Part shown: piece by piece, positions 1-64,000 of the stretch
How positions within the stretch are numbered: position 1 is the stretch's first letter
How the letters are laid out: each line of letters opens with the position of its first letter
The notes under the pieces: model-generated
Told to the model about the DNA's origin: nothing
The model's database searches: none
What the model saw: only the letters and a program-made list of their open reading frames with translations
Program-made: the position numbers and the translations under genes
Origin: Cyanophora paradoxa CCMP329
Taxonomy: Eukaryota; Plantae; Glaucophyta
NCBI GenBank assembly: GCA_004431415.1
Contig: QPMI01000039.1
Coordinates: 248,001-312,000, forward strand
Length of the DNA: 64,000 bases
Direction of reading: 5' to 3'

Positions 1-1135
1 TCGCGCCCCCTGCCCCACCCGGGCTGCGGCCTCTGACGCGGCTGCCCGGCCGGCAGTTCTCGGAGAAGGTGAAGCACGCGCCCGGGGCGGACAAGAAGGC
101 GGCGCCGCACAGCAAGCCCATCGTCGTCACCCTCAGGTGCCTCTGAATTCGAACGTCGCTCTTCAAGATCATCGGCGTTTCTGACAAACACGCACGACAG
201 GAACGCGTGGCCGTTCACGTACTATGCCAACGACGCCCCGTGCGCTGCCCTACAAACGACGACTGCAGCTGCTTACTCGCCCTGACGGCCGGCGCCAACG
301 CGGCAGGCCGCGGGACGTTTTCGACGTGGCGAAGGCGATGGACGGCGACGTGGCCCTCCGCATGCTCGAGGAGCTCGCCAAGAAGAAAAAGGTCTGGAAT
401 ATTTCTGTACATGTGCTCTTCTTGCGAGTTTATATTGATCGCGAATCGATATCATCGCTCGATCTTGAGCGCTACAGATTGTGGCGGCCTTTGGCGTGCG
501 GGAGGCGTTCCCCGCCGACGAGACTGCGAAGACAGCCGACTCTTTCTACAACTTTGTGGTGCGCCACGAGTTCTATTCTCCAAAGAAAACAAGAATCGGC
601 GCTCACCGGTCCTCAACGCTGATCATTTGTCGCTGGCAGTGCTCGTCGCAGGGCAAGAATGGCGGCGCGGCGCAGGCGCAGGCGCAGGCCGGCCGCCTCG
701 TCCTCTACGCCCGCGTCCGGCCCGCCCGCCCGGCCCGCCGGCCCCGCAGTCCGATCCGCGGCCTGAGGGGGCGGGTCGGGCAGGGGCGGAGCGCGGGGAC
801 AGAGCAGACGGCCGAGCCCGACCTGCGCTCCTTCTTAATCCCTTCCAGTGCATTTCTCGACTTCGTGAGCGATCGCGAGTTTTGCAGCGCAAGCGCCTCG
901 CGATCGTCCGGAAACTCTGCCGGGGGCGCAGGGCACGGACCTGATCCGGCGGCTGGAGGTCCCCCCGCCCCTCAGCATTTTCGACACCTCGTTCTACCTC
1001 GTGTTGGCGAGCAGCAAGGACTTCCGCCGTGTGTGCAAAAAGGTGTGTAAATGCGCATGCGTACCACGCCTCCTACGAATACTCCACCATGGCCGGGGCT
1101 GACGTAAATTCGAAGCTGATCATTAATATTGTATA

Positions 1136-1141
1136 CGTATT
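1136..1141 (+). repeat. 6-bp target site duplication CGTATT (partner 57782-57787)
   Basis: Directly abuts both TIRs; 6-bp TSDs are typical of Polinton integrases. Confidence 0.93.
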
Positions 1142-1682
1142 AAAAAATGAGAGAGAGCCCACCGCGGTGGCCCACCCCTCTCCACCACCCCCATCCCCTC
1201 ACCCCCTCGCTTACTGCACCAGCCCTAGCGTCCACCCCACTCTCCCTTCAACCCCGCTCTCTCGTTACGTCTACCCCGCTCTCTTGTTACGTCTGCCGGC
1301 CTTTTCCCTAGGTCAAAGCCTAGCAATAGCTCATGTCTATTCAAGACAGTGCTATCAAGTAGAAGAGACGAAGAGGAGCGCGGCCCCCCTTGAGCGCGGT
1401 CTGCAGAGCAACGGGACAGAATAGGCTAGACGATATTAATGTGTACAGAGAAGCTAACTGAGGAAACACGTTCAGCGCTAGCTAGGCGATAATGATGTGT
1501 ACAGCGAAGCTAACTGAGGAAACGGGTTCAGCACTAGCTGGGCGTGTTTACAGTCTGGAGCGAACGTGAGACACAGCGCGGGCGAGCTCTATCTAGGCGC
1601 TTGGCGCAGCGTCGCTGCTTGTCTGCGACCAGGGGCAACCTCCCAAGCGGTAGGGGCCCCCAGAGCGGTCTGGTGCGGCCTC
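1142..1682 (+). repeat. Left terminal inverted repeat of the Polinton (541 bp)
   Basis: Reverse complement of 57239-57781 except for a 2-nt difference in a G run; begins AAAAAATGAGAGAGAGCCC; contains an internal ~57-bp direct repeat (GTGTACAGNGAAGCTAACTGAGGAAAC) at ~1440-1550. Confidence 0.96.
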
Positions 1683-1815
1683 GTGGAGAATAAGCTAGGT
1701 TTACACAGCCTCCTCGTCGCCAGTCTCCTTCTCGCCCTGCAGCTGCTGGCTCTCAGCTGCAGCCGCAGCAGCCGGCTTGGCGGCATCATAGTGTTCATGC
1801 TGCGAGTGCTATATA

Positions 1816-2595
1816 TCAATTGCAAAGATCATCGATCGAATCAAAGCAAGTTGTACGCACAAGCCTTGCTATGGTTTTGTATGCGTTGCTATAGTCAGCC
1901 CACACCTGCTTATTTGAAGCAAATTCCGCCGTGGAGTCACGCGACAACTGCGAAATCAGCAGTGAGCTCGAGATGGTGCACGGTCTAAATCTAGAGCGAC
2001 GTACCATCAAATCACGGAGAAAGTTGGAGAGAAAGTGAAGCTGCTGCGATGGGAAGTCGTGATTCACACGAACAGCGCAAGCTGCAGCTGCAATCAACTC
2101 CTTGACTTCGGCCGCAATGCGATCGCATTCATCGTGTTGCTCCCGTTCAGCGAGCTTTGCTTTCATGTCCGCGAGCTCCTTGCGGAGAGCATCGACATCG
2201 TCCGCCTCGCGCGCCCGCTTCATGGCACTGGCAGCTGCTGCGCATGCGCCACGTGCACGCGCAGGAGGCGACGCACCAGCCGCATGCGCCGCACCAACTG
2301 TCGCATCGATATCGGGAAGCTTCTCCGGGTCGAAGCAGGGAGGAGCCAGCACGTTCTTTGAGGGTGTCTGCTCCATGGATCTGTCGCGCGCCTGCTGTGC
2401 ACGGTCGAAGGCCTGCTGTGCGCGTTCGTACGCCTTGCGCTTGCTGTCTTTCTCCCACGGTTTCGCTCGCCTCCAGTTGCACTTGGCGTTCTTGCAGATC
2501 CGTCTTAGCTCTGACAGCGCAGGACCGTCGCGCAGATCTCTCCTAAATTTCCAGCCCTCAGTCCGCTCAGCGCCTGGCACTGCTAGTGACAGCAT
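1816..2595 (-). CDS. Hypothetical Polinton protein (coiled-coil rich)
   Basis: 259-aa ATG ORF next to the left TIR, divergent from 3039; no recognisable motif. Confidence 0.6.
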   Translation of the reverse strand: MLSLAVPGAERTEGWKFRRDLRDGPALSELRRICKNAKCNWRRAKPWEKDSKRKAYERAQQAFDRAQQARDRSMEQTPSKNVLAPPCFDPEKLPDIDATVGAAHAAGASPPARARGACAAAASAMKRAREADDVDALRKELADMKAKLAEREQHDECDRIAAEVKELIAAAACAVRVNHDFPSQQLHFLSNFLRDLMVRRSRFRPCTISSSLLISQLSRDSTAEFASNKQVWADYSNAYKTIARLVRTTCFDSIDDLCN

Positions 2596-2762
2596 AGTGC
2601 ACTGCGGGCAGAACGGCGGCTTTTTAAGCTAGGAAGGTTCGAAGCTTCCGAGGCTTCCAACGAAAAAACTGCCAAAGTTCCAGGAAGCTTCTGACAAAAA
2701 AGACAGAACGTCACGTGTCACGTTGCGGCCCCGTCAATTGCAATTGCAAGCTGAAGCTTATA

Positions 2763-2860
2763 CGCCGTCAGCGCACCAATCCGGTCGAGCGCCGTCAGCG
2801 CACCAATCCGCTCGTGCCGCTCGAGTCGTGCGCCGTCGCCGTACGCGTCAGCGCACCAAT
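2763..2860. promoter_or_regulatory. Three copies of GTCAGCGCACCAAT in a divergent intergenic region (CCAAT-box-like)
   Basis: Repeats visible between divergent ORFs 2595(-) and 3039(+); regulatory role is inferred. Confidence 0.4.
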
Positions 2861-3038
2861 GAATTGCGTGTCGTCCTCCATCATGGCATAAAGAGATCAG
2901 CGCCCTAGCTAGCATTGTCTAGTAACGGACTCCACCGTGCCACCCTGCAGCCTGCAGCCTAGCCTTGAAGCCAGCGTACTAGCTATAGGCTGACTTCGTA
3001 CAGCCTGGCAGTAAGCTAGTAACTCACTGATATCGATA

Positions 3039-4022
3039 TTGATGCCGCGGTCTAACGATCAATCCGCGCACCGGCGTGCGGTCAAGGAGGCTCTGAAGCA
3101 TCTGTGCACGACAGCACTGGAGCGCCACGTCATCAGCCAGCGTGACTATGCATACTTTGAAACGTTTTTCGGCAGCAACTCGAGGAAGAGCCTCAATCTG
3201 ATTAACATGTGTTTGTTTTCTCTTCACCGAATCATGCGTGATGCAAACCAGCAGTACGCGCAAATGATGGAGATTGCCGGTTCGTCGCCGGAGCAAGCCC
3301 AGCTGCGCGCTGACATCGAACGGGCCTTTCAAAGGGTTGAGGAAGCAGATCTGACGGCCTTTTCGCTGGCTACTATTAAAATGTTCGGACAACAGGCCGA
3401 TTCGATTTGCCCAATTCCAGACGTTGAAGAGTCAATCGCTGACGCGTCAGAGACGCCCAGCACACGTGGCAGCACCGTGCTCGGTGATGACGTGGACAAT
3501 GATATCGATGAAAATGTACCGGACGCGGACGGTGCACGTGATCACGACGTGGACGCTGAGCCACAAGTCGCCGCCGATCGCGAGGATTCGAATTCAGTTG
3601 ATCGTGAGCGCGGTGCACGTGACGCCGATTCAGAGTCCGTTGCTAGTACTAGCGCTGCTAGCTCTGCGGCTGACGATTCAGATCCAGTGGTTGACGGCTC
3701 CGTTCCGGGAGGGCTCGGGGACTGGAGGGAGCGAAACAACTCGGCTAGCTATAGAGACGGCGCCGGAGCCGACCGCCGCGAGAGAGCTCAGCGGCCTCGC
3801 CGGCAGTTGACCCCTGAGGAGCGCGCTGCACGGCTTCTGAAGCGAAAGCGCAAGGCACAGCATGTGCTCTGCGGCAAGCTCAAGGACGCCGCGGTCAGAG
3901 TGGCTGTGGTGGGCATTGCACGTGAGGGCGGCGGCCACTATTTCACAGAGCTCGTCCCTACGGCAGAGCAGTTCGCGGCATGGTCACGAATCGTCAACAC
4001 GATCATGCTTGCCAGCGCGTAA
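3039..4022 (+). CDS. Hypothetical Polinton protein with acidic linker and basic NLS-like stretch
   Basis: 327-aa ORF; D/E/S-rich middle; LLKRKRK motif. Confidence 0.65.
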   Translation: MMPRSNDQSAHRRAVKEALKHLCTTALERHVISQRDYAYFETFFGSNSRKSLNLINMCLFSLHRIMRDANQQYAQMMEIAGSSPEQAQLRADIERAFQRVEEADLTAFSLATIKMFGQQADSICPIPDVEESIADASETPSTRGSTVLGDDVDNDIDENVPDADGARDHDVDAEPQVAADREDSNSVDRERGARDADSESVASTSAASSAADDSDPVVDGSVPGGLGDWRERNNSASYRDGAGADRRERAQRPRRQLTPEERAARLLKRKRKAQHVLCGKLKDAAVRVAVVGIAREGGGHYFTELVPTAEQFAAWSRIVNTIMLASA

Positions 4023-4682
4023 GCGTGACAGCTAGCCGCACGGCTCTAGGCACAGTCACAGGCAAGCCGAAGACCAAGCCGGAGACCAAGCCGTCAAGCT
4101 CACGCCGGCTAGGGTGAACGTCTCGGGGCAAAACGTTCAAAAGCTCGGAACTGCTGCGGCGCCCAGCGCTGGAGGCTTGTTTTATCGTGCTTCCGCATCA
4201 TACTCAGCATGCGTACGCTTTGGCCGGCGCCCTGTGCGCTTCTGTGATGAGGTCAAGCCGCCATACATTTTAGTCGTCAAACCCGACGATTAAGAATCTC
4301 AGCAACGCTGCTGCGCCTGAACACGATCGCTGCGGATTTCGTACTTATAGATCATAAAACTGTAGCATACTTAGCGGCTTGGTCCAATTCGATCTCAGTC
4401 GCGAGGAACCGTGGTTTACGGGGTCAAAACGTCATGCCTTCTAAGACTGCTTACTGTAGTGTTATAAGCGCTACTAGAATTCGAATTTAAATGCATTTGC
4501 GTATGCTTTTACATCGCTGCGGCAAGAGCGCCAACTCAGCTATCAGTTTTCCAAGCAGCACCAGCTGCGATCTACCACACAATGTGCCTCAGTGACATGT
4601 TATAAAGGAATCGCACCGCCCTATAGGAACGAGCGGTTGGTTGCGCGCTTTCTCTGAAAATCTTTTGGAGCGCTATTGTTAA

Positions 4683-7600
4683 ATGGAGCGACGGTTTGAG
4701 ATCGCGCGGCTCAAAGAGCAGATAGCAGGCCAGGCCGAGGTTTTGTACAATCGCAGGTTTATTCATGGACAATTTAGAAACAAACTGCAGCGCATCAGTG
4801 CGAGTGGCTCACGCACGCGACTGCCGACACTACAAAAATACGCATCACTTTTGAACGAGCTGTCAACAGTACCGAGGCCGCCGAGACCAGTTGCAGCTGC
4901 ACGGCTAGAGCTTGCTATTGCTGAGGGATTGTAGCAGGATTTTCAGAGCTGCCCGATCCGAGCGTGAGCGAGTTCAGCGAAACTGAAATTGCAGAGGAGG
5001 ACGGCACAGTGACGACACGTACAGCGCTGAACGGGACATACGCTGACTGGGAGTACCGGCCCTCACGTGGAACAGGCCGAGTCACGTCGATGCAGGCGCA
5101 GCTCGAAAATAATGCGAGGTTCAGAGCAGGCGCAGTGGCATTTGCGAGCGTGCAGCAAGAATTAGCAAGTCAGGATCGAATGGGCATAGCTTTGCAGGTC
5201 TCAGGAGTCGGACTCTATCGCAAGCCTAACGAGGACTCAGCGCTTGCAGTAGTCATTGAGCACAGGAAATTTTACCGCATACTCCCAGGGTCAGACATTG
5301 TTGAGGCGATCCGCTCACAGCTGGAGGAGCTAGATACTATTGCGCAGGAAAAGAGCCGTGATTCTTCCGCCTTCGAGACGTGGATTAAGCTACGCTTTAC
5401 CGCGATTAGATACTTCAGGCGTATGGGTGGCCGCGGACGCGGGTTTGTACTTCCGAGCTGGCTTGCACTGAAGCAGGCCTTGATCAATATCAATGCACCA
5501 AACAACGAGTGCTTTAAATATGCTGTCCTCGCAGCGCGCAATCCGCTGGCCCCAGGGGTGGATTCGAGGCATGCAGGAAGCTATCGGCAGCACGAGGCAT
5601 CGCTAGATTGTACGATGCTCACGTATCCGACGCCACTCGATTCGAAAATGTTCAGCAAATTTGAGTGTGCGAATAATGTTAAGCTCTGCGTCTACACGAC
5701 TGCGCTAGACAAGCAAGACGTCATTCCAATCCACATAAGCGCAGCAACGGATGCTATACCCATACTGTACGTGCCAGCAGGCGACGGGAATGATGTGGGA
5801 CATTATTTGTGGATAAAGAACATATCGCGCCTGTTTGGAAAGCATGGGTCGAATGCGAAGCACTATTGCTTGGCCTGCCAGTGCGGCTTTGGCTCAGACG
5901 AGGCCTTTCAAAATCATCTTAAATACGACCGGTGCCTTGATCGAGATGAGCACGCAAGGGATGTGCTTCCGAAAAAGGGCGAGCACTTCATAAAATTCAA
6001 CAGCTTCGAGAAGACGATTCGGCAAAGGCTTGTTGGATATGCTGACTCGGAAACAATGACTCTACCTGTTTTGCAGACCGAGAGTCCAGCAAAGACGAAG
6101 CAGCTAGGAGTCCACGCGATAGCTTCGATCGGCTGCTTAGTCGTAGTAAACAAGGGACAAAATCAAGGGACGAATGCAACTGCAGACAGCGTTGAAAATT
6201 CAGAGCCGAGGCGACAGGAGCATTTTTGGTTCTCGCATATGGGCAGCCCAACTGAGGAGTCTGCAGAGGCATTTATTGCTTGGCTCGATGAAAAGGAGCC
6301 GCAGTTTAAGGGAATTTTGGAGGAGGAAGCGCCGATGCAGATTACGCAGGCGCAAGAGCGCTCCTTTCAGGCAGCAGAAACGTGCTATATGTGTGGAAGC
6401 GAGTTCAAAGGAGGCAAAGATAAACATCGAGATCATTGCCACGACTCTGGGCAGTACCTTGGAGCGGCATGCAGGGCCTGCAATAGGCGACGAGCAAAAG
6501 CTGCCGCCGTGCCAATCTTCTTTCACAATGGCCGAGGATTTGACTTTCACCTATTAGTGAGGGCTCTGGCAGCGGGCTATAACCGGCGGAAAGTCGCCGA
6601 AAATGCATTCAGAGCCGAGGTTGAGCGCCAGTTTCAAGCCAAATACGCAGGGCGTGAGCTGAGCGCAGATCATGCGAAAAATGCAAGGAAGCGGCTTGAG
6701 CGCACACTACGTCCTCGTGAGTTACTGTCAACGAAGTTTGACCAGGTGTTTCAGAACAGCGAGCGCATTTCACAGTTCACATACGGCATTTACGTTTTCC
6801 GTGACTCTGCTCAGCACCTGCAGGGCAGTCTCGATAGCCTTGCGGCTGCAGTACCTGATGAGAAAAAGAAAATCACGCGTGCACTGCATGAGGATGAGAC
6901 ACGGTTCAAACTGATGACGCGCAAGGGTGTCTATCCATACAAGTACATTACTGGCTGGGATCGTCTTGCAGAGACATCACTACCAGGGCGCCGCCAATTT
7001 TACAACGAGCTAAAGCAGTCGAAGTGCTCTCGGGATGATTATGCCCACGCTCAGTCGGTCTGGCGTGAGCTTGGTTGCAGGACAATGGCTGATTATACAA
7101 TGGAGTACATGAAGACAGACATAGCTTTACTAGCAGACGTCTTTGAAAACTACCGGGACACGTGTATGGAGACGTACAAGCTGGACCCCAGCTACTTTAT
7201 GAGCATTCCTGGGTTCTCATGGCAAGCAGCTTTGAAACACACTGGCCAGCAACTGGAGCTGTTTCACGAAGGACAGGAGGATATGCACCGCTTTATTGAG
7301 AAAGGGATTCGGGGAGGAATCAGCATGATATCAACACGCTATGCGGCAGCAAACAACTGCTTTTTGAGCTCGTTCGATGCATCGAAACCTAAGTCATGGC
7401 TATTATATCTCGACGCAAACAATTTGTACGGTTTGGCAATGAAACAGAAACTTCCTACAGGAGGGTTTTGCTGGGTGAAGCTGCAGGAGGGAGTCGACCC
7501 TGGTCAGTATATTAGCGAGCTTGATGCAAACGGTCCACGAGGGTTCGCTCTGGAGGTTGACATGCATTGTCCTGAAGAGCTGCACGAGTATTTCAGCGAT

Positions 7601-8719
7601 TATCCGCTAGCTCCCGAGCGCATGTGCATTGCAAAAGAGCACCTATCGGCAACGCAGCAAGCATCAATTGAAAACGAAAAACTAAGCGGGATCGAGAGAA
7701 CGCCAAAGCTAGTTCCAAACTTGCTGCCGAAGAAGAATTACGTAGTGGATGCACGAGTGCTGCAGTTTTATGTGTCGATGGGGATGGTTGTTTCTAAAAT
7801 ACACAGAGTGCTTTCGTTCGAGCAAAGTGCATGGCTTGAGAGCTATATCGATTTGAACACTCTGAAGCGAAAGCAGGCGGAATTCCCGTATGAAAAAGAT
7901 CTCTACAAGCTACTAAATAATGCGGTATTTGGGAAAACGATGGAGAACGTGCGCAAGCACTGCAATTCCGAGCTTGTGACATCAGGAGAACGACTAGCGA
8001 AAATCAACACAGAGCCAAATCGCTTGAGACAGGTCGCTGTCTATGACGAGAACTTGGTGTACGTAAATAAGCGAAAGAGCGAATACACACTCAACAAACC
8101 GATCTACTGCGGGTTCGCAATCCTTGATTTGTCAAAGCTGCACATGTATCGGTTTTACTACCAGGTGCTCAAACCGCTCTGGGGCCAGCGGCTTAAGCTA
8201 CTTGGAACAGATACAGACAGTCTCATAATTCAGATTGAGACCGAAAATTTATACGAGGACCTTCGCAAAATCAAATGCGAGCTAGATGTCAGTGAATACC
8301 CTACGAGTCACCCGTTCTTCGAGGGGATGCCAGCAGCTGAAGTGCAGCGACTACGATCGATGGGCAAGGTTCCCGGGCTGTTCAAGGACGAGTGTGGCGG
8401 CAGGCAAATGCTTGAGTGGATCGCGAACCGACCGAAATCGTACTATATGAGCACAGAGGAATCAGAAGTGCACAAGTGCAAGGGCGTTAACAAGACGTTC
8501 AGCAGCTCGCTGACACGAGAGCGATACTACGACTGCATCTTTGGGGGCAAATCATGCAACGTAGAGGGGATTCTCGGCTTCAGATCGAAGCAGCACCAGA
8601 TCTGGCTACAGCGGACATCAAAGCAAGCCCTGCACCCGCTTGATACCAAGCGATTCCTGTGCGAGGATGGTGTGAACACCAGGGCGATAGGTCACTTTAA
8701 AAATCTTTCAAATAACTAA
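4683..8719 (+). CDS. polB: Protein-primed family B DNA polymerase (pPolB) with putative terminal-protein and vOTU-like N-terminal domains and an Endonuclease VII-like insert; apparent 1-bp frameshift at ~4926
   Basis: Exo motifs YADSET, FHNGRGFD, YMKTD; Pol motifs YLDANNLYG, KLLNNAVFGK, GTDTDS; EndoVII-like CYMC..DHCH..GAACRACN; NNECFKY...GHY. Adding one G to the GGG run at 4925-4927 fuses ORF 4683-4934 to ORF 4964-8719. Confidence 0.95.
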
Positions 8720-9648
8720 TGGCGCCCTCATTTAAAATTACTGCTCCACCAGGGGCATATCAAGTCGACATACTTTTCATAGGACGTTTTCGACTATTTG
8801 CAGCGATTGAGATTGCAACTCGATTCGCCGTTGTCAGAAAGCTTGAAGATGCTAAACAGATTCCGAAATTCATCGCTCAGCTGCCGGGGATCTGGGGTTT
8901 TTCGGGCGACAATGGCTTTAATACGGCTGCTGTGCGGGCAATGGCCGAAGAGAATTCATTTTCGATGCACACTGACGTCGCTAAGGATGATCACATATCG
9001 AAAGGCGACAAGCTAGGCATCATCGATCGATTCGCACGGACATTGCGAGCCCTGATTCAGGCAGACACAGAGGAACGAGGGTCGCCGAATTTTCTCTCCC
9101 GGCTGCCTGCTTTGATCAAGGCATACAATCAAACAAAACACAGCTCTTTTGGCAGAGAGTATTCACCAGCCTGGATGCGAGATCACCCGCAGGTCGCTGC
9201 CCAGCTGCACCAGGTGCGTCAACGACAGAACGACATTGAGAGAGACGCGTTGAATCTACCAAAGCCAGGGACTGAGGTGCAGATACTGGAGCCTAAGAGC
9301 AGCATCTTTGCAAAGGGAACTACGAAACGGAGCAAGGAGACGTACACAGTCGTGGGGCAGGACAGGAACCGAATAAGGGTCGCAACCAAAGAGGGACAGA
9401 TATTAAGCCGTAGAATCAAGCCTTCAGAAATTCGAGCCCCGAGACAGCTTCCGAATCAGTCAAAAATCGAACAAGCTGCGGCCAAGGCAAAGCAAGAGCG
9501 ACAGCTACGGCGCGAGGGTCTAATTGAAACGAAAAAATACAGCGGTCAGAGTCGGCAAGCTCGTGAGCTCAAGAAGCTAGAGGTTGCAGGGGAGCCTTCG
9601 CTGCGATTAGGCAGTAAGGTCGCTGGAAACTATGCCCGCCGCAATTAG
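8719..9648 (+). CDS. int: Retroviral-like (RVE) integrase
   Basis: YQVDIL...SGDNGF...IIDRFARTLR...YNQTKHSS core; SH3-like C-terminal part; ATG overlaps the pPolB stop (TAATG). Confidence 0.88.
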   Translation: MAPSFKITAPPGAYQVDILFIGRFRLFAAIEIATRFAVVRKLEDAKQIPKFIAQLPGIWGFSGDNGFNTAAVRAMAEENSFSMHTDVAKDDHISKGDKLGIIDRFARTLRALIQADTEERGSPNFLSRLPALIKAYNQTKHSSFGREYSPAWMRDHPQVAAQLHQVRQRQNDIERDALNLPKPGTEVQILEPKSSIFAKGTTKRSKETYTVVGQDRNRIRVATKEGQILSRRIKPSEIRAPRQLPNQSKIEQAAAKAKQERQLRREGLIETKKYSGQSRQARELKKLEVAGEPSLRLGSKVAGNYARRN

Positions 9649-9924
9649 CGACCTAATTTCAGTGCGCCTTCGCTCTCGGTATTTTCGGTCGTTGTCCAGT
9701 TTTCGTTCAGGGTGTGCAAGATTATATTGACGGGAGACAGCAATCTGCCGCTGCCGGTATTCTGGATTTTCATGGTATCGCTTTCGCTGCAGCTCTGCAC
9801 GTCTTTTGCGTCTCTCTGCAAGTATCTCTGGCGTAACCTCAGTACGTATGTGCACGGGCTTCTCGATATTCTTGCGAGGCCTGCCTCGTGGACGGGAAGC
9901 AGTCGTGAATTCAGCACTGTCCAT
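9607..9924 (-). CDS. Small basic protein with AT-hook-like motif (RPRGRPRK) and charged helix
   Basis: 105-aa ORF with upstream TATATA; resembles ORFs 21832 and 28738 of the nested AT-rich element. Confidence 0.7.
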   Translation of the reverse strand: MDSAEFTTASRPRGRPRKNIEKPVHIRTEVTPEILAERRKRRAELQRKRYHENPEYRQRQIAVSRQYNLAHPERKLDNDRKYRERRRTEIRSLIAAGIVSSDLTA

Positions 9925-10025
9925 TATGAGTGGGTCTGTGATTGATATATAGGAAAGAAATTCGAGAAACGTTTATGGCGCGTTCAAATCGAAAAAATAA
10001 ATCGTAGCGGTTTATATAAAGCAAA

Positions 10026-10292
10026 ATGCCAGGAACAATTCGATTTGGAAAGTACCGAGGAGAGACTCACCTTAAGGTAGTTTTAACCGATCCAAAATAT
10101 GCCGAATGGTTAATGTCTTGGGACCATCTCCGTGAATACGATAAAAGGGAATTGCAGCGGGCTTTTGAGATTTGTCAATTAGAAGATGCGACTCTGCATC
10201 AGCGACGTCCTACAGTTGAACTGCCTGATCTGCCGGACTTTACAGTCGAATCCTCCGGCCACCCATTGCATTCTTCATCTGAGAACTCGTAG
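10026..10292 (+). CDS. Small FGKYxG-motif protein (DUF3820/exonuclease X C-terminal-like)
   Basis: IRFGKYRGE...DPKYAEWL; TATATAAA just upstream of the ATG. Confidence 0.65.
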   Translation: MPGTIRFGKYRGETHLKVVLTDPKYAEWLMSWDHLREYDKRELQRAFEICQLEDATLHQRRPTVELPDLPDFTVESSGHPLHSSSENS

Positions 10293-10878
10293 TGTTGGAC
10301 TCAGACACATAGGGCGTAGCTGGCTTTACTTCGGCAGAGTCAAGCGATTGCTCAGCTTTGCCTTTTTCGTTTTTCAGATACCGCAAATCCGGCACGTCCA
10401 TGGGTCTGTGCTTAAACATCTCGCTTCGCAGCATCTCCCGAATTTTTGCGCGTTCTTGCTTCTCTTTTACATACGATTCGATATTAGCCGATCGAGCCTC
10501 GAGATCTCGCAATTTAGCTGTTAGTTCCTCGATCTGACTCTTTGACACCGTTGGCTGTCTAATCTTCGGTCCTGAATAACGCGATTCAGATGCCATTGCT
10601 TGTATAATTCTAGCAGCATCCTCATCGATATCGGACTGCATTTCGTTTACAGTTTTAGCCTGGGCGTGACGGTCATCGGTTGCACTGGCATTAGCAGCTG
10701 CGGAGGCGATCGTTTTAGCTACGGGTGCATTTAGGCGGGGGTCACTAGCTAGCTCACCGCTAGGATTAGCAACAGCTGCGCCTTCAGTCGAGCCACTTTC
10801 AATCAGTGGGGCGTTCGGCTCAGATATATTAACCTTGCGTCGTTCACGATAGCCCTTTTTAGGAATCCCGCGACTCAT
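10240..10878 (-). CDS. Hypothetical protein downstream of the packaging ATPase (possible virion core protein)
   Basis: 212-aa ORF with basic termini and a coiled coil; function inferred from position only. Confidence 0.6.
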   Translation of the reverse strand: MSRGIPKKGYRERRKVNISEPNAPLIESGSTEGAAVANPSGELASDPRLNAPVAKTIASAAANASATDDRHAQAKTVNEMQSDIDEDAARIIQAMASESRYSGPKIRQPTVSKSQIEELTAKLRDLEARSANIESYVKEKQERAKIREMLRSEMFKHRPMDVPDLRYLKNEKGKAEQSLDSAEVKPATPYVSESNTTSSQMKNAMGGRRIRL

Positions 10879-10887
10879 CTTATTTTC

Positions 10888-11631
10888 TTAAGCTAAGATT
10901 TTAAAACGCTTCTTTTTGGGATGAACAGGCGTTGAATTTTCTTTCTTAGGCTCTTCTTGTCTTAGCCATTTAGTAAAACGAAAGCTCTTATCTTCAACAG
11001 CTTTATCAACGTACCAGGCCGTATCATACTTAGTTCCATCCAGGACTAGGCACTGATAATCATGCGCCCAAGTCTCGAACAAGGCGATGAACTTATCTTT
11101 TGGGAGATGACTGAACTCTCTATAGATCGCCTCGAGCTCGGTATGATTAGAATAACTAAAGAAAAAGCAGTAATCGCTGTTTGATCTTATAGATTGACTA
11201 AGAGCTGTTAGCTTTTGCGTCATAAGAATCGTACTTATATTAAAATGGCGGCCCTGCGTAAAAAGTCGATTTACAGCCTTGCTGTTTCGCAGATCAACAG
11301 TTTCAGAGGCGGCAACTAGATCGTCCAATACAAGCAATATCTGCGGTGCTTTCTCTTTGTTTTCGATCAGCTTTCGCTGTGAATCAATGATTTCTGCAAC
11401 TATGGCGGGTTGAAAATCGTCGTAAAGCTCTTTAGTTATTGCAGAGTATTCACCATTGAATTTGGTGGCAGTGAAAACGACGACTCGGTTGATCTTTGAA
11501 TACAGCAGTCGAAGCAGATGCTTTGTGCAATAGAACGATTTGCCGCTATTGGACTTCGATATAAATAGGGCTTTGAAAGGGACCCTCATGTCTCCCGGCT
11601 GGAACTGTGCGAGCTCTTGAGACTGATCCAT
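10888..11631 (-). CDS. A32-like (FtsK/HerA) DNA packaging ATPase
   Basis: Walker A SKSNSGKS, Walker B LLVLDD, QGRHFNIS..MTQ, IRSNSDY; likely start MDQSQ. Confidence 0.92.
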   Translation of the reverse strand: MDQSQELAQFQPGDMRVPFKALFISKSNSGKSFYCTKHLLRLLYSKINRVVVFTATKFNGEYSAITKELYDDFQPAIVAEIIDSQRKLIENKEKAPQILLVLDDLVAASETVDLRNSKAVNRLFTQGRHFNISTILMTQKLTALSQSIRSNSDYCFFFSYSNHTELEAIYREFSHLPKDKFIALFETWAHDYQCLVLDGTKYDTAWYVDKAVEDKSFRFTKWLRQEEPKKENSTPVHPKKKRFKILA

Positions 11632-12496
11632 CAAAAAATTAACTACCGAGATTCGCAGGCGCAGCCAAGGCAGCTTGTCTGACGACAATTCGACTAGAGG
11701 TTCACCTTGCGAAGGCCCGCAGCATCAACAATTAGGACAGTGTGCAGGAGAGCGCGAACCTGGACGTAAATCTTGTTGTTTGCATCGTAAGCGGCAGGAT
11801 TCATGATATTCAGGAAGCAGCTGCTGCTGTTGGTGAGATCCACGAAACCAGTTTGAGCTGCATTTCGGATCGATTTATCCCCACTAATGCAAAATGGCAA
11901 TCCACTCAGAACATATCTGTTAAGAGGCGCGTCGAGATTCGAGCACTTGAACACATCAGCAATGAGCTCAGCACCTTGCAAGAGTGGCACAGGCTCGTTA
12001 GAATAAAGTCGCTGGCCATTCAATTCGCAGGAAATAGTTATGTCACGAGCATTGGCCTCAGTTTTAAGGACACTGTGTTTTCCATCAGTTTGGTTCATAT
12101 TTGTCTGCTTGCGAATGCTAACAAAAAGGCCATAGCAGAGCCCACTGATCTGCGACAGATTAATCCGGGTAGGTGCACCAGCCCCTGCATAGGTGATCGA
12201 GTCAGCATCAACCCAGCCAACCTCAGTGGCAGGAATGGCGATTCCAGACGATTTGACTTTTTCAATAACCTGTGCAAAAGTAGCCTCATCAACGTTGATG
12301 CAGTGAGCTATAATCTTTGGATTCGATAGCTCGGGATTGGCAGGAGTGACAGTGAGGACATTGGGGGTTATATTCTGGCCAATGTTTGCAGGGGATGCAG
12401 CGGCAGCTCCTACGCTCCCGAGTCCATCATCTTTAGAGGCATCACCGTTTGCGGCATATTCTGCTACAAACCTACCACCATAGCTGGTCTCAACGA

Positions 12497-14406
12497 GAGT
12501 GACGGGGGGGTACGGAAAATTTGCGGACAGCGCGACGATTACGGCAGCGCGGCGGGCCAGGCTTCCCACCCGTGGGTGCCTGATAACGCCGTGTGTCAAG
12601 CTGCTCGGAAAGTCGCGCGCCAGCTCCACCCGACCCCCGTAGACCGACAACGCTAGCCAGCCCAGCCGAGCGCGAGCCGACAGCCGACGCGGGCACCTTA
12701 CCATCCAGCATCACTGCCGAAGCCGACAGCCCGCCCCCGGAGCGACGTGGAGCCCCGCCGACCTCGCCATGACGCCGACGCTTTTTGAATATCAAGGACC
12801 TTGCCCGCGCCCCGCGCGGGACATACGGATAGCGCGCTGCCACCCTAGATCTTCCGCATAACGTCGCAGTCCTAAAGCGTTGAGCGACCACCTCGACTTC
12901 GCCCGAGCTCCCGCCATCGCCGCCCGGCCACCCACACGCCGCCCGCCGCATAGCCGATGCCCGATGACCGCCAGCTCTCTAAGATGACGCACCCGCCGTC
13001 GACGTCGCGCGCCGCCGCCACTAGTACTGTCCCTCGAATGCCGCCGTCATGCTGCAGGCGCCGCGCGCGCCGCCCCATCCTTACAGAACGTGCTCGCGCG
13101 CCTGCAGATCTCGACCTGCATCTTGACCTCTCTCCTCCGCCTCGAGCTCGCCGCGCGACGGGGCCGTCGGCGCCGTCCGATGTACAACTACGGCGGGGTG
13201 CGCCCACGCCCAACTCCCTAGCGCCCCGCGCCGGTCCCCCCCCGCCCAGAGCCCAGGCCCCGCGGGCCCACGCCCCCGCCCCCTCTCCCCCGGCCTGGGC
13301 CCAAAGGGCGCCCACCCGGACTCCTCCTCCCCGAGGCCGGTACAGAGACGTGTACGCTCGGTCCCCCCCCCGGAGCCAGACGAGGCTCGCCCGGACCCGG
13401 CCTCCAAGCCGGCCCCTGCCGCCGGTGCCAGCGCCCCGCCCCCGCCCCCCGGCTCCAGCGCCCCGCCCCGCCCTCCGGCTCCAGCGCCCCGCCCCCGCCA
13501 TCCGGCTCCAGCGCCCCGCCCCTGCCCTCCGGCTCCAGCGTCCCGCCCCGCCCTCCGGCTCCAGCGCTCCGCCCCCGCCCCCCGGCTCCAGCGCCCCGCC
13601 CCGCCCTCCGGCTCCAGCGCCCCGCCCCTACCCTCCGGCTCCAGTGCCCCGCCCCCGCCCCCCGGCTCCAGCGCCCCGCCCCCGCCCTCCGGCTCCAGCG
13701 CTCCGCCCCCGCCCCCCGGCTCCAGCGCCCCGCCCCGCCCTCCGGCTCCAGCGCCCCGCCCCCGCCCTCCGGCTCCAGTGCCCCGCCCCCGCCCTCCGGC
13801 TTCAGCGCCCCGCCCCCCCCCCTCCGGCTCCAGCGCCCCGTCCCCACCCTCTCCAGCGCCCCGTCCCCACCCTCTCCAGCGCCCGTCCCCACCCTCTCCA
13901 GCGCCCGCCCCCGCCCTCCGCCCCCCCCCAGCGCCCCGCTCCCGCCGCCCCCAGCGCCCTGCCCCCGCCGCCCTCCAGCGCCCTGCCCCGACCCTCAGCG
14001 CCCCGCCCCGCTCCCGGCCCGTCACCCTCCCGCCCGCCCCGCCCCGCCCGCCCCCAGCTCCCCGACCCCAGCGCCTCACCCCCGCCATGTACCCCACTCC
14101 CTGCCCAGCGCTCCGCGTACTCCGTGTCCCCCTCCCTACGCCTCGCCCCCCGCCAACCCCCAGCACCCCGTGCGCCTCGCCTTCCCCCTCCCCTCCTTTT
14201 CCACAGGACCAAGGACACCAACGCATCAGGCCCTCCTCAAGCCGCAGATCGATAGCTCACAGCTAGGATAAGATAGCAGGACGTCTTCCCTCTATGCCGC
14301 AGAGCCTCAGAGCTAGCCTAGGCGCCCCCCCAGTCGATGAAAGCGACGGGGCGGCTGTTGTTGTCCTTAATACGAACATTGCCCGGTTGGGCTTTTGCAA
14401 AAAAAA
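12497..14406 (+). mobile_element. Non-autonomous non-LTR retroposon (SINE/VNTR-like or deleted LINE), ~1.9 kb
   Basis: 15-bp TSD AGCTGGTCTCAACGA (12482-12496 and 14407-14421); 3' A-tract at 14399-14407; much higher GC than its flanks; no RT ORF. Confidence 0.85.
13420..13990 (+). repeat. C-rich minisatellite, ~17-23-bp unit CCGGCTCCAGCGCCCCGCCCC(GCCCT)
   Basis: About 18 clear tandem units followed by degenerate ones inside the retroposon. Confidence 0.9.
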
Positions 14407-15051
14407 AGCTGGTCTCAACGAAGCCCTGGGCACGGTCACGGAACCAAACCTCCACAGACACCTCGCCTGATAGCGCACCAATTGGAAGCACTGAGCCCTC
14501 CCAGGGGCAGGGGATCTTTACACTGAAAATACCTCCAGCGCGATTGCTCCCCTGAGGTGGTGTTCCATGGAGCCAGCCACCGGATCGGTACTTCTTTTTG
14601 AGCTGAGCATCATCATTGAAAATCAGAGCGCTGTGAACAAGCCAGTCCTCGGGGACAATGTAGCTGTAGGAAGCATATTTGATTTCGATTCGCTTTACAA
14701 GAGCACCAACCGATCGCAAATAACCAGTGCGAACCAGGTCAGTGTCACCAGTAAATGCAGTCAACTCTGGAAGGGTGAACTGCAGTTCGAGCCCCTGAAG
14801 GAAATTGTACCGGGGCAGGAAATAAGTAACCCTCTTTCCGAAGCAGTCTCCATAGTCATTGCTTGGGTTGACAACAACACGCACAGGCTTTGTTTGGCTG
14901 GTTAGACCTAACATAAGCTCATTGTTCATGAAAAAGTCCTTAGCTTCCTGCGGAGTTGTCAGGAGCTCCTTGAGGCCGAGCCGCTGCAAATTTTGAGTAA
15001 CATCCATCGATTTATATAATTGCAGTGAAAGAAAATAATTTGGAGCTTAGC

Positions 15052-16007
15052 TCAGTTTGACGAATTGATCCAAGGATATGTCTTCGATCTTTTCTGGAGC
15101 TGAAGCTTTGCGAGCTCGTAGACAACATCACCATTGGGTTCGTCTGGACCATAACGAATTTCGAGAATAAATGACACAGGAGCTCCATTTAAATCAGCGA
15201 TTCGCTGCATAAAATCGTAAATCTCAATAGTCACAGAGTAGAGGTCCAGCTTTGAATAAACATACTTGTACAAAGGAGTTGCTTCAGTTGAATCAAAGTA
15301 TGCTATCTCGCCTGGACGAAGGCTGTTTGGAATGCTAATTTTGGCAAAGAAGCCAGGTATTGAAGTATTGGGCATACTGACAAGGTCACCAATTTCAGGA
15401 ATGCGTAGGAGCACATGATCATCGGAGTGACATCAGGCTCATAAGCGCCTGCTATATATTCAGTATTTATAGATAATGTCTTTGACCGAATCGGTAGAAT
15501 TGATCGCAGCCCTAGAAGCTTTGCAGTTCGCTGAGCCCTTGCAACGGCCTGGTAGTTTCTGACTTCCCGCCCACCCTGGTTCGTTGGCAACATCAGAGCA
15601 ATAAAGAACTCGAAGTTAGCTGTGAACCCTATTAATTTGATCGCTGAATTATACGTGCACGTGATACCTGTTCCCGTCAACCTTTCGTTTATCTCTGTCA
15701 CAAGCGAGGTGACGTCGTAATTTCCAGGTGGAATTGCAATGTTATTCCAGGCTCCAAAGCCGGCCTGAGGTGGGTCGGGTCCTTCATTAGTAGGATCATA
15801 TTTGCACCAATATATGTAGGTGTCAAAGACCAAATCCTCTGCTGGATCGAGTACATCAATTGTGCTCATTGTGTTGGGGATCTCAGCTGATACCAAGCGC
15901 ACGGCTTTCACATCCTGATAAACTTTAGGCAGTCTTACTTTAAATTTCGAGGTGGATGTCAGCTCCTCCGCTTGGTGACTTGCAATGCAGACGTAGTCCG
16001 TAGGCAT
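15052..16007 (-). CDS. Minor capsid (penton-like single jelly-roll) protein 1; apparent 1-bp frameshift at ~15424
   Basis: FKVRLPKVYQDVKAVRLVSAEIPNT, IPPGNY, LLRIPE..FFAKI..DLNGAPVSFILEI pattern; restoring one C joins the two ORFs (~318 aa); adjacent to the MCP gene. Confidence 0.78.
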
Positions 16008-16034
16008 CTTTTTTATATCAGTTAGAGAATAAAA

Positions 16035-16709
16035 ATGCGACTTACCTTTGACAGCAGAGACAGAAGGCCAATCGATTCCGAGGCAAACTTTGTGCTCGAA
16101 ATCAATGAACCTATAATCAATCCAGTTGCTGTTCGACTTACCCAGTGTGAGTTCGCGAACAGCCTTTACACCAGCATTAAAGATGAGTATCTTTCGATCA
16201 CCTTTCCCTACATTGGGACAGAAAATCTGGCGGTTTTTGAGCCTGGCATAATTACTACTGCAAATCTGGGCGAAACAGATATGTATAACTTTGGCCTATC
16301 GTTTAAATTTGAAGTAGAAGGGATCGTAATTGCTTATTTCAAATTGTTTCGGGACCCAGAGACACTGAAGATGTCTGCCTATTGCAACCGTTCCTGCACA
16401 CTGACCTGCCAGTTCAAAGCTCTATCAAATCTGCTCGGGCTGAACCGAAATGAGCCCCTCCAGCTGTCTCCTATTGTGCTTGAAGGGCCACAAAGACCAG
16501 TTACTGCCGCTGAGCGGTATCTGGAGGTAGCTGGCATTCCAGTAACACCTGCACACCCTGAGTACGGCATCGATTTCACCGAAAGAATGCGGAGTGAGCC
16601 ACTTGGTTATGCTGTCGAATTTCCAAAGATAATCGACATGAACAGCGACCAGTACCTCTTCCTTGTCTGCGAAGAGCTACGGCCATTTGCTTCAAAGCTT
16701 CACACATAA
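16035..16709 (+). pseudogene. Minor capsid (penton-like) protein 2, 3'-truncated by the AT-rich element
   Basis: FDSRDR..NFVL..NPVAVRL..EFANSLY and QYLFLVCEEL; the last codons (HT-stop) come from the junction and insert terminus; lacks the C-terminal strands seen in penton 1. Confidence 0.72.
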
Positions 16710-16786
16710 AGAAATACAAATTTAAATCCCTCCGCTTCGCGCTTCGCGCTTCGCTCCTGGATTTAAATTTGTATTTCTTTATGTGT
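16702..16786. other. Terminal hairpin: perfect 28-bp stem and 29-nt loop containing (GCTTCGC)x3
   Basis: ACACATAAAGAAATACAAATTTAAATCC (16702-16729) pairs with 16759-16786. Confidence 0.93.
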
Positions 16787-17204
16787 AAATTAATCGAAAA
16801 TATTTAAAAAATAAATCAAAATTTTTAATAAAATCATTTAAATTTAAATAAATTCGATTAAATTAATTGGTATAATATCAATTAAATTATGATTTTATGA
16901 AATTTATATAAATGTTTGATAAATTACGTATTTCTCAATTGATTCAATGATATAAACGCGATTAATTTGTATTTAAATGTAAAATACGTATTTTGCGATT
17001 GATATAAACGCGATTAATATGTATTTTATGTAAAATCGATATAATCTCGATTGAAGGAACATAAATTTGTGATATAATCACGATTGAAGTAATCCACCGC
17101 CCATTCGATATAATCTCAATTGAAGGAACATGATTTTTGCGATATAATCATGATTGAAGCAATCCACCGCCCATTCTATCGTAAAACGCAAAAATTCACA
17201 CAGA

Positions 17205-18580
17205 GTTGCATTATGTCCAATTAAACAATCGTTGAGATTGCTGCGTATTTTGTAGGAAAGATCGTTACTGCATTATGTCCAATTAAACAATCGATGAGAT
17301 TGCAGCGTATTTTGTAGGAAAGATCGTTACTGCATCACGTCCAATTAAACAATCGTTGAGATTGCAGCGTATTTTGTAGGAAAGATCGTTACTGCATCAC
17401 GTCCAATTAAACAATCGATGAGATTGCAGCGTATTTTGTAGGAAAGATCGTTACTGCATCACGTCCAATTAAACAATCGATGAGATTGCAGCGTATTTTG
17501 TAGGAAAGATCGTTACTGCATCACGTCCAATTAAACAATCGTTGAGATTGCAGCGTATTTTGTAGGAAAGATCGTTACTGCATTATGTCCAATTAAACAA
17601 TCGATGAGATTGCAGCGTATTTTGTAGGAAAGATCGTTACTGCATCACGTCCAATTAAACAATCGTTGAGATTGCAGCGTATTTTGTAGGAAAGATCGTT
17701 ACTGCATTATGTCCAATTAAACAATCGATGAGATTGCAGCGTATTTTGTAGGAAAGATCGTTACTGCATCACGTCCAATTAAACAATCGTTGAGATTGCA
17801 GCGTATTTTGTAGGAAAGATCGTTACTGCATTATGTCCAATTAAACAATCGTTGAGATATCGGTTGAAAATAATTCACTCGTTACTGCATTATGTCCAAT
17901 TAAACAATCGATGAGATTGCTGTGTATTTTGTAGGAGAGATCGTTACTGCATTATGTCCAATTAAACAATCGATGAGATTGCTGTGTATTTTGTAGGAGA
18001 GATCGTTACTGCATTCTGTCCAATTAAACAATCGATGAGATTGCTGTGTGTTTTGTAGGAGAGATCGTTACTGCATTCTGTCCAATTAAACAATCGATGA
18101 GATATGGTTGAGATTTTTACTGTATCAAAAATGACCTCAGAGTTGCATTACGTCCAATTAAACAATTGATAAAATGGGATTCTGTTTTTTACTGTTATAA
18201 AATTGTATCTGTGGTGCATTACGTCCAATTAAACAATTGATAAAATGGGATTCTGTTTTTTACTGTTATAAAATTGTATCTGTGGTGCATCACGTCCAAT
18301 TAAATAATCGTTGAGATTGCTGTGATAAAAATAATGAAAAAGGGACACTGAGTTGCATTGCGTCCGATTAAACAATTGATAAAATGGGATTCTGTTTTTT
18401 ACTGTTATAAAATTGTATCTGTGGTGCATCACGTCCAATTAAATAATCGTTGAGATTGCTGTGATAAAAATAATGAAAAAGGGACACTGAGTTGCATTGC
18501 GTCCGATTAAACAATTGATAAAATGGGATTCTGTTTTTTACTGTTATAAAATTGTATCTGTGCTGCATTATGTCCGATTG
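17205..18580 (+). repeat. Subterminal tandem array: ~15 units of 62 bp, then degenerate ~70-bp units
   Basis: Core TGCATYAYGTCCAATTAAACAATCGWTGAGAT recurs every 62 nt (CCAAT at 17217, 17279, 17341...). Confidence 0.95.
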
Positions 18581-18591
18581 AGACACACCAT

Positions 18592-19071
18592 TTACCGTCT
18601 CATATTACGACGTCTACGTATTTCAACTTCTGAGAATGTCTTAAAAATCTTGCATAATTCATTTTCGTGATCTGTGACATACCACATTCGATAACGTGGC
18701 TCGTATTTAGCGCCTTGCTTCTTCATGTATTTCCGTAAAGATGATTGCAAGAAAATACGTTTTTGTTCGAATTCGGGTAATCTCAGTTTGATATCACCAA
18801 CAAAGTATCGACGACGTACGATGTCGTAATAATTCGGCTCGAAAACCGTAGGGTCTATCGTCGCAAACTCTTTTAAGAGACGATGGTATTTATCCTCGAC
18901 ATAATAATGTTTCACATCGTATGCCCATTTCGCACCGTATCGCTCGATCTTATGCGCGTATTCCTCTGGATCTCCGATATCTAAGACATAAACACCGTAA
19001 TAATCCTTCGGTTCTGTGGTTGATCCACCGTAATACACAAATGGCTCCATTTCTGGTCTTTTTATTATCAT
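18592..19071 (-). CDS. Protein with two DUF5710-like repeats
   Basis: YGAKWAYDVKHYYV and QGAKYEPRYRMWYV; identical copy at 45840-46319. Confidence 0.65.
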   Translation of the reverse strand: MIIKRPEMEPFVYYGGSTTEPKDYYGVYVLDIGDPEEYAHKIERYGAKWAYDVKHYYVEDKYHRLLKEFATIDPTVFEPNYYDIVRRRYFVGDIKLRLPEFEQKRIFLQSSLRKYMKKQGAKYEPRYRMWYVTDHENELCKIFKTFSEVEIRRRRNMRR

Positions 19072-19137
19072 AGATGTTTTCCCTTTAAGTAGTTTTGAAG
19101 GTTTTGAAGAAATTCACCACCCACTGATTGGTTAATA

Positions 19138-19641
19138 TTATTTACTGTTTGGTTTGCATTTGTGATGAATGTATGAAGACTTCGTTTTGTCATAGTATGC
19201 GCATTTCTTACATAGGAACTCAAAGCATTCGTAGCAGTCAGGTGGTGCATTTTGGATATAATACTTTGTTAAGAAATCGGGATGACCACATGTGATACAG
19301 TGTCTATCGTCGAGAATCTCGAAATTGTCAATATCTTGATGATCAGATCTATGAGTATTTCCTATTTTTAATCCTTTTTCTTTGAACATCTTGTAATATC
19401 CTGATGGACGATACTTATTACGTTTATGAATTAATTCATCGAGTCTATTGGAAAGAAAGCATTTATGTAGCATATCCTTAGTTATTCCTTGATATTCATG
19501 AAGACACTTATAGACACCAAAGATTATCGAAATCTCTTCATCTGTTATATTGTCTCCGAAATAATCCACATAAACTGTTTCTGCATTTGGTAGTAAGTCC
19601 ATGTTTGAACAGAGGATATCTACGGATCTCTGGTTATTCAT
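19138..19641 (-). CDS. Hypothetical protein with C-terminal Cys/His zinc finger
   Basis: CITC..CYEC..LCKKC..HHKC; copy at 45270-45773. Confidence 0.7.
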   Translation of the reverse strand: MNNQRSVDILCSNMDLLPNAETVYVDYFGDNITDEEISIIFGVYKCLHEYQGITKDMLHKCFLSNRLDELIHKRNKYRPSGYYKMFKEKGLKIGNTHRSDHQDIDNFEILDDRHCITCGHPDFLTKYYIQNAPPDCYECFEFLCKKCAYYDKTKSSYIHHKCKPNSK

Positions 19642-19762
19642 CGTTTTTACAGATTGATATGCAGAACGTCTTAAATATTGTCATTTTTGAATTGCATGAT
19701 GGAAATGGTTTGGGTTCTCGATATTTGATCATAGATTTGTATAGGGTATATACCGATAAATA

Positions 19763-20046
19763 AAGGTTACAAAAAGGTTGAAGATGGGTTACTTTGAGTG
19801 TTTTTGGATGATAAGACCATTTCCAGAGTTGAAAAAGGTGGATTATTGCTATTTTGTTACTGCAATTTGAGGTTACTTTACTTTTCAGATTCTTTCTGAG
19901 AGAACCCTGGGGGTCTTTTTTATAGGTGAAGGTATAAAACTTGCGTAACCTCGTGACTTTCGTATCCTGATAGAGTTTATGGTCTCTTTTTTGTATTTTT
20001 TAAGGTAACTTTTATTTTTTTCATTCGTAACATCTGTAACCTTCTT
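19763..20046. repeat. GTTAC/GTAAC iteron-like module A (copies at ~24525-24810 and ~44865-45147)
   Basis: ~170-bp core shared with modules B and C; GTTAC repeats on one side and GTAAC on the other. Confidence 0.75.
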
Positions 20047-20256
20047 ATAAATACAATTATATATCTTCATTTATTTTATTGTTAATCATACTCGTCTTCA
20101 AAATGTGGAATCCAGAGAATCGTATATGAGATTTTCAATATATTACATGGTATGATTTTCTCTATTGTAGTTTAATTAGAGGTCGAATAATCATTACAAA
20201 ACCATGATTTGTCAAAAATGGGTTTTTTGAAAAATAACACATTGATTATGATTTGT

Positions 20257-21332
20257 CTATTTGTGGCTTTTTTTCATTAAACCGAGAAATTCTGTGATAG
20301 TTTCGCCTTGATACTGTCTTTTAATTAACTCAATCTTGAAAATCTTCCTGATCAAATATGCGATATCCCGTTTTTCGACATGGTCGCTTAGGTGATCATT
20401 CTTAATGTAATTCAGCCAATCATTGAAAACTTCATGACAATAAAGTTTATCATCTGGTTTTCCTGACAATGTGTATCGTTTGTTGATAAAATCACACACG
20501 ATTGTTTCGGTGTCTCTATCTAAACGAAATTTAACTTTTGAATAACCACGCTCGTAAGTTCTTGTTTTTCCCTTCCTTACAGCGTTTCTCGTATAAGTAG
20601 CACCTAACGACATCATAATGCTTTTAATCTGGTTAGAGGACATAACCAAACCACGATCTCTGCAATACTCAATAACCTCTCTCGATGTTAAAACATCCGA
20701 GAATCCCATGTGAAATCAAACAAGGTTTTGAACTTTGAGCTATCATCACCTGTTGGTTCATCATCTTCAACTGTGATATCTCCTTGTGATTTAACGAGAC
20801 CTTTGAAAACATAGAGCATCTCATCGTAAAACATCTGAGAAGTTGGATTTAAGCCATTGAATACTTGACGAACTCGATAGAGAATATCGGACTCATCGAG
20901 ATTATTCATTTTCTTTGTTTCCTTTAACATTGCGAAAACATCATCAAGTAGCATATATTGAGGAGTGTATTTGCTCGAATCTCCGGTTAAAACATAGTTG
21001 TTTTCGAGGTATTCATCTATAATCTCATTCCAGTTGATATCCTCCTCATCAGTTCCCTCATTCAGATGCTGTTTGATCAATTGACGAATTCTCCCTTTTG
21101 CTGATCGCAACGAATCCAATTTATAGTATTCGCCTTCAAAACTCTCGAACTCTTTCTTACATAACTTCTCGATTAAGCGCGGATTGCTACAATAGATCCA
21201 CTCATAAATGGAAAAGTTGGGTAAAGCTCGTGAGTATTGAGAAATGAGATTACTTACCGAAACAGTTGAGACACCAATTTTATACTTATTAATCGCTTGA
21301 AATTCCGGAACTGATCCAATGTAAATCGCCAT
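20257..21332 (-). CDS. T5orf172 (GIY-YIG-like) domain plus three D5-C-terminal-like winged-helix repeats (copy 1, 1-bp frameshift at ~20697)
   Basis: IYIG...YKIGVS...IEKLCK; intact 358-aa copies at 25021 and 43576. Confidence 0.75.
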
Positions 21333-21421
21333 TATGTCGCTTACTTATATATGTGACTTGTCTTATCTTTAAGTGGTTTTCTTTGGGAAATGATCTCAAA
21401 CACACTTCACAGTGTCTCTTT

Positions 21422-21727
21422 TTAGAGTATTAAATTCCCTTCTTTATCGTATTGATCATTTAACCACGTCTTTATAATGAGTTCTATACATGATCGTGCG
21501 GCTTCCAATGACTCAAAAATAAAGAAATCGCCTTCATGCTCATAAAGATCGCATAGATGCTTCTTTACTAAACGTGGGTTGCTACATTTGAACCACCCAT
21601 AGATTGAAAACGCCTTCGATGATTGCTTATTAATAACATCATTTACTGAATCGGTTGATGATAACCCGATCTTGTATGTCTTGTAATCAACCAACTCAGG
21701 TGTTGATCCGATATACAGAATATTCAT
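21422..21727 (-). CDS. Stand-alone T5orf172-like domain protein
   Basis: LYIGSTPE..YKIGLS..CSNPRLV; paralogous to the N-terminus of the neighbouring gene. Confidence 0.72.
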   Translation of the reverse strand: MNILYIGSTPELVDYKTYKIGLSSTDSVNDVINKQSSKAFSIYGWFKCSNPRLVKKHLCDLYEHEGDFFIFESLEAARSCIELIIKTWLNDQYDKEGNLIL

Positions 21728-21831
21728 ATTATGATTCTTTTATAATCAATGTCGCTTTCTTCTTAAATCATCGTAGAAGTATCTTATAGATTTAAGGATG
21801 AAACGTATATATATATGAAAGTGAAACTACA

Positions 21832-22155
21832 ATGCCTCGTAAATCGAATCAGCAATTGATGGCGGAACAGAGAGGTGAAGTTTATATTATGCCTTGCAAG
21901 GTGACACCTGAAATACTCCTTTTGAGACGTGAAAAGCATAGAGAATATAATCGCAAATATAACGAAAAGGTCAAACAAAAACGAATCGAAGATGGCGAGC
22001 CAACTATCACGCCTCCGAATAGAATCGCAAATAGTAGCCGATACCAAATGCAACGATACTGGGAAGACGAAGAGTTTCGCATTCGAGTTCGTGAGAGATC
22101 ACGAGAATATCAGAAAAATAAGAGAAGCACTAAATGTGTTAATGAAGAAAACTAA
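21832..22155 (+). CDS. Small basic helical protein (RKSNQ family)
   Basis: 107 aa; paralogue of 28738; copies at 26597 and 42753. Confidence 0.7.
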   Translation: MPRKSNQQLMAEQRGEVYIMPCKVTPEILLLRREKHREYNRKYNEKVKQKRIEDGEPTITPPNRIANSSRYQMQRYWEDEEFRIRVRERSREYQKNKRSTKCVNEEN

Positions 22156-22263
22156 AAGTTCGTTTTTGTATTCCATGTTTTTTTGTCTTCATGGTGTGTG
22201 AAAAGCGTGTAGCAGAAAGAAAAAAGACTTAAAAATGACGCGTTACAGGAGAGGTAGGATTCA

Positions 22264-22584
22264 ATGACGGCGTGTGCAAATTTCTCTGCTCACCTTCACG
22301 AATTGGGTGTTGATTTTACAGACCTTTACTCAGAAAAACGAGATGAGATATTGAAGAAAACATTTGAAGCACGAGCAAGGTGTGAAGGATATAAACCAAG
22401 TCAGATACCGTCTAAATTAAAACGTATACTTGAAGAGAAAGCTATCTCCTCAATGACAAAAACATTTGAGAGTTTTGACCACGATGTTAGACATAGCGGT
22501 AACCGCTTACAGTTGAAACTAAGAAAGAAGATTGACAAGCGAAACGAGGCGATAGTTCTAAGTTATCTTCTCGGTTTAATTTAG
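22264..22584 (+). CDS. Hypothetical protein (RLQxKL motif)
   Basis: 106 aa; three identical copies. Confidence 0.65.
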   Translation: MTACANFSAHLHELGVDFTDLYSEKRDEILKKTFEARARCEGYKPSQIPSKLKRILEEKAISSMTKTFESFDHDVRHSGNRLQLKLRKKIDKRNEAIVLSYLLGLI

Positions 22585-22657
22585 GATTATTTCCAAAAAA
22601 CAATAATTACGTGAATTACTGTATTACTTCTCTTTTTTAAACCTGCCTTTCAATAAC

Positions 22658-22941
22658 AGGTTACTGATGGTTGAATGATGGGTTACTTTAAGGGTTTTTG
22701 GTTGATAAGACCATTTTCAGAGTTGAAACAATCAAAAACTCTGCTATTTTGTTACTGCGAGTTGCGGTTACCTAACTTTTCAAATTCTTTCTGAGAGAAC
22801 TCCTGGGGGTCTTTTTTATAGGTGAAGGTATAAAACATGCGTAACCTCGTGACTTTCGTATCCTGATAGAGTTTATGGTCTCTTTTTTGTATTTTTTAAG
22901 GTAACTTTTCTTTTTTCATTCGTAACATCTGTAACCTTCTT
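22658..22941. repeat. Iteron-like module B (copies at ~27421-27703 and ~41969-42250)
   Basis: Shares the core AGGTGAAGGTATAAAAC...CATTCGTAACATCTGTAACCTTCTT. Confidence 0.75.
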
Positions 22942-22962
22942 CAATAATCCAACTGTTCTCTT

Positions 22963-23499
22963 TTATTCATTTGCATATGACTTAGGGTCTGATGCTTCTA
23001 TTCCATCAAAAAGTAGTTTAGTTCTACAAACTGAACACTTAAATGATTCATGTGATTCAAGTAAAGAGAAGTAACAATTAGGACAATAACGAGTATTGCA
23101 AACGATACACGCTTTATTATTAATGTTAGTGTCAATCTTTTCAAGACAGATAGGACATGTTTCATTCGGACTTTCAAAGTTATCTCTTGTGAATGACTTA
23201 ATAATGATATCTACGAACCATTTGGTGTTCTCAATATCAAGATATGGGACCAACATGTAGCGTTGTTTATATGAGAATGCAAAACGAATAGGTTGAAGAG
23301 CATTGTATCCTGCCCTTGCTTTCCATGCATCGAATACACCTTTATTCTTTCGGTTCTGTTGAATCAAGTATATAATCTGTTTCTTGTTTGCTTTCGTTAG
23401 AAATTTCGTATAATTCTTATCATTCATCTTATCTGTTGCATTGACTACGGGATATGGCGAAATCGATTCTATAAAACTCAATATTTCGGTTAGATTCAT
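22963..23499 (-). CDS. RING-finger protein (C-terminal RING)
   Basis: CPICL..CIVC..YCPNC..CSVCR. Confidence 0.8.
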   Translation of the reverse strand: MNLTEILSFIESISPYPVVNATDKMNDKNYTKFLTKANKKQIIYLIQQNRKNKGVFDAWKARAGYNALQPIRFAFSYKQRYMLVPYLDIENTKWFVDIIIKSFTRDNFESPNETCPICLEKIDTNINNKACIVCNTRYCPNCYFSLLESHESFKCSVCRTKLLFDGIEASDPKSYANE

Positions 23500-23539
23500 T
23501 TTGGCTGTGCTACTCTTTGTTACAATTTCTTTTATTCCC

Positions 23540-23820
23540 TTAGGATTTTACGATATAAAACACTCTTTTCAGAACTCCACCAAGTCTCACAACATGGGAT
23601 TTAATCCAAAAATGCGCTTAATCATAATTCCGACCGCTGTTTTTGAAATTGGAAAGTCTACAAGGTCTTGTATTTCAGCATGGATGTAATCAGAAGGTGT
23701 ATAATCACTGTCATAACATACCCTGTAACTATCCATTAAATATGCTTCCACATCTGACATGGTATATTGATACTCAGGAGTTTCGTCCATAACAATTTCA
23801 ATGTATTCGTCTTCATCCAT
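23540..23820 (-). CDS. Stand-alone D5-C-terminal-like winged-helix protein (copy 1, 1-bp frameshift)
   Basis: Same as the intact 93-aa copies at 28302 and 41089. Confidence 0.6.
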
Positions 23821-23974
23821 GTTACAATTTTATAGTTACACGTTACAATTTTTGTTACATGTTTGATGAATGATGTCCAAAAATTGACGCTTTCCAAACA
23901 TCCATAAAGTATATAAGGATTTGGGAAGTAAGATAAGTGAAAGGAATTTAATCTCTCCCATTTATAGAGGAATA

Positions 23975-24436
23975 ATGGTGAATACTCGGAAATCAAACCA
24001 AGAGCTTATCGCTATTCAGAAAGGCGAACCTGTCCCACAGGTTGAAAAGAAAACGACATTAACAGAGGAAGAACGGGAAGAAAAGGCAAGAATTAGAAGA
24101 GCAAAAGATGCGGAGAGGAAGCGTATTAAGTATCAGGAGATGAAACAACAGAGACTTGCAAATGGTGAGGAAACGATTAATCCGCCGGAAGTTTTGGAAA
24201 AGATGGCTTTGTATAGACAGCGTCGATATGCGGAGGATGAAGAGTTTAGAAACAAAAGGAAAGAGTTGACACGTAACTATCGGGAACGGAAACGCAATGG
24301 AAATGTTTCTAATAAGCAACAGACAGAGAAGAAGAACGGGAGACCCCGTAAATACAATGCTTATAATCCAGATGTATCATTGGAAAACATCGTGGTTATT
24401 CATCGTTTTTACAGATTGATATGCAGAACGTCTTAA
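23975..24436 (+). CDS. RKSNQ-family basic protein with GRPRKY; C-terminus altered by the duplication junction
   Basis: Identical to 28738-29166 up to ENIV. Confidence 0.65.
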   Translation: MVNTRKSNQELIAIQKGEPVPQVEKKTTLTEEEREEKARIRRAKDAERKRIKYQEMKQQRLANGEETINPPEVLEKMALYRQRRYAEDEEFRNKRKELTRNYRERKRNGNVSNKQQTEKKNGRPRKYNAYNPDVSLENIVVIHRFYRLICRTS

Positions 24437-25020
24437 ATATTGTCATTTTTGAATTGCATGATGGAAATGGTTTGGGTTCTCGATATTTGATCATAGATTT
24501 GTATAGGGTATATACCGATAAATAAAGGTTACAAAAAGGTTGAAGATGGGTTACTTTGAGTGTTTTTGGATGATAAGACCATTTCCAGAGTTGAAAAAGG
24601 TGGATTATTGCTATTTTGTTACTGCAATTTGAGGTTACTTTACTTTTCAGATTCTTTCTGAGAGAACCCCTGGGGGGTCTTTTTTATAGGTGAAGGTATA
24701 AAACTTGCGTAACCTCGTGACTTTCGTATCCTGATAGAGTTTATGGTCTCTTTTTTGTATTTTTTAAGGTAACTTTTATTTTTTTCATTCGTAACATCTG
24801 TAACCTTCTTATAAATACAATTATATATCTTCATTTATTTTATTGTTAATCATACTCGTCTTCAAAATGTGGAATCCAGAGAATCGTATATGAGATTTTC
24901 AATATATTACATGGTATGATTTTCTCTATTGTAGTTTAATTAGAGGTCGAATAATCATTACAAAACCATGATTTGTCAAAAATGGGTTTTTTGAAAAATA
25001 ACACATTGATTATGATTTGT

Positions 25021-26097
25021 CTATTTGTGGCTTTTTTTCATTAAACCGAGAAATTCTGTGATAGTTTCGCCTTGATACTGTCTTTTAATTAACTCAATCT
25101 TGAAAATCTTCCTGATCAAATATGCGATATCCCGTTTTTCGACATGGTCGCTTAGGTGATCATTCTTAATGTAATTCAGCCAATCATTGAAAACTTCATG
25201 ACAATAAAGTTTATCATCTGGTTTTCCTGACAATGTGTATCGTTTGTTGATAAAATCACACACGATTGTTTCGGTGTCTCTATCTAAACGAAATTTAACT
25301 TTTGAATAACCACGCTCGTAAGTTCTTGTTTTTCCCTTCCTTACAGCGTTTCTCGTATAAGTAGCACCTAACGACATCATAATGCTTTTAATCTGGTTAG
25401 AGGACATAACCAAACCACGATCTCTGCAATACTCAATAACCTCTCTCGATGTTAAAACATCCCGAGAATCCCATGTGAAATCAAACAAGGTTTTGAACTT
25501 TGAGCTATCATCACCTGTTGGTTCATCATCTTCAACTGTGATATCTCCTTGTGATTTAACGAGACCTTTGAAAACATAGAGCATCTCATCGTAAAACATC
25601 TGAGAAGTTGGATTTAAGCCATTGAATACTTGACGAACTCGATAGAGAATATCGGACTCATCGAGATTATTCATTTTCTTTGTTTCCTTTAACATTGCGA
25701 AAACATCATCAAGTAGCATATATTGAGGAGTGTATTTGCTCGAATCTCCGGTTAAAACATAGTTGTTTTCGAGGTATTCATCTATAATCTCATTCCAGTT
25801 GATATCCTCCTCATCAGTTCCCTCATTCAGATGCTGTTTGATCAATTGACGAATTCTCCCTTTTGCTGATCGCAACGAATCCAATTTATAGTATTCGCCT
25901 TCAAAACTCTCGAACTCTTTCTTACATAACTTCTCGATTAAGCGCGGATTGCTACAATAGATCCACTCATAAATGGAAAAGTTGGGTAAAGCTCGTGAGT
26001 ATTGAGAAATGAGATTACTTACCGAAACAGTTGAGACACCAATTTTATACTTATTAATCGCTTGAAATTCCGGAACTGATCCAATGTAAATCGCCAT
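25021..26097 (-). CDS. T5orf172 domain plus three winged-helix-like repeats (copy 2)
   Basis: Intact 358-aa ORF. Confidence 0.78.
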   Translation of the reverse strand: MAIYIGSVPEFQAINKYKIGVSTVSVSNLISQYSRALPNFSIYEWIYCSNPRLIEKLCKKEFESFEGEYYKLDSLRSAKGRIRQLIKQHLNEGTDEEDINWNEIIDEYLENNYVLTGDSSKYTPQYMLLDDVFAMLKETKKMNNLDESDILYRVRQVFNGLNPTSQMFYDEMLYVFKGLVKSQGDITVEDDEPTGDDSSKFKTLFDFTWDSRDVLTSREVIEYCRDRGLVMSSNQIKSIMMSLGATYTRNAVRKGKTRTYERGYSKVKFRLDRDTETIVCDFINKRYTLSGKPDDKLYCHEVFNDWLNYIKNDHLSDHVEKRDIAYLIRKIFKIELIKRQYQGETITEFLGLMKKSHK

Positions 26098-26186
26098 TAT
26101 GTCGCTTACTTATATATGTGACTTGTCTTATCTTTAAGTGGTTTTCTTTGGGAAATGATCTCAAACACACTTCACAGTGTCTCTTT

Positions 26187-26492
26187 TTAGAGTATTAAAT
26201 TCCCTTCTTTATCGTATTGATCATTTAACCACGTCTTTATAATGAGTTCTATACATGATCGTGCGGCTTCCAATGACTCAAAAATAAAGAAATCGCCTTC
26301 ATGCTCATAAAGATCGCATAGATGCTTCTTTACTAAACGTGGGTTGCTACATTTGAACCACCCATAGATTGAAAACGCCTTCGATGATTGCTTATTAATA
26401 ACATCATTTACTGAATCGGTTGATGATAACCCGATCTTGTATGTCTTGTAATCAACCAACTCAGGTGTTGATCCGATATACAGAATATTCAT
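26187..26492 (-). CDS. Stand-alone T5orf172-like protein (copy 2)
   Basis: Identical to 21422-21727. Confidence 0.72.
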   Translation of the reverse strand: MNILYIGSTPELVDYKTYKIGLSSTDSVNDVINKQSSKAFSIYGWFKCSNPRLVKKHLCDLYEHEGDFFIFESLEAARSCIELIIKTWLNDQYDKEGNLIL

Positions 26493-26596
26493 ATTATGAT
26501 TCTTTTATAATCAATGTCGCTTTCTTCTTAAATCATCGTAGAAGTATCTTATAGATTTAAGGATGAAACGTATATATATATGAAAGTGAAACTACA

Positions 26597-26919
26597 ATGC
26601 CTCGTAAATCGAATCAGCAATTGATGGCGGAACAGAGAGGTGAAGTTTATATTATGCCTTGCAAGGTGACACCTGAAATACTCCTTTTGAGACGTGAAAA
26701 GCATAGAGAATATAATCGCAAATATAACGAAAAGGTCAAACAAAAACGAATCGAAGATGGCGAGCCAACTATCACGCCTCCGAATAGAATCGCAAATAGT
26801 AGCCGATACCAAATGCAACGATACTGGAAGACGAAGAGTTTCGCATTCGAGTTCGTGAGAGATCACGAGAATATCAGAAAAATAAGAGAAGCACTAAATG
26901 TGTTAATGAAGAAAACTAA
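26597..26919 (+). CDS. RKSNQ-family basic protein (copy 2, 1-bp frameshift at ~26827)
   Basis: GG versus GGG relative to the other copies. Confidence 0.65.
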
Positions 26920-27027
26920 AAGTTCGTTTTTGTATTCCATGTTTTTTTGTCTTCATGGTGTGTGAAAAGCGTGTAGCAGAAAGAAAAAAGACTTAAAAAT
27001 GACGCGTTACAGGAGAGGTAGGATTCA

Positions 27028-27348
27028 ATGACGGCGTGTGCAAATTTCTCTGCTCACCTTCACGAATTGGGTGTTGATTTTACAGACCTTTACTCAGAAA
27101 AACGAGATGAGATATTGAAGAAAACATTTGAAGCACGAGCAAGGTGTGAAGGATATAAACCAAGTCAGATACCGTCTAAATTAAAACGTATACTTGAAGA
27201 GAAAGCTATCTCCTCAATGACAAAAACATTTGAGAGTTTTGACCACGATGTTAGACATAGCGGTAACCGCTTACAGTTGAAACTAAGAAAGAAGATTGAC
27301 AAGCGAAACGAGGCGATAGTTCTAAGTTATCTTCTCGGTTTAATTTAG
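27028..27348 (+). CDS. Hypothetical protein (copy 2)
   Basis: Identical to 22264-22584. Confidence 0.65.
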   Translation: MTACANFSAHLHELGVDFTDLYSEKRDEILKKTFEARARCEGYKPSQIPSKLKRILEEKAISSMTKTFESFDHDVRHSGNRLQLKLRKKIDKRNEAIVLSYLLGLI

Positions 27349-27724
27349 GATTATTTCCAAAAAACAATAATTACGTGAATTACTGTATTACTTCTCTTTT
27401 TTAAACCTGCCTTTCAATAACAGGTTACTGATGGTTGAATGATGGGTTACTTTAAGGGTTTTTGGTTGATAAGACCATTTTCAGAGTTGAAACAATCAAA
27501 AACTCTGCTATTTTGTTACTGCGAGTTGCGGTTACCTAACTTTTCAAATTCTTTCTGAGAGAACTCCTGGGGTCTTTTTTATAGGTGAAGGTATAAAACA
27601 TGCGTAACCTCGTGACTTTCGTATCCTGATAGAGTTTATGGTCTCTTTTTTGTATTTTTTAAGGTAACTTTTCTTTTTTCATTCGTAACATCTGTAACCT
27701 TCTTCAATAATCCAACTGTTCTCT

Positions 27725-28261
27725 TTATTCATTTGCATATGACTTAGGGTCTGATGCTTCTATTCCATCAAAAAGTAGTTTAGTTCTACAAACTGAACAC
27801 TTAAATGATTCATGTGATTCAAGTAAAGAGAAGTAACAATTAGGACAATAACGAGTATTGCAAACGATACACGCTTTATTATTAATGTTAGTGTCAATCT
27901 TTTCAAGACAGATAGGACATGTTTCATTCGGACTTTCAAAGTTATCTCTTGTGAATGACTTAATAATGATATCTACGAACCATTTGGTGTTCTCAATATC
28001 AAGATATGGGACCAACATGTAGCGTTGTTTATATGAGAATGCAAAACGAATAGGTTGAAGAGCATTGTATCCTGCCCTTGCTTTCCATGCATCGAATACA
28101 CCTTTATTCTTTCGGTTCTGTTGAATCAAGTATATAATCTGTTTCTTGTTTGCTTTCGTTAGAAATTTCGTATAATTCTTATCATTCATCTTATCTGTTG
28201 CATTGACTACGGGATATGGCGAAATCGATTCTATAAAACTCAATATTTCGGTTAGATTCAT
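27725..28261 (-). CDS. RING-finger protein (copy 2)
   Basis: Identical to 22963-23499. Confidence 0.8.
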   Translation of the reverse strand: MNLTEILSFIESISPYPVVNATDKMNDKNYTKFLTKANKKQIIYLIQQNRKNKGVFDAWKARAGYNALQPIRFAFSYKQRYMLVPYLDIENTKWFVDIIIKSFTRDNFESPNETCPICLEKIDTNINNKACIVCNTRYCPNCYFSLLESHESFKCSVCRTKLLFDGIEASDPKSYANE

Positions 28262-28301
28262 TTTGGCTGTGCTACTCTTTGTTACAATTTCTTTTATTCC
28301 C

Positions 28302-28583
28302 TTAGGATTTTACGATATAAAACACTCTTTTCAGAACTCCACCAAGTCTCACAACATGGGATTTAATCCCAAAAATGCGCTTAATCATAATTCCGACCGC
28401 TGTTTTTGAAATTGGAAAGTCTACAAGGTCTTGTATTTCAGCATGGATGTAATCAGAAGGTGTATAATCACTGTCATAACATACCCTGTAACTATCCATT
28501 AAATATGCTTCCACATCTGACATGGTATATTGATACTCAGGAGTTTCGTCCATAACAATTTCAATGTATTCGTCTTCATCCAT
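28302..28583 (-). CDS. Stand-alone D5-C-terminal-like winged-helix protein
   Basis: YLMDSY...ISKTAVGIMIKRIFGIKSHVVRLGGVLKRVF aligns with the helicase tail FLRDNY...ITGRAVSNKVMEVFKIGSTVKKIGGKSKRVY. Confidence 0.68.
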   Translation of the reverse strand: MDEDEYIEIVMDETPEYQYTMSDVEAYLMDSYRVCYDSDYTPSDYIHAEIQDLVDFPISKTAVGIMIKRIFGIKSHVVRLGGVLKRVFYIVKS

Positions 28584-28737
28584 GTTACAATTTTATAGTT
28601 ACACGTTACAATTTTTGTTACATGTTTGATGAATGATGTCCAAAAATTGACGCTTTCCAAACATCCATAAAGTATATAAGGATTTGGGAAGTAAGATAAG
28701 TGAAAGGAATTTAATCTCTCCCATTTATAGAGGAATA

Positions 28738-29166
28738 ATGGTGAATACTCGGAAATCAAACCAAGAGCTTATCGCTATTCAGAAAGGCGAACCTGTCCCA
28801 CAGGTTGAAAAGAAAACGACATTAACAGAGGAAGAACGGGAAGAAAAGGCAAGAATTAGAAGAGCAAAAGATGCGGAGAGGAAGCGTATTAAGTATCAGG
28901 AGATGAAACAACAGAGACTTGCAAATGGTGAGGAAACGATTAATCCGCCGGAAGTTTTGGAAAAGATGGCTTTGTATAGACAGCGTCGATATGCGGAGGA
29001 TGAAGAGTTTAGAAACAAAAGGAAAGAGTTGACACGTAACTATCGGGAACGGAAACGCAATGGAAATGTTTCTAATAAGCAACAGACAGAGAAGAAGAAC
29101 GGGAGACCCCGTAAATACAATGCTTATAATCCAGATGTATCATTGGAAAACATCGTAGCGAATTGA
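28738..29166 (+). CDS. RKSNQ-family basic protein with AT-hook-like GRPRKY
   Basis: Start MVNTRKSNQ; RYAEDEEFR motif shared with 21832. Confidence 0.7.
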   Translation: MVNTRKSNQELIAIQKGEPVPQVEKKTTLTEEEREEKARIRRAKDAERKRIKYQEMKQQRLANGEETINPPEVLEKMALYRQRRYAEDEEFRNKRKELTRNYRERKRNGNVSNKQQTEKKNGRPRKYNAYNPDVSLENIVAN

Positions 29167-29184
29167 TCAATAAGAGGTGAAAAA

Positions 29185-32100
29185 ATGACGCTTTACTTTC
29201 TCTTTTTTTATAACCTAAGGCAAATCATTAAAGTGCCGTGGGCAACCGAAAAGCATTTAAGGAAGAAGCAAATAGATAAGGTAATGGGATTCAGAAATCT
29301 TCATATTAATTTCTCTGAGAAAGGTAAGAACCAATCGCTGAAAATGAACGCTAACACGAAAATCGCAACTCCCTGTGAGAGACTCGGTGACCTACGCAAA
29401 TTTACAGGTGAGAAACATAATTGGGGTTCTTTCCTCCATTGTCTCACTCCGAATACTGACAGCGAGACTGTCATGGAGTATTTCGACCATCAGATTACGG
29501 AAAGGATTAATGATGATTTGAAGAAAGGCAAAAAACCGACCTACGCCGAATGCATTCAGCCGAACGAAATCACCCGTGTCTATCTGGATTATGACGGTTA
29601 CGTGGATCTTAAACCGAATGTTGCCGATAACTACAAGGAAGCCGATGAATTCATCCGTGAAATGCGCAAGAGACTACACGAACTCACCGGTGCTACCATT
29701 GCTGTTTCTGTGCGTCATCGTTCTGTTTATTTCGTTAAGGAAGAAGTGACCCAATTTAAGGTATCGGGGCATTTCGTCTTTACCGATCTGTGCTGTCGTC
29801 ATGAAGACATCCCGAAATTCTTAAATGTAATCGGACTTACGCCAAATGTCGATTATGACCCGCTCGTTTATAAGACAAGGCAGGCGCTTGTTTGTCTGGT
29901 AGTTGCAAGGGTAAATGGTTGGATTCCCAAAACAAAACTAAACGCGATGTTGATAAGGATGTAGTATTTACCAAGTTTGTGGATTGCGAAAGCATGTATG
30001 ACAGCGACTTTTTCGCGCAATTCACCGATTGCCCCACTGTGCTTATCGATGAATCAAACATGTATATGTTTGATGCTAACCTAACCCAAGATGAGAAAAA
30101 CGAACGGTCGGCAAAGGCGAAAGTTGCAGAAGAGCAGATGAAGGAGGAAGGCAAGACTGAAACCAAGAAGGAGACCGCAACCACGACCAAGAAGGAGACG
30201 ACCAAGACAACCAAGAAGGAGACGGCGACGACAAGCAAAAAAACAACAAAGAAAACGGAGAGTGAAGAGCAGCCGGAGGAGTCCAATAACGTTTCATTTG
30301 AGAAACTGAGAGAAGTCGTGATGGGTCTCAGTGCTGAAAGATCGGATACATACGAAGGTTGGCTTAATGTTGGTTTCGCAATCGCAAATGTTGGAGAGGA
30401 AAACAAGATACCACCCACGAAACAGGAGGCGCTGTTTCACGAATACTCAGAGAAAAGCCCGAAGTATGATTACGACGAAACCGCGAGCAAATGGATGAGT
30501 ATCCGCAAAGGCAAAAAATCCGGTTCTGAAAACAAAAGTATAACTTTCGGGTCACTTGTGCATTATCTGAAAGAGGATAACCCGGACAAGTATTACGAAC
30601 TGTTTAAACGAAGCCGACAGTTTGCATTTATCGATGAGGAGGCGTGTATGGATGAGAATGACTATTCCGATGTTAGCGCCATGAATGATAAGATGGCTCA
30701 AATCAAATTAGAGATGGATAAGACGCTATTAAGTCAAGGTCTCCAACTTCCTGTTAGCAAGATCTGTAAAGCATTAATTGGCTACAAAGTGCGGTTTTCG
30801 CGCGGTCTGTGGTTGATCCTGAATGAGAAAACCGGATTTTGGAAGGTAGACAATGCATACGATGGTGGTATGATAAGACTTATCGGTGAGGTGGTCGGGA
30901 AAGCATACTTAGACCGTGGTAACTATTGGACATGCAAGGCAGCAAAGGCGGAGGATCAGAGCGATAAAAAAGAGTTTGCCGCAAGGGCAGCCGCCTGTGC
31001 GAAAATTGCAGCGAAACTTAACAGTGGAGGATACGCAAAGGGACTTCTTCCATATCTCTCTGATTACCTTTACGATGAGACCTTCGCTGATAGGTTGGAT
31101 TCAGTCCCAAATATTGTCGGCTTTAACGATGGGGTTTATGATTTGAACACATTTGAGTTCCGTAATGGTCGGTCTTCTGATATGATGACTAAGACGGTCG
31201 GTTATAATTATAACACTCCTGTGGATCCTAAGAAGGTCGAACGACTCAATGACTTCTATATAGATATCACAGGTGACAGGGAGGAGCTCGCAAGATACAT
31301 TAAGGCCGTTTATGCCAAGTCTCTTACAGGTCAAAATAACATGCAGTTTTTCTACATGTTTACGGGTATCGGCTCGAACGGAAAGAGCGTAAGCGAAAAT
31401 TTCATGCATAAGACATTTGGCGATTACTCGCGAAATATGAGCATTGGGATTTTCACAAAGGAGGATAAAGGTAATGGAATGATTCCGGAACTTGCGAATA
31501 AGCAAGGTGTTAGGCTCGTCCATACAAACGAACCAAACACGGGCAGCAAACTGTTGGCTGGACAAATCAAGAATTTCACAGGTGGTGATGAGATTACGAC
31601 ACGAACCCTTTTCAAAGAACCCATTTCATTTAATCCGATGTTTGTTATCATCATTCTTTGTAATAACAATCTTGAATTGGACCAGCCCGATAACGCGATA
31701 GCTCGCCGTTTCCGTTCTGTTCCGTTTCAGCAGATTTATGCCGTTGAACCCAAGCCTGGACAGAAGAAAGCGGACAAAGACCTTATTGGCTTGCTGAATC
31801 CCGAGAATGACGTAAACGGTGAATGGCGCAGGGCAAACATGGAGATTCTCATAGATATGCTTAAAAATCATGATGTCAAGCATATTCTCGACCATCCACC
31901 TAAATGCATCCTTGAACATTCCGCTAATTATCTTGCCGATAGCGACCGCATCGGCACATTCCTAAGGGATAACTACGCTTTGGCAAATGATAGCACGAAA
32001 TACATAATTTGCGATGATCTGTTTAAGGATTGCGCCAATACCATGCGTGATGTCGATAGAAGAACGCAAATAACGGGACGCGCTGTAAGCAATAAGGTGA

Positions 32101-32222
32101 TGGAGGTGTTTAAGATTGGCTCAACAGTTAAAAAGATAGGTGGGAAATCAAAGCGTGTCTATCTCAATCTCACAAAAGTTCACGCTAATGATTTCGAAGA
32201 CGACGACGAAGATGTAGAGTAA
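29185..32222 (+). CDS. AEP primase-polymerase / PriCT-2 / D5-like SF3 helicase (left copy, 1-bp frameshift at ~29898)
   Basis: YLDYDG, SGHF, DPLVY; YEGWLNVGFAI; GFNDGVYDL; Walker A GIGSNGKS; intact in the right arm. Confidence 0.92.
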
Positions 32223-32289
32223 AACCGTTTGGAAAATATACTATTCATATCTTTTTTATCATTATGAACCATAAGATTGGTTCTTAATT

Positions 32290-32584
32290 GAAGGTTACTA
32301 CGATCAAATGCGAGTTACATTTAGTGGTTGCTTTGCGTTCCCGTTTCTCTCTTACCTTTTTCAGTGTGGAAATCCCTAATCTCTGTATTATCAGCTGGCG
32401 TGAGTTGCGGTTACTTAACTTTTCAAATTCTTTCTGAGAGAACTCCTGGGGGGGTCTTTTTTTAGGTGAAGGTATAAAACATGCGTAACCTCGTGACTTT
32501 CGTATCCTGATAGAGTTTATGGTCTCTTTTTTGTATTTTTTAAGGTAACCTTTCTTTTTCATTCGTAACCTCTGTAACCTTCTT
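32290..32584. repeat. Iteron-like module C directly downstream of the primase-helicase (copy at ~37088-37382); candidate origin
   Basis: AAGGTTAC...GTAACCTT boundaries; same core as modules A and B. Confidence 0.7.
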
Positions 32585-32713
32585 ATATATACATAATTAT
32601 CATTTGTTTCTTATTTTTCTCATTGTCGCCGTTATTAAAATGTAGGTAAGACATCGTAAAATCTGAAAAAAATGACATGTTAAATACATATAAGGTTGTG
32701 GTGATATATTCAT

Positions 32714-32965
32714 TTGACAATTAAGATGACTTGCAAACTCCCCGAACGCATCGACATGGGTGAATATCTCATTAAAGACCTTCCGGAAGAAATTAAACCT
32801 CTTGCTCGCAAAATGGACTTACAAGGAATTCAAGAATACTATGAGAGAACTTACCCGGATTTATTCAAGAAAAAGCGACGTGTAGAATCATCAAAGGTCG
32901 AACCATCAGAAAGTATCACTATTCAGGTGCCAAAAGGTGTTAAGGTCAAAATTCAAAGAATCTAA
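32714..32965 (+). CDS. Hypothetical protein
   Basis: 83-aa ORF; mirror copy at 36706. Confidence 0.6.
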   Translation: MTIKMTCKLPERIDMGEYLIKDLPEEIKPLARKMDLQGIQEYYERTYPDLFKKKRRVESSKVEPSESITIQVPKGVKVKIQRI

Positions 32966-32998
32966 CACGCTTTACAAGAAAAAAACATATATAACACA

Positions 32999-33340
32999 TT
33001 GTTAATAGATACGAAAGAACATTTGATAATGAAGCGATTCTTTACTATCAGAGAGCATGAAGCTATTCATTTTTCTATGCGGTTTTTTGAGAATCCAGAA
33101 AACAGATGTATGGATAAATTCGAAGACTTCTGTAAAGAATTTACCCAAATCGCTTATGGTAACACCAAATTATGTAATCCATCAAGAAACCAATTGTTAA
33201 AAGACCATTTCCAAACAATGCTTTTATCATTTGATGCAGATAACTCAAAGAATCATAAAACAGTCACAGGTTCTATAAGGGAGCGTCTCCAAGACAAATT
33301 AGCAAAACGTAGAATATCACAATGTGTAACCTGTTCTTAA
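32999..33340 (+). CDS. Hypothetical protein (ENRxxDKF...RERLQDKL family)
   Basis: Paralogue of core ORF 34375-34713. Confidence 0.68.
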   Translation: MLIDTKEHLIMKRFFTIREHEAIHFSMRFFENPENRCMDKFEDFCKEFTQIAYGNTKLCNPSRNQLLKDHFQTMLLSFDADNSKNHKTVTGSIRERLQDKLAKRRISQCVTCS

Positions 33341-33389
33341 AAAGCATTTAAAGACGTCTTAACTCTTATAATAAAACGAATCATCAGAG

Positions 33390-34121
33390 ATGGATTGTGT
33401 CATTTGTTTGAACAAGCTGAACCCAAAGAAGGTTACCAAACTCGAATGCGGTCACAAATTCTGTAAGAAGTGTTTTGATGATTGGGATAAAGCGAATGTA
33501 TCACGCTACGATCTCCTACCAATCTGTAAAGGCAAACCGTTTTGTGATTCAGATGACGCTTTCCTAATCAATCTTTCTCTATCGAAATCATGGGTAAGTT
33601 GTCCTCTCTGTAAACAAGATCACACTTATATGAATTGGGAGACTTTCCATGGTAAGAAGAAGAAACCCGTTTTAAAGAAAGTGATATGTAAGATTTGGTT
33701 CGCTAAGGAGGACTGCGGAGATGTAGACGCTTGTGATCTTATCACAGATCAGAGACATTTAATAAAGTATATACCACTGAGCGATAGGAAATTAATGAAA
33801 GAGGGGAAAGATCCAAAATACGACCATTCGTATAATGTGATTACCTATTTTGAGAAATGCATAGCTGAACACGTAACAGACATACACATGAATAATTGTA
33901 TGTGTAATGATAAGAAATGTAGCAAAATATTCCCTGTGTCTGCGAAAGAGTGCAATTGTCTTAATCATACAACCCCTTGGGATTTCGAGAATTGGCTAAA
34001 AACATTTAATCCCGACTCGAAAGATTGGATGGATAGAATGACATTCTATAACAAAACTAAATATCACATCTCTACGGGTCAATTGAGAATGCGAACGCGT
34101 GAGAACACCGCAAATTCATAA
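33390..34121 (+). CDS. N-terminal C3HC4 RING protein (putative E3 ligase), allele A
   Basis: CVIC..LECGHKFCKKC...CPLCK. Confidence 0.82.
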   Translation: MDCVICLNKLNPKKVTKLECGHKFCKKCFDDWDKANVSRYDLLPICKGKPFCDSDDAFLINLSLSKSWVSCPLCKQDHTYMNWETFHGKKKKPVLKKVICKIWFAKEDCGDVDACDLITDQRHLIKYIPLSDRKLMKEGKDPKYDHSYNVITYFEKCIAEHVTDIHMNNCMCNDKKCSKIFPVSAKECNCLNHTTPWDFENWLKTFNPDSKDWMDRMTFYNKTKYHISTGQLRMRTRENTANS

Positions 34122-34374
34122 CATGTCCCTCTTTCAAACGCACTTTAATATGGGTCTTTTTTTCAAACCTTCACATGAACGTGTAGTTTTGCTTCACACA
34201 ATCGTGTAGGTTTTCGTATTGGTCTATGTCGTGGAATGATTCAAGAAATAACGTTTTTCACAATTAACATCTTTCACAACCCGATGATACAATCAAGAAA
34301 TACTCGATTGAATCCATAAAAAACACCAAACCATAACTACACATAAACCATTCAGTGTTACACTTTCCCGGGAA

Positions 34375-34713
34375 TTACATAACATTCTGTTCATCATTTG
34401 TTAAACTCTTTGCCTTTGCGCGATCCGCTAATTTCTTCTGTAATCTTCCACGGACAGGTTCCGCAAAACCGTATTGTCCATCTTCCCATTGCATTATAAT
34501 ATTGATAAACCTCTGCCGGATCGATTCTTTAACAGAAGGGTTAAATTTCCTACCATTGTTTCCTCCATAATGTTGAATGATTCCCTCATAAAACTCATCG
34601 AATTTATCTAATCTTCTATTCTCTTCTTTTGAGAGGAAAGTTTCCATAAATCTATGCGATTGTATAACATTGCGTCCGGTTTGTTTGGAACACTTCCCGT
34701 TCATCCTTTTCAT
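34375..34713 (-). CDS. Unique-core hypothetical protein, paralogue of 32999
   Basis: ENRRLDKFDEF..NPS..VRGRLQKKLADR; AAAATTGA ~30 nt upstream. Confidence 0.68.
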   Translation of the reverse strand: MKRMNGKCSKQTGRNVIQSHRFMETFLSKEENRRLDKFDEFYEGIIQHYGGNNGRKFNPSVKESIRQRFINIIMQWEDGQYGFAEPVRGRLQKKLADRAKAKSLTNDEQNVM

Positions 34714-34742
34714 AAACGTAACAAAACCTTTTTAAATCTTTT

Positions 34743-34919
34743 TCAATTTTCGCCCACAAAACTGCATTTCAAATGAATATATGTGCGTCTTTCTCTTTCA
34801 TATTATGTGCATTTCTTACATAGATATTCGTAACACAAAGCACAATCAGGCGAAGCATTGGAGATCGAATTTTCAGTAAAAAAGTGATCGTGTTTGCAAT
34901 AGAAACATTGGGTAGACAT
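34743..34919 (-). pseudogene. 58-codon zinc-finger ORF with one internal TAA (not in the ORF track)
   Basis: MSTQCFYCKHDHFFTENSISNASPDCALCYEYLCKKCT*YERERRTYIHLKC, colinear with the C-terminus of 19138/45270. Confidence 0.7.
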
Positions 34920-34958
34920 TCATAGGATTTAAAAGAAATCCGACAAGTAGTTATAACG

Positions 34959-35282
34959 ATGGGTAAGAGAAAAGCGAATGAATGGCGAACTGTATTTGTC
35001 GGTGCTAAAAGCGAACGCCCAATTGTTTCTATGGTCAATAAAACCGTCGGTGAATTAAAACAAACACCTTTTCAAAGAGCAAAAACCAATGAAATGTATG
35101 AAAGAATGGGAACCCGAAATTGTTGTATGATTTGTGGAGATACGGAAAAACTCAAACCGATGTCTCAGGGACTCCTTTGTGAATTCTGTTATAATTATCA
35201 AAAAGGTATGTCTTCGGAATCAGATGTAAGCATAAATAATCCTGCAAGTTTGATCCAATTTTTGCGAATGCAAGGGTTGTAA
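34959..35282 (+). CDS. Unique-core small zinc-finger protein
   Basis: CMICGD...LCEFC. Confidence 0.65.
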   Translation: MGKRKANEWRTVFVGAKSERPIVSMVNKTVGELKQTPFQRAKTNEMYERMGTRNCCMICGDTEKLKPMSQGLLCEFCYNYQKGMSSESDVSINNPASLIQFLRMQGL

Positions 35283-35549
35283 TCTGAATCAATCGGGAAA
35301 AGGGAAAGTGTAACACTGAATGGTTTATGTGTAGTTATGGTTTGGTGTTTTTTATGGATTCAATCGAGTATTTCTTGATTGTATCATCGGGTTGTGAAAG
35401 ATGTTAATTGTGAAAAACGTTATTTCTTGAATCATTCCACGACATAGACCAATACGAAAACCTACACGATTGTGTGAAGCAAAACTACACGTTCATGTGA
35501 AGGGTTGAAAAAAAGACCCATATTAAAGTGCGTTTGAAAGAGGGACATG

Positions 35550-36281
35550 TTATGAATTTGCGGTGTTCTCACGCGTTCGCATTCTCAATTGACCCGTAGA
35601 GATGAGATATTTAGTTTTGTTATAGAATGTCATTCTTTCAATCCAATCTTTCGAGTCGGGATTAAATGTTTTTAGCCAATTCTCGAAATCCCAAGGGGTT
35701 GTATGATTAAGACAATTGCACTCTTTCGCAGACACAGGGAATATTTTGCTACATTTCTTATCATTACACATACAGTTATTCATGTGTATGTCTGTTTCGT
35801 GTTCAGCTATGCATTTCTCAAAATAGGTAATCACATTATACGAATGGTCGTATTTTGGATCTTTCCCCTCTTTCATTAATTTCCTATCGCTCAGTGGTAT
35901 ATACTTTATTAAATGTCTCTGATCTGTGATAAGATCACAAGCGTCTACATTGCCGCAGTCCTCCTTAGCGAACCAAATCTTACATATCACTTTCTTTAAA
36001 ACGGGTTTCTTCTTCTTACCATGGAAAGTCTCCCAATTCATATAAGTGTGATCTTGTTTACAGAGAGGACAACTTACCCATGATTTCGATAGAGAAAGAT
36101 TGATTAGGAAAGCGTCATCTGAATCACAAAACGGTTTGCCTTTACAGATTGGTAGGAGATCGTAGCGTGATACATTCGCTTTATCCCAATCATCAAAACA
36201 CTTCTTACAGAATTTGTGACCGCATTCGAGTTTGGTAACCTTCTTTGGGTTCAGCTTGTTCAAACAAATGACACAATCCAT
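35550..36281 (-). CDS. N-terminal C3HC4 RING protein, allele B
   Basis: Mirror of 33390 with five amino-acid differences. Confidence 0.82.
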   Translation of the reverse strand: MDCVICLNKLNPKKVTKLECGHKFCKKCFDDWDKANVSRYDLLPICKGKPFCDSDDAFLINLSLSKSWVSCPLCKQDHTYMNWETFHGKKKKPVLKKVICKIWFAKEDCGNVDACDLITDQRHLIKYIPLSDRKLMKEGKDPKYDHSYNVITYFEKCIAEHETDIHMNNCMCNDKKCSKIFPVSAKECNCLNHTTPWDFENWLKTFNPDSKDWIERMTFYNKTKYLISTGQLRMRTRENTANS

Positions 36282-36330
36282 CTCTGATGATTCGTTTTAT
36301 TATAAGAGTTAAGACGTCTTTAAATGCTTT

Positions 36331-36672
36331 TTAAGAACAGGTTACACATTGTGATATTCTACGTTTTGCTAATTTGTCTTGGAGACGCTCCCTTATAGAA
36401 CCTGTGACTGTTTTATGATTCTTTGAGTTATCTGCATCAAATGATAAAAGCATTGTTTGGAAATGGTCTTTTAACAATTGGTTTCTTGATGGATTACATA
36501 ATTTGGTGTTACCATAAGCGATTTGGGTAAATTCTTTACAGAAGTCTTCGAATTTATCCATACATCTGTTTTCTGGATTCTCAAAAAACCGCATAGAAAA
36601 ATGAATAGCTTCATGCTCTCTGATAGTAAAGAATCGCTTCATTATCAAATGTTCTTTCGTATCTATTAACAA
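36331..36672 (-). CDS. Hypothetical protein (mirror of 32999)
   Basis: Identical translation. Confidence 0.68.
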   Translation of the reverse strand: MLIDTKEHLIMKRFFTIREHEAIHFSMRFFENPENRCMDKFEDFCKEFTQIAYGNTKLCNPSRNQLLKDHFQTMLLSFDADNSKNHKTVTGSIRERLQDKLAKRRISQCVTCS

Positions 36673-36705
36673 TGTGTTATATATGTTTTTTTCTTGTAAA
36701 GCGTG

Positions 36706-36957
36706 TTAGATTCTTTGAATTTTGACCTTAACACCTTTTGGCACCTGAATAGTGATACTTTCTGATGGTTCGACCTTTGATGATTCTACACGTCGCTTTT
36801 TCTTGAATAAATCCGGGTAAGTTCTCTCATAGTATTCTTGAATTCCTTGTAAGTCCATTTTGCGAGCAAGAGGTTTAATTTCTTCCGGAAGGTCTTTAAT
36901 GAGATATTCACCCATGTCGATGCGTTCGGGGAGTTTGCAAGTCATCTTAATTGTCAA
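36706..36957 (-). CDS. Hypothetical protein (mirror of 32714)
   Basis: Identical translation. Confidence 0.6.
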   Translation of the reverse strand: MTIKMTCKLPERIDMGEYLIKDLPEEIKPLARKMDLQGIQEYYERTYPDLFKKKRRVESSKVEPSESITIQVPKGVKVKIQRI

Positions 36958-37449
36958 ATGAATATATCACCACAACCTTATATGTATTTAACATGTCATT
37001 TTTTTCAGATTTTACGATGTCTTACCTACATTTTAATAACGGCGACAATGAGAAAAATAAGAAACAAATGATAATTATGTATATATAAGAAGGTTACAGA
37101 GGTTACGAATGAAAAAAGAAAGGTTACCTTAAAAAATACAAAAAAGAGACCATAAACTCTATCAGGATACGAAAGTCACGAGGTTACGCATGTTTTATAC
37201 CTTCACCTAAAAAAAGACCCCCCCAGGAGTTCTCTCAGAAAGAATTTGAAAAGTTAAGTAACCGCAACTCACGCCAGCTGATAATACAGAGATTAGGGAT
37301 TTCCACACTGAAAAAGGTAAGAGAGAAACGGGAACGCAAAGCAACCACTAAATGTAACTCGCATTTGATCGTAGTAACCTTCAATTAAGAACCAATCTTA
37401 TGGTTCATAATGATAAAAAAGATATGAATAGTATATTTTCCAAACGGTT

Positions 37450-40440
37450 TTACTCTACATCTTCGTCGTCGTCTTCGAAATCATTAGCGTGAACTTTTGT
37501 GAGATTGAGATAGACACGCTTTGATTTCCCACCTATCTTTTTAACTGTTGAGCCAATCTTAAACACCTCCATCACCTTATTGCTTACAGCGCGTCCCGTT
37601 ATTTGCGTTCTTCTATCGACATCACGCATGGTATTGGCGCAATCCTTAAACAGATCATCGCAAATTATGTATTTCGTGCTATCATTTGCCAAAGCGTAGT
37701 TATCCCTTAGGAATGTGCCGATGCGGTCGCTATCGGCAAGATAATTAGCGGAATGTTCAAGGATGCATTTAGGTGGATGGTCGAGAATATGCTTGACATC
37801 ATGATTTTTAAGCATATCTATGAGAATCTCCATGTTTGCCCTGCGCCATTCACCGTTTACGTCATTCTCGGGATTCAGCAAGCCAATAAGGTCTTTGTCC
37901 GCTTTCTTCTGTCCAGGCTTGGGTTCAACGGCATAAATCTGCTGAAACGGAACAGAACGGAAACGGCGAGCTATCGCGTTATCGGGCTGGTCCAATTCAA
38001 GATTGTTATTACAAAGAATGATGATAACAAACATCGGATTAAATGAAATGGGTTCTTTGAAAAGGGTTCGTGTCGTAATCTCATCACCACCTGTGAAATT
38101 CTTGATTTGTCCAGCCAACAGTTTGCTGCCCGTGTTTGGTTCGTTTGTATGGACGAGCCTAACACCTTGCTTATTCGCAAGTTCCGGAATCATTCCATTA
38201 CCTTTATCCTCCTTTGTGAAAATCCCAATGCTCATATTTCGCGAGTAATCGCCAAATGTCTTATGCATGAAATTTTCGCTTACGCTCTTTCCGTTCGAGC
38301 CGATACCCGTAAACATGTAGAAAAACTGCATGTTATTTTGACCTGTAAGAGACTTGGCATAAACGGCCTTAATGTATCTTGCGAGCTCCTCCCTGTCACC
38401 TGTGATATCTATATAGAAGTCATTGAGTCGTTCGACCTTCTTAGGATCCACAGGAGTGTTATAATTATAACCGACCGTCTTAGTCATCATATCAGAAGAC
38501 CGACCATTACGGAACTCAAATGTGTTCAAATCATAAACCCCATCGTTAAAGCCGACAATATTTGGGACTGAATCCAACCTATCAGCGAAGGTCTCATCGT
38601 AAAGGTAATCAGAGAGATATGGAAGAAGTCCCTTTGCGTATCCTCCACTGTTAAGTTTCGCTGCAATTTTCGCACAGGCGGCTGCCCTTGCGGCAAACTC
38701 TTTTTTATCGCTCTGATCCTCCGCCTTTGCTGCCTTGCATGTCCAATAGTTACCACGGTCTAAGTATGCTTTCCCGACCACCTCACCGATAAGTCTTATC
38801 ATACCACCATCGTATGCATTGTCTACCTTCCAAAATCCGGTTTTCTCATTCAGGATCAACCACAGACCGCGCGAAAACCGCACTTTGTAGCCAATTAATG
38901 CTTTACAGATCTTGCTAACAGGAAGTTGGAGACCTTGACTTAATAGCGTCTTATCCATCTCTAATTTGATTTGAGCCATCTTATCATTCATGGCGCTAAC
39001 ATCGGAATAGTCATTCTCATCCATACACGCCTCCTCATCGATAAATGCAAACTGTCGGCTTCGTTTAAACAGTTCGTAATACTTGTCCGGGTTATCCTCT
39101 TTCAGATAATGCACAAGTGACCCGAAAGTTATACTTTTGTTTTCAGAACCGGATTTTTTGCCTTTGCGGATACTCATCCATTTGCTCGCGGTTTCGTCGT
39201 AATCATACTTCGGGCTTTTCTCTGAGTATTCGTGAAACAGCGCCTCCTGTTTCGTGGGTGGTATCTTGTTTTCCTCTCCAACATTTGCGATTGCGAAACC
39301 AACATTAAGCCAACCTTCGTATGTATCCGATCTTTCAGCACTGAGACCCATCACGACTTCTCTCAGTTTCTCAAATGAAACGTTATTGGACTCCTCCGGC
39401 TGCTCTTCACTCTCCGTTTTCTTTGTTGTTTTTTTGCTTGTCGTCGCCGTCTCCTTCTTGGTTGTCTTGGTCGTCTCCTTCTTGGTCGTGGTTGCGGTCT
39501 CCTTCTTGGTTTCAGTCTTGCCTTCCTCCTTCATCTGCTCTTCTGCAACTTTCGCCTTTGCCGACCGTTCGTTTTTCTCATCTTGGGTTAGGTTAGCATC
39601 AAACATATACATGTTTGATTCATCGATAAGCACAGTGGGGCAATCGGTGAATTGCGCGAAAAAGTCGCTGTCATACATGCTTTCGCAATCCACAAACTTG
39701 GTAAATACTACATCCTTATCAACATCGCGTTTAGTTTTGTTTTGGGAATCCAACCATTTACCCTTGCAACTACCCAGACAAACAAGCGCCTGCCTTGTCT
39801 TATAAACGAGCGGGTCATAATCGACATTTGGCGTAAGTCCGATTACATTTAAGAATTTCGGGATGTCTTCATGACGACAGCACAGATCGGTAAAGACGAA
39901 ATGCCCCGATACCTTAAATTGGGTCACTTCTTCCTTAACGAAATAAACAGAACGATGACGCACAGAAACAGCAATGGTAGCACCGGTGAGTTCGTGTAGT
40001 CTCTTGCGCATTTCACGGATGAATTCATCGGCTTCCTTGTAGTTATCGGCAACATTCGGTTTAAGATCCACGTAACCGTCATAATCCAGATAGACACGGG
40101 TGATTTCGTTCGGCTGAATGCATTCGGCGTAGGTCGGTTTTTTGCCTTTCTTCAAATCATCATTAATCCTTTCCGTAATCTGATGGTCGAAATACTCCAT
40201 GACAGTCTCGCTGTCAGTATTCGGAGTGAGACAATGGAGGAAAGAACCCCAATTATGTTTCTCACCTGTAAATTTGCGTAGGTCACCGAGTCTCTCACAG
40301 GGAGTTGCGATTTTCGTGTTAGCGTTCATTTTCAGCGATTGGTTCTTACCTTTCTCAGAGAAATTAATATGAAGATTTCTGAATCCCATTACCTTATCTA
40401 TTTGCTTCTTCCTTAAATGCTTTTCGGTTGCCCACGGCAC
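37450..40440 (-). CDS. AEP primase-polymerase / PriCT-2 / D5-like SF3 helicase with C-terminal winged helix (intact)
   Basis: 996-aa ORF; AEP DxD, SxH and D motifs; KKETATTT linker; Walker A GIGSNGKS, HTNEP, ILCNN, AIARRF; true start may be a downstream ATG. Confidence 0.94.
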   Translation of the reverse strand: MPWATEKHLRKKQIDKVMGFRNLHINFSEKGKNQSLKMNANTKIATPCERLGDLRKFTGEKHNWGSFLHCLTPNTDSETVMEYFDHQITERINDDLKKGKKPTYAECIQPNEITRVYLDYDGYVDLKPNVADNYKEADEFIREMRKRLHELTGATIAVSVRHRSVYFVKEEVTQFKVSGHFVFTDLCCRHEDIPKFLNVIGLTPNVDYDPLVYKTRQALVCLGSCKGKWLDSQNKTKRDVDKDVVFTKFVDCESMYDSDFFAQFTDCPTVLIDESNMYMFDANLTQDEKNERSAKAKVAEEQMKEEGKTETKKETATTTKKETTKTTKKETATTSKKTTKKTESEEQPEESNNVSFEKLREVVMGLSAERSDTYEGWLNVGFAIANVGEENKIPPTKQEALFHEYSEKSPKYDYDETASKWMSIRKGKKSGSENKSITFGSLVHYLKEDNPDKYYELFKRSRQFAFIDEEACMDENDYSDVSAMNDKMAQIKLEMDKTLLSQGLQLPVSKICKALIGYKVRFSRGLWLILNEKTGFWKVDNAYDGGMIRLIGEVVGKAYLDRGNYWTCKAAKAEDQSDKKEFAARAAACAKIAAKLNSGGYAKGLLPYLSDYLYDETFADRLDSVPNIVGFNDGVYDLNTFEFRNGRSSDMMTKTVGYNYNTPVDPKKVERLNDFYIDITGDREELARYIKAVYAKSLTGQNNMQFFYMFTGIGSNGKSVSENFMHKTFGDYSRNMSIGIFTKEDKGNGMIPELANKQGVRLVHTNEPNTGSKLLAGQIKNFTGGDEITTRTLFKEPISFNPMFVIIILCNNNLELDQPDNAIARRFRSVPFQQIYAVEPKPGQKKADKDLIGLLNPENDVNGEWRRANMEILIDMLKNHDVKHILDHPPKCILEHSANYLADSDRIGTFLRDNYALANDSTKYIICDDLFKDCANTMRDVDRRTQITGRAVSNKVMEVFKIGSTVKKIGGKSKRVYLNLTKVHANDFEDDDEDVE

Positions 40441-40505
40441 TTTAATGATTTGCCTTAGGTTATAAAAAAGAGAAAGTAAAGCGTCATTTTTTCACCTCTT
40501 ATTGA

Positions 40506-40934
40506 TCAATTCGCTACGATGTTTTCCAATGATACATCTGGATTATAAGCATTGTATTTACGGGGTCTCCCGTTCTTCTTCTCTGTCTGTTGCTTATTAG
40601 AAACATTTCCATTGCGTTTCCGTTCCCGATAGTTACGTGTCAACTCTTTCCTTTTGTTTCTAAACTCTTCATCCTCCGCATATCGACGCTGTCTATACAA
40701 AGCCATCTTTTCCAAAACTTCCGGCGGATTAATCGTTTCCTCACCATTTGCAAGTCTCTGTTGTTTCATCTCCTGATACTTAATACGCTTCCTCTCCGCA
40801 TCTTTTGCTCTTCTAATTCTTGCCTTTTCTTCCCGTTCTTCCTCTGTTAATGTCGTTTTCTTTTCAACCTGTGGGACAGGTTCGCCTTTCTGAATAGCGA
40901 TAAGCTCTTGGTTTGATTTCCGAGTATTCACCAT
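40506..40934 (-). CDS. RKSNQ-family basic protein (mirror of 28738)
   Basis: Identical translation. Confidence 0.7.
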   Translation of the reverse strand: MVNTRKSNQELIAIQKGEPVPQVEKKTTLTEEEREEKARIRRAKDAERKRIKYQEMKQQRLANGEETINPPEVLEKMALYRQRRYAEDEEFRNKRKELTRNYRERKRNGNVSNKQQTEKKNGRPRKYNAYNPDVSLENIVAN

Positions 40935-41088
40935 TATTCCTCTATAAATGGGAGAGATTAAATTCCTTTCACTTATCTTACTTCCCAAATCCTTATATAC
41001 TTTATGGATGTTTGGAAAGCGTCAATTTTTGGACATCATTCATCAAACATGTAACAAAAATTGTAACGTGTAACTATAAAATTGTAAC

Positions 41089-41370
41089 ATGGATGAAGAC
41101 GAATACATTGAAATTGTTATGGACGAAACTCCTGAGTATCAATATACCATGTCAGATGTGGAAGCATATTTAATGGATAGTTACAGGGTATGTTATGACA
41201 GTGATTATACACCTTCTGATTACATCCATGCTGAAATACAAGACCTTGTAGACTTTCCAATTTCAAAAACAGCGGTCGGAATTATGATTAAGCGCATTTT
41301 TGGGATTAAATCCCATGTTGTGAGACTTGGTGGAGTTCTGAAAAGAGTGTTTTATATCGTAAAATCCTAA
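41089..41370 (+). CDS. Stand-alone winged-helix protein (mirror of 28302)
   Basis: Identical; preceded by four TGTAAC repeats. Confidence 0.68.
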   Translation: MDEDEYIEIVMDETPEYQYTMSDVEAYLMDSYRVCYDSDYTPSDYIHAEIQDLVDFPISKTAVGIMIKRIFGIKSHVVRLGGVLKRVFYIVKS

Positions 41371-41410
41371 GGGAATAAAAGAAATTGTAACAAAGAGTAG
41401 CACAGCCAAA

Positions 41411-41946
41411 ATGAATCTAACCGAAATATTGAGTTTTATAGAATCGATTTCGCCATATCCCGTAGTCAATGCAACAGATAAGATGAATGATAAGAATTAT
41501 ACGAAATTTCTAACGAAAGCAAACAAGAAACAGATTATATACTTGATTCAACAGAACCGAAAGAATAAAGGTGTATTCGATGCATGGAAAGCAAGGGCAG
41601 GATACAATGCTCTTCAACCTATTCGTTTTGCATTCTCATATAAACAACGCTACATGTTGGTCCATATCTTGATATTGAGAACACCAAATGGTTCGTAGAT
41701 ATCATTATTAAGTCATTCACAAGAGATAACTTTGAAAGTCCGAATGAAACATGTCCTATCTGTCTTGAAAAGATTGACACTAACATTAATAATAAAGCGT
41801 GTATCGTTTGCAATACTCGTTATTGTCCTAATTGTTACTTCTCTTTACTTGAATCACATGAATCATTTAAGTGTTCAGTTTGTAGAACTAAACTACTTTT
41901 TGATGGAATAGAAGCATCAGACCCTAAGTCATATGCAAATGAATAA
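41411..41946 (+). CDS. RING-finger protein (mirror copy, 1-bp frameshift at ~41662)
   Basis: CC versus CCC relative to the left-arm copies. Confidence 0.75.
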
Positions 41947-42323
41947 AAGAGAACAGTTGGATTATTGAAGAAGGTTACAGATGTTACGAATGAAAAAAGA
42001 AAAGTTACCTTAAAAAATACAAAAAAGAGACCATAAACTCTATCAGGATACGAAAGTCACGAGGTTACGCATGTTTTATACCTTCACCTATAAAAAAGAC
42101 CCCAGGAGTTCTCTCAGAAAGAATTTGAAAAGTTAGGTAACCGCAACTCGCAGTAACAAAATAGCAGAGTTTTTGATTGTTTCAACTCTGAAAATGGTCT
42201 TATCAACCAAAAACCCTTAAAGTAACCCATCATTCAACCATCAGTAACCTGTTATTGAAAGGCAGGTTTAAAAAAGAGAAGTAATACAGTAATTCACGTA
42301 ATTATTGTTTTTTGGAAATAATC

Positions 42324-42644
42324 CTAAATTAAACCGAGAAGATAACTTAGAACTATCGCCTCGTTTCGCTTGTCAATCTTCTTTCTTAGTTTCAACTGTA
42401 AGCGGTTACCGCTATGTCTAACATCGTGGTCAAAACTCTCAAATGTTTTTGTCATTGAGGAGATAGCTTTCTCTTCAAGTATACGTTTTAATTTAGACGG
42501 TATCTGACTTGGTTTATATCCTTCACACCTTGCTCGTGCTTCAAATGTTTTCTTCAATATCTCATCTCGTTTTTCTGAGTAAAGGTCTGTAAAATCAACA
42601 CCCAATTCGTGAAGGTGAGCAGAGAAATTTGCACACGCCGTCAT
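42324..42644 (-). CDS. Hypothetical protein (mirror of 22264)
   Basis: Identical translation. Confidence 0.65.
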   Translation of the reverse strand: MTACANFSAHLHELGVDFTDLYSEKRDEILKKTFEARARCEGYKPSQIPSKLKRILEEKAISSMTKTFESFDHDVRHSGNRLQLKLRKKIDKRNEAIVLSYLLGLI

Positions 42645-42752
42645 TGAATCCTACCTCTCCTGTAACGCGTCATTTTTAAGTCTTTTTTCTTTCTGCTACA
42701 CGCTTTTCACACACCATGAAGACAAAAAAACATGGAATACAAAAACGAACTT

Positions 42753-43076
42753 TTAGTTTTCTTCATTAACACATTTAGTGCTTCTCTTATTTTTCTGATA
42801 TTCTCGTGATCTCTCACGAACTCGAATGCGAAACTCTTCGTCTTCCCAGTATCGTTGCATTTGGTATCGGCTACTATTTGCGATTCTATTCGGAGGCGTG
42901 ATAGTTGGCTCGCCATCTTCGATTCGTTTTTGTTTGACCTTTTCGTTATATTTGCGATTATATTCTCTATGCTTTTCACGTCTCAAAAGGAGTATTTCAG
43001 GTGTCACCTTGCAAGGCATAATATAAACTTCACCTCTCTGTTCCGCCATCAATTGCTGATTCGATTTACGAGGCAT
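42753..43076 (-). CDS. RKSNQ-family basic protein (mirror of 21832)
   Basis: Identical translation. Confidence 0.7.
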   Translation of the reverse strand: MPRKSNQQLMAEQRGEVYIMPCKVTPEILLLRREKHREYNRKYNEKVKQKRIEDGEPTITPPNRIANSSRYQMQRYWEDEEFRIRVRERSREYQKNKRSTKCVNEEN

Positions 43077-43180
43077 TGTAGTTTCACTTTCATATATATA
43101 TACGTTTCATCCTTAAATCTATAAGATACTTCTACGATGATTTAAGAAGAAAGCGACATTGATTATAAAAGAATCATAAT

Positions 43181-43486
43181 ATGAATATTCTGTATATCGG
43201 ATCAACACCTGAGTTGGTTGATTACAAGACATACAAGATCGGGTTATCATCAACCGATTCAGTAAATGATGTTATTAATAAGCAATCATCGAAGGCGTTT
43301 TCAATCTATGGGTGGTTCAAATGTAGCAACCCACGTTTAGTAAAGAAGCATCTATGCGATCTTTATGAGCATGAAGGCGATTTCTTTATTTTTGAGTCAT
43401 TGGAAGCCGCACGATCATGTATAGAACTCATTATAAAGACGTGGTTAAATGATCAATACGATAAAGAAGGGAATTTAATACTCTAA
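43181..43486 (+). CDS. Stand-alone T5orf172-like protein (mirror)
   Basis: Identical translation. Confidence 0.72.
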   Translation: MNILYIGSTPELVDYKTYKIGLSSTDSVNDVINKQSSKAFSIYGWFKCSNPRLVKKHLCDLYEHEGDFFIFESLEAARSCIELIIKTWLNDQYDKEGNLIL

Positions 43487-43575
43487 AAAGAGACACTGTG
43501 AAGTGTGTTTGAGATCATTTCCCAAAGAAAACCACTTAAAGATAAGACAAGTCACATATATAAGTAAGCGACATA

Positions 43576-44652
43576 ATGGCGATTTACATTGGATCAGTTC
43601 CGGAATTTCAAGCGATTAATAAGTATAAAATTGGTGTCTCAACTGTTTCGGTAAGTAATCTCATTTCTCAATACTCACGAGCTTTACCCAACTTTTCCAT
43701 TTATGAGTGGATCTATTGTAGCAATCCGCGCTTAATCGAGAAGTTATGTAAGAAAGAGTTCGAGAGTTTTGAAGGCGAATACTATAAATTGGATTCGTTG
43801 CGATCAGCAAAAGGGAGAATTCGTCAATTGATCAAACAGCATCTGAATGAGGGAACTGATGAGGAGGATATCAACTGGAATGAGATTATAGATGAATACC
43901 TCGAAAACAACTATGTTTTAACCGGAGATTCGAGCAAATACACTCCTCAATATATGCTACTTGATGATGTTTTCGCAATGTTAAAGGAAACAAAGAAAAT
44001 GAATAATCTCGATGAGTCCGATATTCTCTATCGAGTTCGTCAAGTATTCAATGGCTTAAATCCAACTTCTCAGATGTTTTACGATGAGATGCTCTATGTT
44101 TTCAAAGGTCTCGTTAAATCACAAGGAGATATCACAGTTGAAGATGATGAACCAACAGGTGATGATAGCTCAAAGTTCAAAACCTTGTTTGATTTCACAT
44201 GGGATTCTCGGGATGTTTTAACATCGAGAGAGGTTATTGAGTATTGCAGAGATCGTGGTTTGGTTATGTCCTCTAACCAGATTAAAAGCATTATGATGTC
44301 GTTAGGTGCTACTTATACGAGAAACGCTGTAAGGAAGGGAAAAACAAGAACTTACGAGCGTGGTTATTCAAAAGTTAAATTTCGTTTAGATAGAGACACC
44401 GAAACAATCGTGTGTGATTTTATCAACAAACGATACACATTGTCAGGAAAACCAGATGATAAACTTTATTGTCATGAAGTTTTCAATGATTGGCTGAATT
44501 ACATTAAGAATGATCACCTAAGCGACCATGTCGAAAAACGGGATATCGCATATTTGATCAGGAAGATTTTCAAGATTGAGTTAATTAAAAGACAGTATCA
44601 AGGCGAAACTATCACAGAATTTCTCGGTTTAATGAAAAAAAGCCACAAATAG
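43576..44652 (+). CDS. T5orf172 domain plus three winged-helix-like repeats (mirror)
   Basis: Intact 358-aa ORF. Confidence 0.78.
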   Translation: MAIYIGSVPEFQAINKYKIGVSTVSVSNLISQYSRALPNFSIYEWIYCSNPRLIEKLCKKEFESFEGEYYKLDSLRSAKGRIRQLIKQHLNEGTDEEDINWNEIIDEYLENNYVLTGDSSKYTPQYMLLDDVFAMLKETKKMNNLDESDILYRVRQVFNGLNPTSQMFYDEMLYVFKGLVKSQGDITVEDDEPTGDDSSKFKTLFDFTWDSRDVLTSREVIEYCRDRGLVMSSNQIKSIMMSLGATYTRNAVRKGKTRTYERGYSKVKFRLDRDTETIVCDFINKRYTLSGKPDDKLYCHEVFNDWLNYIKNDHLSDHVEKRDIAYLIRKIFKIELIKRQYQGETITEFLGLMKKSHK

Positions 44653-45269
44653 ACAAATCATAATCAATGTGTTATTTTTCAAAAAACCCATTTTTGACAA
44701 ATCATGGTTTTGTAATGATTATTCGACCTCTAATTAAACTACAATAGAGAAAATCATACCATGTAATATATTGAAAATCTCATATACGATTCTCTGGATT
44801 CCACATTTTGAAGACGAGTATGATTAACAATAAAATAAATGAAGATATATAATTGTATTTATAAGAAGGTTACAGATGTTACGAATGAAAAAAATAAAAG
44901 TTACCTTAAAAAATACAAAAAAGAGACCATAAACTCTATCAGGATACGAAAGTCACGAGGTTACGCAAGTTTTATACCTTCACCTATAAAAAAGACCCCC
45001 CAGGGGTTCTCTCAGAAAGAATCTGAAAAGTAAAGTAACCTCAAATTGCAGTAACAAAATAGCAATAATCCACCTTTTTCAACTCTGGAAATGGTCTTAT
45101 CATCCAAAAACACTCAAAGTAACCCATCTTCAACCTTTTTGTAACCTTTATTTATCGGTATATACCCTATACAAATCTATGATCAAATATCGAGAACCCA
45201 AACCATTTCCATCATGCAATTCAAAAATGACAATATTTAAGACGTTCTGCATATCAATCTGTAAAAACG

Positions 45270-45773
45270 ATGAATAACCAGAGATCCGTAGATATCCTCT
45301 GTTCAAACATGGACTTACTACCAAATGCAGAAACAGTTTATGTGGATTATTTCGGAGACAATATAACAGATGAAGAGATTTCGATAATCTTTGGTGTCTA
45401 TAAGTGTCTTCATGAATATCAAGGAATAACTAAGGATATGCTACATAAATGCTTTCTTTCCAATAGACTCGATGAATTAATTCATAAACGTAATAAGTAT
45501 CGTCCATCAGGATATTACAAGATGTTCAAAGAAAAAGGATTAAAAATAGGAAATACTCATAGATCTGATCATCAAGATATTGACAATTTCGAGATTCTCG
45601 ACGATAGACACTGTATCACATGTGGTCATCCCGATTTCTTAACAAAGTATTATATCCAAAATGCACCACCTGACTGCTACGAATGCTTTGAGTTCCTATG
45701 TAAGAAATGCGCATACTATGACAAAACGAAGTCTTCATACATTCATCACAAATGCAAACCAAACAGTAAATAA
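45270..45773 (+). CDS. Zinc-finger protein (mirror of 19138)
   Basis: Identical translation. Confidence 0.7.
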   Translation: MNNQRSVDILCSNMDLLPNAETVYVDYFGDNITDEEISIIFGVYKCLHEYQGITKDMLHKCFLSNRLDELIHKRNKYRPSGYYKMFKEKGLKIGNTHRSDHQDIDNFEILDDRHCITCGHPDFLTKYYIQNAPPDCYECFEFLCKKCAYYDKTKSSYIHHKCKPNSK

Positions 45774-45839
45774 TATTAACCAATCAGTGGGTGGTGAATT
45801 TCTTCAAAACCTTCAAAACTACTTAAAGGGAAAACATCT

Positions 45840-46319
45840 ATGATAATAAAAAGACCAGAAATGGAGCCATTTGTGTATTACGGTGGATCAACCACAGAAC
45901 CGAAGGATTATTACGGTGTTTATGTCTTAGATATCGGAGATCCAGAGGAATACGCGCATAAGATCGAGCGATACGGTGCGAAATGGGCATACGATGTGAA
46001 ACATTATTATGTCGAGGATAAATACCATCGTCTCTTAAAAGAGTTTGCGACGATAGACCCTACGGTTTTCGAGCCGAATTATTACGACATCGTACGTCGT
46101 CGATACTTTGTTGGTGATATCAAACTGAGATTACCCGAATTCGAACAAAAACGTATTTTCTTGCAATCATCTTTACGGAAATACATGAAGAAGCAAGGCG
46201 CTAAATACGAGCCACGTTATCGAATGTGGTATGTCACAGATCACGAAAATGAATTATGCAAGATTTTTAAGACATTCTCAGAAGTTGAAATACGTAGACG
46301 TCGTAATATGAGACGGTAA
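45840..46319 (+). CDS. DUF5710-like repeat protein (mirror of 18592)
   Basis: Identical translation. Confidence 0.65.
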   Translation: MIIKRPEMEPFVYYGGSTTEPKDYYGVYVLDIGDPEEYAHKIERYGAKWAYDVKHYYVEDKYHRLLKEFATIDPTVFEPNYYDIVRRRYFVGDIKLRLPEFEQKRIFLQSSLRKYMKKQGAKYEPRYRMWYVTDHENELCKIFKTFSEVEIRRRRNMRR

Positions 46320-46329
46320 ATGGTGTGTC

Positions 46330-47706
46330 TCAATCGGACATAATGCAGCACAGATACAATTTTATAACAGTAAAAAACAGAATCCCATTTTATCAATTGT
46401 TTAATCGGACGCAATGCAACTCAGTGTCCCTTTTTCATTATTTTTATCACAGCAATCTCAACGATTATTTAATTGGACGTGATGCACCACAGATACAATT
46501 TTATAACAGTAAAAAACAGAATCCCATTTTATCAATTGTTTAATCGGACGCAATGCAACTCAGTGTCCCTTTTTCATTATTTTTATCACAGCAATCTCAA
46601 CGATTATTTAATTGGACGTGATGCACCACAGATACAATTTTATAACAGTAAAAAACAGAATCCCATTTTATCAATTGTTTAATTGGACGTAATGCACCAC
46701 AGATACAATTTTATAACAGTAAAAAACAGAATCCCATTTTATCAATTGTTTAATTGGACGTAATGCAACTCTGAGGTCATTTTTGATACAGTAAAAATCT
46801 CAACCATATCTCATCGATTGTTTAATTGGACAGAATGCAGTAACGATCTCTCCTACAAAACACACAGCAATCTCATCGATTGTTTAATTGGACAGAATGC
46901 AGTAACGATCTCTCCTACAAAATACACAGCAATCTCATCGATTGTTTAATTGGACATAATGCAGTAACGATCTCTCCTACAAAATACACAGCAATCTCAT
47001 CGATTGTTTAATTGGACATAATGCAGTAACGAGTGAATTATTTTCAACCGATATCTCAACGATTGTTTAATTGGACATAATGCAGTAACGATCTTTCCTA
47101 CAAAATACGCTGCAATCTCAACGATTGTTTAATTGGACGTGATGCAGTAACGATCTTTCCTACAAAATACGCTGCAATCTCATCGATTGTTTAATTGGAC
47201 ATAATGCAGTAACGATCTTTCCTACAAAATACGCTGCAATCTCAACGATTGTTTAATTGGACGTGATGCAGTAACGATCTTTCCTACAAAATACGCTGCA
47301 ATCTCATCGATTGTTTAATTGGACATAATGCAGTAACGATCTTTCCTACAAAATACGCTGCAATCTCAACGATTGTTTAATTGGACGTGATGCAGTAACG
47401 ATCTTTCCTACAAAATACGCTGCAATCTCATCGATTGTTTAATTGGACGTGATGCAGTAACGATCTTTCCTACAAAATACGCTGCAATCTCATCGATTGT
47501 TTAATTGGACGTGATGCAGTAACGATCTTTCCTACAAAATACGCTGCAATCTCAACGATTGTTTAATTGGACGTGATGCAGTAACGATCTTTCCTACAAA
47601 ATACGCTGCAATCTCATCGATTGTTTAATTGGACATAATGCAGTAACGATCTTTCCTACAAAATACGCAGCAATCTCAACGATTGTTTAATTGGACATAA
47701 TGCAAC
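46330..47706 (-). repeat. Mirror copy of the 62-bp subterminal array
   Basis: Reverse complement of 17205-18580, with the same order of unit variants. Confidence 0.95.
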
Positions 47707-47968
47707 TCTGTGTGAATTTTTGCGTTTTACGATAGAATGGGCGGTGGATTGCTTCAATCATGATTATATCGCAAAAATCATGTTCCTTCAATTGAGATTA
47801 TATCGAATGGGCGGTGGATTACTTCAATCGTGATTATATCACAAATTTATGTTCCTTCAATCGAGATTATATCGATTTTACATAAAATACATATTAATCG
47901 CGTTTATATCAATCGCAAAATACGTATTTTACATTTAAATACAAATTAATCGCGTTTATATCATTGAA

Positions 47969-49324
47969 TCAATTGAGAAATACGTAATTTATCAAAAATT
48001 TATATAGGACCGTATTTTCAAAAAGCCTCCCATCTTGGACATATCCTACGTTGGTCAGAATGCTGAAATTAAATAGGACTCCGGCAGCAAAGGCAGGTCC
48101 ATACATAATGATTTGATGCAGCTCAAAAGGCTTGGGAAACTCGACTTTAATCCAGGGATTAGGTAATGTTCCCCCCTGAAACCCTGTAGAGTTAGGTCGC
48201 ACATGAGAAGGTGGGTGCAATTCGTCAAAGTCATTGCTTGTGATATTGGAGTCCGGGATCATTAGCCAGTTGACATCAAATGGAGGCTCAACCGTTAATG
48301 TTGATGAGATTATGAGTCTCTCATCATTTAGAAGCGCATAGTTTGCCAATAGAAAGCTGCAGAGTGCATTTATTTTCGCACTTATCTCGGTTTGTTTCAG
48401 CCATAAATCAGTTGTGGAGATCAAATAAGAAATATTCGAAGGGGAGGCATCATCAAGCTTGCTCATTACTGAAGCTGGCAGTGGAACACTTAACCGCCAG
48501 TATCTAGTTAGACTTCTATCTGCATCAATGGGAAGCAGCTCCTGCATTTGAAAGTGCGATTCCAGCTCGCTCCCTGCCATTAGCATCGAAATAATCGGGC
48601 TGCCCGAGAGGGACAGAATCCAGCCTAGGGCACCCCAGCCCGATGTCTCAGCATTAGAAAACCCGGCCGTCAGCTGGTCGCTGGCTTGGACCTCACCACA
48701 GCTGATGCTCACAAGAACAATTGGATCTTCTGCATCGTAAATTTTACTTGCATGGCTGAGTGCTGCAACCGAGGGGTTATTTAAACAGGCGATGGCCCCA
48801 TCAACAAGGTTCTTGTCTCCTAGCACCTTCGGTGGAAAGAATGTAGGTGCTGCAGAAGATGCTCTAACTGCATCACGAATCAGGGTGCTTGAGTATGGCC
48901 CATCCTTAGTGAAAACTACGGGCTGCATCCGAACTGTATCAAATGCTGTGATTAATATGTCTTTGGTCGATTCTGCAATTGTGTAGTCTAGGGCAACGTC
49001 TGTGAGCACCGACTCCAGAGGGTTTGCATCATAGCGGCTGCCTGAGAGCAAGCTTGTCAGTGATCTTGGATTTGCAAATATTGTTGGCAGGTTCGTTTGA
49101 TATAGACTCAAGATATCACCTGCAGAATATCGGTAGGCGAGAACAGAGCCTGGAGTTGATGGGATAGCCAAACCGGCCGCTATTATTGCCCCTGTCGAGG
49201 TGCCTGCAAAGAAATCAAACAGCTGTGGAATTGCTTTCCCAGTAATCGCCTCGATCCGTTGCAGAATTCTGGCAATAATTATACCACGAGCACCTCCACC
49301 TGATAACGAGAGAATCACCTTCAT
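47969..49324 (-). CDS. Patatin-like phospholipase with C-terminal discoidin(F5/8)-like domain, 3'-truncated by the AT-rich element
   Basis: SGGGARG, GTSTG, ASSAAPTFF, LVDGA; PWIKVEFPKPFELHQI; residues coded below 48007 derive from the insert; likely start MKVIL at 49324. Confidence 0.88.
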   Translation of the reverse strand: MKVILSLSGGGARGIIIARILQRIEAITGKAIPQLFDFFAGTSTGAIIAAGLAIPSTPGSVLAYRYSAGDILSLYQTNLPTIFANPRSLTSLLSGSRYDANPLESVLTDVALDYTIAESTKDILITAFDTVRMQPVVFTKDGPYSSTLIRDAVRASSAAPTFFPPKVLGDKNLVDGAIACLNNPSVAALSHASKIYDAEDPIVLVSISCGEVQASDQLTAGFSNAETSGWGALGWILSLSGSPIISMLMAGSELESHFQMQELLPIDADRSLTRYWRLSVPLPASVMSKLDDASPSNISYLISTTDLWLKQTEISAKINALCSFLLANYALLNDERLIISSTLTVEPPFDVNWLMIPDSNITSNDFDELHPPSHVRPNSTGFQGGTLPNPWIKVEFPKPFELHQIIMYGPAFAAGVLFNFSILTNVGYVQDGRLFENTVLYKFLINYVFLN

Positions 49325-49348
49325 TTTTAAAAGGGGGCTTATATAAAA

Positions 49349-52300
49349 ATGTCCTACATCTTGAAGAAGCCAGTGCCACTTCGTAAAGCTCCAGATCTCG
49401 TGGATGATCGACATATAAATATTCGCGTTTTCGGAAGCATCTTGGCTGACTACAATGCTGATCGTGACATACACCAGACCGAGTTTAATCGCCCAGCTGC
49501 GTTAATTCTGCGCAATTCACACGTCGGTGCCCCAAATATCGCACAGAGATTTTGTCTGGGTCCAGCTGAGAACTATGTTGCTGAAATAGTCGGATCCAGG
49601 GCTTTACCGCGTCACCTACGCATTGCCTCCTCAGGCACAGTTTCCAAGTATGATTCTGGTAGATTAATATTTAGGCTTCAAAATGATAGAGGGGTCCACA
49701 CATCAGCTCTACGCCTTATTGATGAATCCAATGCCATCACGAACAAGACAGCTGCTCAAATTACAGGGCGAATCCTCCTTGGTGAAGACGCAGGGATATC
49801 AGTGCTATCATCGCAAATCCAACCATTTCCCTGGGATTTACTTTATACAGCTGCACGAGAAACAAATATTTTATACGGATTTGATGTTAATCAAATTGAT
49901 ACAGAGCCTGCTACCAGGTTAGATATTCCTGGATGCACCTTGGGCTCTATTCTCATAGAGGCTGACAGACACCTGCTCCCGGCATTGCATGATAGATATG
50001 ACCTAGGGCTTCGCACCAGACAGTGGCGAAATATTCATGGAACAAGTATTTACCAAGACGGCAAAAAAGTAATCACTGAACCGGAGATAATAAACATTTT
50101 CAACTACTACTTTGGACCTATTGTCCCTATACCACCTATACCACCTCTTCCAGGGCTACCAAAGCCGCCAACCCCGGATGGCCCAGGTCGAGAGCGAGTT
50201 GCCGATGAGACAATCCCATTTGGTCAAAATATTATATCATGGGAGGCTGTCAGGAATCGTCCAGTGATAGAACCCTATAAGCATCCACATGAGGAATACC
50301 TGCCGCCTGATATTGAAGTTTTCCCACTCGAAATGTACACAGAGCCTGAAGAGCAGTTACTTCCTGATGGCTTAGATGTTCAAGAACTCGAGTACGAGCA
50401 GCCTGTGATTCCCCATGAGCAGCTGCTTCCAGACGGCTTTGATCCTATTTTCTTCCCCTTGGAGTTCACAGTGGACTGGGAATCTATTAACAACAAACCT
50501 GAGCATTTTCCACCGGAAGATCACAGACATAACTGGGATGAAATCGATAATAAACCGTTGCAATTTCCACCAGAAGATCATAGACACGACTGGGATGATA
50601 TCGATAATAAACCGCTTAAATTTCCACCAGAGGACCATAGACACGACTGGGGTGACCTTGATAATGTACCGCTTGAATTTCCACCTGAGGATCACAGACA
50701 CGTTTGGAGTGAGATCGATGAGCAACCCGAGTTCGCAAAGTCAGAGCTTCCTGTCACACTTGCTGTCTCTCTATACAAATCAATCAACACCCCTGAAAGG
50801 TTATATTTGAATGAACACTATGTCCACAGGCAGGGAATTCGTGCCAACACTGACATGTCAGGCTCTTTGTTTGTACGGATTCCCCGCGGAATGGAGATAG
50901 TTGCTGCAGGTGGAAATATTGGCTTGCAGGACACGTTCCCAAGTATTTATGTCACAAACTACTACGCCTCTGACATCGAAATGACATCTGTTCTACCTCC
51001 TTTGCCTTCACTGCCGTTGGATCCTCTCTCCCATGCTGATTTTCATTCTGCAATCCAAATTAATGTAACAGATGTTAGCGATTTAGATTCATCGAGACCG
51101 AAATTGGTATTTAGCCGTGAACGCCTTTTACCCAATGCTCTGATAGGAAACCGAGACGATTATAAGAAATGTGAAATAGCATGGATAAAGACGAATTATA
51201 ATGGTGGAGTTGGCGAGGGTGTTTTAGAAATAAATCAGAGGGCAGCAGCAAAGAACATTCACAACGAGACTATATCCAGAGTGGTCACAGAGGATTTCCT
51301 TCAAGCCCAAAACTATGTAGATGAAACAGAGCTCGCTTTAGTTATTGCAGGTCTAGCTGTGACTGGGAATTACCTGCCCTTGACAGGAGGAACTATTGAT
51401 GGAACAGTGACTGCTGACAACTTTTTTGTTCACACTGAAAGTGATCAAACCTTCCCTGTGGTTCACCCAGGAGCTGAGTACGAGATTCCTATTGATCCAG
51501 CTATTATGCCCATTAAGATTGACCTACCTTCTGATTATGTAGGAAGGGGTGAACTGAAAACCATTTCGTTCACAGGTGACTATAATGATCTCATTAATAA
51601 ACCCACCGCAGGAAATCTACATCCTGTTGCATTTTCGGGGAGTTTCCTCGATCTGAATAATCGAGCACACACCCACACAAAGGCAGAGATCACAGATTTT
51701 GCACACACTCACACAAAATCCCAGATCACAGATTTTGCACACACCCATACAAGGGCAGAAATAACGAATTTCGCTCACACCCATTTTAAATCCGAGATCT
51801 CAGATTTTGCACACACTCATGTAAAGAGTGAGATAACAGACTTTGCACACACTCACACAAAGGCAGACATTACAGATTTCGCACACACTCATGATTGGAA
51901 TACAGATATCTATAACAAACCCGCTATATTCTCAGGTAACTACAATGATTTGACAAATAAACCTACCCTTGATCCCTTTACAGCTACCACTATCAGAGCC
52001 AATAATACAATGTATGTAGGATCAGGTCAGATTGTAGAACCAGCAGGACCTATGTTTGAAGAAACATGGTTCTTCCACAATTCCCAAAATTACTTTGATA
52101 AAACCTTACTTGTTCGTGGAAATGCCTATGCAAGAAATTTCTATGCTATGAACCCTTCCAATACTGCTACTATCAGTAGATGTATCACAGAAGCGGATCT
52201 TTCCAGTCAACTCAATGCATTTTTTAATGGGAAAATTCAAGCAGGAAAGTACGTTTACACTACTCCCGTTTTAGATTACAATAATCTATATGTGTTCAAT

Positions 52301-52525
52301 CTAACTATCTATTTTACCAATGCCTTTGCTTCTCCTCCTGTTGTGACAGCAACAGCAAGGCATGAAGGACAAGATCCAAATTATCAAGCAACTCCCGTCG
52401 TTTTTACTGTGAACCTGTTGAATGTTTACAGTAACTATTTCACGTGTGAACTTTTCACTGATCCATATGCAATGATTAATTCATCCAAAACTGTTACAAT
52501 TCATTATATTGCTGTCGCAATTTAA
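49349..52525 (+). CDS. Large fibre/tail-like virion protein with HxH repeats
   Basis: NKPxxFPPEDHRHDWDxID x4, AHTHTKAEITDF x~7, FSGxYNDLxNKP, YLPLTGGT; beta-rich C-terminal head (FTNAFASPPVVTAT). Confidence 0.8.
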   Translation: MSYILKKPVPLRKAPDLVDDRHINIRVFGSILADYNADRDIHQTEFNRPAALILRNSHVGAPNIAQRFCLGPAENYVAEIVGSRALPRHLRIASSGTVSKYDSGRLIFRLQNDRGVHTSALRLIDESNAITNKTAAQITGRILLGEDAGISVLSSQIQPFPWDLLYTAARETNILYGFDVNQIDTEPATRLDIPGCTLGSILIEADRHLLPALHDRYDLGLRTRQWRNIHGTSIYQDGKKVITEPEIINIFNYYFGPIVPIPPIPPLPGLPKPPTPDGPGRERVADETIPFGQNIISWEAVRNRPVIEPYKHPHEEYLPPDIEVFPLEMYTEPEEQLLPDGLDVQELEYEQPVIPHEQLLPDGFDPIFFPLEFTVDWESINNKPEHFPPEDHRHNWDEIDNKPLQFPPEDHRHDWDDIDNKPLKFPPEDHRHDWGDLDNVPLEFPPEDHRHVWSEIDEQPEFAKSELPVTLAVSLYKSINTPERLYLNEHYVHRQGIRANTDMSGSLFVRIPRGMEIVAAGGNIGLQDTFPSIYVTNYYASDIEMTSVLPPLPSLPLDPLSHADFHSAIQINVTDVSDLDSSRPKLVFSRERLLPNALIGNRDDYKKCEIAWIKTNYNGGVGEGVLEINQRAAAKNIHNETISRVVTEDFLQAQNYVDETELALVIAGLAVTGNYLPLTGGTIDGTVTADNFFVHTESDQTFPVVHPGAEYEIPIDPAIMPIKIDLPSDYVGRGELKTISFTGDYNDLINKPTAGNLHPVAFSGSFLDLNNRAHTHTKAEITDFAHTHTKSQITDFAHTHTRAEITNFAHTHFKSEISDFAHTHVKSEITDFAHTHTKADITDFAHTHDWNTDIYNKPAIFSGNYNDLTNKPTLDPFTATTIRANNTMYVGSGQIVEPAGPMFEETWFFHNSQNYFDKTLLVRGNAYARNFYAMNPSNTATISRCITEADLSSQLNAFFNGKIQAGKYVYTTPVLDYNNLYVFNLTIYFTNAFASPPVVTATARHEGQDPNYQATPVVFTVNLLNVYSNYFTCELFTDPYAMINSSKTVTIHYIAVAI

Positions 52526-52544
52526 CTATTTAGTAATTATAAAG

Positions 52545-53594
52545 ATGACCTCTCTATCAGAAATCCCAAACTATGAACTCGCAGCGAAATCACTCCATAG
52601 CACCTCTCATGAAGTAGTCGACTCTACACCCGGGAATATATGCACTGAGACTACAAGCAATACCTCTTTCACAGAGAATAATATACTCAGAGTCAAAGAA
52701 ATTCGATGTGATCGCAATGGAGGCAAGATAAGAACCACAGGCATTATTATCTCGAATAAAAACCAAGTTCAAGCAGGTCAGGTAGTCCCTGATTCAGCAA
52801 TCTATGATAATGTGGGTGGATTCACCACGGCACAGATAGTTAGTTTTTGGAACACAAGCAATACTGCAGCTCTTGTAGTCAGAAGTGGAGGTGCTTACTT
52901 TGGAGAGGCATTTAAGGTGAATGGAACAGTAACAGCACCCATACTAAATGCTGGAAGTGGAACTTTTGAGAGTCCAATAACTTTTCAGGGTGGATTTAAT
53001 GCGAGTAGTCTTTCAGTTGGCGTTGGTGTCTTCTCCACAAAGTTAAACACACCTGAAATTGAAACAACAGCTGCACTGAATTTAAAGAGAAATGCAGTGG
53101 TTACAGCAACCGTTAACAATGTTTCCCCGTCCATTAATCTACTTAAATATCTGAAAGTTCCACACCCTCGTTTTTGTGTTGTTGCTTATTCAACATCAGG
53201 ATTTAATGTTGGAGCAACAGTAGCAACAAGGAAATTCACTTATAATAGAGTTCTTGTAGATGCAAGCAATAGTGTCAGCAACGCAGGCAATTTTACAGCA
53301 CCTGTTTCAGGAATTTATAGATTCTTCTTTATGGTTCAAATGTCAACAACATCATCCACAGGGGAGTGTAGAATTTGTTTTCAAAAGAATGATTTGTTTA
53401 TTTCCCCCCAATCTGTTCAAGTATTTTCAACTTTCAATGGAAAGCGAAGTGTTCACATGGAGGCTTCTTTTCCTGTATATACAAACGAATATGTGAATGT
53501 CATACATATCTGGTCATCGTACATCTTTGTTGAACCGGCGGGGACAATTGGTGGTACTACCTGTTTCGGGGGGCATCTCATCAGTAGATTATAA
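52545..53594 (+). CDS. Fibre-like protein with C-terminal C1q domain
   Basis: PRFCV...GNFTAPVSGIYRFFF...FGGHLI; N-terminal domain shared with the next paralogues. Confidence 0.8.
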   Translation: MTSLSEIPNYELAAKSLHSTSHEVVDSTPGNICTETTSNTSFTENNILRVKEIRCDRNGGKIRTTGIIISNKNQVQAGQVVPDSAIYDNVGGFTTAQIVSFWNTSNTAALVVRSGGAYFGEAFKVNGTVTAPILNAGSGTFESPITFQGGFNASSLSVGVGVFSTKLNTPEIETTAALNLKRNAVVTATVNNVSPSINLLKYLKVPHPRFCVVAYSTSGFNVGATVATRKFTYNRVLVDASNSVSNAGNFTAPVSGIYRFFFMVQMSTTSSTGECRICFQKNDLFISPQSVQVFSTFNGKRSVHMEASFPVYTNEYVNVIHIWSSYIFVEPAGTIGGTTCFGGHLISRL

Positions 53595-53616
53595 ACTTTT
53601 TGTAGGGGTTTTATAG

Positions 53617-54639
53617 ATGGCTACCCAAATCGCAGTTCCTGTTTTCTGTTATGCAGCGCCTAAATTGCATCAACTGAACCACACAGTCACAGATGCTATT
53701 CCCGGGTTTATTTGCACAGAAACCACAGGTGCAGATTCGTTTACTCAAAATTCGATTATCAGATGCAAGGAAATTCGATGTGATAGAAATGCTGGAAAAA
53801 TAAGAACCACTCAATTAATCGTGAGTAACAAGAATCAGGTTTTAACAGGTGGTGTAGTTGCTGATACAGCAATTTATGATGATGCAGGAGGGGTGACCAC
53901 ACCACAAATTGTTACTTTTGATGGGACAGAAAATAATGCAGCACTTGTAGTTAAATCAGGTGGAGCATGGATAGGTTCGGGAGCTTTTGTGAATGGGACA
54001 CTCTCAGCAACAAACGTTTCAATTTCAGGAGCAACTACATTTACAGGTGTTGTGAATGCAAATGGTGGTCTTTCTGTTCCTACTAATACTGTCCCTGTAA
54101 TGACCGCAACCACAAAGATACAAACACCTGAAATAGATACAGGAGCAAATGTGGATCTGATTCTGAAACGAAATAGCACAGAAGTTGCACGAATTGATGC
54201 AGGAGGTCTCACAATTGCAGCAAACTTTTATTTGAAGCAAGCAACCCAACCTCGATTCTGTGTTGGGTTCGGTTTAGCAACAAGAAATGCAGTCTTTGGA
54301 CGTCTTACGAATTGGTTGCATGAATTCTTTGATAATACCAACTCATTCGATGTAGTAGAAGGGAAATTCACAGCACCTGTTTACGGAGATTACAGATTCT
54401 CTCTGACTGCTTATAGTATTACTACATCAACTGTGAGTGTAGATCTGAAAGTAAATGATGCAAATGTTTCAACAGAATACAATTTTAGGGTAAATAACTC
54501 TCAGACTGTAATCAACAAAACAATCAATTTGAGCGCAATAGTAAGACTTGGAGCAGGCGATAATGTTTCTATTCATGCTAATCATACTTATCTTTCGGAA
54601 TTCACAACATTTAGTGGTGAATTGCTGAGTATAATTTAA
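53617..54639 (+). CDS. Fibre-like protein with C-terminal C1q domain (paralogue 2)
   Basis: FDVVEGKFTAPVYGDYRFSL...LGAGDNVSI...FSGELL. Confidence 0.82.
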   Translation: MATQIAVPVFCYAAPKLHQLNHTVTDAIPGFICTETTGADSFTQNSIIRCKEIRCDRNAGKIRTTQLIVSNKNQVLTGGVVADTAIYDDAGGVTTPQIVTFDGTENNAALVVKSGGAWIGSGAFVNGTLSATNVSISGATTFTGVVNANGGLSVPTNTVPVMTATTKIQTPEIDTGANVDLILKRNSTEVARIDAGGLTIAANFYLKQATQPRFCVGFGLATRNAVFGRLTNWLHEFFDNTNSFDVVEGKFTAPVYGDYRFSLTAYSITTSTVSVDLKVNDANVSTEYNFRVNNSQTVINKTINLSAIVRLGAGDNVSIHANHTYLSEFTTFSGELLSII

Positions 54640-54659
54640 TTATCTACAAGTATTATAGG

Positions 54660-54923
54660 ATGTCGAATATTTACCAAGTGGTTCTTTCAGATACTGAAAA
54701 TCTCGCAATGGAATATTGCGCTTTATCTGTTCAAGATTGGATTGATAATGCTGTTCACAACAGGGCGAGAATTGCAATTGATGAAATTGTTCAGAAAGAG
54801 ATTCAATCTTGCATCTCATCAGGAGTTCAGATACCAACCACAAAGGAAGCAATTGTTCTACAGGCTTTCCAAAGGGGAACTGTCAAAAAAGGTATCGAGT
54901 ATAACAATGTCACAGAAGAGTAG
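54660..54923 (+). CDS. Small phage-like tail-fibre-associated protein
   Basis: LSDTENLAMEY...DWIDNAVHNRARIAIDEIV resembles small proteins found beside fibre genes in aquatic bacteriophages (recalled, not searched). Confidence 0.6.
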   Translation: MSNIYQVVLSDTENLAMEYCALSVQDWIDNAVHNRARIAIDEIVQKEIQSCISSGVQIPTTKEAIVLQAFQRGTVKKGIEYNNVTEE

Positions 54924-55153
54924 CGGAGCTTGATAGCACTCTCTCCATAATTTCAAAAATAAATAATGAATAAATATTAGTTGTGTATATATCATGCATA
55001 TATACAGCATCTCTGTTATTCGGTGTTACTCATAGACGACCATTTCTGATGTGTATATATACGACATATATACAATATTATTAATTATTTTTTTAAAATT
55101 GTATTTATTTTCTGTCTGCAACCTTGTTTATTTTTCTCTCGTGTTTCTATTAA

Positions 55154-56002
55154 ATGACCGAGTACAATCGGGTCCAGCTGCCTATCTACTCGCTGGGCTC
55201 CCCAGCCATCCATATGAGGCAGCATGAAGTTAGCGATGCTATTGCTGGATTAGAGTCCACTGAGCGTCCAAACTCAACTAATGCGTTTGATCAGCGATCA
55301 GTGATTCGCTGTAAAGAATTGCGCGCAGATAAAAACTCTGGGGTTGTAAAAACAACACGATTATTAGTTACTAACGCGAATTTCTCCCAGCCCATAACAG
55401 GGGGAGTTGATTCGTACAGTGTTGACCTCCGAAGCATAAACTATGATCAAAACACTGCTGCCCTCACTGTGCGCTCTGGGGGAGCAGCTATTTTAGGAGG
55501 CTGCCGAGTTAGTGGGGGCCTATCATCATCGATTGCCATCAATGATGTCCCAGACTTTTCAGTAGAGAATGTCGAAAATCGTAAACGAGTTCGCATGTAT
55601 GTACCTTGCTGTGACCTTCCCTATGCACAAGCTCTAGTAGAAGTTGAAATAACCATAGCTAATTCAAGTACACCAAATGGTCTGGATGGTGAGAGGTTGC
55701 TTTCAAACAGAGAAATCCCTAAAGCATTACAATCTCTCTGTCAGGATCAAAATGACCAGATAGGGCATGTGTATACGTTCTTTGTGCAAGGTCTTGGACA
55801 TGCTGGGCGGGGATACGTAGTTCGTAATATTAATACAAGGCACCTTTTCGATTTATATGCTACTGCAATAGGCCGATACTCTATCCTAATCATCGGCTAT
55901 CGCTCCGATGTGGCTGCATCAGTGGCTACTAGAGGGCTGAACGTTGATCCAGCACTGAATAATATGTATGAGGAAGGCAATCCGGAAAATCCTATACCTT
56001 AA
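55154..56002 (+). CDS. Fibre-family paralogue 3 (shared N-terminal domain, non-C1q head)
   Basis: HEVSDAIAGLESTE..IRCKELRADKNSGVVKTT..VRSGGA. Confidence 0.75.
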   Translation: MTEYNRVQLPIYSLGSPAIHMRQHEVSDAIAGLESTERPNSTNAFDQRSVIRCKELRADKNSGVVKTTRLLVTNANFSQPITGGVDSYSVDLRSINYDQNTAALTVRSGGAAILGGCRVSGGLSSSIAINDVPDFSVENVENRKRVRMYVPCCDLPYAQALVEVEITIANSSTPNGLDGERLLSNREIPKALQSLCQDQNDQIGHVYTFFVQGLGHAGRGYVVRNINTRHLFDLYATAIGRYSILIIGYRSDVAASVATRGLNVDPALNNMYEEGNPENPIP

Positions 56003-56030
56003 ATGAAAGTTTTATCTTCTGTTTTCTAAA

Positions 56031-56864
56031 ATGGAAGCTGTTGAAAGAATAGTAGTTCCATCGTTGACCCTCGCCGCTCCAGCCAACCACGTCCTGCAGC
56101 ATGCAGTTTCAGATGATGTGCCCGGCCTAGAGTCCACAGAGCAGCAGCCAACTCTAAACACCTTCCGGGAGAATCACATATTACGTTTAGGCGAGGTTCG
56201 ATGCGACAAAAATAATGGGACAATAAAAACAACAAGTCTCCTTGTAACCAATGCAAACTTTAATTCAAATTATGGGGATCCTGATAGCTATGACGATGCT
56301 AATAAGGTCAATACTTTTACCTTTGAATCAAGAACAGGTGCCGTCACCTGCAGGTCCGGAGGTGCTTATATTGGAGATGGCCTGAGAGTGGGCGGAGCTG
56401 CTTGTGCCCCTATATTTGTTAATGATCAACCAAACCCTGAGAATATGAATGAGAGAATTCGAACCTATGTGCCTTCTATGAATTCGCCTTACATTATTAA
56501 ACTTTTCACGCTAAACATAAATGAGCAAACATCAATCGTAGATAACGTTCAGCCACTCGGAAACCATTTCAAGAGTGTTGTTGATATTCCCCCGGATATC
56601 TACTTCCTTTGTAGGAGAAATGATGCTCTCCGGCCAAACATAGCTGTTTTAATTAATCCTATTGACAATTTTGGTGTCGCTTTCCATTCTACTCCAGTGG
56701 GGGTTGAAGATTACCAGTTTATTGTGAGGGCTACGCTAATGGGCGCCTACAAAATCATTCTATTTGCCGAAAGAACAGATGTGATTGCAAATGGTGTCAA
56801 GTACGGGGAGACCTTCAATTCAAATCGTTATTTCCCGATTGGAGGGGCTGATCCCAACCCATAG
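56031..56864 (+). CDS. Fibre-family paralogue 4
   Basis: HAVSDDVPGLESTE..EVRCDKNNGTIKTT..CRSGGA; C-terminal half related to paralogue 3. Confidence 0.75.
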   Translation: MEAVERIVVPSLTLAAPANHVLQHAVSDDVPGLESTEQQPTLNTFRENHILRLGEVRCDKNNGTIKTTSLLVTNANFNSNYGDPDSYDDANKVNTFTFESRTGAVTCRSGGAYIGDGLRVGGAACAPIFVNDQPNPENMNERIRTYVPSMNSPYIIKLFTLNINEQTSIVDNVQPLGNHFKSVVDIPPDIYFLCRRNDALRPNIAVLINPIDNFGVAFHSTPVGVEDYQFIVRATLMGAYKIILFAERTDVIANGVKYGETFNSNRYFPIGGADPNP

Positions 56865-56895
56865 AATCTTTGTTTTTATATATAGCCCATACTAG

Positions 56896-57240
56896 ATGGA
56901 TTTGCTCCGTAAATGCATGGAGATGTTCCATCTCAACGTCACCAGCAAATTGAAATGCAGCTGCTGCGAGACAACTATTAACCTCGAAATATCTGACACT
57001 GAGGGGTCGCGCACCCCTGATACTCAGCTATCGCCTAATAACACACCCGGGACTTCAAGGTCCAATTCTCCTTTTACACGATCTGACTCACCTGTACCAT
57101 GGCTTGATTCTGATAACCGAAGATCGTCTTGGCCACCCCCAAATATCCCAAAGCCCCTGAAAAGAAAGAAGTCCCTGCTATCAAGTTTCAGAAAGGAGAA
57201 GACTCCAGTTTCGGAAAAGCAACCAGATCAAGTGGAATGA
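56896..57240 (+). CDS. Small Ser/Pro-rich protein; stop codon overlaps the TIR edge
   Basis: 114 aa; CSCC; upstream TATATA. Confidence 0.55.
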   Translation: MDLLRKCMEMFHLNVTSKLKCSCCETTINLEISDTEGSRTPDTQLSPNNTPGTSRSNSPFTRSDSPVPWLDSDNRRSSWPPPNIPKPLKRKKSLLSSFRKEKTPVSEKQPDQVE

Positions 57241-57781
57241 GGCCGCACCAGACCGCTCTGGGGGCCCCTACCGCTTGGGAGGTTGCCCCTGGTCGCAGAC
57301 AAGCAGCGACGCTGCGCCAAGCGCCTAGATAGAGCTCGCCCCCGCGCTGTGTCTCACGTTCGCTCCAGACTGTAAACACGCCCAGCTAGTGCTGAACCCG
57401 TTTCCTCAGTTAGCTTCGCTGTACACATCATTATCGCCTAGCTAGCGCTGAACGTGTTTCCTCAGTTAGCTTCTCTGTACACATTAATATCGTCTAGCCT
57501 ATTCTGTCCCGTTGCTCTGCAGACCGCGCTCAAGGGGGGCCGCGCTCCTCTTCGTCTCTTCTACTTGATAGCACTGTCTTGAATAGACATGAGCTATTGC
57601 TAGGCTTTGACCTAGGGAAAAGGCCGGCAGACGTAACAAGAGAGCGGGGTAGACGTAACGAGAGAGCGGGGTTGAAGGGAGAGTGGGGTGGACGCTAGGG
57701 CTGGTGCAGTAAGCGAGGGGGTGAGGGGATGGGGGTGGTGGAGAGGGGTGGGCCACCGCGGTGGGCTCTCTCTCATTTTTT
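57239..57781 (-). repeat. Right terminal inverted repeat of the Polinton (543 bp)
   Basis: Mirror of 1142-1682, ends GGGCTCTCTCTCATTTTTT, followed by the TSD CGTATT. Confidence 0.96.
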
Positions 57782-57787
57782 CGTATT

Positions 57788-60700
57788 GTGTCTTGTACGC
57801 CCGGCAGTTCGCAGAGTCCGACATAGGCACATCATCAATCGCAATGCATATGGCGCCGCACACGCGAACGGAATTGCAGCCGGCCACGCCCACGGCACCT
57901 CCGGCAAAGAGCACTGGCGGCCAGGAGAGCTCACAGCAGATGCAGCCACAGCTGCAGCTGCAGGGCGAGGGCTCTGCGGCTGCATCGACGTCGATCGCAG
58001 CTGCAGCTCTCTTGGGGGCGCCGGCGATTTCGAGACCTCCGGCCACGGGCGGCGCCAGCTGCAGCGCCGGGGGCGATCGCGAGAAGAAGGCGCCTGCCCC
58101 CCTTCTCACCGCTTCCTTTAGCGCTCTGCTCGCTGCGAACTCCAGATCCCAGCCCGCGAAGCCCTCGAGCTCTACGCCAGCGCCGTCGGCCGCGCCGGTG
58201 CAGCCTCCGACACGCGACAACCCGTTCCAGCCTGCAGCTGGTGCGCAAATACTTAATCCGCCTCCCAGGCCCGGCCCTGCAAGGCCTCTTGCATTTGTGA
58301 CCCTCTCAAAAATTCGAAATCTCATGATCAGCAGAACTGCCGGCGCCCATCGCGCCGCCGGTGCCGGACTGGAGCCGGGTGCCGCAGGAGGCCGTGCCCC
58401 TTGCCGAGAACCTCGCCGCCGTCCTCCGCGCCCTCGCCCCCAAGATGAAGCCCGGCGCCGTGCGCCCGCGCCCCATCTTCCGGCCCCGGCGGACGCGCAC
58501 GCTCACGAGGAGGGGGGTACGCATGCGGCGCAGAGTGTGAGTGGGGCGGTTTTGGGGCAGGAATTCAGCTCTCGGTTCAAGCCCTTCAAGGTCCGCCCGT
58601 ACCCCCCTAGCCCGAAGCGGCCCTCTGAGCCCGCCGCAGGAGCACGTGACGCCCGCCCTGCGATCCGCCGTCGCCTTCAGAGGCCCGCCCCGCCCCCCGC
58701 CCCCCGCCCCCCGCCCCCCGGCTTGCTCGGCCGCTGAGGGGCGGGGCGGGGGCAGGGGCGAAGTGCCCCGGGGACCCGGCCTCGCTGGCGAGCCTCCTCC
58801 AGTTCCTCTTCCCCACCTCCGTCCGCGTCTCCTTCGCCAAGGCCCGCCGCCCTCTCCCAGCGACGGCCGCGGCGGGGCGGGGCGGCTGAGGCGGGGGCGC
58901 AGGGGCAGCCGGCGGTGGCGCTGGCGGGGGGGCCCGGGGCCCTCGACGACGACCTCGCCGCCCTCCGCGAGGCCGCCCGCCGCGCAGAGGCCGCCCCGGT
59001 GCCCCCGAGGGAGGCCGGGCAGGGCGAGGAGAAGGGCAAGGAGCAGGAGAAGGGCAGGGAGCAGGCGCCCAGCGGGCGGCGGAGCCGCAGCCCGCCGCCG
59101 ATCGCGAGGTGCGGCCCGGCCCATCATTAGCCCTCTCGCTGCCGCTCGCGCCGCCGCTGACATGCACGAGCCTCATGATCAGCCCGCGGCGCTCCGGGGG
59201 CGCCGCAGCGCGAGCCCGCGGCGCTCGGGAGGGCGCCGCAGCCCGAGCCCCGTCTTCCACGGGAGCAGGGACCGCGCCGCGCCGTGGGGCCGGGCAGGGG
59301 CGGGCCGCGATCGCGAGCCCGCAGCCGGAGCCGCAGCCGCAGCCGGAGCCCGCGGCGCGGGACGAGCCCCAGGCGCAAGCAAAATAAGAGGCGAGCCGCC
59401 GGCGCCAGCGTCCCGCTGCGCGCCCGCCCTCTCTGACGGCGCGCGACTGCAGCCCACCGGCACCGGTGCCGCGCCGCTGGCAAGTGCAACCCGTCGTCCA
59501 AATTAAATTATATAATTAAACAAGCTTGCTTTAATTTCTCCTCGAGCTCTAATATGACTCGCTTTCGCGCTCCGCGCGTGCGCAGGGGCGGCCGGTGCGC
59601 GCCGGCGCCGGCGCTGCCCAGGACCCTCGCAGAGCTCCGGCAGCGGCGGGAGCTGCGGCTAGCGAGGTCCGCGGGCCGTGATCATGAGCGCTATAGCTAG
59701 ATCTCCATCCTCGCCCTGTGTTTACCCTCGCCCTCCATCTCCATCAAGACGATGGCCCGCGCTCCGATTAAATTCGCGCGAGCAGATCTAGAGAGGAGGT
59801 CGAGGTCCGACGGCAGCGGGAGCTGCGCGAGCTGCGGGAGTCGATCGCGAGGTCCGCCGGCCCCGCATACCCCGGGGGGCCGCGGCGTGACTCACGCGCC
59901 CGGCGTACCCCTCAGGTCCGTCTCGTCGGGCCGGAGGGACGAGCGGTCGCGGGGGCGGCCCCGGGGCAGCCGCAGCCGCAGCCGCAGCCGCAGCCGCAGC
60001 CGTGATCGGAGCCCGCCGCGGAATTCGAAGGGGCCGGAGCGGGACGGCACCGCCTCCGCCCGCGTCGACGTCGACGTCGCGGCCGCCCTCGAAGCGCGCA
60101 CCATTTCCTGTACCCCCGCCCCCGCCCGGCTCAGATCTGACAGAGGGGCCTGCAGGATCCGGGCGCGGTGGCCATATGCATGGATGCGCAGCAGAACAAG
60201 TCGGACGGAGACCCGCAGGCGCACAAAGAGGCGGGCGCGGGGGCTCCTCTGCCGGGTACCAATTGCAACTCCGCCTCGCAATCAAGCTCAAGCTCTGCCT
60301 CCGCGGCGCCGGCCGCCCCGGTCGACGATGGGCGGCCTCCGCCGCTCGGGGCCGCCACCGCCGTCCTCCCCCCGGGGCCCCCGATCCCTGTCCCCGCTAC
60401 CCAGACCCCGCGGGCCGCCCCCTCCCCCCCGGGGCCGCGGCAGGGACTCGCCCCCACCCATCGCGATCGGAAGCCGGTCTCGCCCCCAGCCATGGCCCGA
60501 TCGGGGGGCGCGGCGCCCCTGCCGGACGCCGAGGCACCGGCCGGCCATGGCGAGCTCGGCCTCGGCTCGAATCCCGCGATCAGGGAGCTCGACGACTTCT
60601 GAGCCTGAATTCGTCTACAATGTACATAATCAAATGCGTGAATCAGGGACAAGTGCATCCGCGAATCAGAAATTCACGACAACGTCTTGCCGATGCGGAT

Positions 60701-62735
60701 GCGCGGAACCGGAATACTATGGGTACGGTTGGCGGATCAAATTAGCGCGGAAAAAAGCAGTGGAGGGGGGGGGATCGAGGGGGAGATCTAGAGGAGAAGA
60801 GGAAGCAGATCGAGGAGATCTAGAGAGAGAGAGATATTAATGAAAGGGAGACTACAGGCTAGCTAGCTATATAGCTAGGGAGAACCGGCCCGGAGAGGGT
60901 CCGGCCCGGCATGGGAAGAAATTACTATGTATAAGGAAGTCCTATATAGAGAAAGAAATTGAAAGAGGGGCCGGGAAAGCAAAAAGATACAGCTCCCTAT
61001 AGGCCTAGGCGTCGCGTCGGCTCGGCAACGTCGATCGATCGCAAGAATGTCGACGTCGATCAAAAGGAAGAATAACAAGAAGGAATCGATCCGCGAGGTC
61101 TGCAGTCGACTTCCTCCCGAGGTTCGAGAATTCACGCACAGGCAAAGCCGAGCGCGAAAACCGAACGCTGACGCATGCGCAAACATTGCAGGGCCTGTCA
61201 TTTGAGGGGATTCAAGATTCGGTGCCGCGCGCTCGCGCCCCCATTTCTTGGGGAAATATTTTCTATGCCTCACGTGCACGCCTTTGAGCTCGCAGGTGGA
61301 ACGCAGTCGACAGGGAGACGCCGTGTCGGAAAGAACCACGAGAAAAGTCCTTGTGCTTACTCGAGCTCGATTTCCTTGCAATTAGGAGCATGCTTATCGC
61401 TTACTGTGCGGCACACGCCTCAGAGCGAACTGCGGAAGGCACGTATCATCAAAGCAGAGCGAATCCCCGGCAGTTTGCGAGTTGTGTACAAACGGCAAGT
61501 TCCCAAGGGGCCACCCGCGGCCGGGGCTGCCGAAGCGCGCCCTAGCGGCACGTGCACAGAACGGTCCCCGGATCGACACGAGCCTCCCCTTCCGCGGTTC
61601 GCGCTTTTCATACGCGCATGCATCGGAAATCGATGAGCTGAACGCTCAGTCCCTCGAGCTCCGCCGGATTGGAATCGTCAACAAACAAGAATTCGAAGAA
61701 GCTTAAGGATGCTTTCTTCGAGGTCTGCAATCGGCTCCCGAAGCAGGTTCGAAGGTTTAATTTGCGCCTCTAACCAACTCGAATTGGATCGATATCAGGA
61801 GCGCTAGCGCTGACGCTCTGATGCAGGGCCTCACTGCGAAGCAGATCATCGAGGAGGTGGCTTTTTAATTTCCAGTCGCATATTTACTAGTTGTAGCAAA
61901 CGTGTAAGATCCAATCCGCACCGTGATCGCGCCTCAGGTTCGTCGAGAGCATGGCCTTGTTGTATCTCGATCCTACGCGGGCGTCCTCCTTGTTCGTTCC
62001 TGCATGCCGCCGATGATGGTCTCTATAATGTGTCAAGGACTCCAGGACCTTGCCGACTTGTGTCGCTGATATTGATATCGATAACAGACGAAGTTGGAGA
62101 GCGACAAGCGCGTCGGCGCCATCCGCAACCCCGACAATTCGACCGCCCCAATCGTTTACGTCCCCGGAGCCACGAAGGCGCCGGACGAGGAGTGCGCCCA
62201 TTATCGTGTCGTAATTTAAAGCCAGCAGTAGCGTATATCCTTGCTATTTTCTCCTTTAGCTACTTATTTCTATTCATGATCATAACCATGGCGCCGGCAC
62301 ATATGCATGCTTATGCTGCTTATGCTGCTCATGCCTCTCGACCTTCGCGGTGAAATCACTCGTAGATCGACCACCACGGAGAACGATCGCGACGATCAAG
62401 AAGTAGAGGAGGAGGAAGATCTAGAGGACTTGGAAGATTTTTCAGATGACGTCGGCGGTGGTGATATCGATGAGCTCGAGCCCGCGGCCGCGGCGGTGTA
62501 CGAGTCCCACTCGAGCTCGGCGCCGCCGCAAGCTGCATCGATATCGTCACCGCGTACGCGTACGCGTTTGCGTGCCTCGAGGTCGTTTCCCGATGCATCG
62601 GCTCCGCCAACTGCGAATTCAGATGAAGTCGACGATGACGTGCCTGTGACCGAGATGAAGCGTAGGCGCCGAATGACAGCGACGCCGCCGCCCCTCAGCT
62701 GCGTTTCGCCAATCTCTTCGCCCAAGATGCCGGCG
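57788..62735. other. GC-rich eukaryotic host DNA, probably intron-containing low-complexity gene(s); unidentified
   Basis: Very high GC, overlapping low-complexity ORFs, short AT-richer gaps with GT...AG; similar in character to 1-1135. Confidence 0.4.
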
Positions 62736-63006
62736 CACACATAAAGATAAACGTATTTTTAACCCTCGCGTTCCGCTCAGGTTAAAAATACGTTTATCTT
62801 TATGTGTGTTAATACATATTTTATATAAATTTAACATGATATTATACATATTTATATGTAATTATCGATGTGAAAATGATAAATTCGATATAACCACGAT
62901 TAAGTTTTATGCAAATTCGATATAATCACGATATATTTAATGTAAATCCGATATAATCCCGATTGCGTTTATCGTAAACAACTACAATTTACTGCGTGAT
63001 TCATTT

Positions 63007-63638
63007 AATGATAAGGTGGGGCGGTGGGGTCTGGTTGGGTCTGTTTTTCGAATTGCTATAAATTTCATGGCGTTCTAAATTTTTCTGAAAAGTGACCCCA
63101 CCACACCCCACCACCCCACCCTATCGATTAATTTATACTTCCACACTTAATTATATGGTAATTTCAATCTAATATATATCAATTTGAATAGTGGAATTGT
63201 TATGTGTTATGGTAATGGTTGGGTGTATGGTGGGGTGTAATCTCTTACGTAATTCAGTGTGGGAATCTCTACGATATAGAAGCGGAAATTAACATGTAAA
63301 TACCGTTAGATCTGTACAGGTTGGGTGTAAATACCGTTAGATCTGTACAATGTGGGTGTAATCTCTCTCGTATTACAGTGTTAATACTAACATTTTATAT
63401 ATTTATCGATGCGGTGGGGCGGTGGGGTCTGGTGGGGCATGTTTTTGAAATTCATTATTTTTGGGGATCCGCTCAAAATTTTCTTGAAATTTGATCCCAC
63501 CACACCCCACCCTCCCACCCTATCCATTAATTCATACATCACACACTTATTTATATGGTAATTTCAATCTAATATATAGCAATTTGAAAAGTGGGAATGC
63601 TATAAATTATGGTAACGGTGGGGTGTAGGGTGGGGTGT
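63007..63638. repeat. Two ~230-bp direct repeats, each with GGTGGGG tracts facing CCCCACC tracts
   Basis: ~63007-63240 and ~63405-63638; a 24-bp tandem TGTAAATACCGTTAGATCTGTACA lies between them. Confidence 0.8.
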
Positions 63639-63904
63639 CATTCCTTACTGATTCACGTAAGATTAACTCGGAAACCGCGCTACTCTATGCTTCTCCGCTC
63701 TCTCCAAACCGCTAAACATACACGTTACCCTCTCTTCTATCATCTCCTTTATTACTGATGTCTTACGCTCCGCTTCCGTATTCTTACCATCAATCGTGCG
63801 AAATTCAAAAAGTCCCGTGAGCAACCGAAAATGATTTAAGGAGAACGCGATACATTGGGGTAAGAAGAAAAATATTTTCTCTGTTTCAGATAAGTAAGGA
63901 TCAA

Positions 63905-64000
63905 ATGGCGGTTAATATTAATACGGATCGCATGGCTTACATGTTTAATGACCTCCCGATTTTCGATGAGGGTTTCGAGTCGACGCCGTTTCTTGCGGAA
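63905..64000 (+). CDS. 5' fragment of the first ORF of the second element (MAVNINTDRMAYMFNDLPIF...)
   Basis: Open to the window end; too short to identify. Confidence 0.4.
   Translation, partial: MAVNINTDRMAYMFNDLPIFDEGFESTPFLAE

Follow-up and report, generated by a model that had tools for sequence, protein, structure and literature searches.

The closest described counterparts of the locus reported here are SaPI origins, which span about 300 bp, carry 6-12 penta- or hexameric iterons in opposite directions, lie right after rep and have an AT-rich centre (PMC9371898; bioRxiv 10.64898/2026.10.17.759575). Melting can also start between iterons outside that centre (bioRxiv 10.64898/2026.10.17.759575). 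The SaPI5 iteron GGTTGCA is one letter from GGTTAC, and the site of an RFX monomer is GTTRCY (PMC10530576). Mobile AEP-SF3 genes without an integrase are linked to T5orf172 genes and to repeats, which have been proposed as origins (PMC11296320; bioRxiv 10.64898/2026.10.13.758929); for many PLVs, virophages and giant-virus cassettes using AEP-SF3 primase-helicases origins are undefined, terminal or flanking repeats being all that the accessible parts of these papers propose. In virophages and PLVs of Halocafeteria seosinensis a palindrome closes the terminal repeat and goes together with non-pPolB replicases; these elements also nest in other viral elements (bioRxiv 10.64898/2026.07.28.741278). 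Transpovirons are capsid-less, linear, mimivirus-associated elements with 6-8 genes and an SF1 helicase (PMC3671162). Cryptophyte PLVs (PMC12220804) and two further sources (PMC10120064; bioRxiv 10.1101/2022.07.28.501842) completed the comparison. Within this literature, whose subscription papers and supplements were incompletely covered, so that the result is not proof of absence, we found no paper defining iterons for virophages, PLVs or giant-virus D5 genes.

We analyzed a stretch of 64,000 nucleotides (the window), in which a module of about 290 bp recurs within a low-GC palindromic element. Compared with the origins of SaPI1, SaPIbov1, SaPI5 and P4 alpha, the module has a similar number of iterons (7-8 words in 284-294 bp), at least two opposed iterons per side (3-4 facing 4) and the same 9-bp spacing of neighbouring words; one type, M3, lies directly downstream of a primase-helicase gene, and the product of that gene is an SF3 helicase with a predicted C-terminal winged helix. 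It differs in its centre, which at 63-64% AT matches the arm average and is not AT-rich, and in its setting, which is probably eukaryotic, judging from the Polinton and RING-finger genes, and which combines three module types per arm with no integrase and a helicase of about 13% identity in the structural alignment. Because the AT-rich centre is absent, we liken the presumed working of the module to that of a SaPI origin without classing it as one.

Convergent GTTAC and GTAAC words in a repeated module

The module occurs in eight copies of three types (M1, M2 and M3; Table 1). The right arm of the element holds one of each and the left arm five, because the latter contains a 4.76-kb tandem duplication; the earlier note's count of three modules per arm is thus correct for the non-redundant right arm and wrong for the left. 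A core common to all types exists as that note had described, at 92-97% identity, and measures about 185-200 bp instead of about 170 bp; M1 and M2 are 90% identical over the whole of their roughly 290 bp. The M1 and M2 types lie at distances of 4.6 and 7.5 kb from M3.

Within every module each GTTAC precedes each GTAAC without exception, so the assignment of GTTAC to one side and GTAAC to the other, made earlier from inspection, describes a complete segregation. Similarly, M3 does lie immediately after the helicase stop, as had been stated. In its left-arm copy GTTAC stands at 32294, 32314 and 32410, followed by GTAAC at 32485, 32545, 32565 and 32574. Word spacings across the module are, in order, 20-22, 68-69, 16, 73-75, 60, 20-22 and 9 bp; the third word is lost from M3, the inner spacer between the facing words is 68-70 bp, and a 7-9-bp inverted repeat marks the module ends.

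Table 1. Positions of the modules, their carrier and associated features (window coordinates unless a contig is named)
Feature	Position	Strand	Remarks
M3, 3 GTTAC then 4 GTAAC	32290..32584	+	72 nt past primase-helicase stop (32222)
M3, right-arm copy	37087..37380	-	after intact primase-helicase gene
M1, 4+4 pentamers	19763..20046	+	7-bp direct repeat at flanks
M2, 4+4 pentamers	22657..22941	+	convergent genes either side; 6-8-bp direct repeat at flanks
M1, copy in left-arm tandem duplication	24525..24810	+	
M2, copy in left-arm tandem duplication	27421..27704	+	
M2, right-arm copy	41968..42250	-	
M1, right-arm copy	44863..45148	-	
Polinton/Maverick-type element	1142..57781	.	543-bp TIRs, 6-bp target duplication, protein-primed PolB, A32 ATPase
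Whole low-GC palindromic element	16702..48006	.	about 31 kb; about 26.5 kb without duplication; no capsid, integrase or PolB gene found
Unique 932-bp centre, two divergent small ORFs	34370..35301	.	each arm's centre-facing end has an inward-pointing GTTAC
Terminal palindrome, perfect 28-bp stem, 29-nt GC-rich loop	16702..16786	.	starts at first insert base
Sub-terminal tandem arrays, 62 bp x14.5 (one GTTAC per unit) and 71/139 bp	17207..18579	.	mirrored at 46332-47704
979-aa protein, putative AEP primase + PriCT-2 + D5_N + SF3 helicase + predicted RFX-type winged helix	37450..40389	-	intact
Left-arm primase-helicase copy, two ORFs	29185..32222	+	frame break near 29.9 kb in this assembly
Stand-alone 93-aa gene, predicted RFX/P4-type winged helix	41089..41370	+	left-arm copy 28302-28583, minus strand
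Four same-direction GTTAC words, operator-like	41051..41088	-	abut start codon of the 93-aa gene
358-aa T5orf172/MUG113 (GIY-YIG-like) protein	43576..44652	+	Pfam hit on left-arm copy 20688-21332
Inverted word arrays after D5-type genes, giant-virus-like contigs	L289 7183-7500; L291 7144-7540; L300 7150-7420, 8270-8420; L302 7558-7800		

The earlier note had put forward pentamer enrichment and orientation statistics as a check, and both came out far above chance. Each type contains 7-8 pentamers where dinucleotide shuffles average 0.64-0.72; not one of 20,000 shuffles reached the observed count, and an equally good convergent set for any 5-mer arose in none of 3,000. Pentamer density is 26 per kb in the modules against 1.2 per kb elsewhere in the right arm and centre, a background that leaves out the tandem array and one promoter cluster. 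The left halves of M1, M2 and M3 have diverged, that of M3 being barely alignable with the other two; there, 17 of 20 columns within pentamers are invariant compared with 36 of 104 others (P = 4e-5). The words are conserved where the rest diverges and are therefore under constraint themselves. A variant element keeps the first word after the helicase, as read from one loose contig end in one of four short-read runs. Outside the modules, GTTAC also clusters at two places on which the earlier note is silent, in the terminal 62-bp array and before the small winged-helix gene.

AT contents of 80% are reached only in stretches between and outside the outer words. GC skew at the modules showed no switch beyond that of gene direction and was uninformative. 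A fold-back hairpin as a reading of the module was rejected (z = 0.68). All copies are intergenic. Their orientation relative to neighbouring genes is not alike among M1, M2 and M3, and for this reason we rejected the idea that the whole module acts as a plain promoter.

Direct repeats flank M1 and M2 at matching boundaries, and M3 has none. Among random intergenic pairs a repeat of at least 7 bp was found in 0.45% of trials and one of at least 8 bp in 0.13%, figures to be read with the post hoc choice of the module boundaries in mind. These repeats suggest that the extra copies M1 and M2 were inserted, though their ends misfit a standard MITE, in which inverted repeats are flush with a target duplication of fixed length: here the direct repeats are not flush with the inverted ends, their lengths are unequal and the module ends are asymmetric.

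A palindromic element inside a Polinton

The carrier has a GC content of 35%, and its arms, about 12.7 kb each and 99.9% identical, make up 96% of its length. It has about 15 genes, and its ORFs longer than 167 aa are limited to the helicase, the T5orf172 protein and two RING proteins; the helicase, its only one, is of the SF3/D5 type. Pfam searches of its ORFs, supplemented by PHROGs for integrases, identified no capsid, packaging ATPase, integrase or PolB.

Both flanks of the insert are halves of one Polinton with its target duplication intact, itself embedded in DNA of 60-74% GC. The ORF after the Polinton PolB appears integrase-like by its position and our reading of its sequence; it had no Pfam hit. 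In four of four runs an uninterrupted Polinton gene continues differently after 16701, and the insert therefore starts at 16702. That empty-site continuation is absent from the window, which indicates that Polinton DNA was lost and that no target duplication was formed. The insertion truncated a 224-aa ORF and a patatin-like phospholipase gene, which are convergent in the Polinton, and replaced the DNA between them (16035-16701, 48007-49414), as would fit capture during repair.

Several features of the Polinton stand apart from the insert. Its TIRs (1264-1290, 57633-57659) contain two GTTAC words 22 bp apart, like the first two words of M1 and M2, which may be chance. Between 49349 and 56864 it encodes a fibre-like protein of 1058 aa that contains phage-tail repeats, together with four related proteins, of which two have C1q-like ends; many diverged copies of this fibre-like family occur in the host's contigs. 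At 12957-14255, 13/14-bp tandem repeats of 70% GC interrupt the Polinton between two capsid-like ORFs.

The terminal hairpin is present at the left end of the element and not at the right. The same organism also has a variant in which loop and inner stem are unchanged and the outer stem differs yet still pairs completely, which marks the hairpin as a conserved structure. Poxvirus ends have the order hairpin, tandem repeats, long inverted repeat. The minus strand of the loop consists of three GCGAAGC units, a sequence known for its highly stable mini-hairpin. Contig depth summed over the loop greatly exceeds that of adjacent DNA, and the loop has no exact match in viral contigs.

Eight arm-to-arm substitutions lie within about 650 bp of the centre (33700-34369 versus 35302-35970), with one further change at the tip, and the outer 12 kb of the arms differ almost only by single-base indels; the pattern looks as if the arms were homogenised from outside in. 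The left-arm duplication (19631-29156 in this assembly) has at most 1 nt of microhomology, and its ends do not coincide with modules. All four short-read runs recover the centre as one exact contig, with exact arm contigs at 1.6-2.8x its depth (a rough guide, not a copy number). Each run also contains diverged relatives, 88-96% identical, that span the helicase and a portion of the centre; their depth is several times higher. At least half of the window's sampled words were found in 20 of 24 listed runs, representing one organism and 18 studies.

The carrier, a gene-bearing palindrome in a Polinton with neither capsid nor integrase, fits none of the families tested. PLVs and virophages have a capsid and a packaging ATPase, both missing here, and the terminal inverted repeats that the element shares with them are about 12.7 kb long as opposed to the few hundred bases described. 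The Halocafeteria elements, as far as their accessible description goes, have capsid genes, integrases and target duplications, unlike the present element, whose palindrome is at one end only. It shares with transpovirons the linear form, the lack of a capsid, the small number of genes and the habit of travelling with larger viral genomes; unlike them, it uses an AEP-SF3 primase-helicase in place of an SF1 helicase. It resembles the mobile AEP-SF3 replicases of PLVs, virophages and giant viruses as a second replicase inserted in a Polinton-type genome, whereas those are single genes, compared with about 15 genes in a 26-kb palindrome here, and their repeats, in the accessible parts of the sources, are not resolved into iterons. 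From phage satellites (P4, SaPI/PICI), which are elements of bacteria and carry an integrase at an att site, it is set apart by its location in a Polinton, the lack of an integrase ORF and the lack of a target duplication.

A predicted winged helix and phage arrays with the same word

Pfam identifies PriCT-2, D5_N and SF3 domains in the 979-aa protein, and the right-arm helicase has Walker A, Walker B and motif C. The N-terminal domain had no Pfam hit and an AlphaFold pLDDT under 50; it contains DxD, SxH and hD motifs, and a profile of its relatives scores 19.5 against at most 6.5 in 300 shuffles. On the basis of these motifs and this profile, we take it to be an AEP primase. The AlphaFold model is confident from about residue 340 and matches ASFV C962R PrimPol, poxvirus D5 and SaPI5 PriRep. 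Residues 471-957 align with SaPI5 PriRep (7ola; Z 28.0, rmsd 5.7, 395 aligned residues), and residues 890-967 align with the RFX1 DNA-binding domain (1dp7; Z 10.8, rmsd 2.0, 75 of 76 residues), which predicts a C-terminal winged helix of the RFX/P4 type. The best of 31,769 library hits are 30-37% identical, with no relative closer than about 34-37%. Single-protein searches gave two distant proteins and no close relative, no related locus was found in viral contigs, and plasmid matches were all distant P4-type primases below 60% identity.

The element encodes further candidate winged helices. The model of the stand-alone 93-aa protein matches 8zjr (Z 10.2), 1dp7 (Z 9.4) and the P4 origin-binding domain 1ka8 (Z 6.7); in a comparison with 48,161 chains, RFX5, RFX1 and the P4 origin-binding domain took the first three ranks. 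In the T5orf172 protein, two or three segments resemble winged helices by alignment alone; a single-protein search found no relatives of it.

We scanned IMG/VR for two GGTTAC followed by GTAACC and obtained at least 120 stretches, of which 80 with flanks were examined and 40 short ones dropped. These comprised 44 dense (at least 8 words) and 36 sparse stretches, dereplicated to 70 clusters (35 + 35), and the 89 ORFs of at least 250 aa that end between 700 nt inside and 1,800 nt before the match were run on Pfam and labelled by hand. A primase-helicase gene (D5, VapE, DUF927, Toprim or Prim-Pol/AAA) ends at the array in 14 of 35 dense clusters and in none of 35 sparse ones (P = 2e-5); for any initiator or primase the counts are 16 and 1. 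One dense cluster lies 1.2-1.7 kb away from its gene, and 21 of the 35 had no primase-helicase Pfam hit among the ORFs examined. The contrast between dense and sparse stretches marks the GGTTAC/GTAACC word and its layout as a common phage signature. The module shares with these arrays the word, the convergent layout and the place after the stop; the phage arrays looked at in detail are denser and have AT-rich centres (spacers of 76-92% AT in 9 of 13 examined), and no DNA homology to the module was found among 279 loci. The arrays (L080-L159) trail helicases of unrelated Pfam families, namely D5, VapE, DUF927, Toprim and AAA_25. Unannotated ORFs of 517-970 aa before dense arrays (L087, L108 and L128) may be unrecognised primase-helicases.

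The module as a candidate origin, and competing explanations

It is well supported that the module is a real origin-like one of a known mechanistic kind, in which the copy number and the carrier are what is unusual. We assign a probability of about 0.68 to the proposal that it is an origin of the SaPI/P4 kind served by the element's own primase-helicase, with M3 as the native site, M1 and M2 as added sites, and a small winged-helix protein that represses itself. The earlier description as a phage-satellite-like origin survives in its iteron-origin part, through the size, the number, orientation and place of the words, the predicted winged helix and the phage layout; its family label is unsupported: the insertion site is a Polinton, and no integrase was found among the ORFs of the element.

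Under this proposal, the winged-helix domains of a helicase hexamer would bind the two opposed GTTAC sets, a helicase ring would be loaded on each side and the DNA opened, and the helicase's own AEP domain would prime synthesis during an extrachromosomal linear phase of the element. Binding, opening and priming of this kind have been shown for SaPI Rep proteins. Melting might occur in the 80% AT stretches between or beside the outer words, the centre being of average composition; to invoke melting outside the centre here would be to rescue the proposal, not to test it. M1 and M2, as later inserted duplicates, could provide extra origins or loading sites. GTTAC probably has two further uses, as the operator of the 93-aa protein and, in the terminal arrays, as a binding site; the 93-aa protein would repress its own promoter and may compete at the origins. 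Against an origin stand the three module types per arm, whereas phage and SaPI replicons have one origin, and the other winged-helix domains encoded by the element, which could be the true binders.

The main rival is an operator role, because of the stand-alone winged-helix gene and the four GTTAC words that precede its start codon. On this account the arrays would serve the element's stand-alone and nuclease-fused winged-helix proteins, or a host RFX factor, as operators, silencers or partition sites. The modelled RFX/P4-type fold of the 93-aa ORF, the intergenic position of every module and the ordinary AT content of the module centre all speak for it. We consider it unlikely, as the promoter cluster runs in one direction and the modules are convergent, M2 has a gene ending on either side, a distance of 68-70 bp separates the facing words where an X-box has 0-3 bp (PMC10530576), and the convergent layout trails primase-helicase genes in phages. 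The module could also be a small non-autonomous, MITE-like unit that hops within these elements, its pentamers being transposase or integrase sites. The direct repeats flanking M1 and M2 and the inverted repeat at the module ends point that way, and a dispersed host MITE was the outcome that the earlier note had set against its own proposal. Yet all eight core matches in the window are inside the element, with none in the remaining 33 kb; the direct repeats, unequal in length and missing at M3, do not abut the inverted ends; no fold-back was found; and M3 has a lower summed contig depth than the helicase gene in four of four runs, a weak indication because contigs break in repeats. A MITE-like unit therefore strikes us as improbable, with the reservation that module mobility and origin function are not mutually exclusive.

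A further possibility, partly compatible with an origin, is that a larger linear virus collapsed into the carrier, keeping its two TIRs and losing almost all of its core; the modules would then be inherited repeats of an accessory helicase and would no longer fire. Entomopoxvirus terminal repeats combine a hairpin, tandem arrays, T5orf172 genes and a repeat-flanked accessory D5-like helicase (PMC11296320), and the insertion removed Polinton DNA without a target duplication, like a repair accident. A dead remnant is nonetheless doubtful, given that the right-arm helicase is intact with all its motifs, that the diverged relatives recur in all four runs and that the variant keeps a terminal hairpin with a different, again complementary outer stem. 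That the palindrome and the repeated modules are artefacts of long-read assembly is highly improbable, and we rejected it. The arm-to-arm differences are indeed mostly single-base indels and the left-arm duplication is known from the assembly alone, but M1, M2 and M3 differ by at least 10% and so cannot be assembly copies, the eight arm substitutions are all confined to the region near the centre, the short-read runs give the centre as one exact contig with deeper arms, and the flanks are halves of one Polinton with its target duplication intact.

We return to the module as a SaPI/P4-kind origin for what it would imply. With a defined word, a defined domain and a substrate of 290 bp, the origin question becomes testable, and, if the proposal is true, the SaPI/P4 self-loading mechanism extends to eukaryotic mobile DNA and the RFX recognition word is tied to a viral origin. 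Inverted words 50-75 bp apart after the stop would then be a signature that tells mobile helicases from core D5 genes. A wider and quite speculative idea, to which we give well below even odds, is that the element represents a family of linear palindromic replicons of eukaryotes that end in hairpins, lack capsid and integrase, and fire from several SaPI-type iteron origins by means of a self-loading primase-helicase. Spreading the origin module as an insertable unit and living as Polinton satellites, they would be a eukaryotic counterpart of P4 and SaPI, and the same origin logic, with one word per helicase, would mark the mobile AEP-SF3 cassettes of giant viruses.

The survey of D5 genes bears on the last point. 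A GTTAC array after the stop was found at none of 181 scored D5 loci (209 came from viral and metagenome scans, 28 of them too short). At eukaryote-virus-type D5 loci, an inverted repeat of at least 10 bp with a 50-73-bp spacer, a range that includes the 68-70 bp of the module's inner spacer, occurs in 6 of 24 long gaps that follow the D5 stop and in 10 of 206 other gaps (P = 0.003). Four of these six are on giant-virus-like contigs, and one (L204), a long repeat array, may be a different matter; M3 and L040 have words too short for the test to score. In L040, 5+5 convergent GGTGG words follow the helicase stop. This contig (1-9950) is a perfect palindrome of 9,950 bp with a D5 helicase, a tyrosine-recombinase-like gene, a methyltransferase and an AT-rich centre, and is a candidate small hairpin-ended replicon or an assembly mirror. 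On giant-virus-like contigs, inverted words of 16-25 bp lie 50-96 bp apart after D5-type genes, with a different word at each locus (Table 1); the second array of L300 is made of GGTTAT units.

What the first reader, a model, noticed from the sequence alone, without database searches (positions are those of the whole stretch)
47990..48020. Asymmetric integration: precise hairpin end, ragged far end, target deletion and no TSD
Seen: the right arm stops ~200 bp short of the hairpin (it matches only to 16905). The convergent Polinton genes on both sides (penton 2 and patatin) both lack their 3' ends, so target DNA was lost. Inference: one-ended strand transfer (reminiscent of rolling-circle/HUH chemistry) or break capture finished by end-joining. 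The T5orf172 GIY-YIG-like proteins are the only nuclease candidates encoded.
Basis: partly seen in the sequence, partly recalled or inferred. Interest (0 to 1): 0.7.

Follow-up and report, generated by a model that had tools for sequence, protein, structure and literature searches.

The report
Hairpin-ended palindromic element, one end lost
A 27-kb mirror-image mobile element, whose family ends precisely in a hairpin and shows no integrase or capsid gene, sits inside a Polinton; this copy has lost one end and nearby DNA, likely by accident rather than through a special one-ended way of inserting.

Summary
The low-GC insert (16702-48006) starts exactly at a perfect 28-bp hairpin stem. Its right arm lacks the last 203 bp, both flanking Polinton genes lack their native stops, and there is no TSD. 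All lost DNA lies on one side, so one event explains all three signs. Public contigs show arm-spacer-arm is the native form: the spacer is identical, with arms at about 1.6-2 times its depth in 4 of 4 runs. Contigs cross the 'ragged' point unbroken, and subterminal depth is 0.92-1.03 of total arm depth in 3 of 4 runs (0.51 in one). A second, divergent member at 62737 and a variant in the runs also begin at ACACAT with compensated stems. No HUH protein was found, and the host Polinton carries an rve integrase. Best reading (0.6): a two-ended, hairpin-primed primase-helicase element whose right end failed or was deleted in this copy. The family itself (12.9-kb arms, no integrase or capsid found) is a new variant of mobile AEP-SF3 modules. 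TSDs of other copies could not be tested.

The parts
16702..48006 (.). Inserted low-GC palindromic element (GC 0.365 vs 0.63-0.65 in host flanks); 26,742 bp if both ends were whole and without the tandem duplication
16702..16786 (+). Terminal hairpin, perfect 28-bp stem starting ACACAT, GC-rich loop; intact left end
16787..16904 (+). 91% AT subterminal segment, absent from the right arm
17207..18579 (+). 62-bp and 139-bp subterminal tandem arrays (mirrored at 46332-47704)
19631..29156 (+). 4,763-bp tandem duplication in the left arm only (real or assembly; untested)
34370..35301 (.). 932-bp unique central spacer with two small ORFs; native in 4 of 4 runs
35302..48006 (-). Right arm, 12,705 bp, 203 bp short of the hairpin
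37450..40389 (-). AEP/PriCT-2/D5-type SF3 primase-helicase, 979 aa (mirror copy 29185-32222 has single-base indels)
43576..44652 (+). T5orf172/MUG113 GIY-YIG-like domain plus C-terminal part weakly like the primase C-terminus; best nickase candidate
43181..43486 (+). Second T5orf172-like ORF; lacks the helix Glu (E55 of ORF 43576), possibly inactive
48006..48007 (.). Right junction (arm | patatin-like gene); microhomology unknown; not checked against reads
16035..16701 (+). Polinton gene ('penton 2', label unverified) cut after codon 222
48007..49414 (-). Polinton patatin-like gene without its own stop
1142..57781 (.). Host Polinton: 543-bp TIRs, 6-bp TSD CGTATT (1136-1141, 57782-57787), pPolB, A32 ATPase
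8719..9648 (+). Polinton rve integrase
   Evidence: (11 of 15 aligned proteins hit rve)
62737..64000 (+). Left end of a second, divergent family member in host DNA: perfect 28-bp stem starting ACACATAAAGA, AT-rich subterminal segment, shared GATATAATC repeats; runs off the window

Best explanation
The insert is a two-armed, hairpin-ended primase-helicase element of a family whose ends start precisely at ACACAT, and this copy lacks 203 bp of its right end plus the adjoining Polinton DNA, most likely through a single one-sided accident rather than a programmed one-ended integration. Shown: arm-spacer-arm form, three compensated stems starting at ACACAT, one-sided loss, and no integrase-, capsid- or HUH-sized gene. 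Inferred: the element likely replicates as a linear molecule whose terminal palindrome folds back to prime synthesis, helped by its AEP-SF3 protein. A nick at a fixed distance from the loop (ORF 43576 the candidate) would regenerate exact extended ends. Those ends would normally both be joined to the target, most likely by an rve integrase supplied in trans. Here the left end was joined exactly. The right end either failed and was finished by host end-joining, or was deleted with its flank soon afterwards; the data do not separate these two, about even odds.
For: Native two-arm form: a 992-bp spacer contig (932+30+30) with 0 differences in 3 of 4 runs (two pieces in X4), arm/spacer depth 1.59-1.96; a second subfamily shows 2.3-2.75. 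Single contigs cross 16905 unbroken in X11 (16757-17018), X4 (16850-17018) and X2 (16778-16936). Subterminal/total-arm depth is 1.03, 0.92 and 0.92 in X1, X2 and X11; subterminal/adjacent-interior depth is 1.01-1.55 in 4 of 4. Stem B differs from stem A at 7 of 28 pairs and both are perfect. The run variant differs at 7 of its outer 18 bases, its two loose ends are complementary, and its contig starts at the same base in 3 of 4 runs. Of 9 substitutions between the arms, 8 lie within 650 bp of the spacer, so the two-arm form predates this insertion. The copy has other damage: a 4.76-kb duplication and a retro-type insert in the capsid-like gene. Precedent: one normal and one truncated end with host repair in retroviral integration (PMC5041404, passages); adjacent deletions erase TSDs of bacterial IS (PMC11708052, abstract); palindromic ends beside TSDs in virophages/PLVs with non-pPolB replicases (bioRxiv 2026.07.28.741278, section 7).
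Against: No other copy's two flanks were seen, so TSDs are untested. Contig depth is not copy number, by the tool's own warning, and other subfamilies could pad the subterminal depth. X4 gives 0.51, as a one-ended model predicts, though its adjacent interior is equally low. The 4 runs have similar ratios and may be one strain. The window's allele of ORF 16035 differs from all contigs at 16040, 16079 and 16508, and no bridging contig at 16701/16702 was among the rows shown (24 of 66 loose ends, 32 of 918 pieces), so this very insertion may be absent from those runs. The element's end (ACACATAAAG) does not resemble this Polinton's end (AAAAAATGAG), so the helper integrase is unidentified. The arms are near-identical, so a later deletion must have been quick.
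Confidence: 0.6

Rival explanations
1. Routine break capture: the element is a linear hairpin-ended replicon with no integration enzyme. Its exact extended ends (made by terminal resolution) are ligated into double-strand breaks by host end-joining, perhaps at breaks made by its own T5orf172 nuclease. Target loss and missing TSDs would then be normal, and end loss occasional.
For: No integrase-sized gene in an intact arm plus spacer. The termini are unlike the Polinton's. Mobile AEP-SF3 modules without integration genes, often near endonucleases, are proposed to copy into breaks (bioRxiv 2026.10.13.758929, section 13).
Against: Three of three hairpin ends seen are exact to the base (two window junctions, one contig start), which is tidier than end-joining usually gives (own knowledge). 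About 9-10 of every 10-11 arms appear to reach the subterminal segment in 3 of 4 runs.
Confidence: 0.22
2. Programmed one-ended transfer: a nickase joins one hairpin end exactly, synthesis runs on rolling-circle-like, and the far end is always ragged.
For: This copy fits the picture. X4 depth ratio is 0.51. A nickase plus SF3 helicase standing in for HUH has been floated (PMC11296320, passages).
Against: No HUH protein: one chance HxH in a 106-aa ORF among 15 scanned. No break or halving at 16905 in 4 of 4 runs; ratio 0.92-1.03 in 3 of 4. The element has two equal arms, unlike Helitrons. GIY-YIG enzymes hydrolyse DNA and form no phosphotyrosine link (own knowledge).
Confidence: 0.1
3. The right junction is an assembly error in a giant palindrome.
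For: Homopolymer indels show an error-prone assembly (an extra base at 15423 in 4 of 4 runs). The right junction was not checked against reads.
Against: The Polinton TIRs and a 6-bp TSD close properly around the whole. The centre is confirmed by contigs. The junction is clean, with no duplicated or low-complexity filler.
Confidence: 0.08

Closest known systems
Mobile AEP-SF3 replicase modules / 'insertion sequences' in Polisuviricotina (bioRxiv 10.64898/2026.10.13.758929; passages and section 13 read, figures and supplements not seen)
   Same: AEP-SF3 replicase bracketed by its own repeats inside a Polinton-like genome, without an integration gene, near endonuclease genes
   Different: Here the arms are 12.9 kb and make up about 96% of the element, duplicating nearly every gene. 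It is multicopy, also inserts in host DNA, and has conserved 28-bp hairpin ends. The word 'hairpin' does not occur in that text.
Palindrome-ended virophages and PLV subtype 4 of Halocafeteria (bioRxiv 10.64898/2026.07.28.741278; passages and section 7 read)
   Same: Terminal palindromes in TIRs, non-pPolB replicase, nesting inside PLVs, proposed hairpin priming
   Different: Those carry capsid genes, rve integrases and TSDs; none of the three was found here
Transpovirons (PMC3671162, passages)
   Same: Capsid-less linear elements with few genes and Zn-finger/small genes of the giant-virus gene pool
   Different: SF1 helicase and 6-8 genes there; an AEP-SF3 primase-helicase, about 16 ORFs per arm plus spacer and giant arms here; no giant-virus association shown
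Helitrons / IS91 rolling-circle transposons (PMC4778049, passages)
   Same: No TSD at this site; a hairpin at an end
   Different: No HUH RepHel protein, symmetrical arms, and the hairpin is the terminus itself
Aberrant half-site retroviral integration (PMC5041404, passages)
   Same: One normal end and one truncated end finished by host enzymes
   Different: The integrase would have to act in trans here; not shown

Membership tests
Helitron/IS91-type rolling-circle transposon | HUH Rep nuclease with catalytic Tyr | tested here: not met
   No Pfam/PHROG Rep hit, no frame large enough, one chance HxH motif
Helitron/IS91-type rolling-circle transposon | Asymmetric ends, no TIRs | tested here: not met
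   12.9-kb inverted arms, native in 4 of 4 runs
Helitron/IS91-type rolling-circle transposon | No TSD | tested here: inconclusive
   None at this site, but the right flank is deleted
Polinton/PLV/virophage (inner element) | Major capsid protein and packaging ATPase | tested here: not met
   Only frames over 250 aa are the primase-helicase and ORF 43576; no family hits
Polinton/PLV/virophage (inner element) | rve integrase or tyrosine recombinase | tested here: not met
   several ORFs of 79-167 aa remain unassigned
Transpoviron | Capsid-less linear element with TIRs | tested here: met
   a free linear form was not shown
Transpoviron | SF1 helicase | tested here: not met
   D5-type SF3 primase-helicase instead
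Transpoviron | Propagation with a giant virus | not testable with these tools
   -
Mobile AEP-SF3 module | AEP-SF3 fusion gene | tested here: met
   PriCT-2 and D5_N hits; conserved D102/D104/H163; homologues carry PF23162
Mobile AEP-SF3 module | Own flanking repeats, separate from the host virus TIRs, no integrase | tested here: met
Polinton (outer element) | pPolB, rve integrase, A32 ATPase, TIRs, 6-bp TSD | tested here: met
T5orf172/GIY-YIG nickase | Domain match with catalytic Tyr, Arg and Glu | tested here: inconclusive
   ORF 43576 matches and keeps Y4, Y17, K18, G20, R35 and E55; ORF 43181 lacks the Arg and Glu (residue roles recalled); activity not testable

The most novel reading that the evidence does not exclude
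An undescribed family of 27-kb palindromic, hairpin-ended primase-helicase elements that insert with base-exact ends using neither a DDE integrase, a recombinase nor an HUH protein. Their own GIY-YIG (T5orf172) nickase and AEP polymerase would both resolve the hairpin telomere and write the element into target DNA.
Probability: 0.2. Interest if true: 0.8.

Novelty: new variant of a known kind. Interest (0 to 1): 0.48.

Why it matters
The asymmetry itself is likely ordinary damage to one copy. The family is what matters. It has several copies and at least three end variants in one genome, a conserved hairpin terminus, and no integration enzyme found. That makes it a compact test case for two ideas so far only proposed in 2026 preprints: hairpin-primed replication of endogenous Polinton-like elements, and independent mobility of AEP-SF3 replicases. 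Tabulating its ends in the source assembly would show how an integrase-less replicon enters chromosomes.

Tried and rejected
No whole genome was held, so other copies' flanks could not be read. No close relative of the primase was found in viral or metagenome contigs. With an alignment, 79 loci at 24-30% identity were kept, many from giant-virus bins; none of the 79 matched any of the other 14 element ORFs. Hairpin patterns gave 0 hits in viral contigs; 15 of 15 metagenome hits were chance, with longest stems of 4-7 bp. No relative of ORF 16035 was found in viral contigs, and its lost continuation is not elsewhere in the window. A pairwise match of the two penton-like ORFs was not significant, so the deletion could not be sized. 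The patatin search gave only distant homologues covering at most about 72% of the query. The single-sequence fold of ORF 43576 was unusable (pLDDT 36.7). The Atlas was unreachable for ORF 45840 and ORF 16035. No RNA holder was listed. Earlier scan findings: nothing. I considered the right break as cleavage at a cruciform: it lies 3 bp past the apex of a perfect 16-bp AT palindrome, but three such palindromes lie in the first 520 bp, so this is not used. The idea that the whole palindrome is a fold-back artefact was rejected. Paper searches listed no paper that, in the titles and passages I saw, describes this family; subscription journals and bioRxiv supplements were not covered.

Full report
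Setting. The window holds a Polinton at 1142-57781 with 543-bp TIRs and a 6-bp TSD, CGTATT. It encodes pPolB with an EndoVII domain and an A32 ATPase. ORF 8719-9648 is an rve integrase: 11 of 15 aligned proteins hit rve, though the ORF itself does not, and its fold matches retroviral integrases at E 1e-11. Host flanks are 63-65% GC; a microbial eukaryote is my inference, not a tool result. Inside lies a 36.5% GC insert, 16702-48006.

Anatomy of the insert. It is a giant palindrome: two arms around a 932-bp spacer (34370-35301), with a 4,763-bp tandem duplication in the left arm only. A whole element would be 26,742 bp with 12.9-kb arms. Each arm encodes a 979-aa AEP/PriCT-2/D5 primase-helicase whose relatives are 21-34% identical, two T5orf172-like ORFs, RING proteins and small unknown ORFs. 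A six-frame stop-to-stop scan of one arm plus spacer found no other frame over 250 aa, so no capsid-, integrase- or RepHel-sized gene. Small unassigned ORFs remain.

The observation. The right arm ends at 48006, matching the left only to 16905, so 203 bp are missing. The left end starts at the first base of a perfect 28-bp stem. In 4 of 4 runs laid (4 of 24 listed), contigs of uninterrupted Polinton copies leave the window after 16701, so the junction is exact and ORF 16035 is cut. The patatin-like ORF reads 469 codons without a stop and ends in the arm; this side was not compared with uninterrupted copies, so the deletion size and any microhomology are unknown. No TSD was found. All lost DNA (the right hairpin, the rest of ORF 16035 and the patatin 3' end) lies right of the insertion point. 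One event therefore explains all three signs, and the missing TSD says nothing about how the element inserts.

Is asymmetry the family's habit? First, the two-arm form is native. A contig equal to the spacer plus 30 bp on each side, with 0 differences, occurs in X1, X2 and X11 (in two pieces in X4), and the adjoining arm contig is 1.59-1.96 times as deep. A related subfamily shows 2.3-2.75. Of 9 substitutions between the arms, 8 lie within 650 bp of the spacer, which suggests arms kept alike from the ends inward and older than this insertion (inference). Second, single contigs cross 16905 without a break in X11, X4 and X2. Third, the depth of the segment that the right arm lacks is 1.03, 0.92 and 0.92 of all arms counted at the centre in X1, X2 and X11. 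X4 gives 0.51, but its neighbouring interior is equally low (ratio 1.23), as AT bias would give. A one-ended rule predicts about 0.5 throughout. Caveats: contig depth is not copy number, other subfamilies may add to it, the runs may be one strain, and this insertion may be absent from them (window-only bases at 16040, 16079 and 16508; no bridging contig among the rows shown).

Precise ends are a family trait. Only two perfect stems of 16 bp or more with a short loop exist in the window. The second, at 62737-62807 in host DNA, is also 28 bp from ACACAT to the loop, shares the first 11 bases, and differs at 7 of 28 pairs, all compensated. It is followed by an AT-rich segment and the same GATATAATC repeats (0 of 100 shuffles give such matches). 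It runs off the window. A third stem variant appears as complementary loose ends in 3 of 4 runs, with its contig starting at the same base.

How it most likely works. Shown: exact, covarying hairpin ends; two arms; a primase-helicase; one credible GIY-YIG-like ORF (43576; ORF 43181 lacks the conserved Glu; residue roles recalled). Inferred: fold-back priming at the palindrome, and a nick at a fixed place that regenerates extended ends. Integration is normally two-ended, most likely by an rve integrase in trans, though the element's end does not resemble this Polinton's. In this copy the right end failed and was finished by end-joining, or was deleted soon after. I put this at 0.6, routine break capture without an integrase at 0.22, programmed one-ended transfer at 0.10 and an assembly error at 0.08.

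Comparison. One normal and one truncated end is known from aberrant retroviral integration (PMC5041404, passages). Adjacent deletions commonly erase TSDs of bacterial IS (PMC11708052, abstract). Palindromic ends next to TSDs occur in Halocafeteria virophages and PLVs with non-pPolB replicases (10.64898/2026.07.28.741278, passages and section 7). AEP-SF3 modules without integrases, bracketed by their own repeats inside Polinton-like genomes, are described in 10.64898/2026.10.13.758929 (passages and section 13); its figures and supplements, which I could not see, may hold similar elements. A T5orf172-helicase link and a nickase standing in for HUH are discussed in PMC11296320 (passages). Helitron features come from PMC4778049, transpovirons from PMC3671162, and the Polinton definition from PMC12747079 (passages). 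The element fails membership of Helitrons, PLVs and classical transpovirons, and fits mobile AEP-SF3 modules. In searches I saw no description of giant arms plus conserved hairpin ends in such a module.

Verdict. The rolling-circle inference is not supported; end-joining at this one junction is plausible. The element is a new variant of a known kind; interest 0.48.

Noticed in passing
window 62737-64000: Left end of a second, divergent hairpin-ended family member in GC-rich host DNA; an ORF starts near 63907 and runs off the window. Its far end is the best available TSD test.
   Followed up: partly
window 12482-14421: The capsid-like gene (label recalled, not verified) is split by a ~1.9-kb GC-rich insert with a poly(A) tract and a 15-bp TSD (12482-12496, 14407-14421), a non-LTR retro-type insertion.
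   Followed up: partly
window 33719-34167 vs 35504-35952: 8 of the 9 substitutions between the arms cluster next to the spacer, several changing the RING protein.
   Followed up: partly
window 34364-34373: The left arm/spacer border falls at the centre of a perfect 10-bp palindrome TTCCCGGGAA; it may mark how the inverted arm first arose by fold-back.
   Followed up: no
window 9607-9924 vs 40506-40934 and 42753-43076: A small basic Polinton ORF weakly resembles two element ORFs (28-31% identity, low-complexity).
   Followed up: no
window 34621 (run X4): One contig joins the spacer to GC-rich DNA: a fragment elsewhere or a chimera.
   Followed up: no
window 15423: An extra base in contigs of 4 of 4 runs suggests that the split of ORFs 15303-16007 and 15052-15375 is an assembly error.
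   Followed up: no
window 16701 and 62736: Both window junctions have C directly before ACACAT (2 of 2); too few to call a target preference.
   Followed up: no
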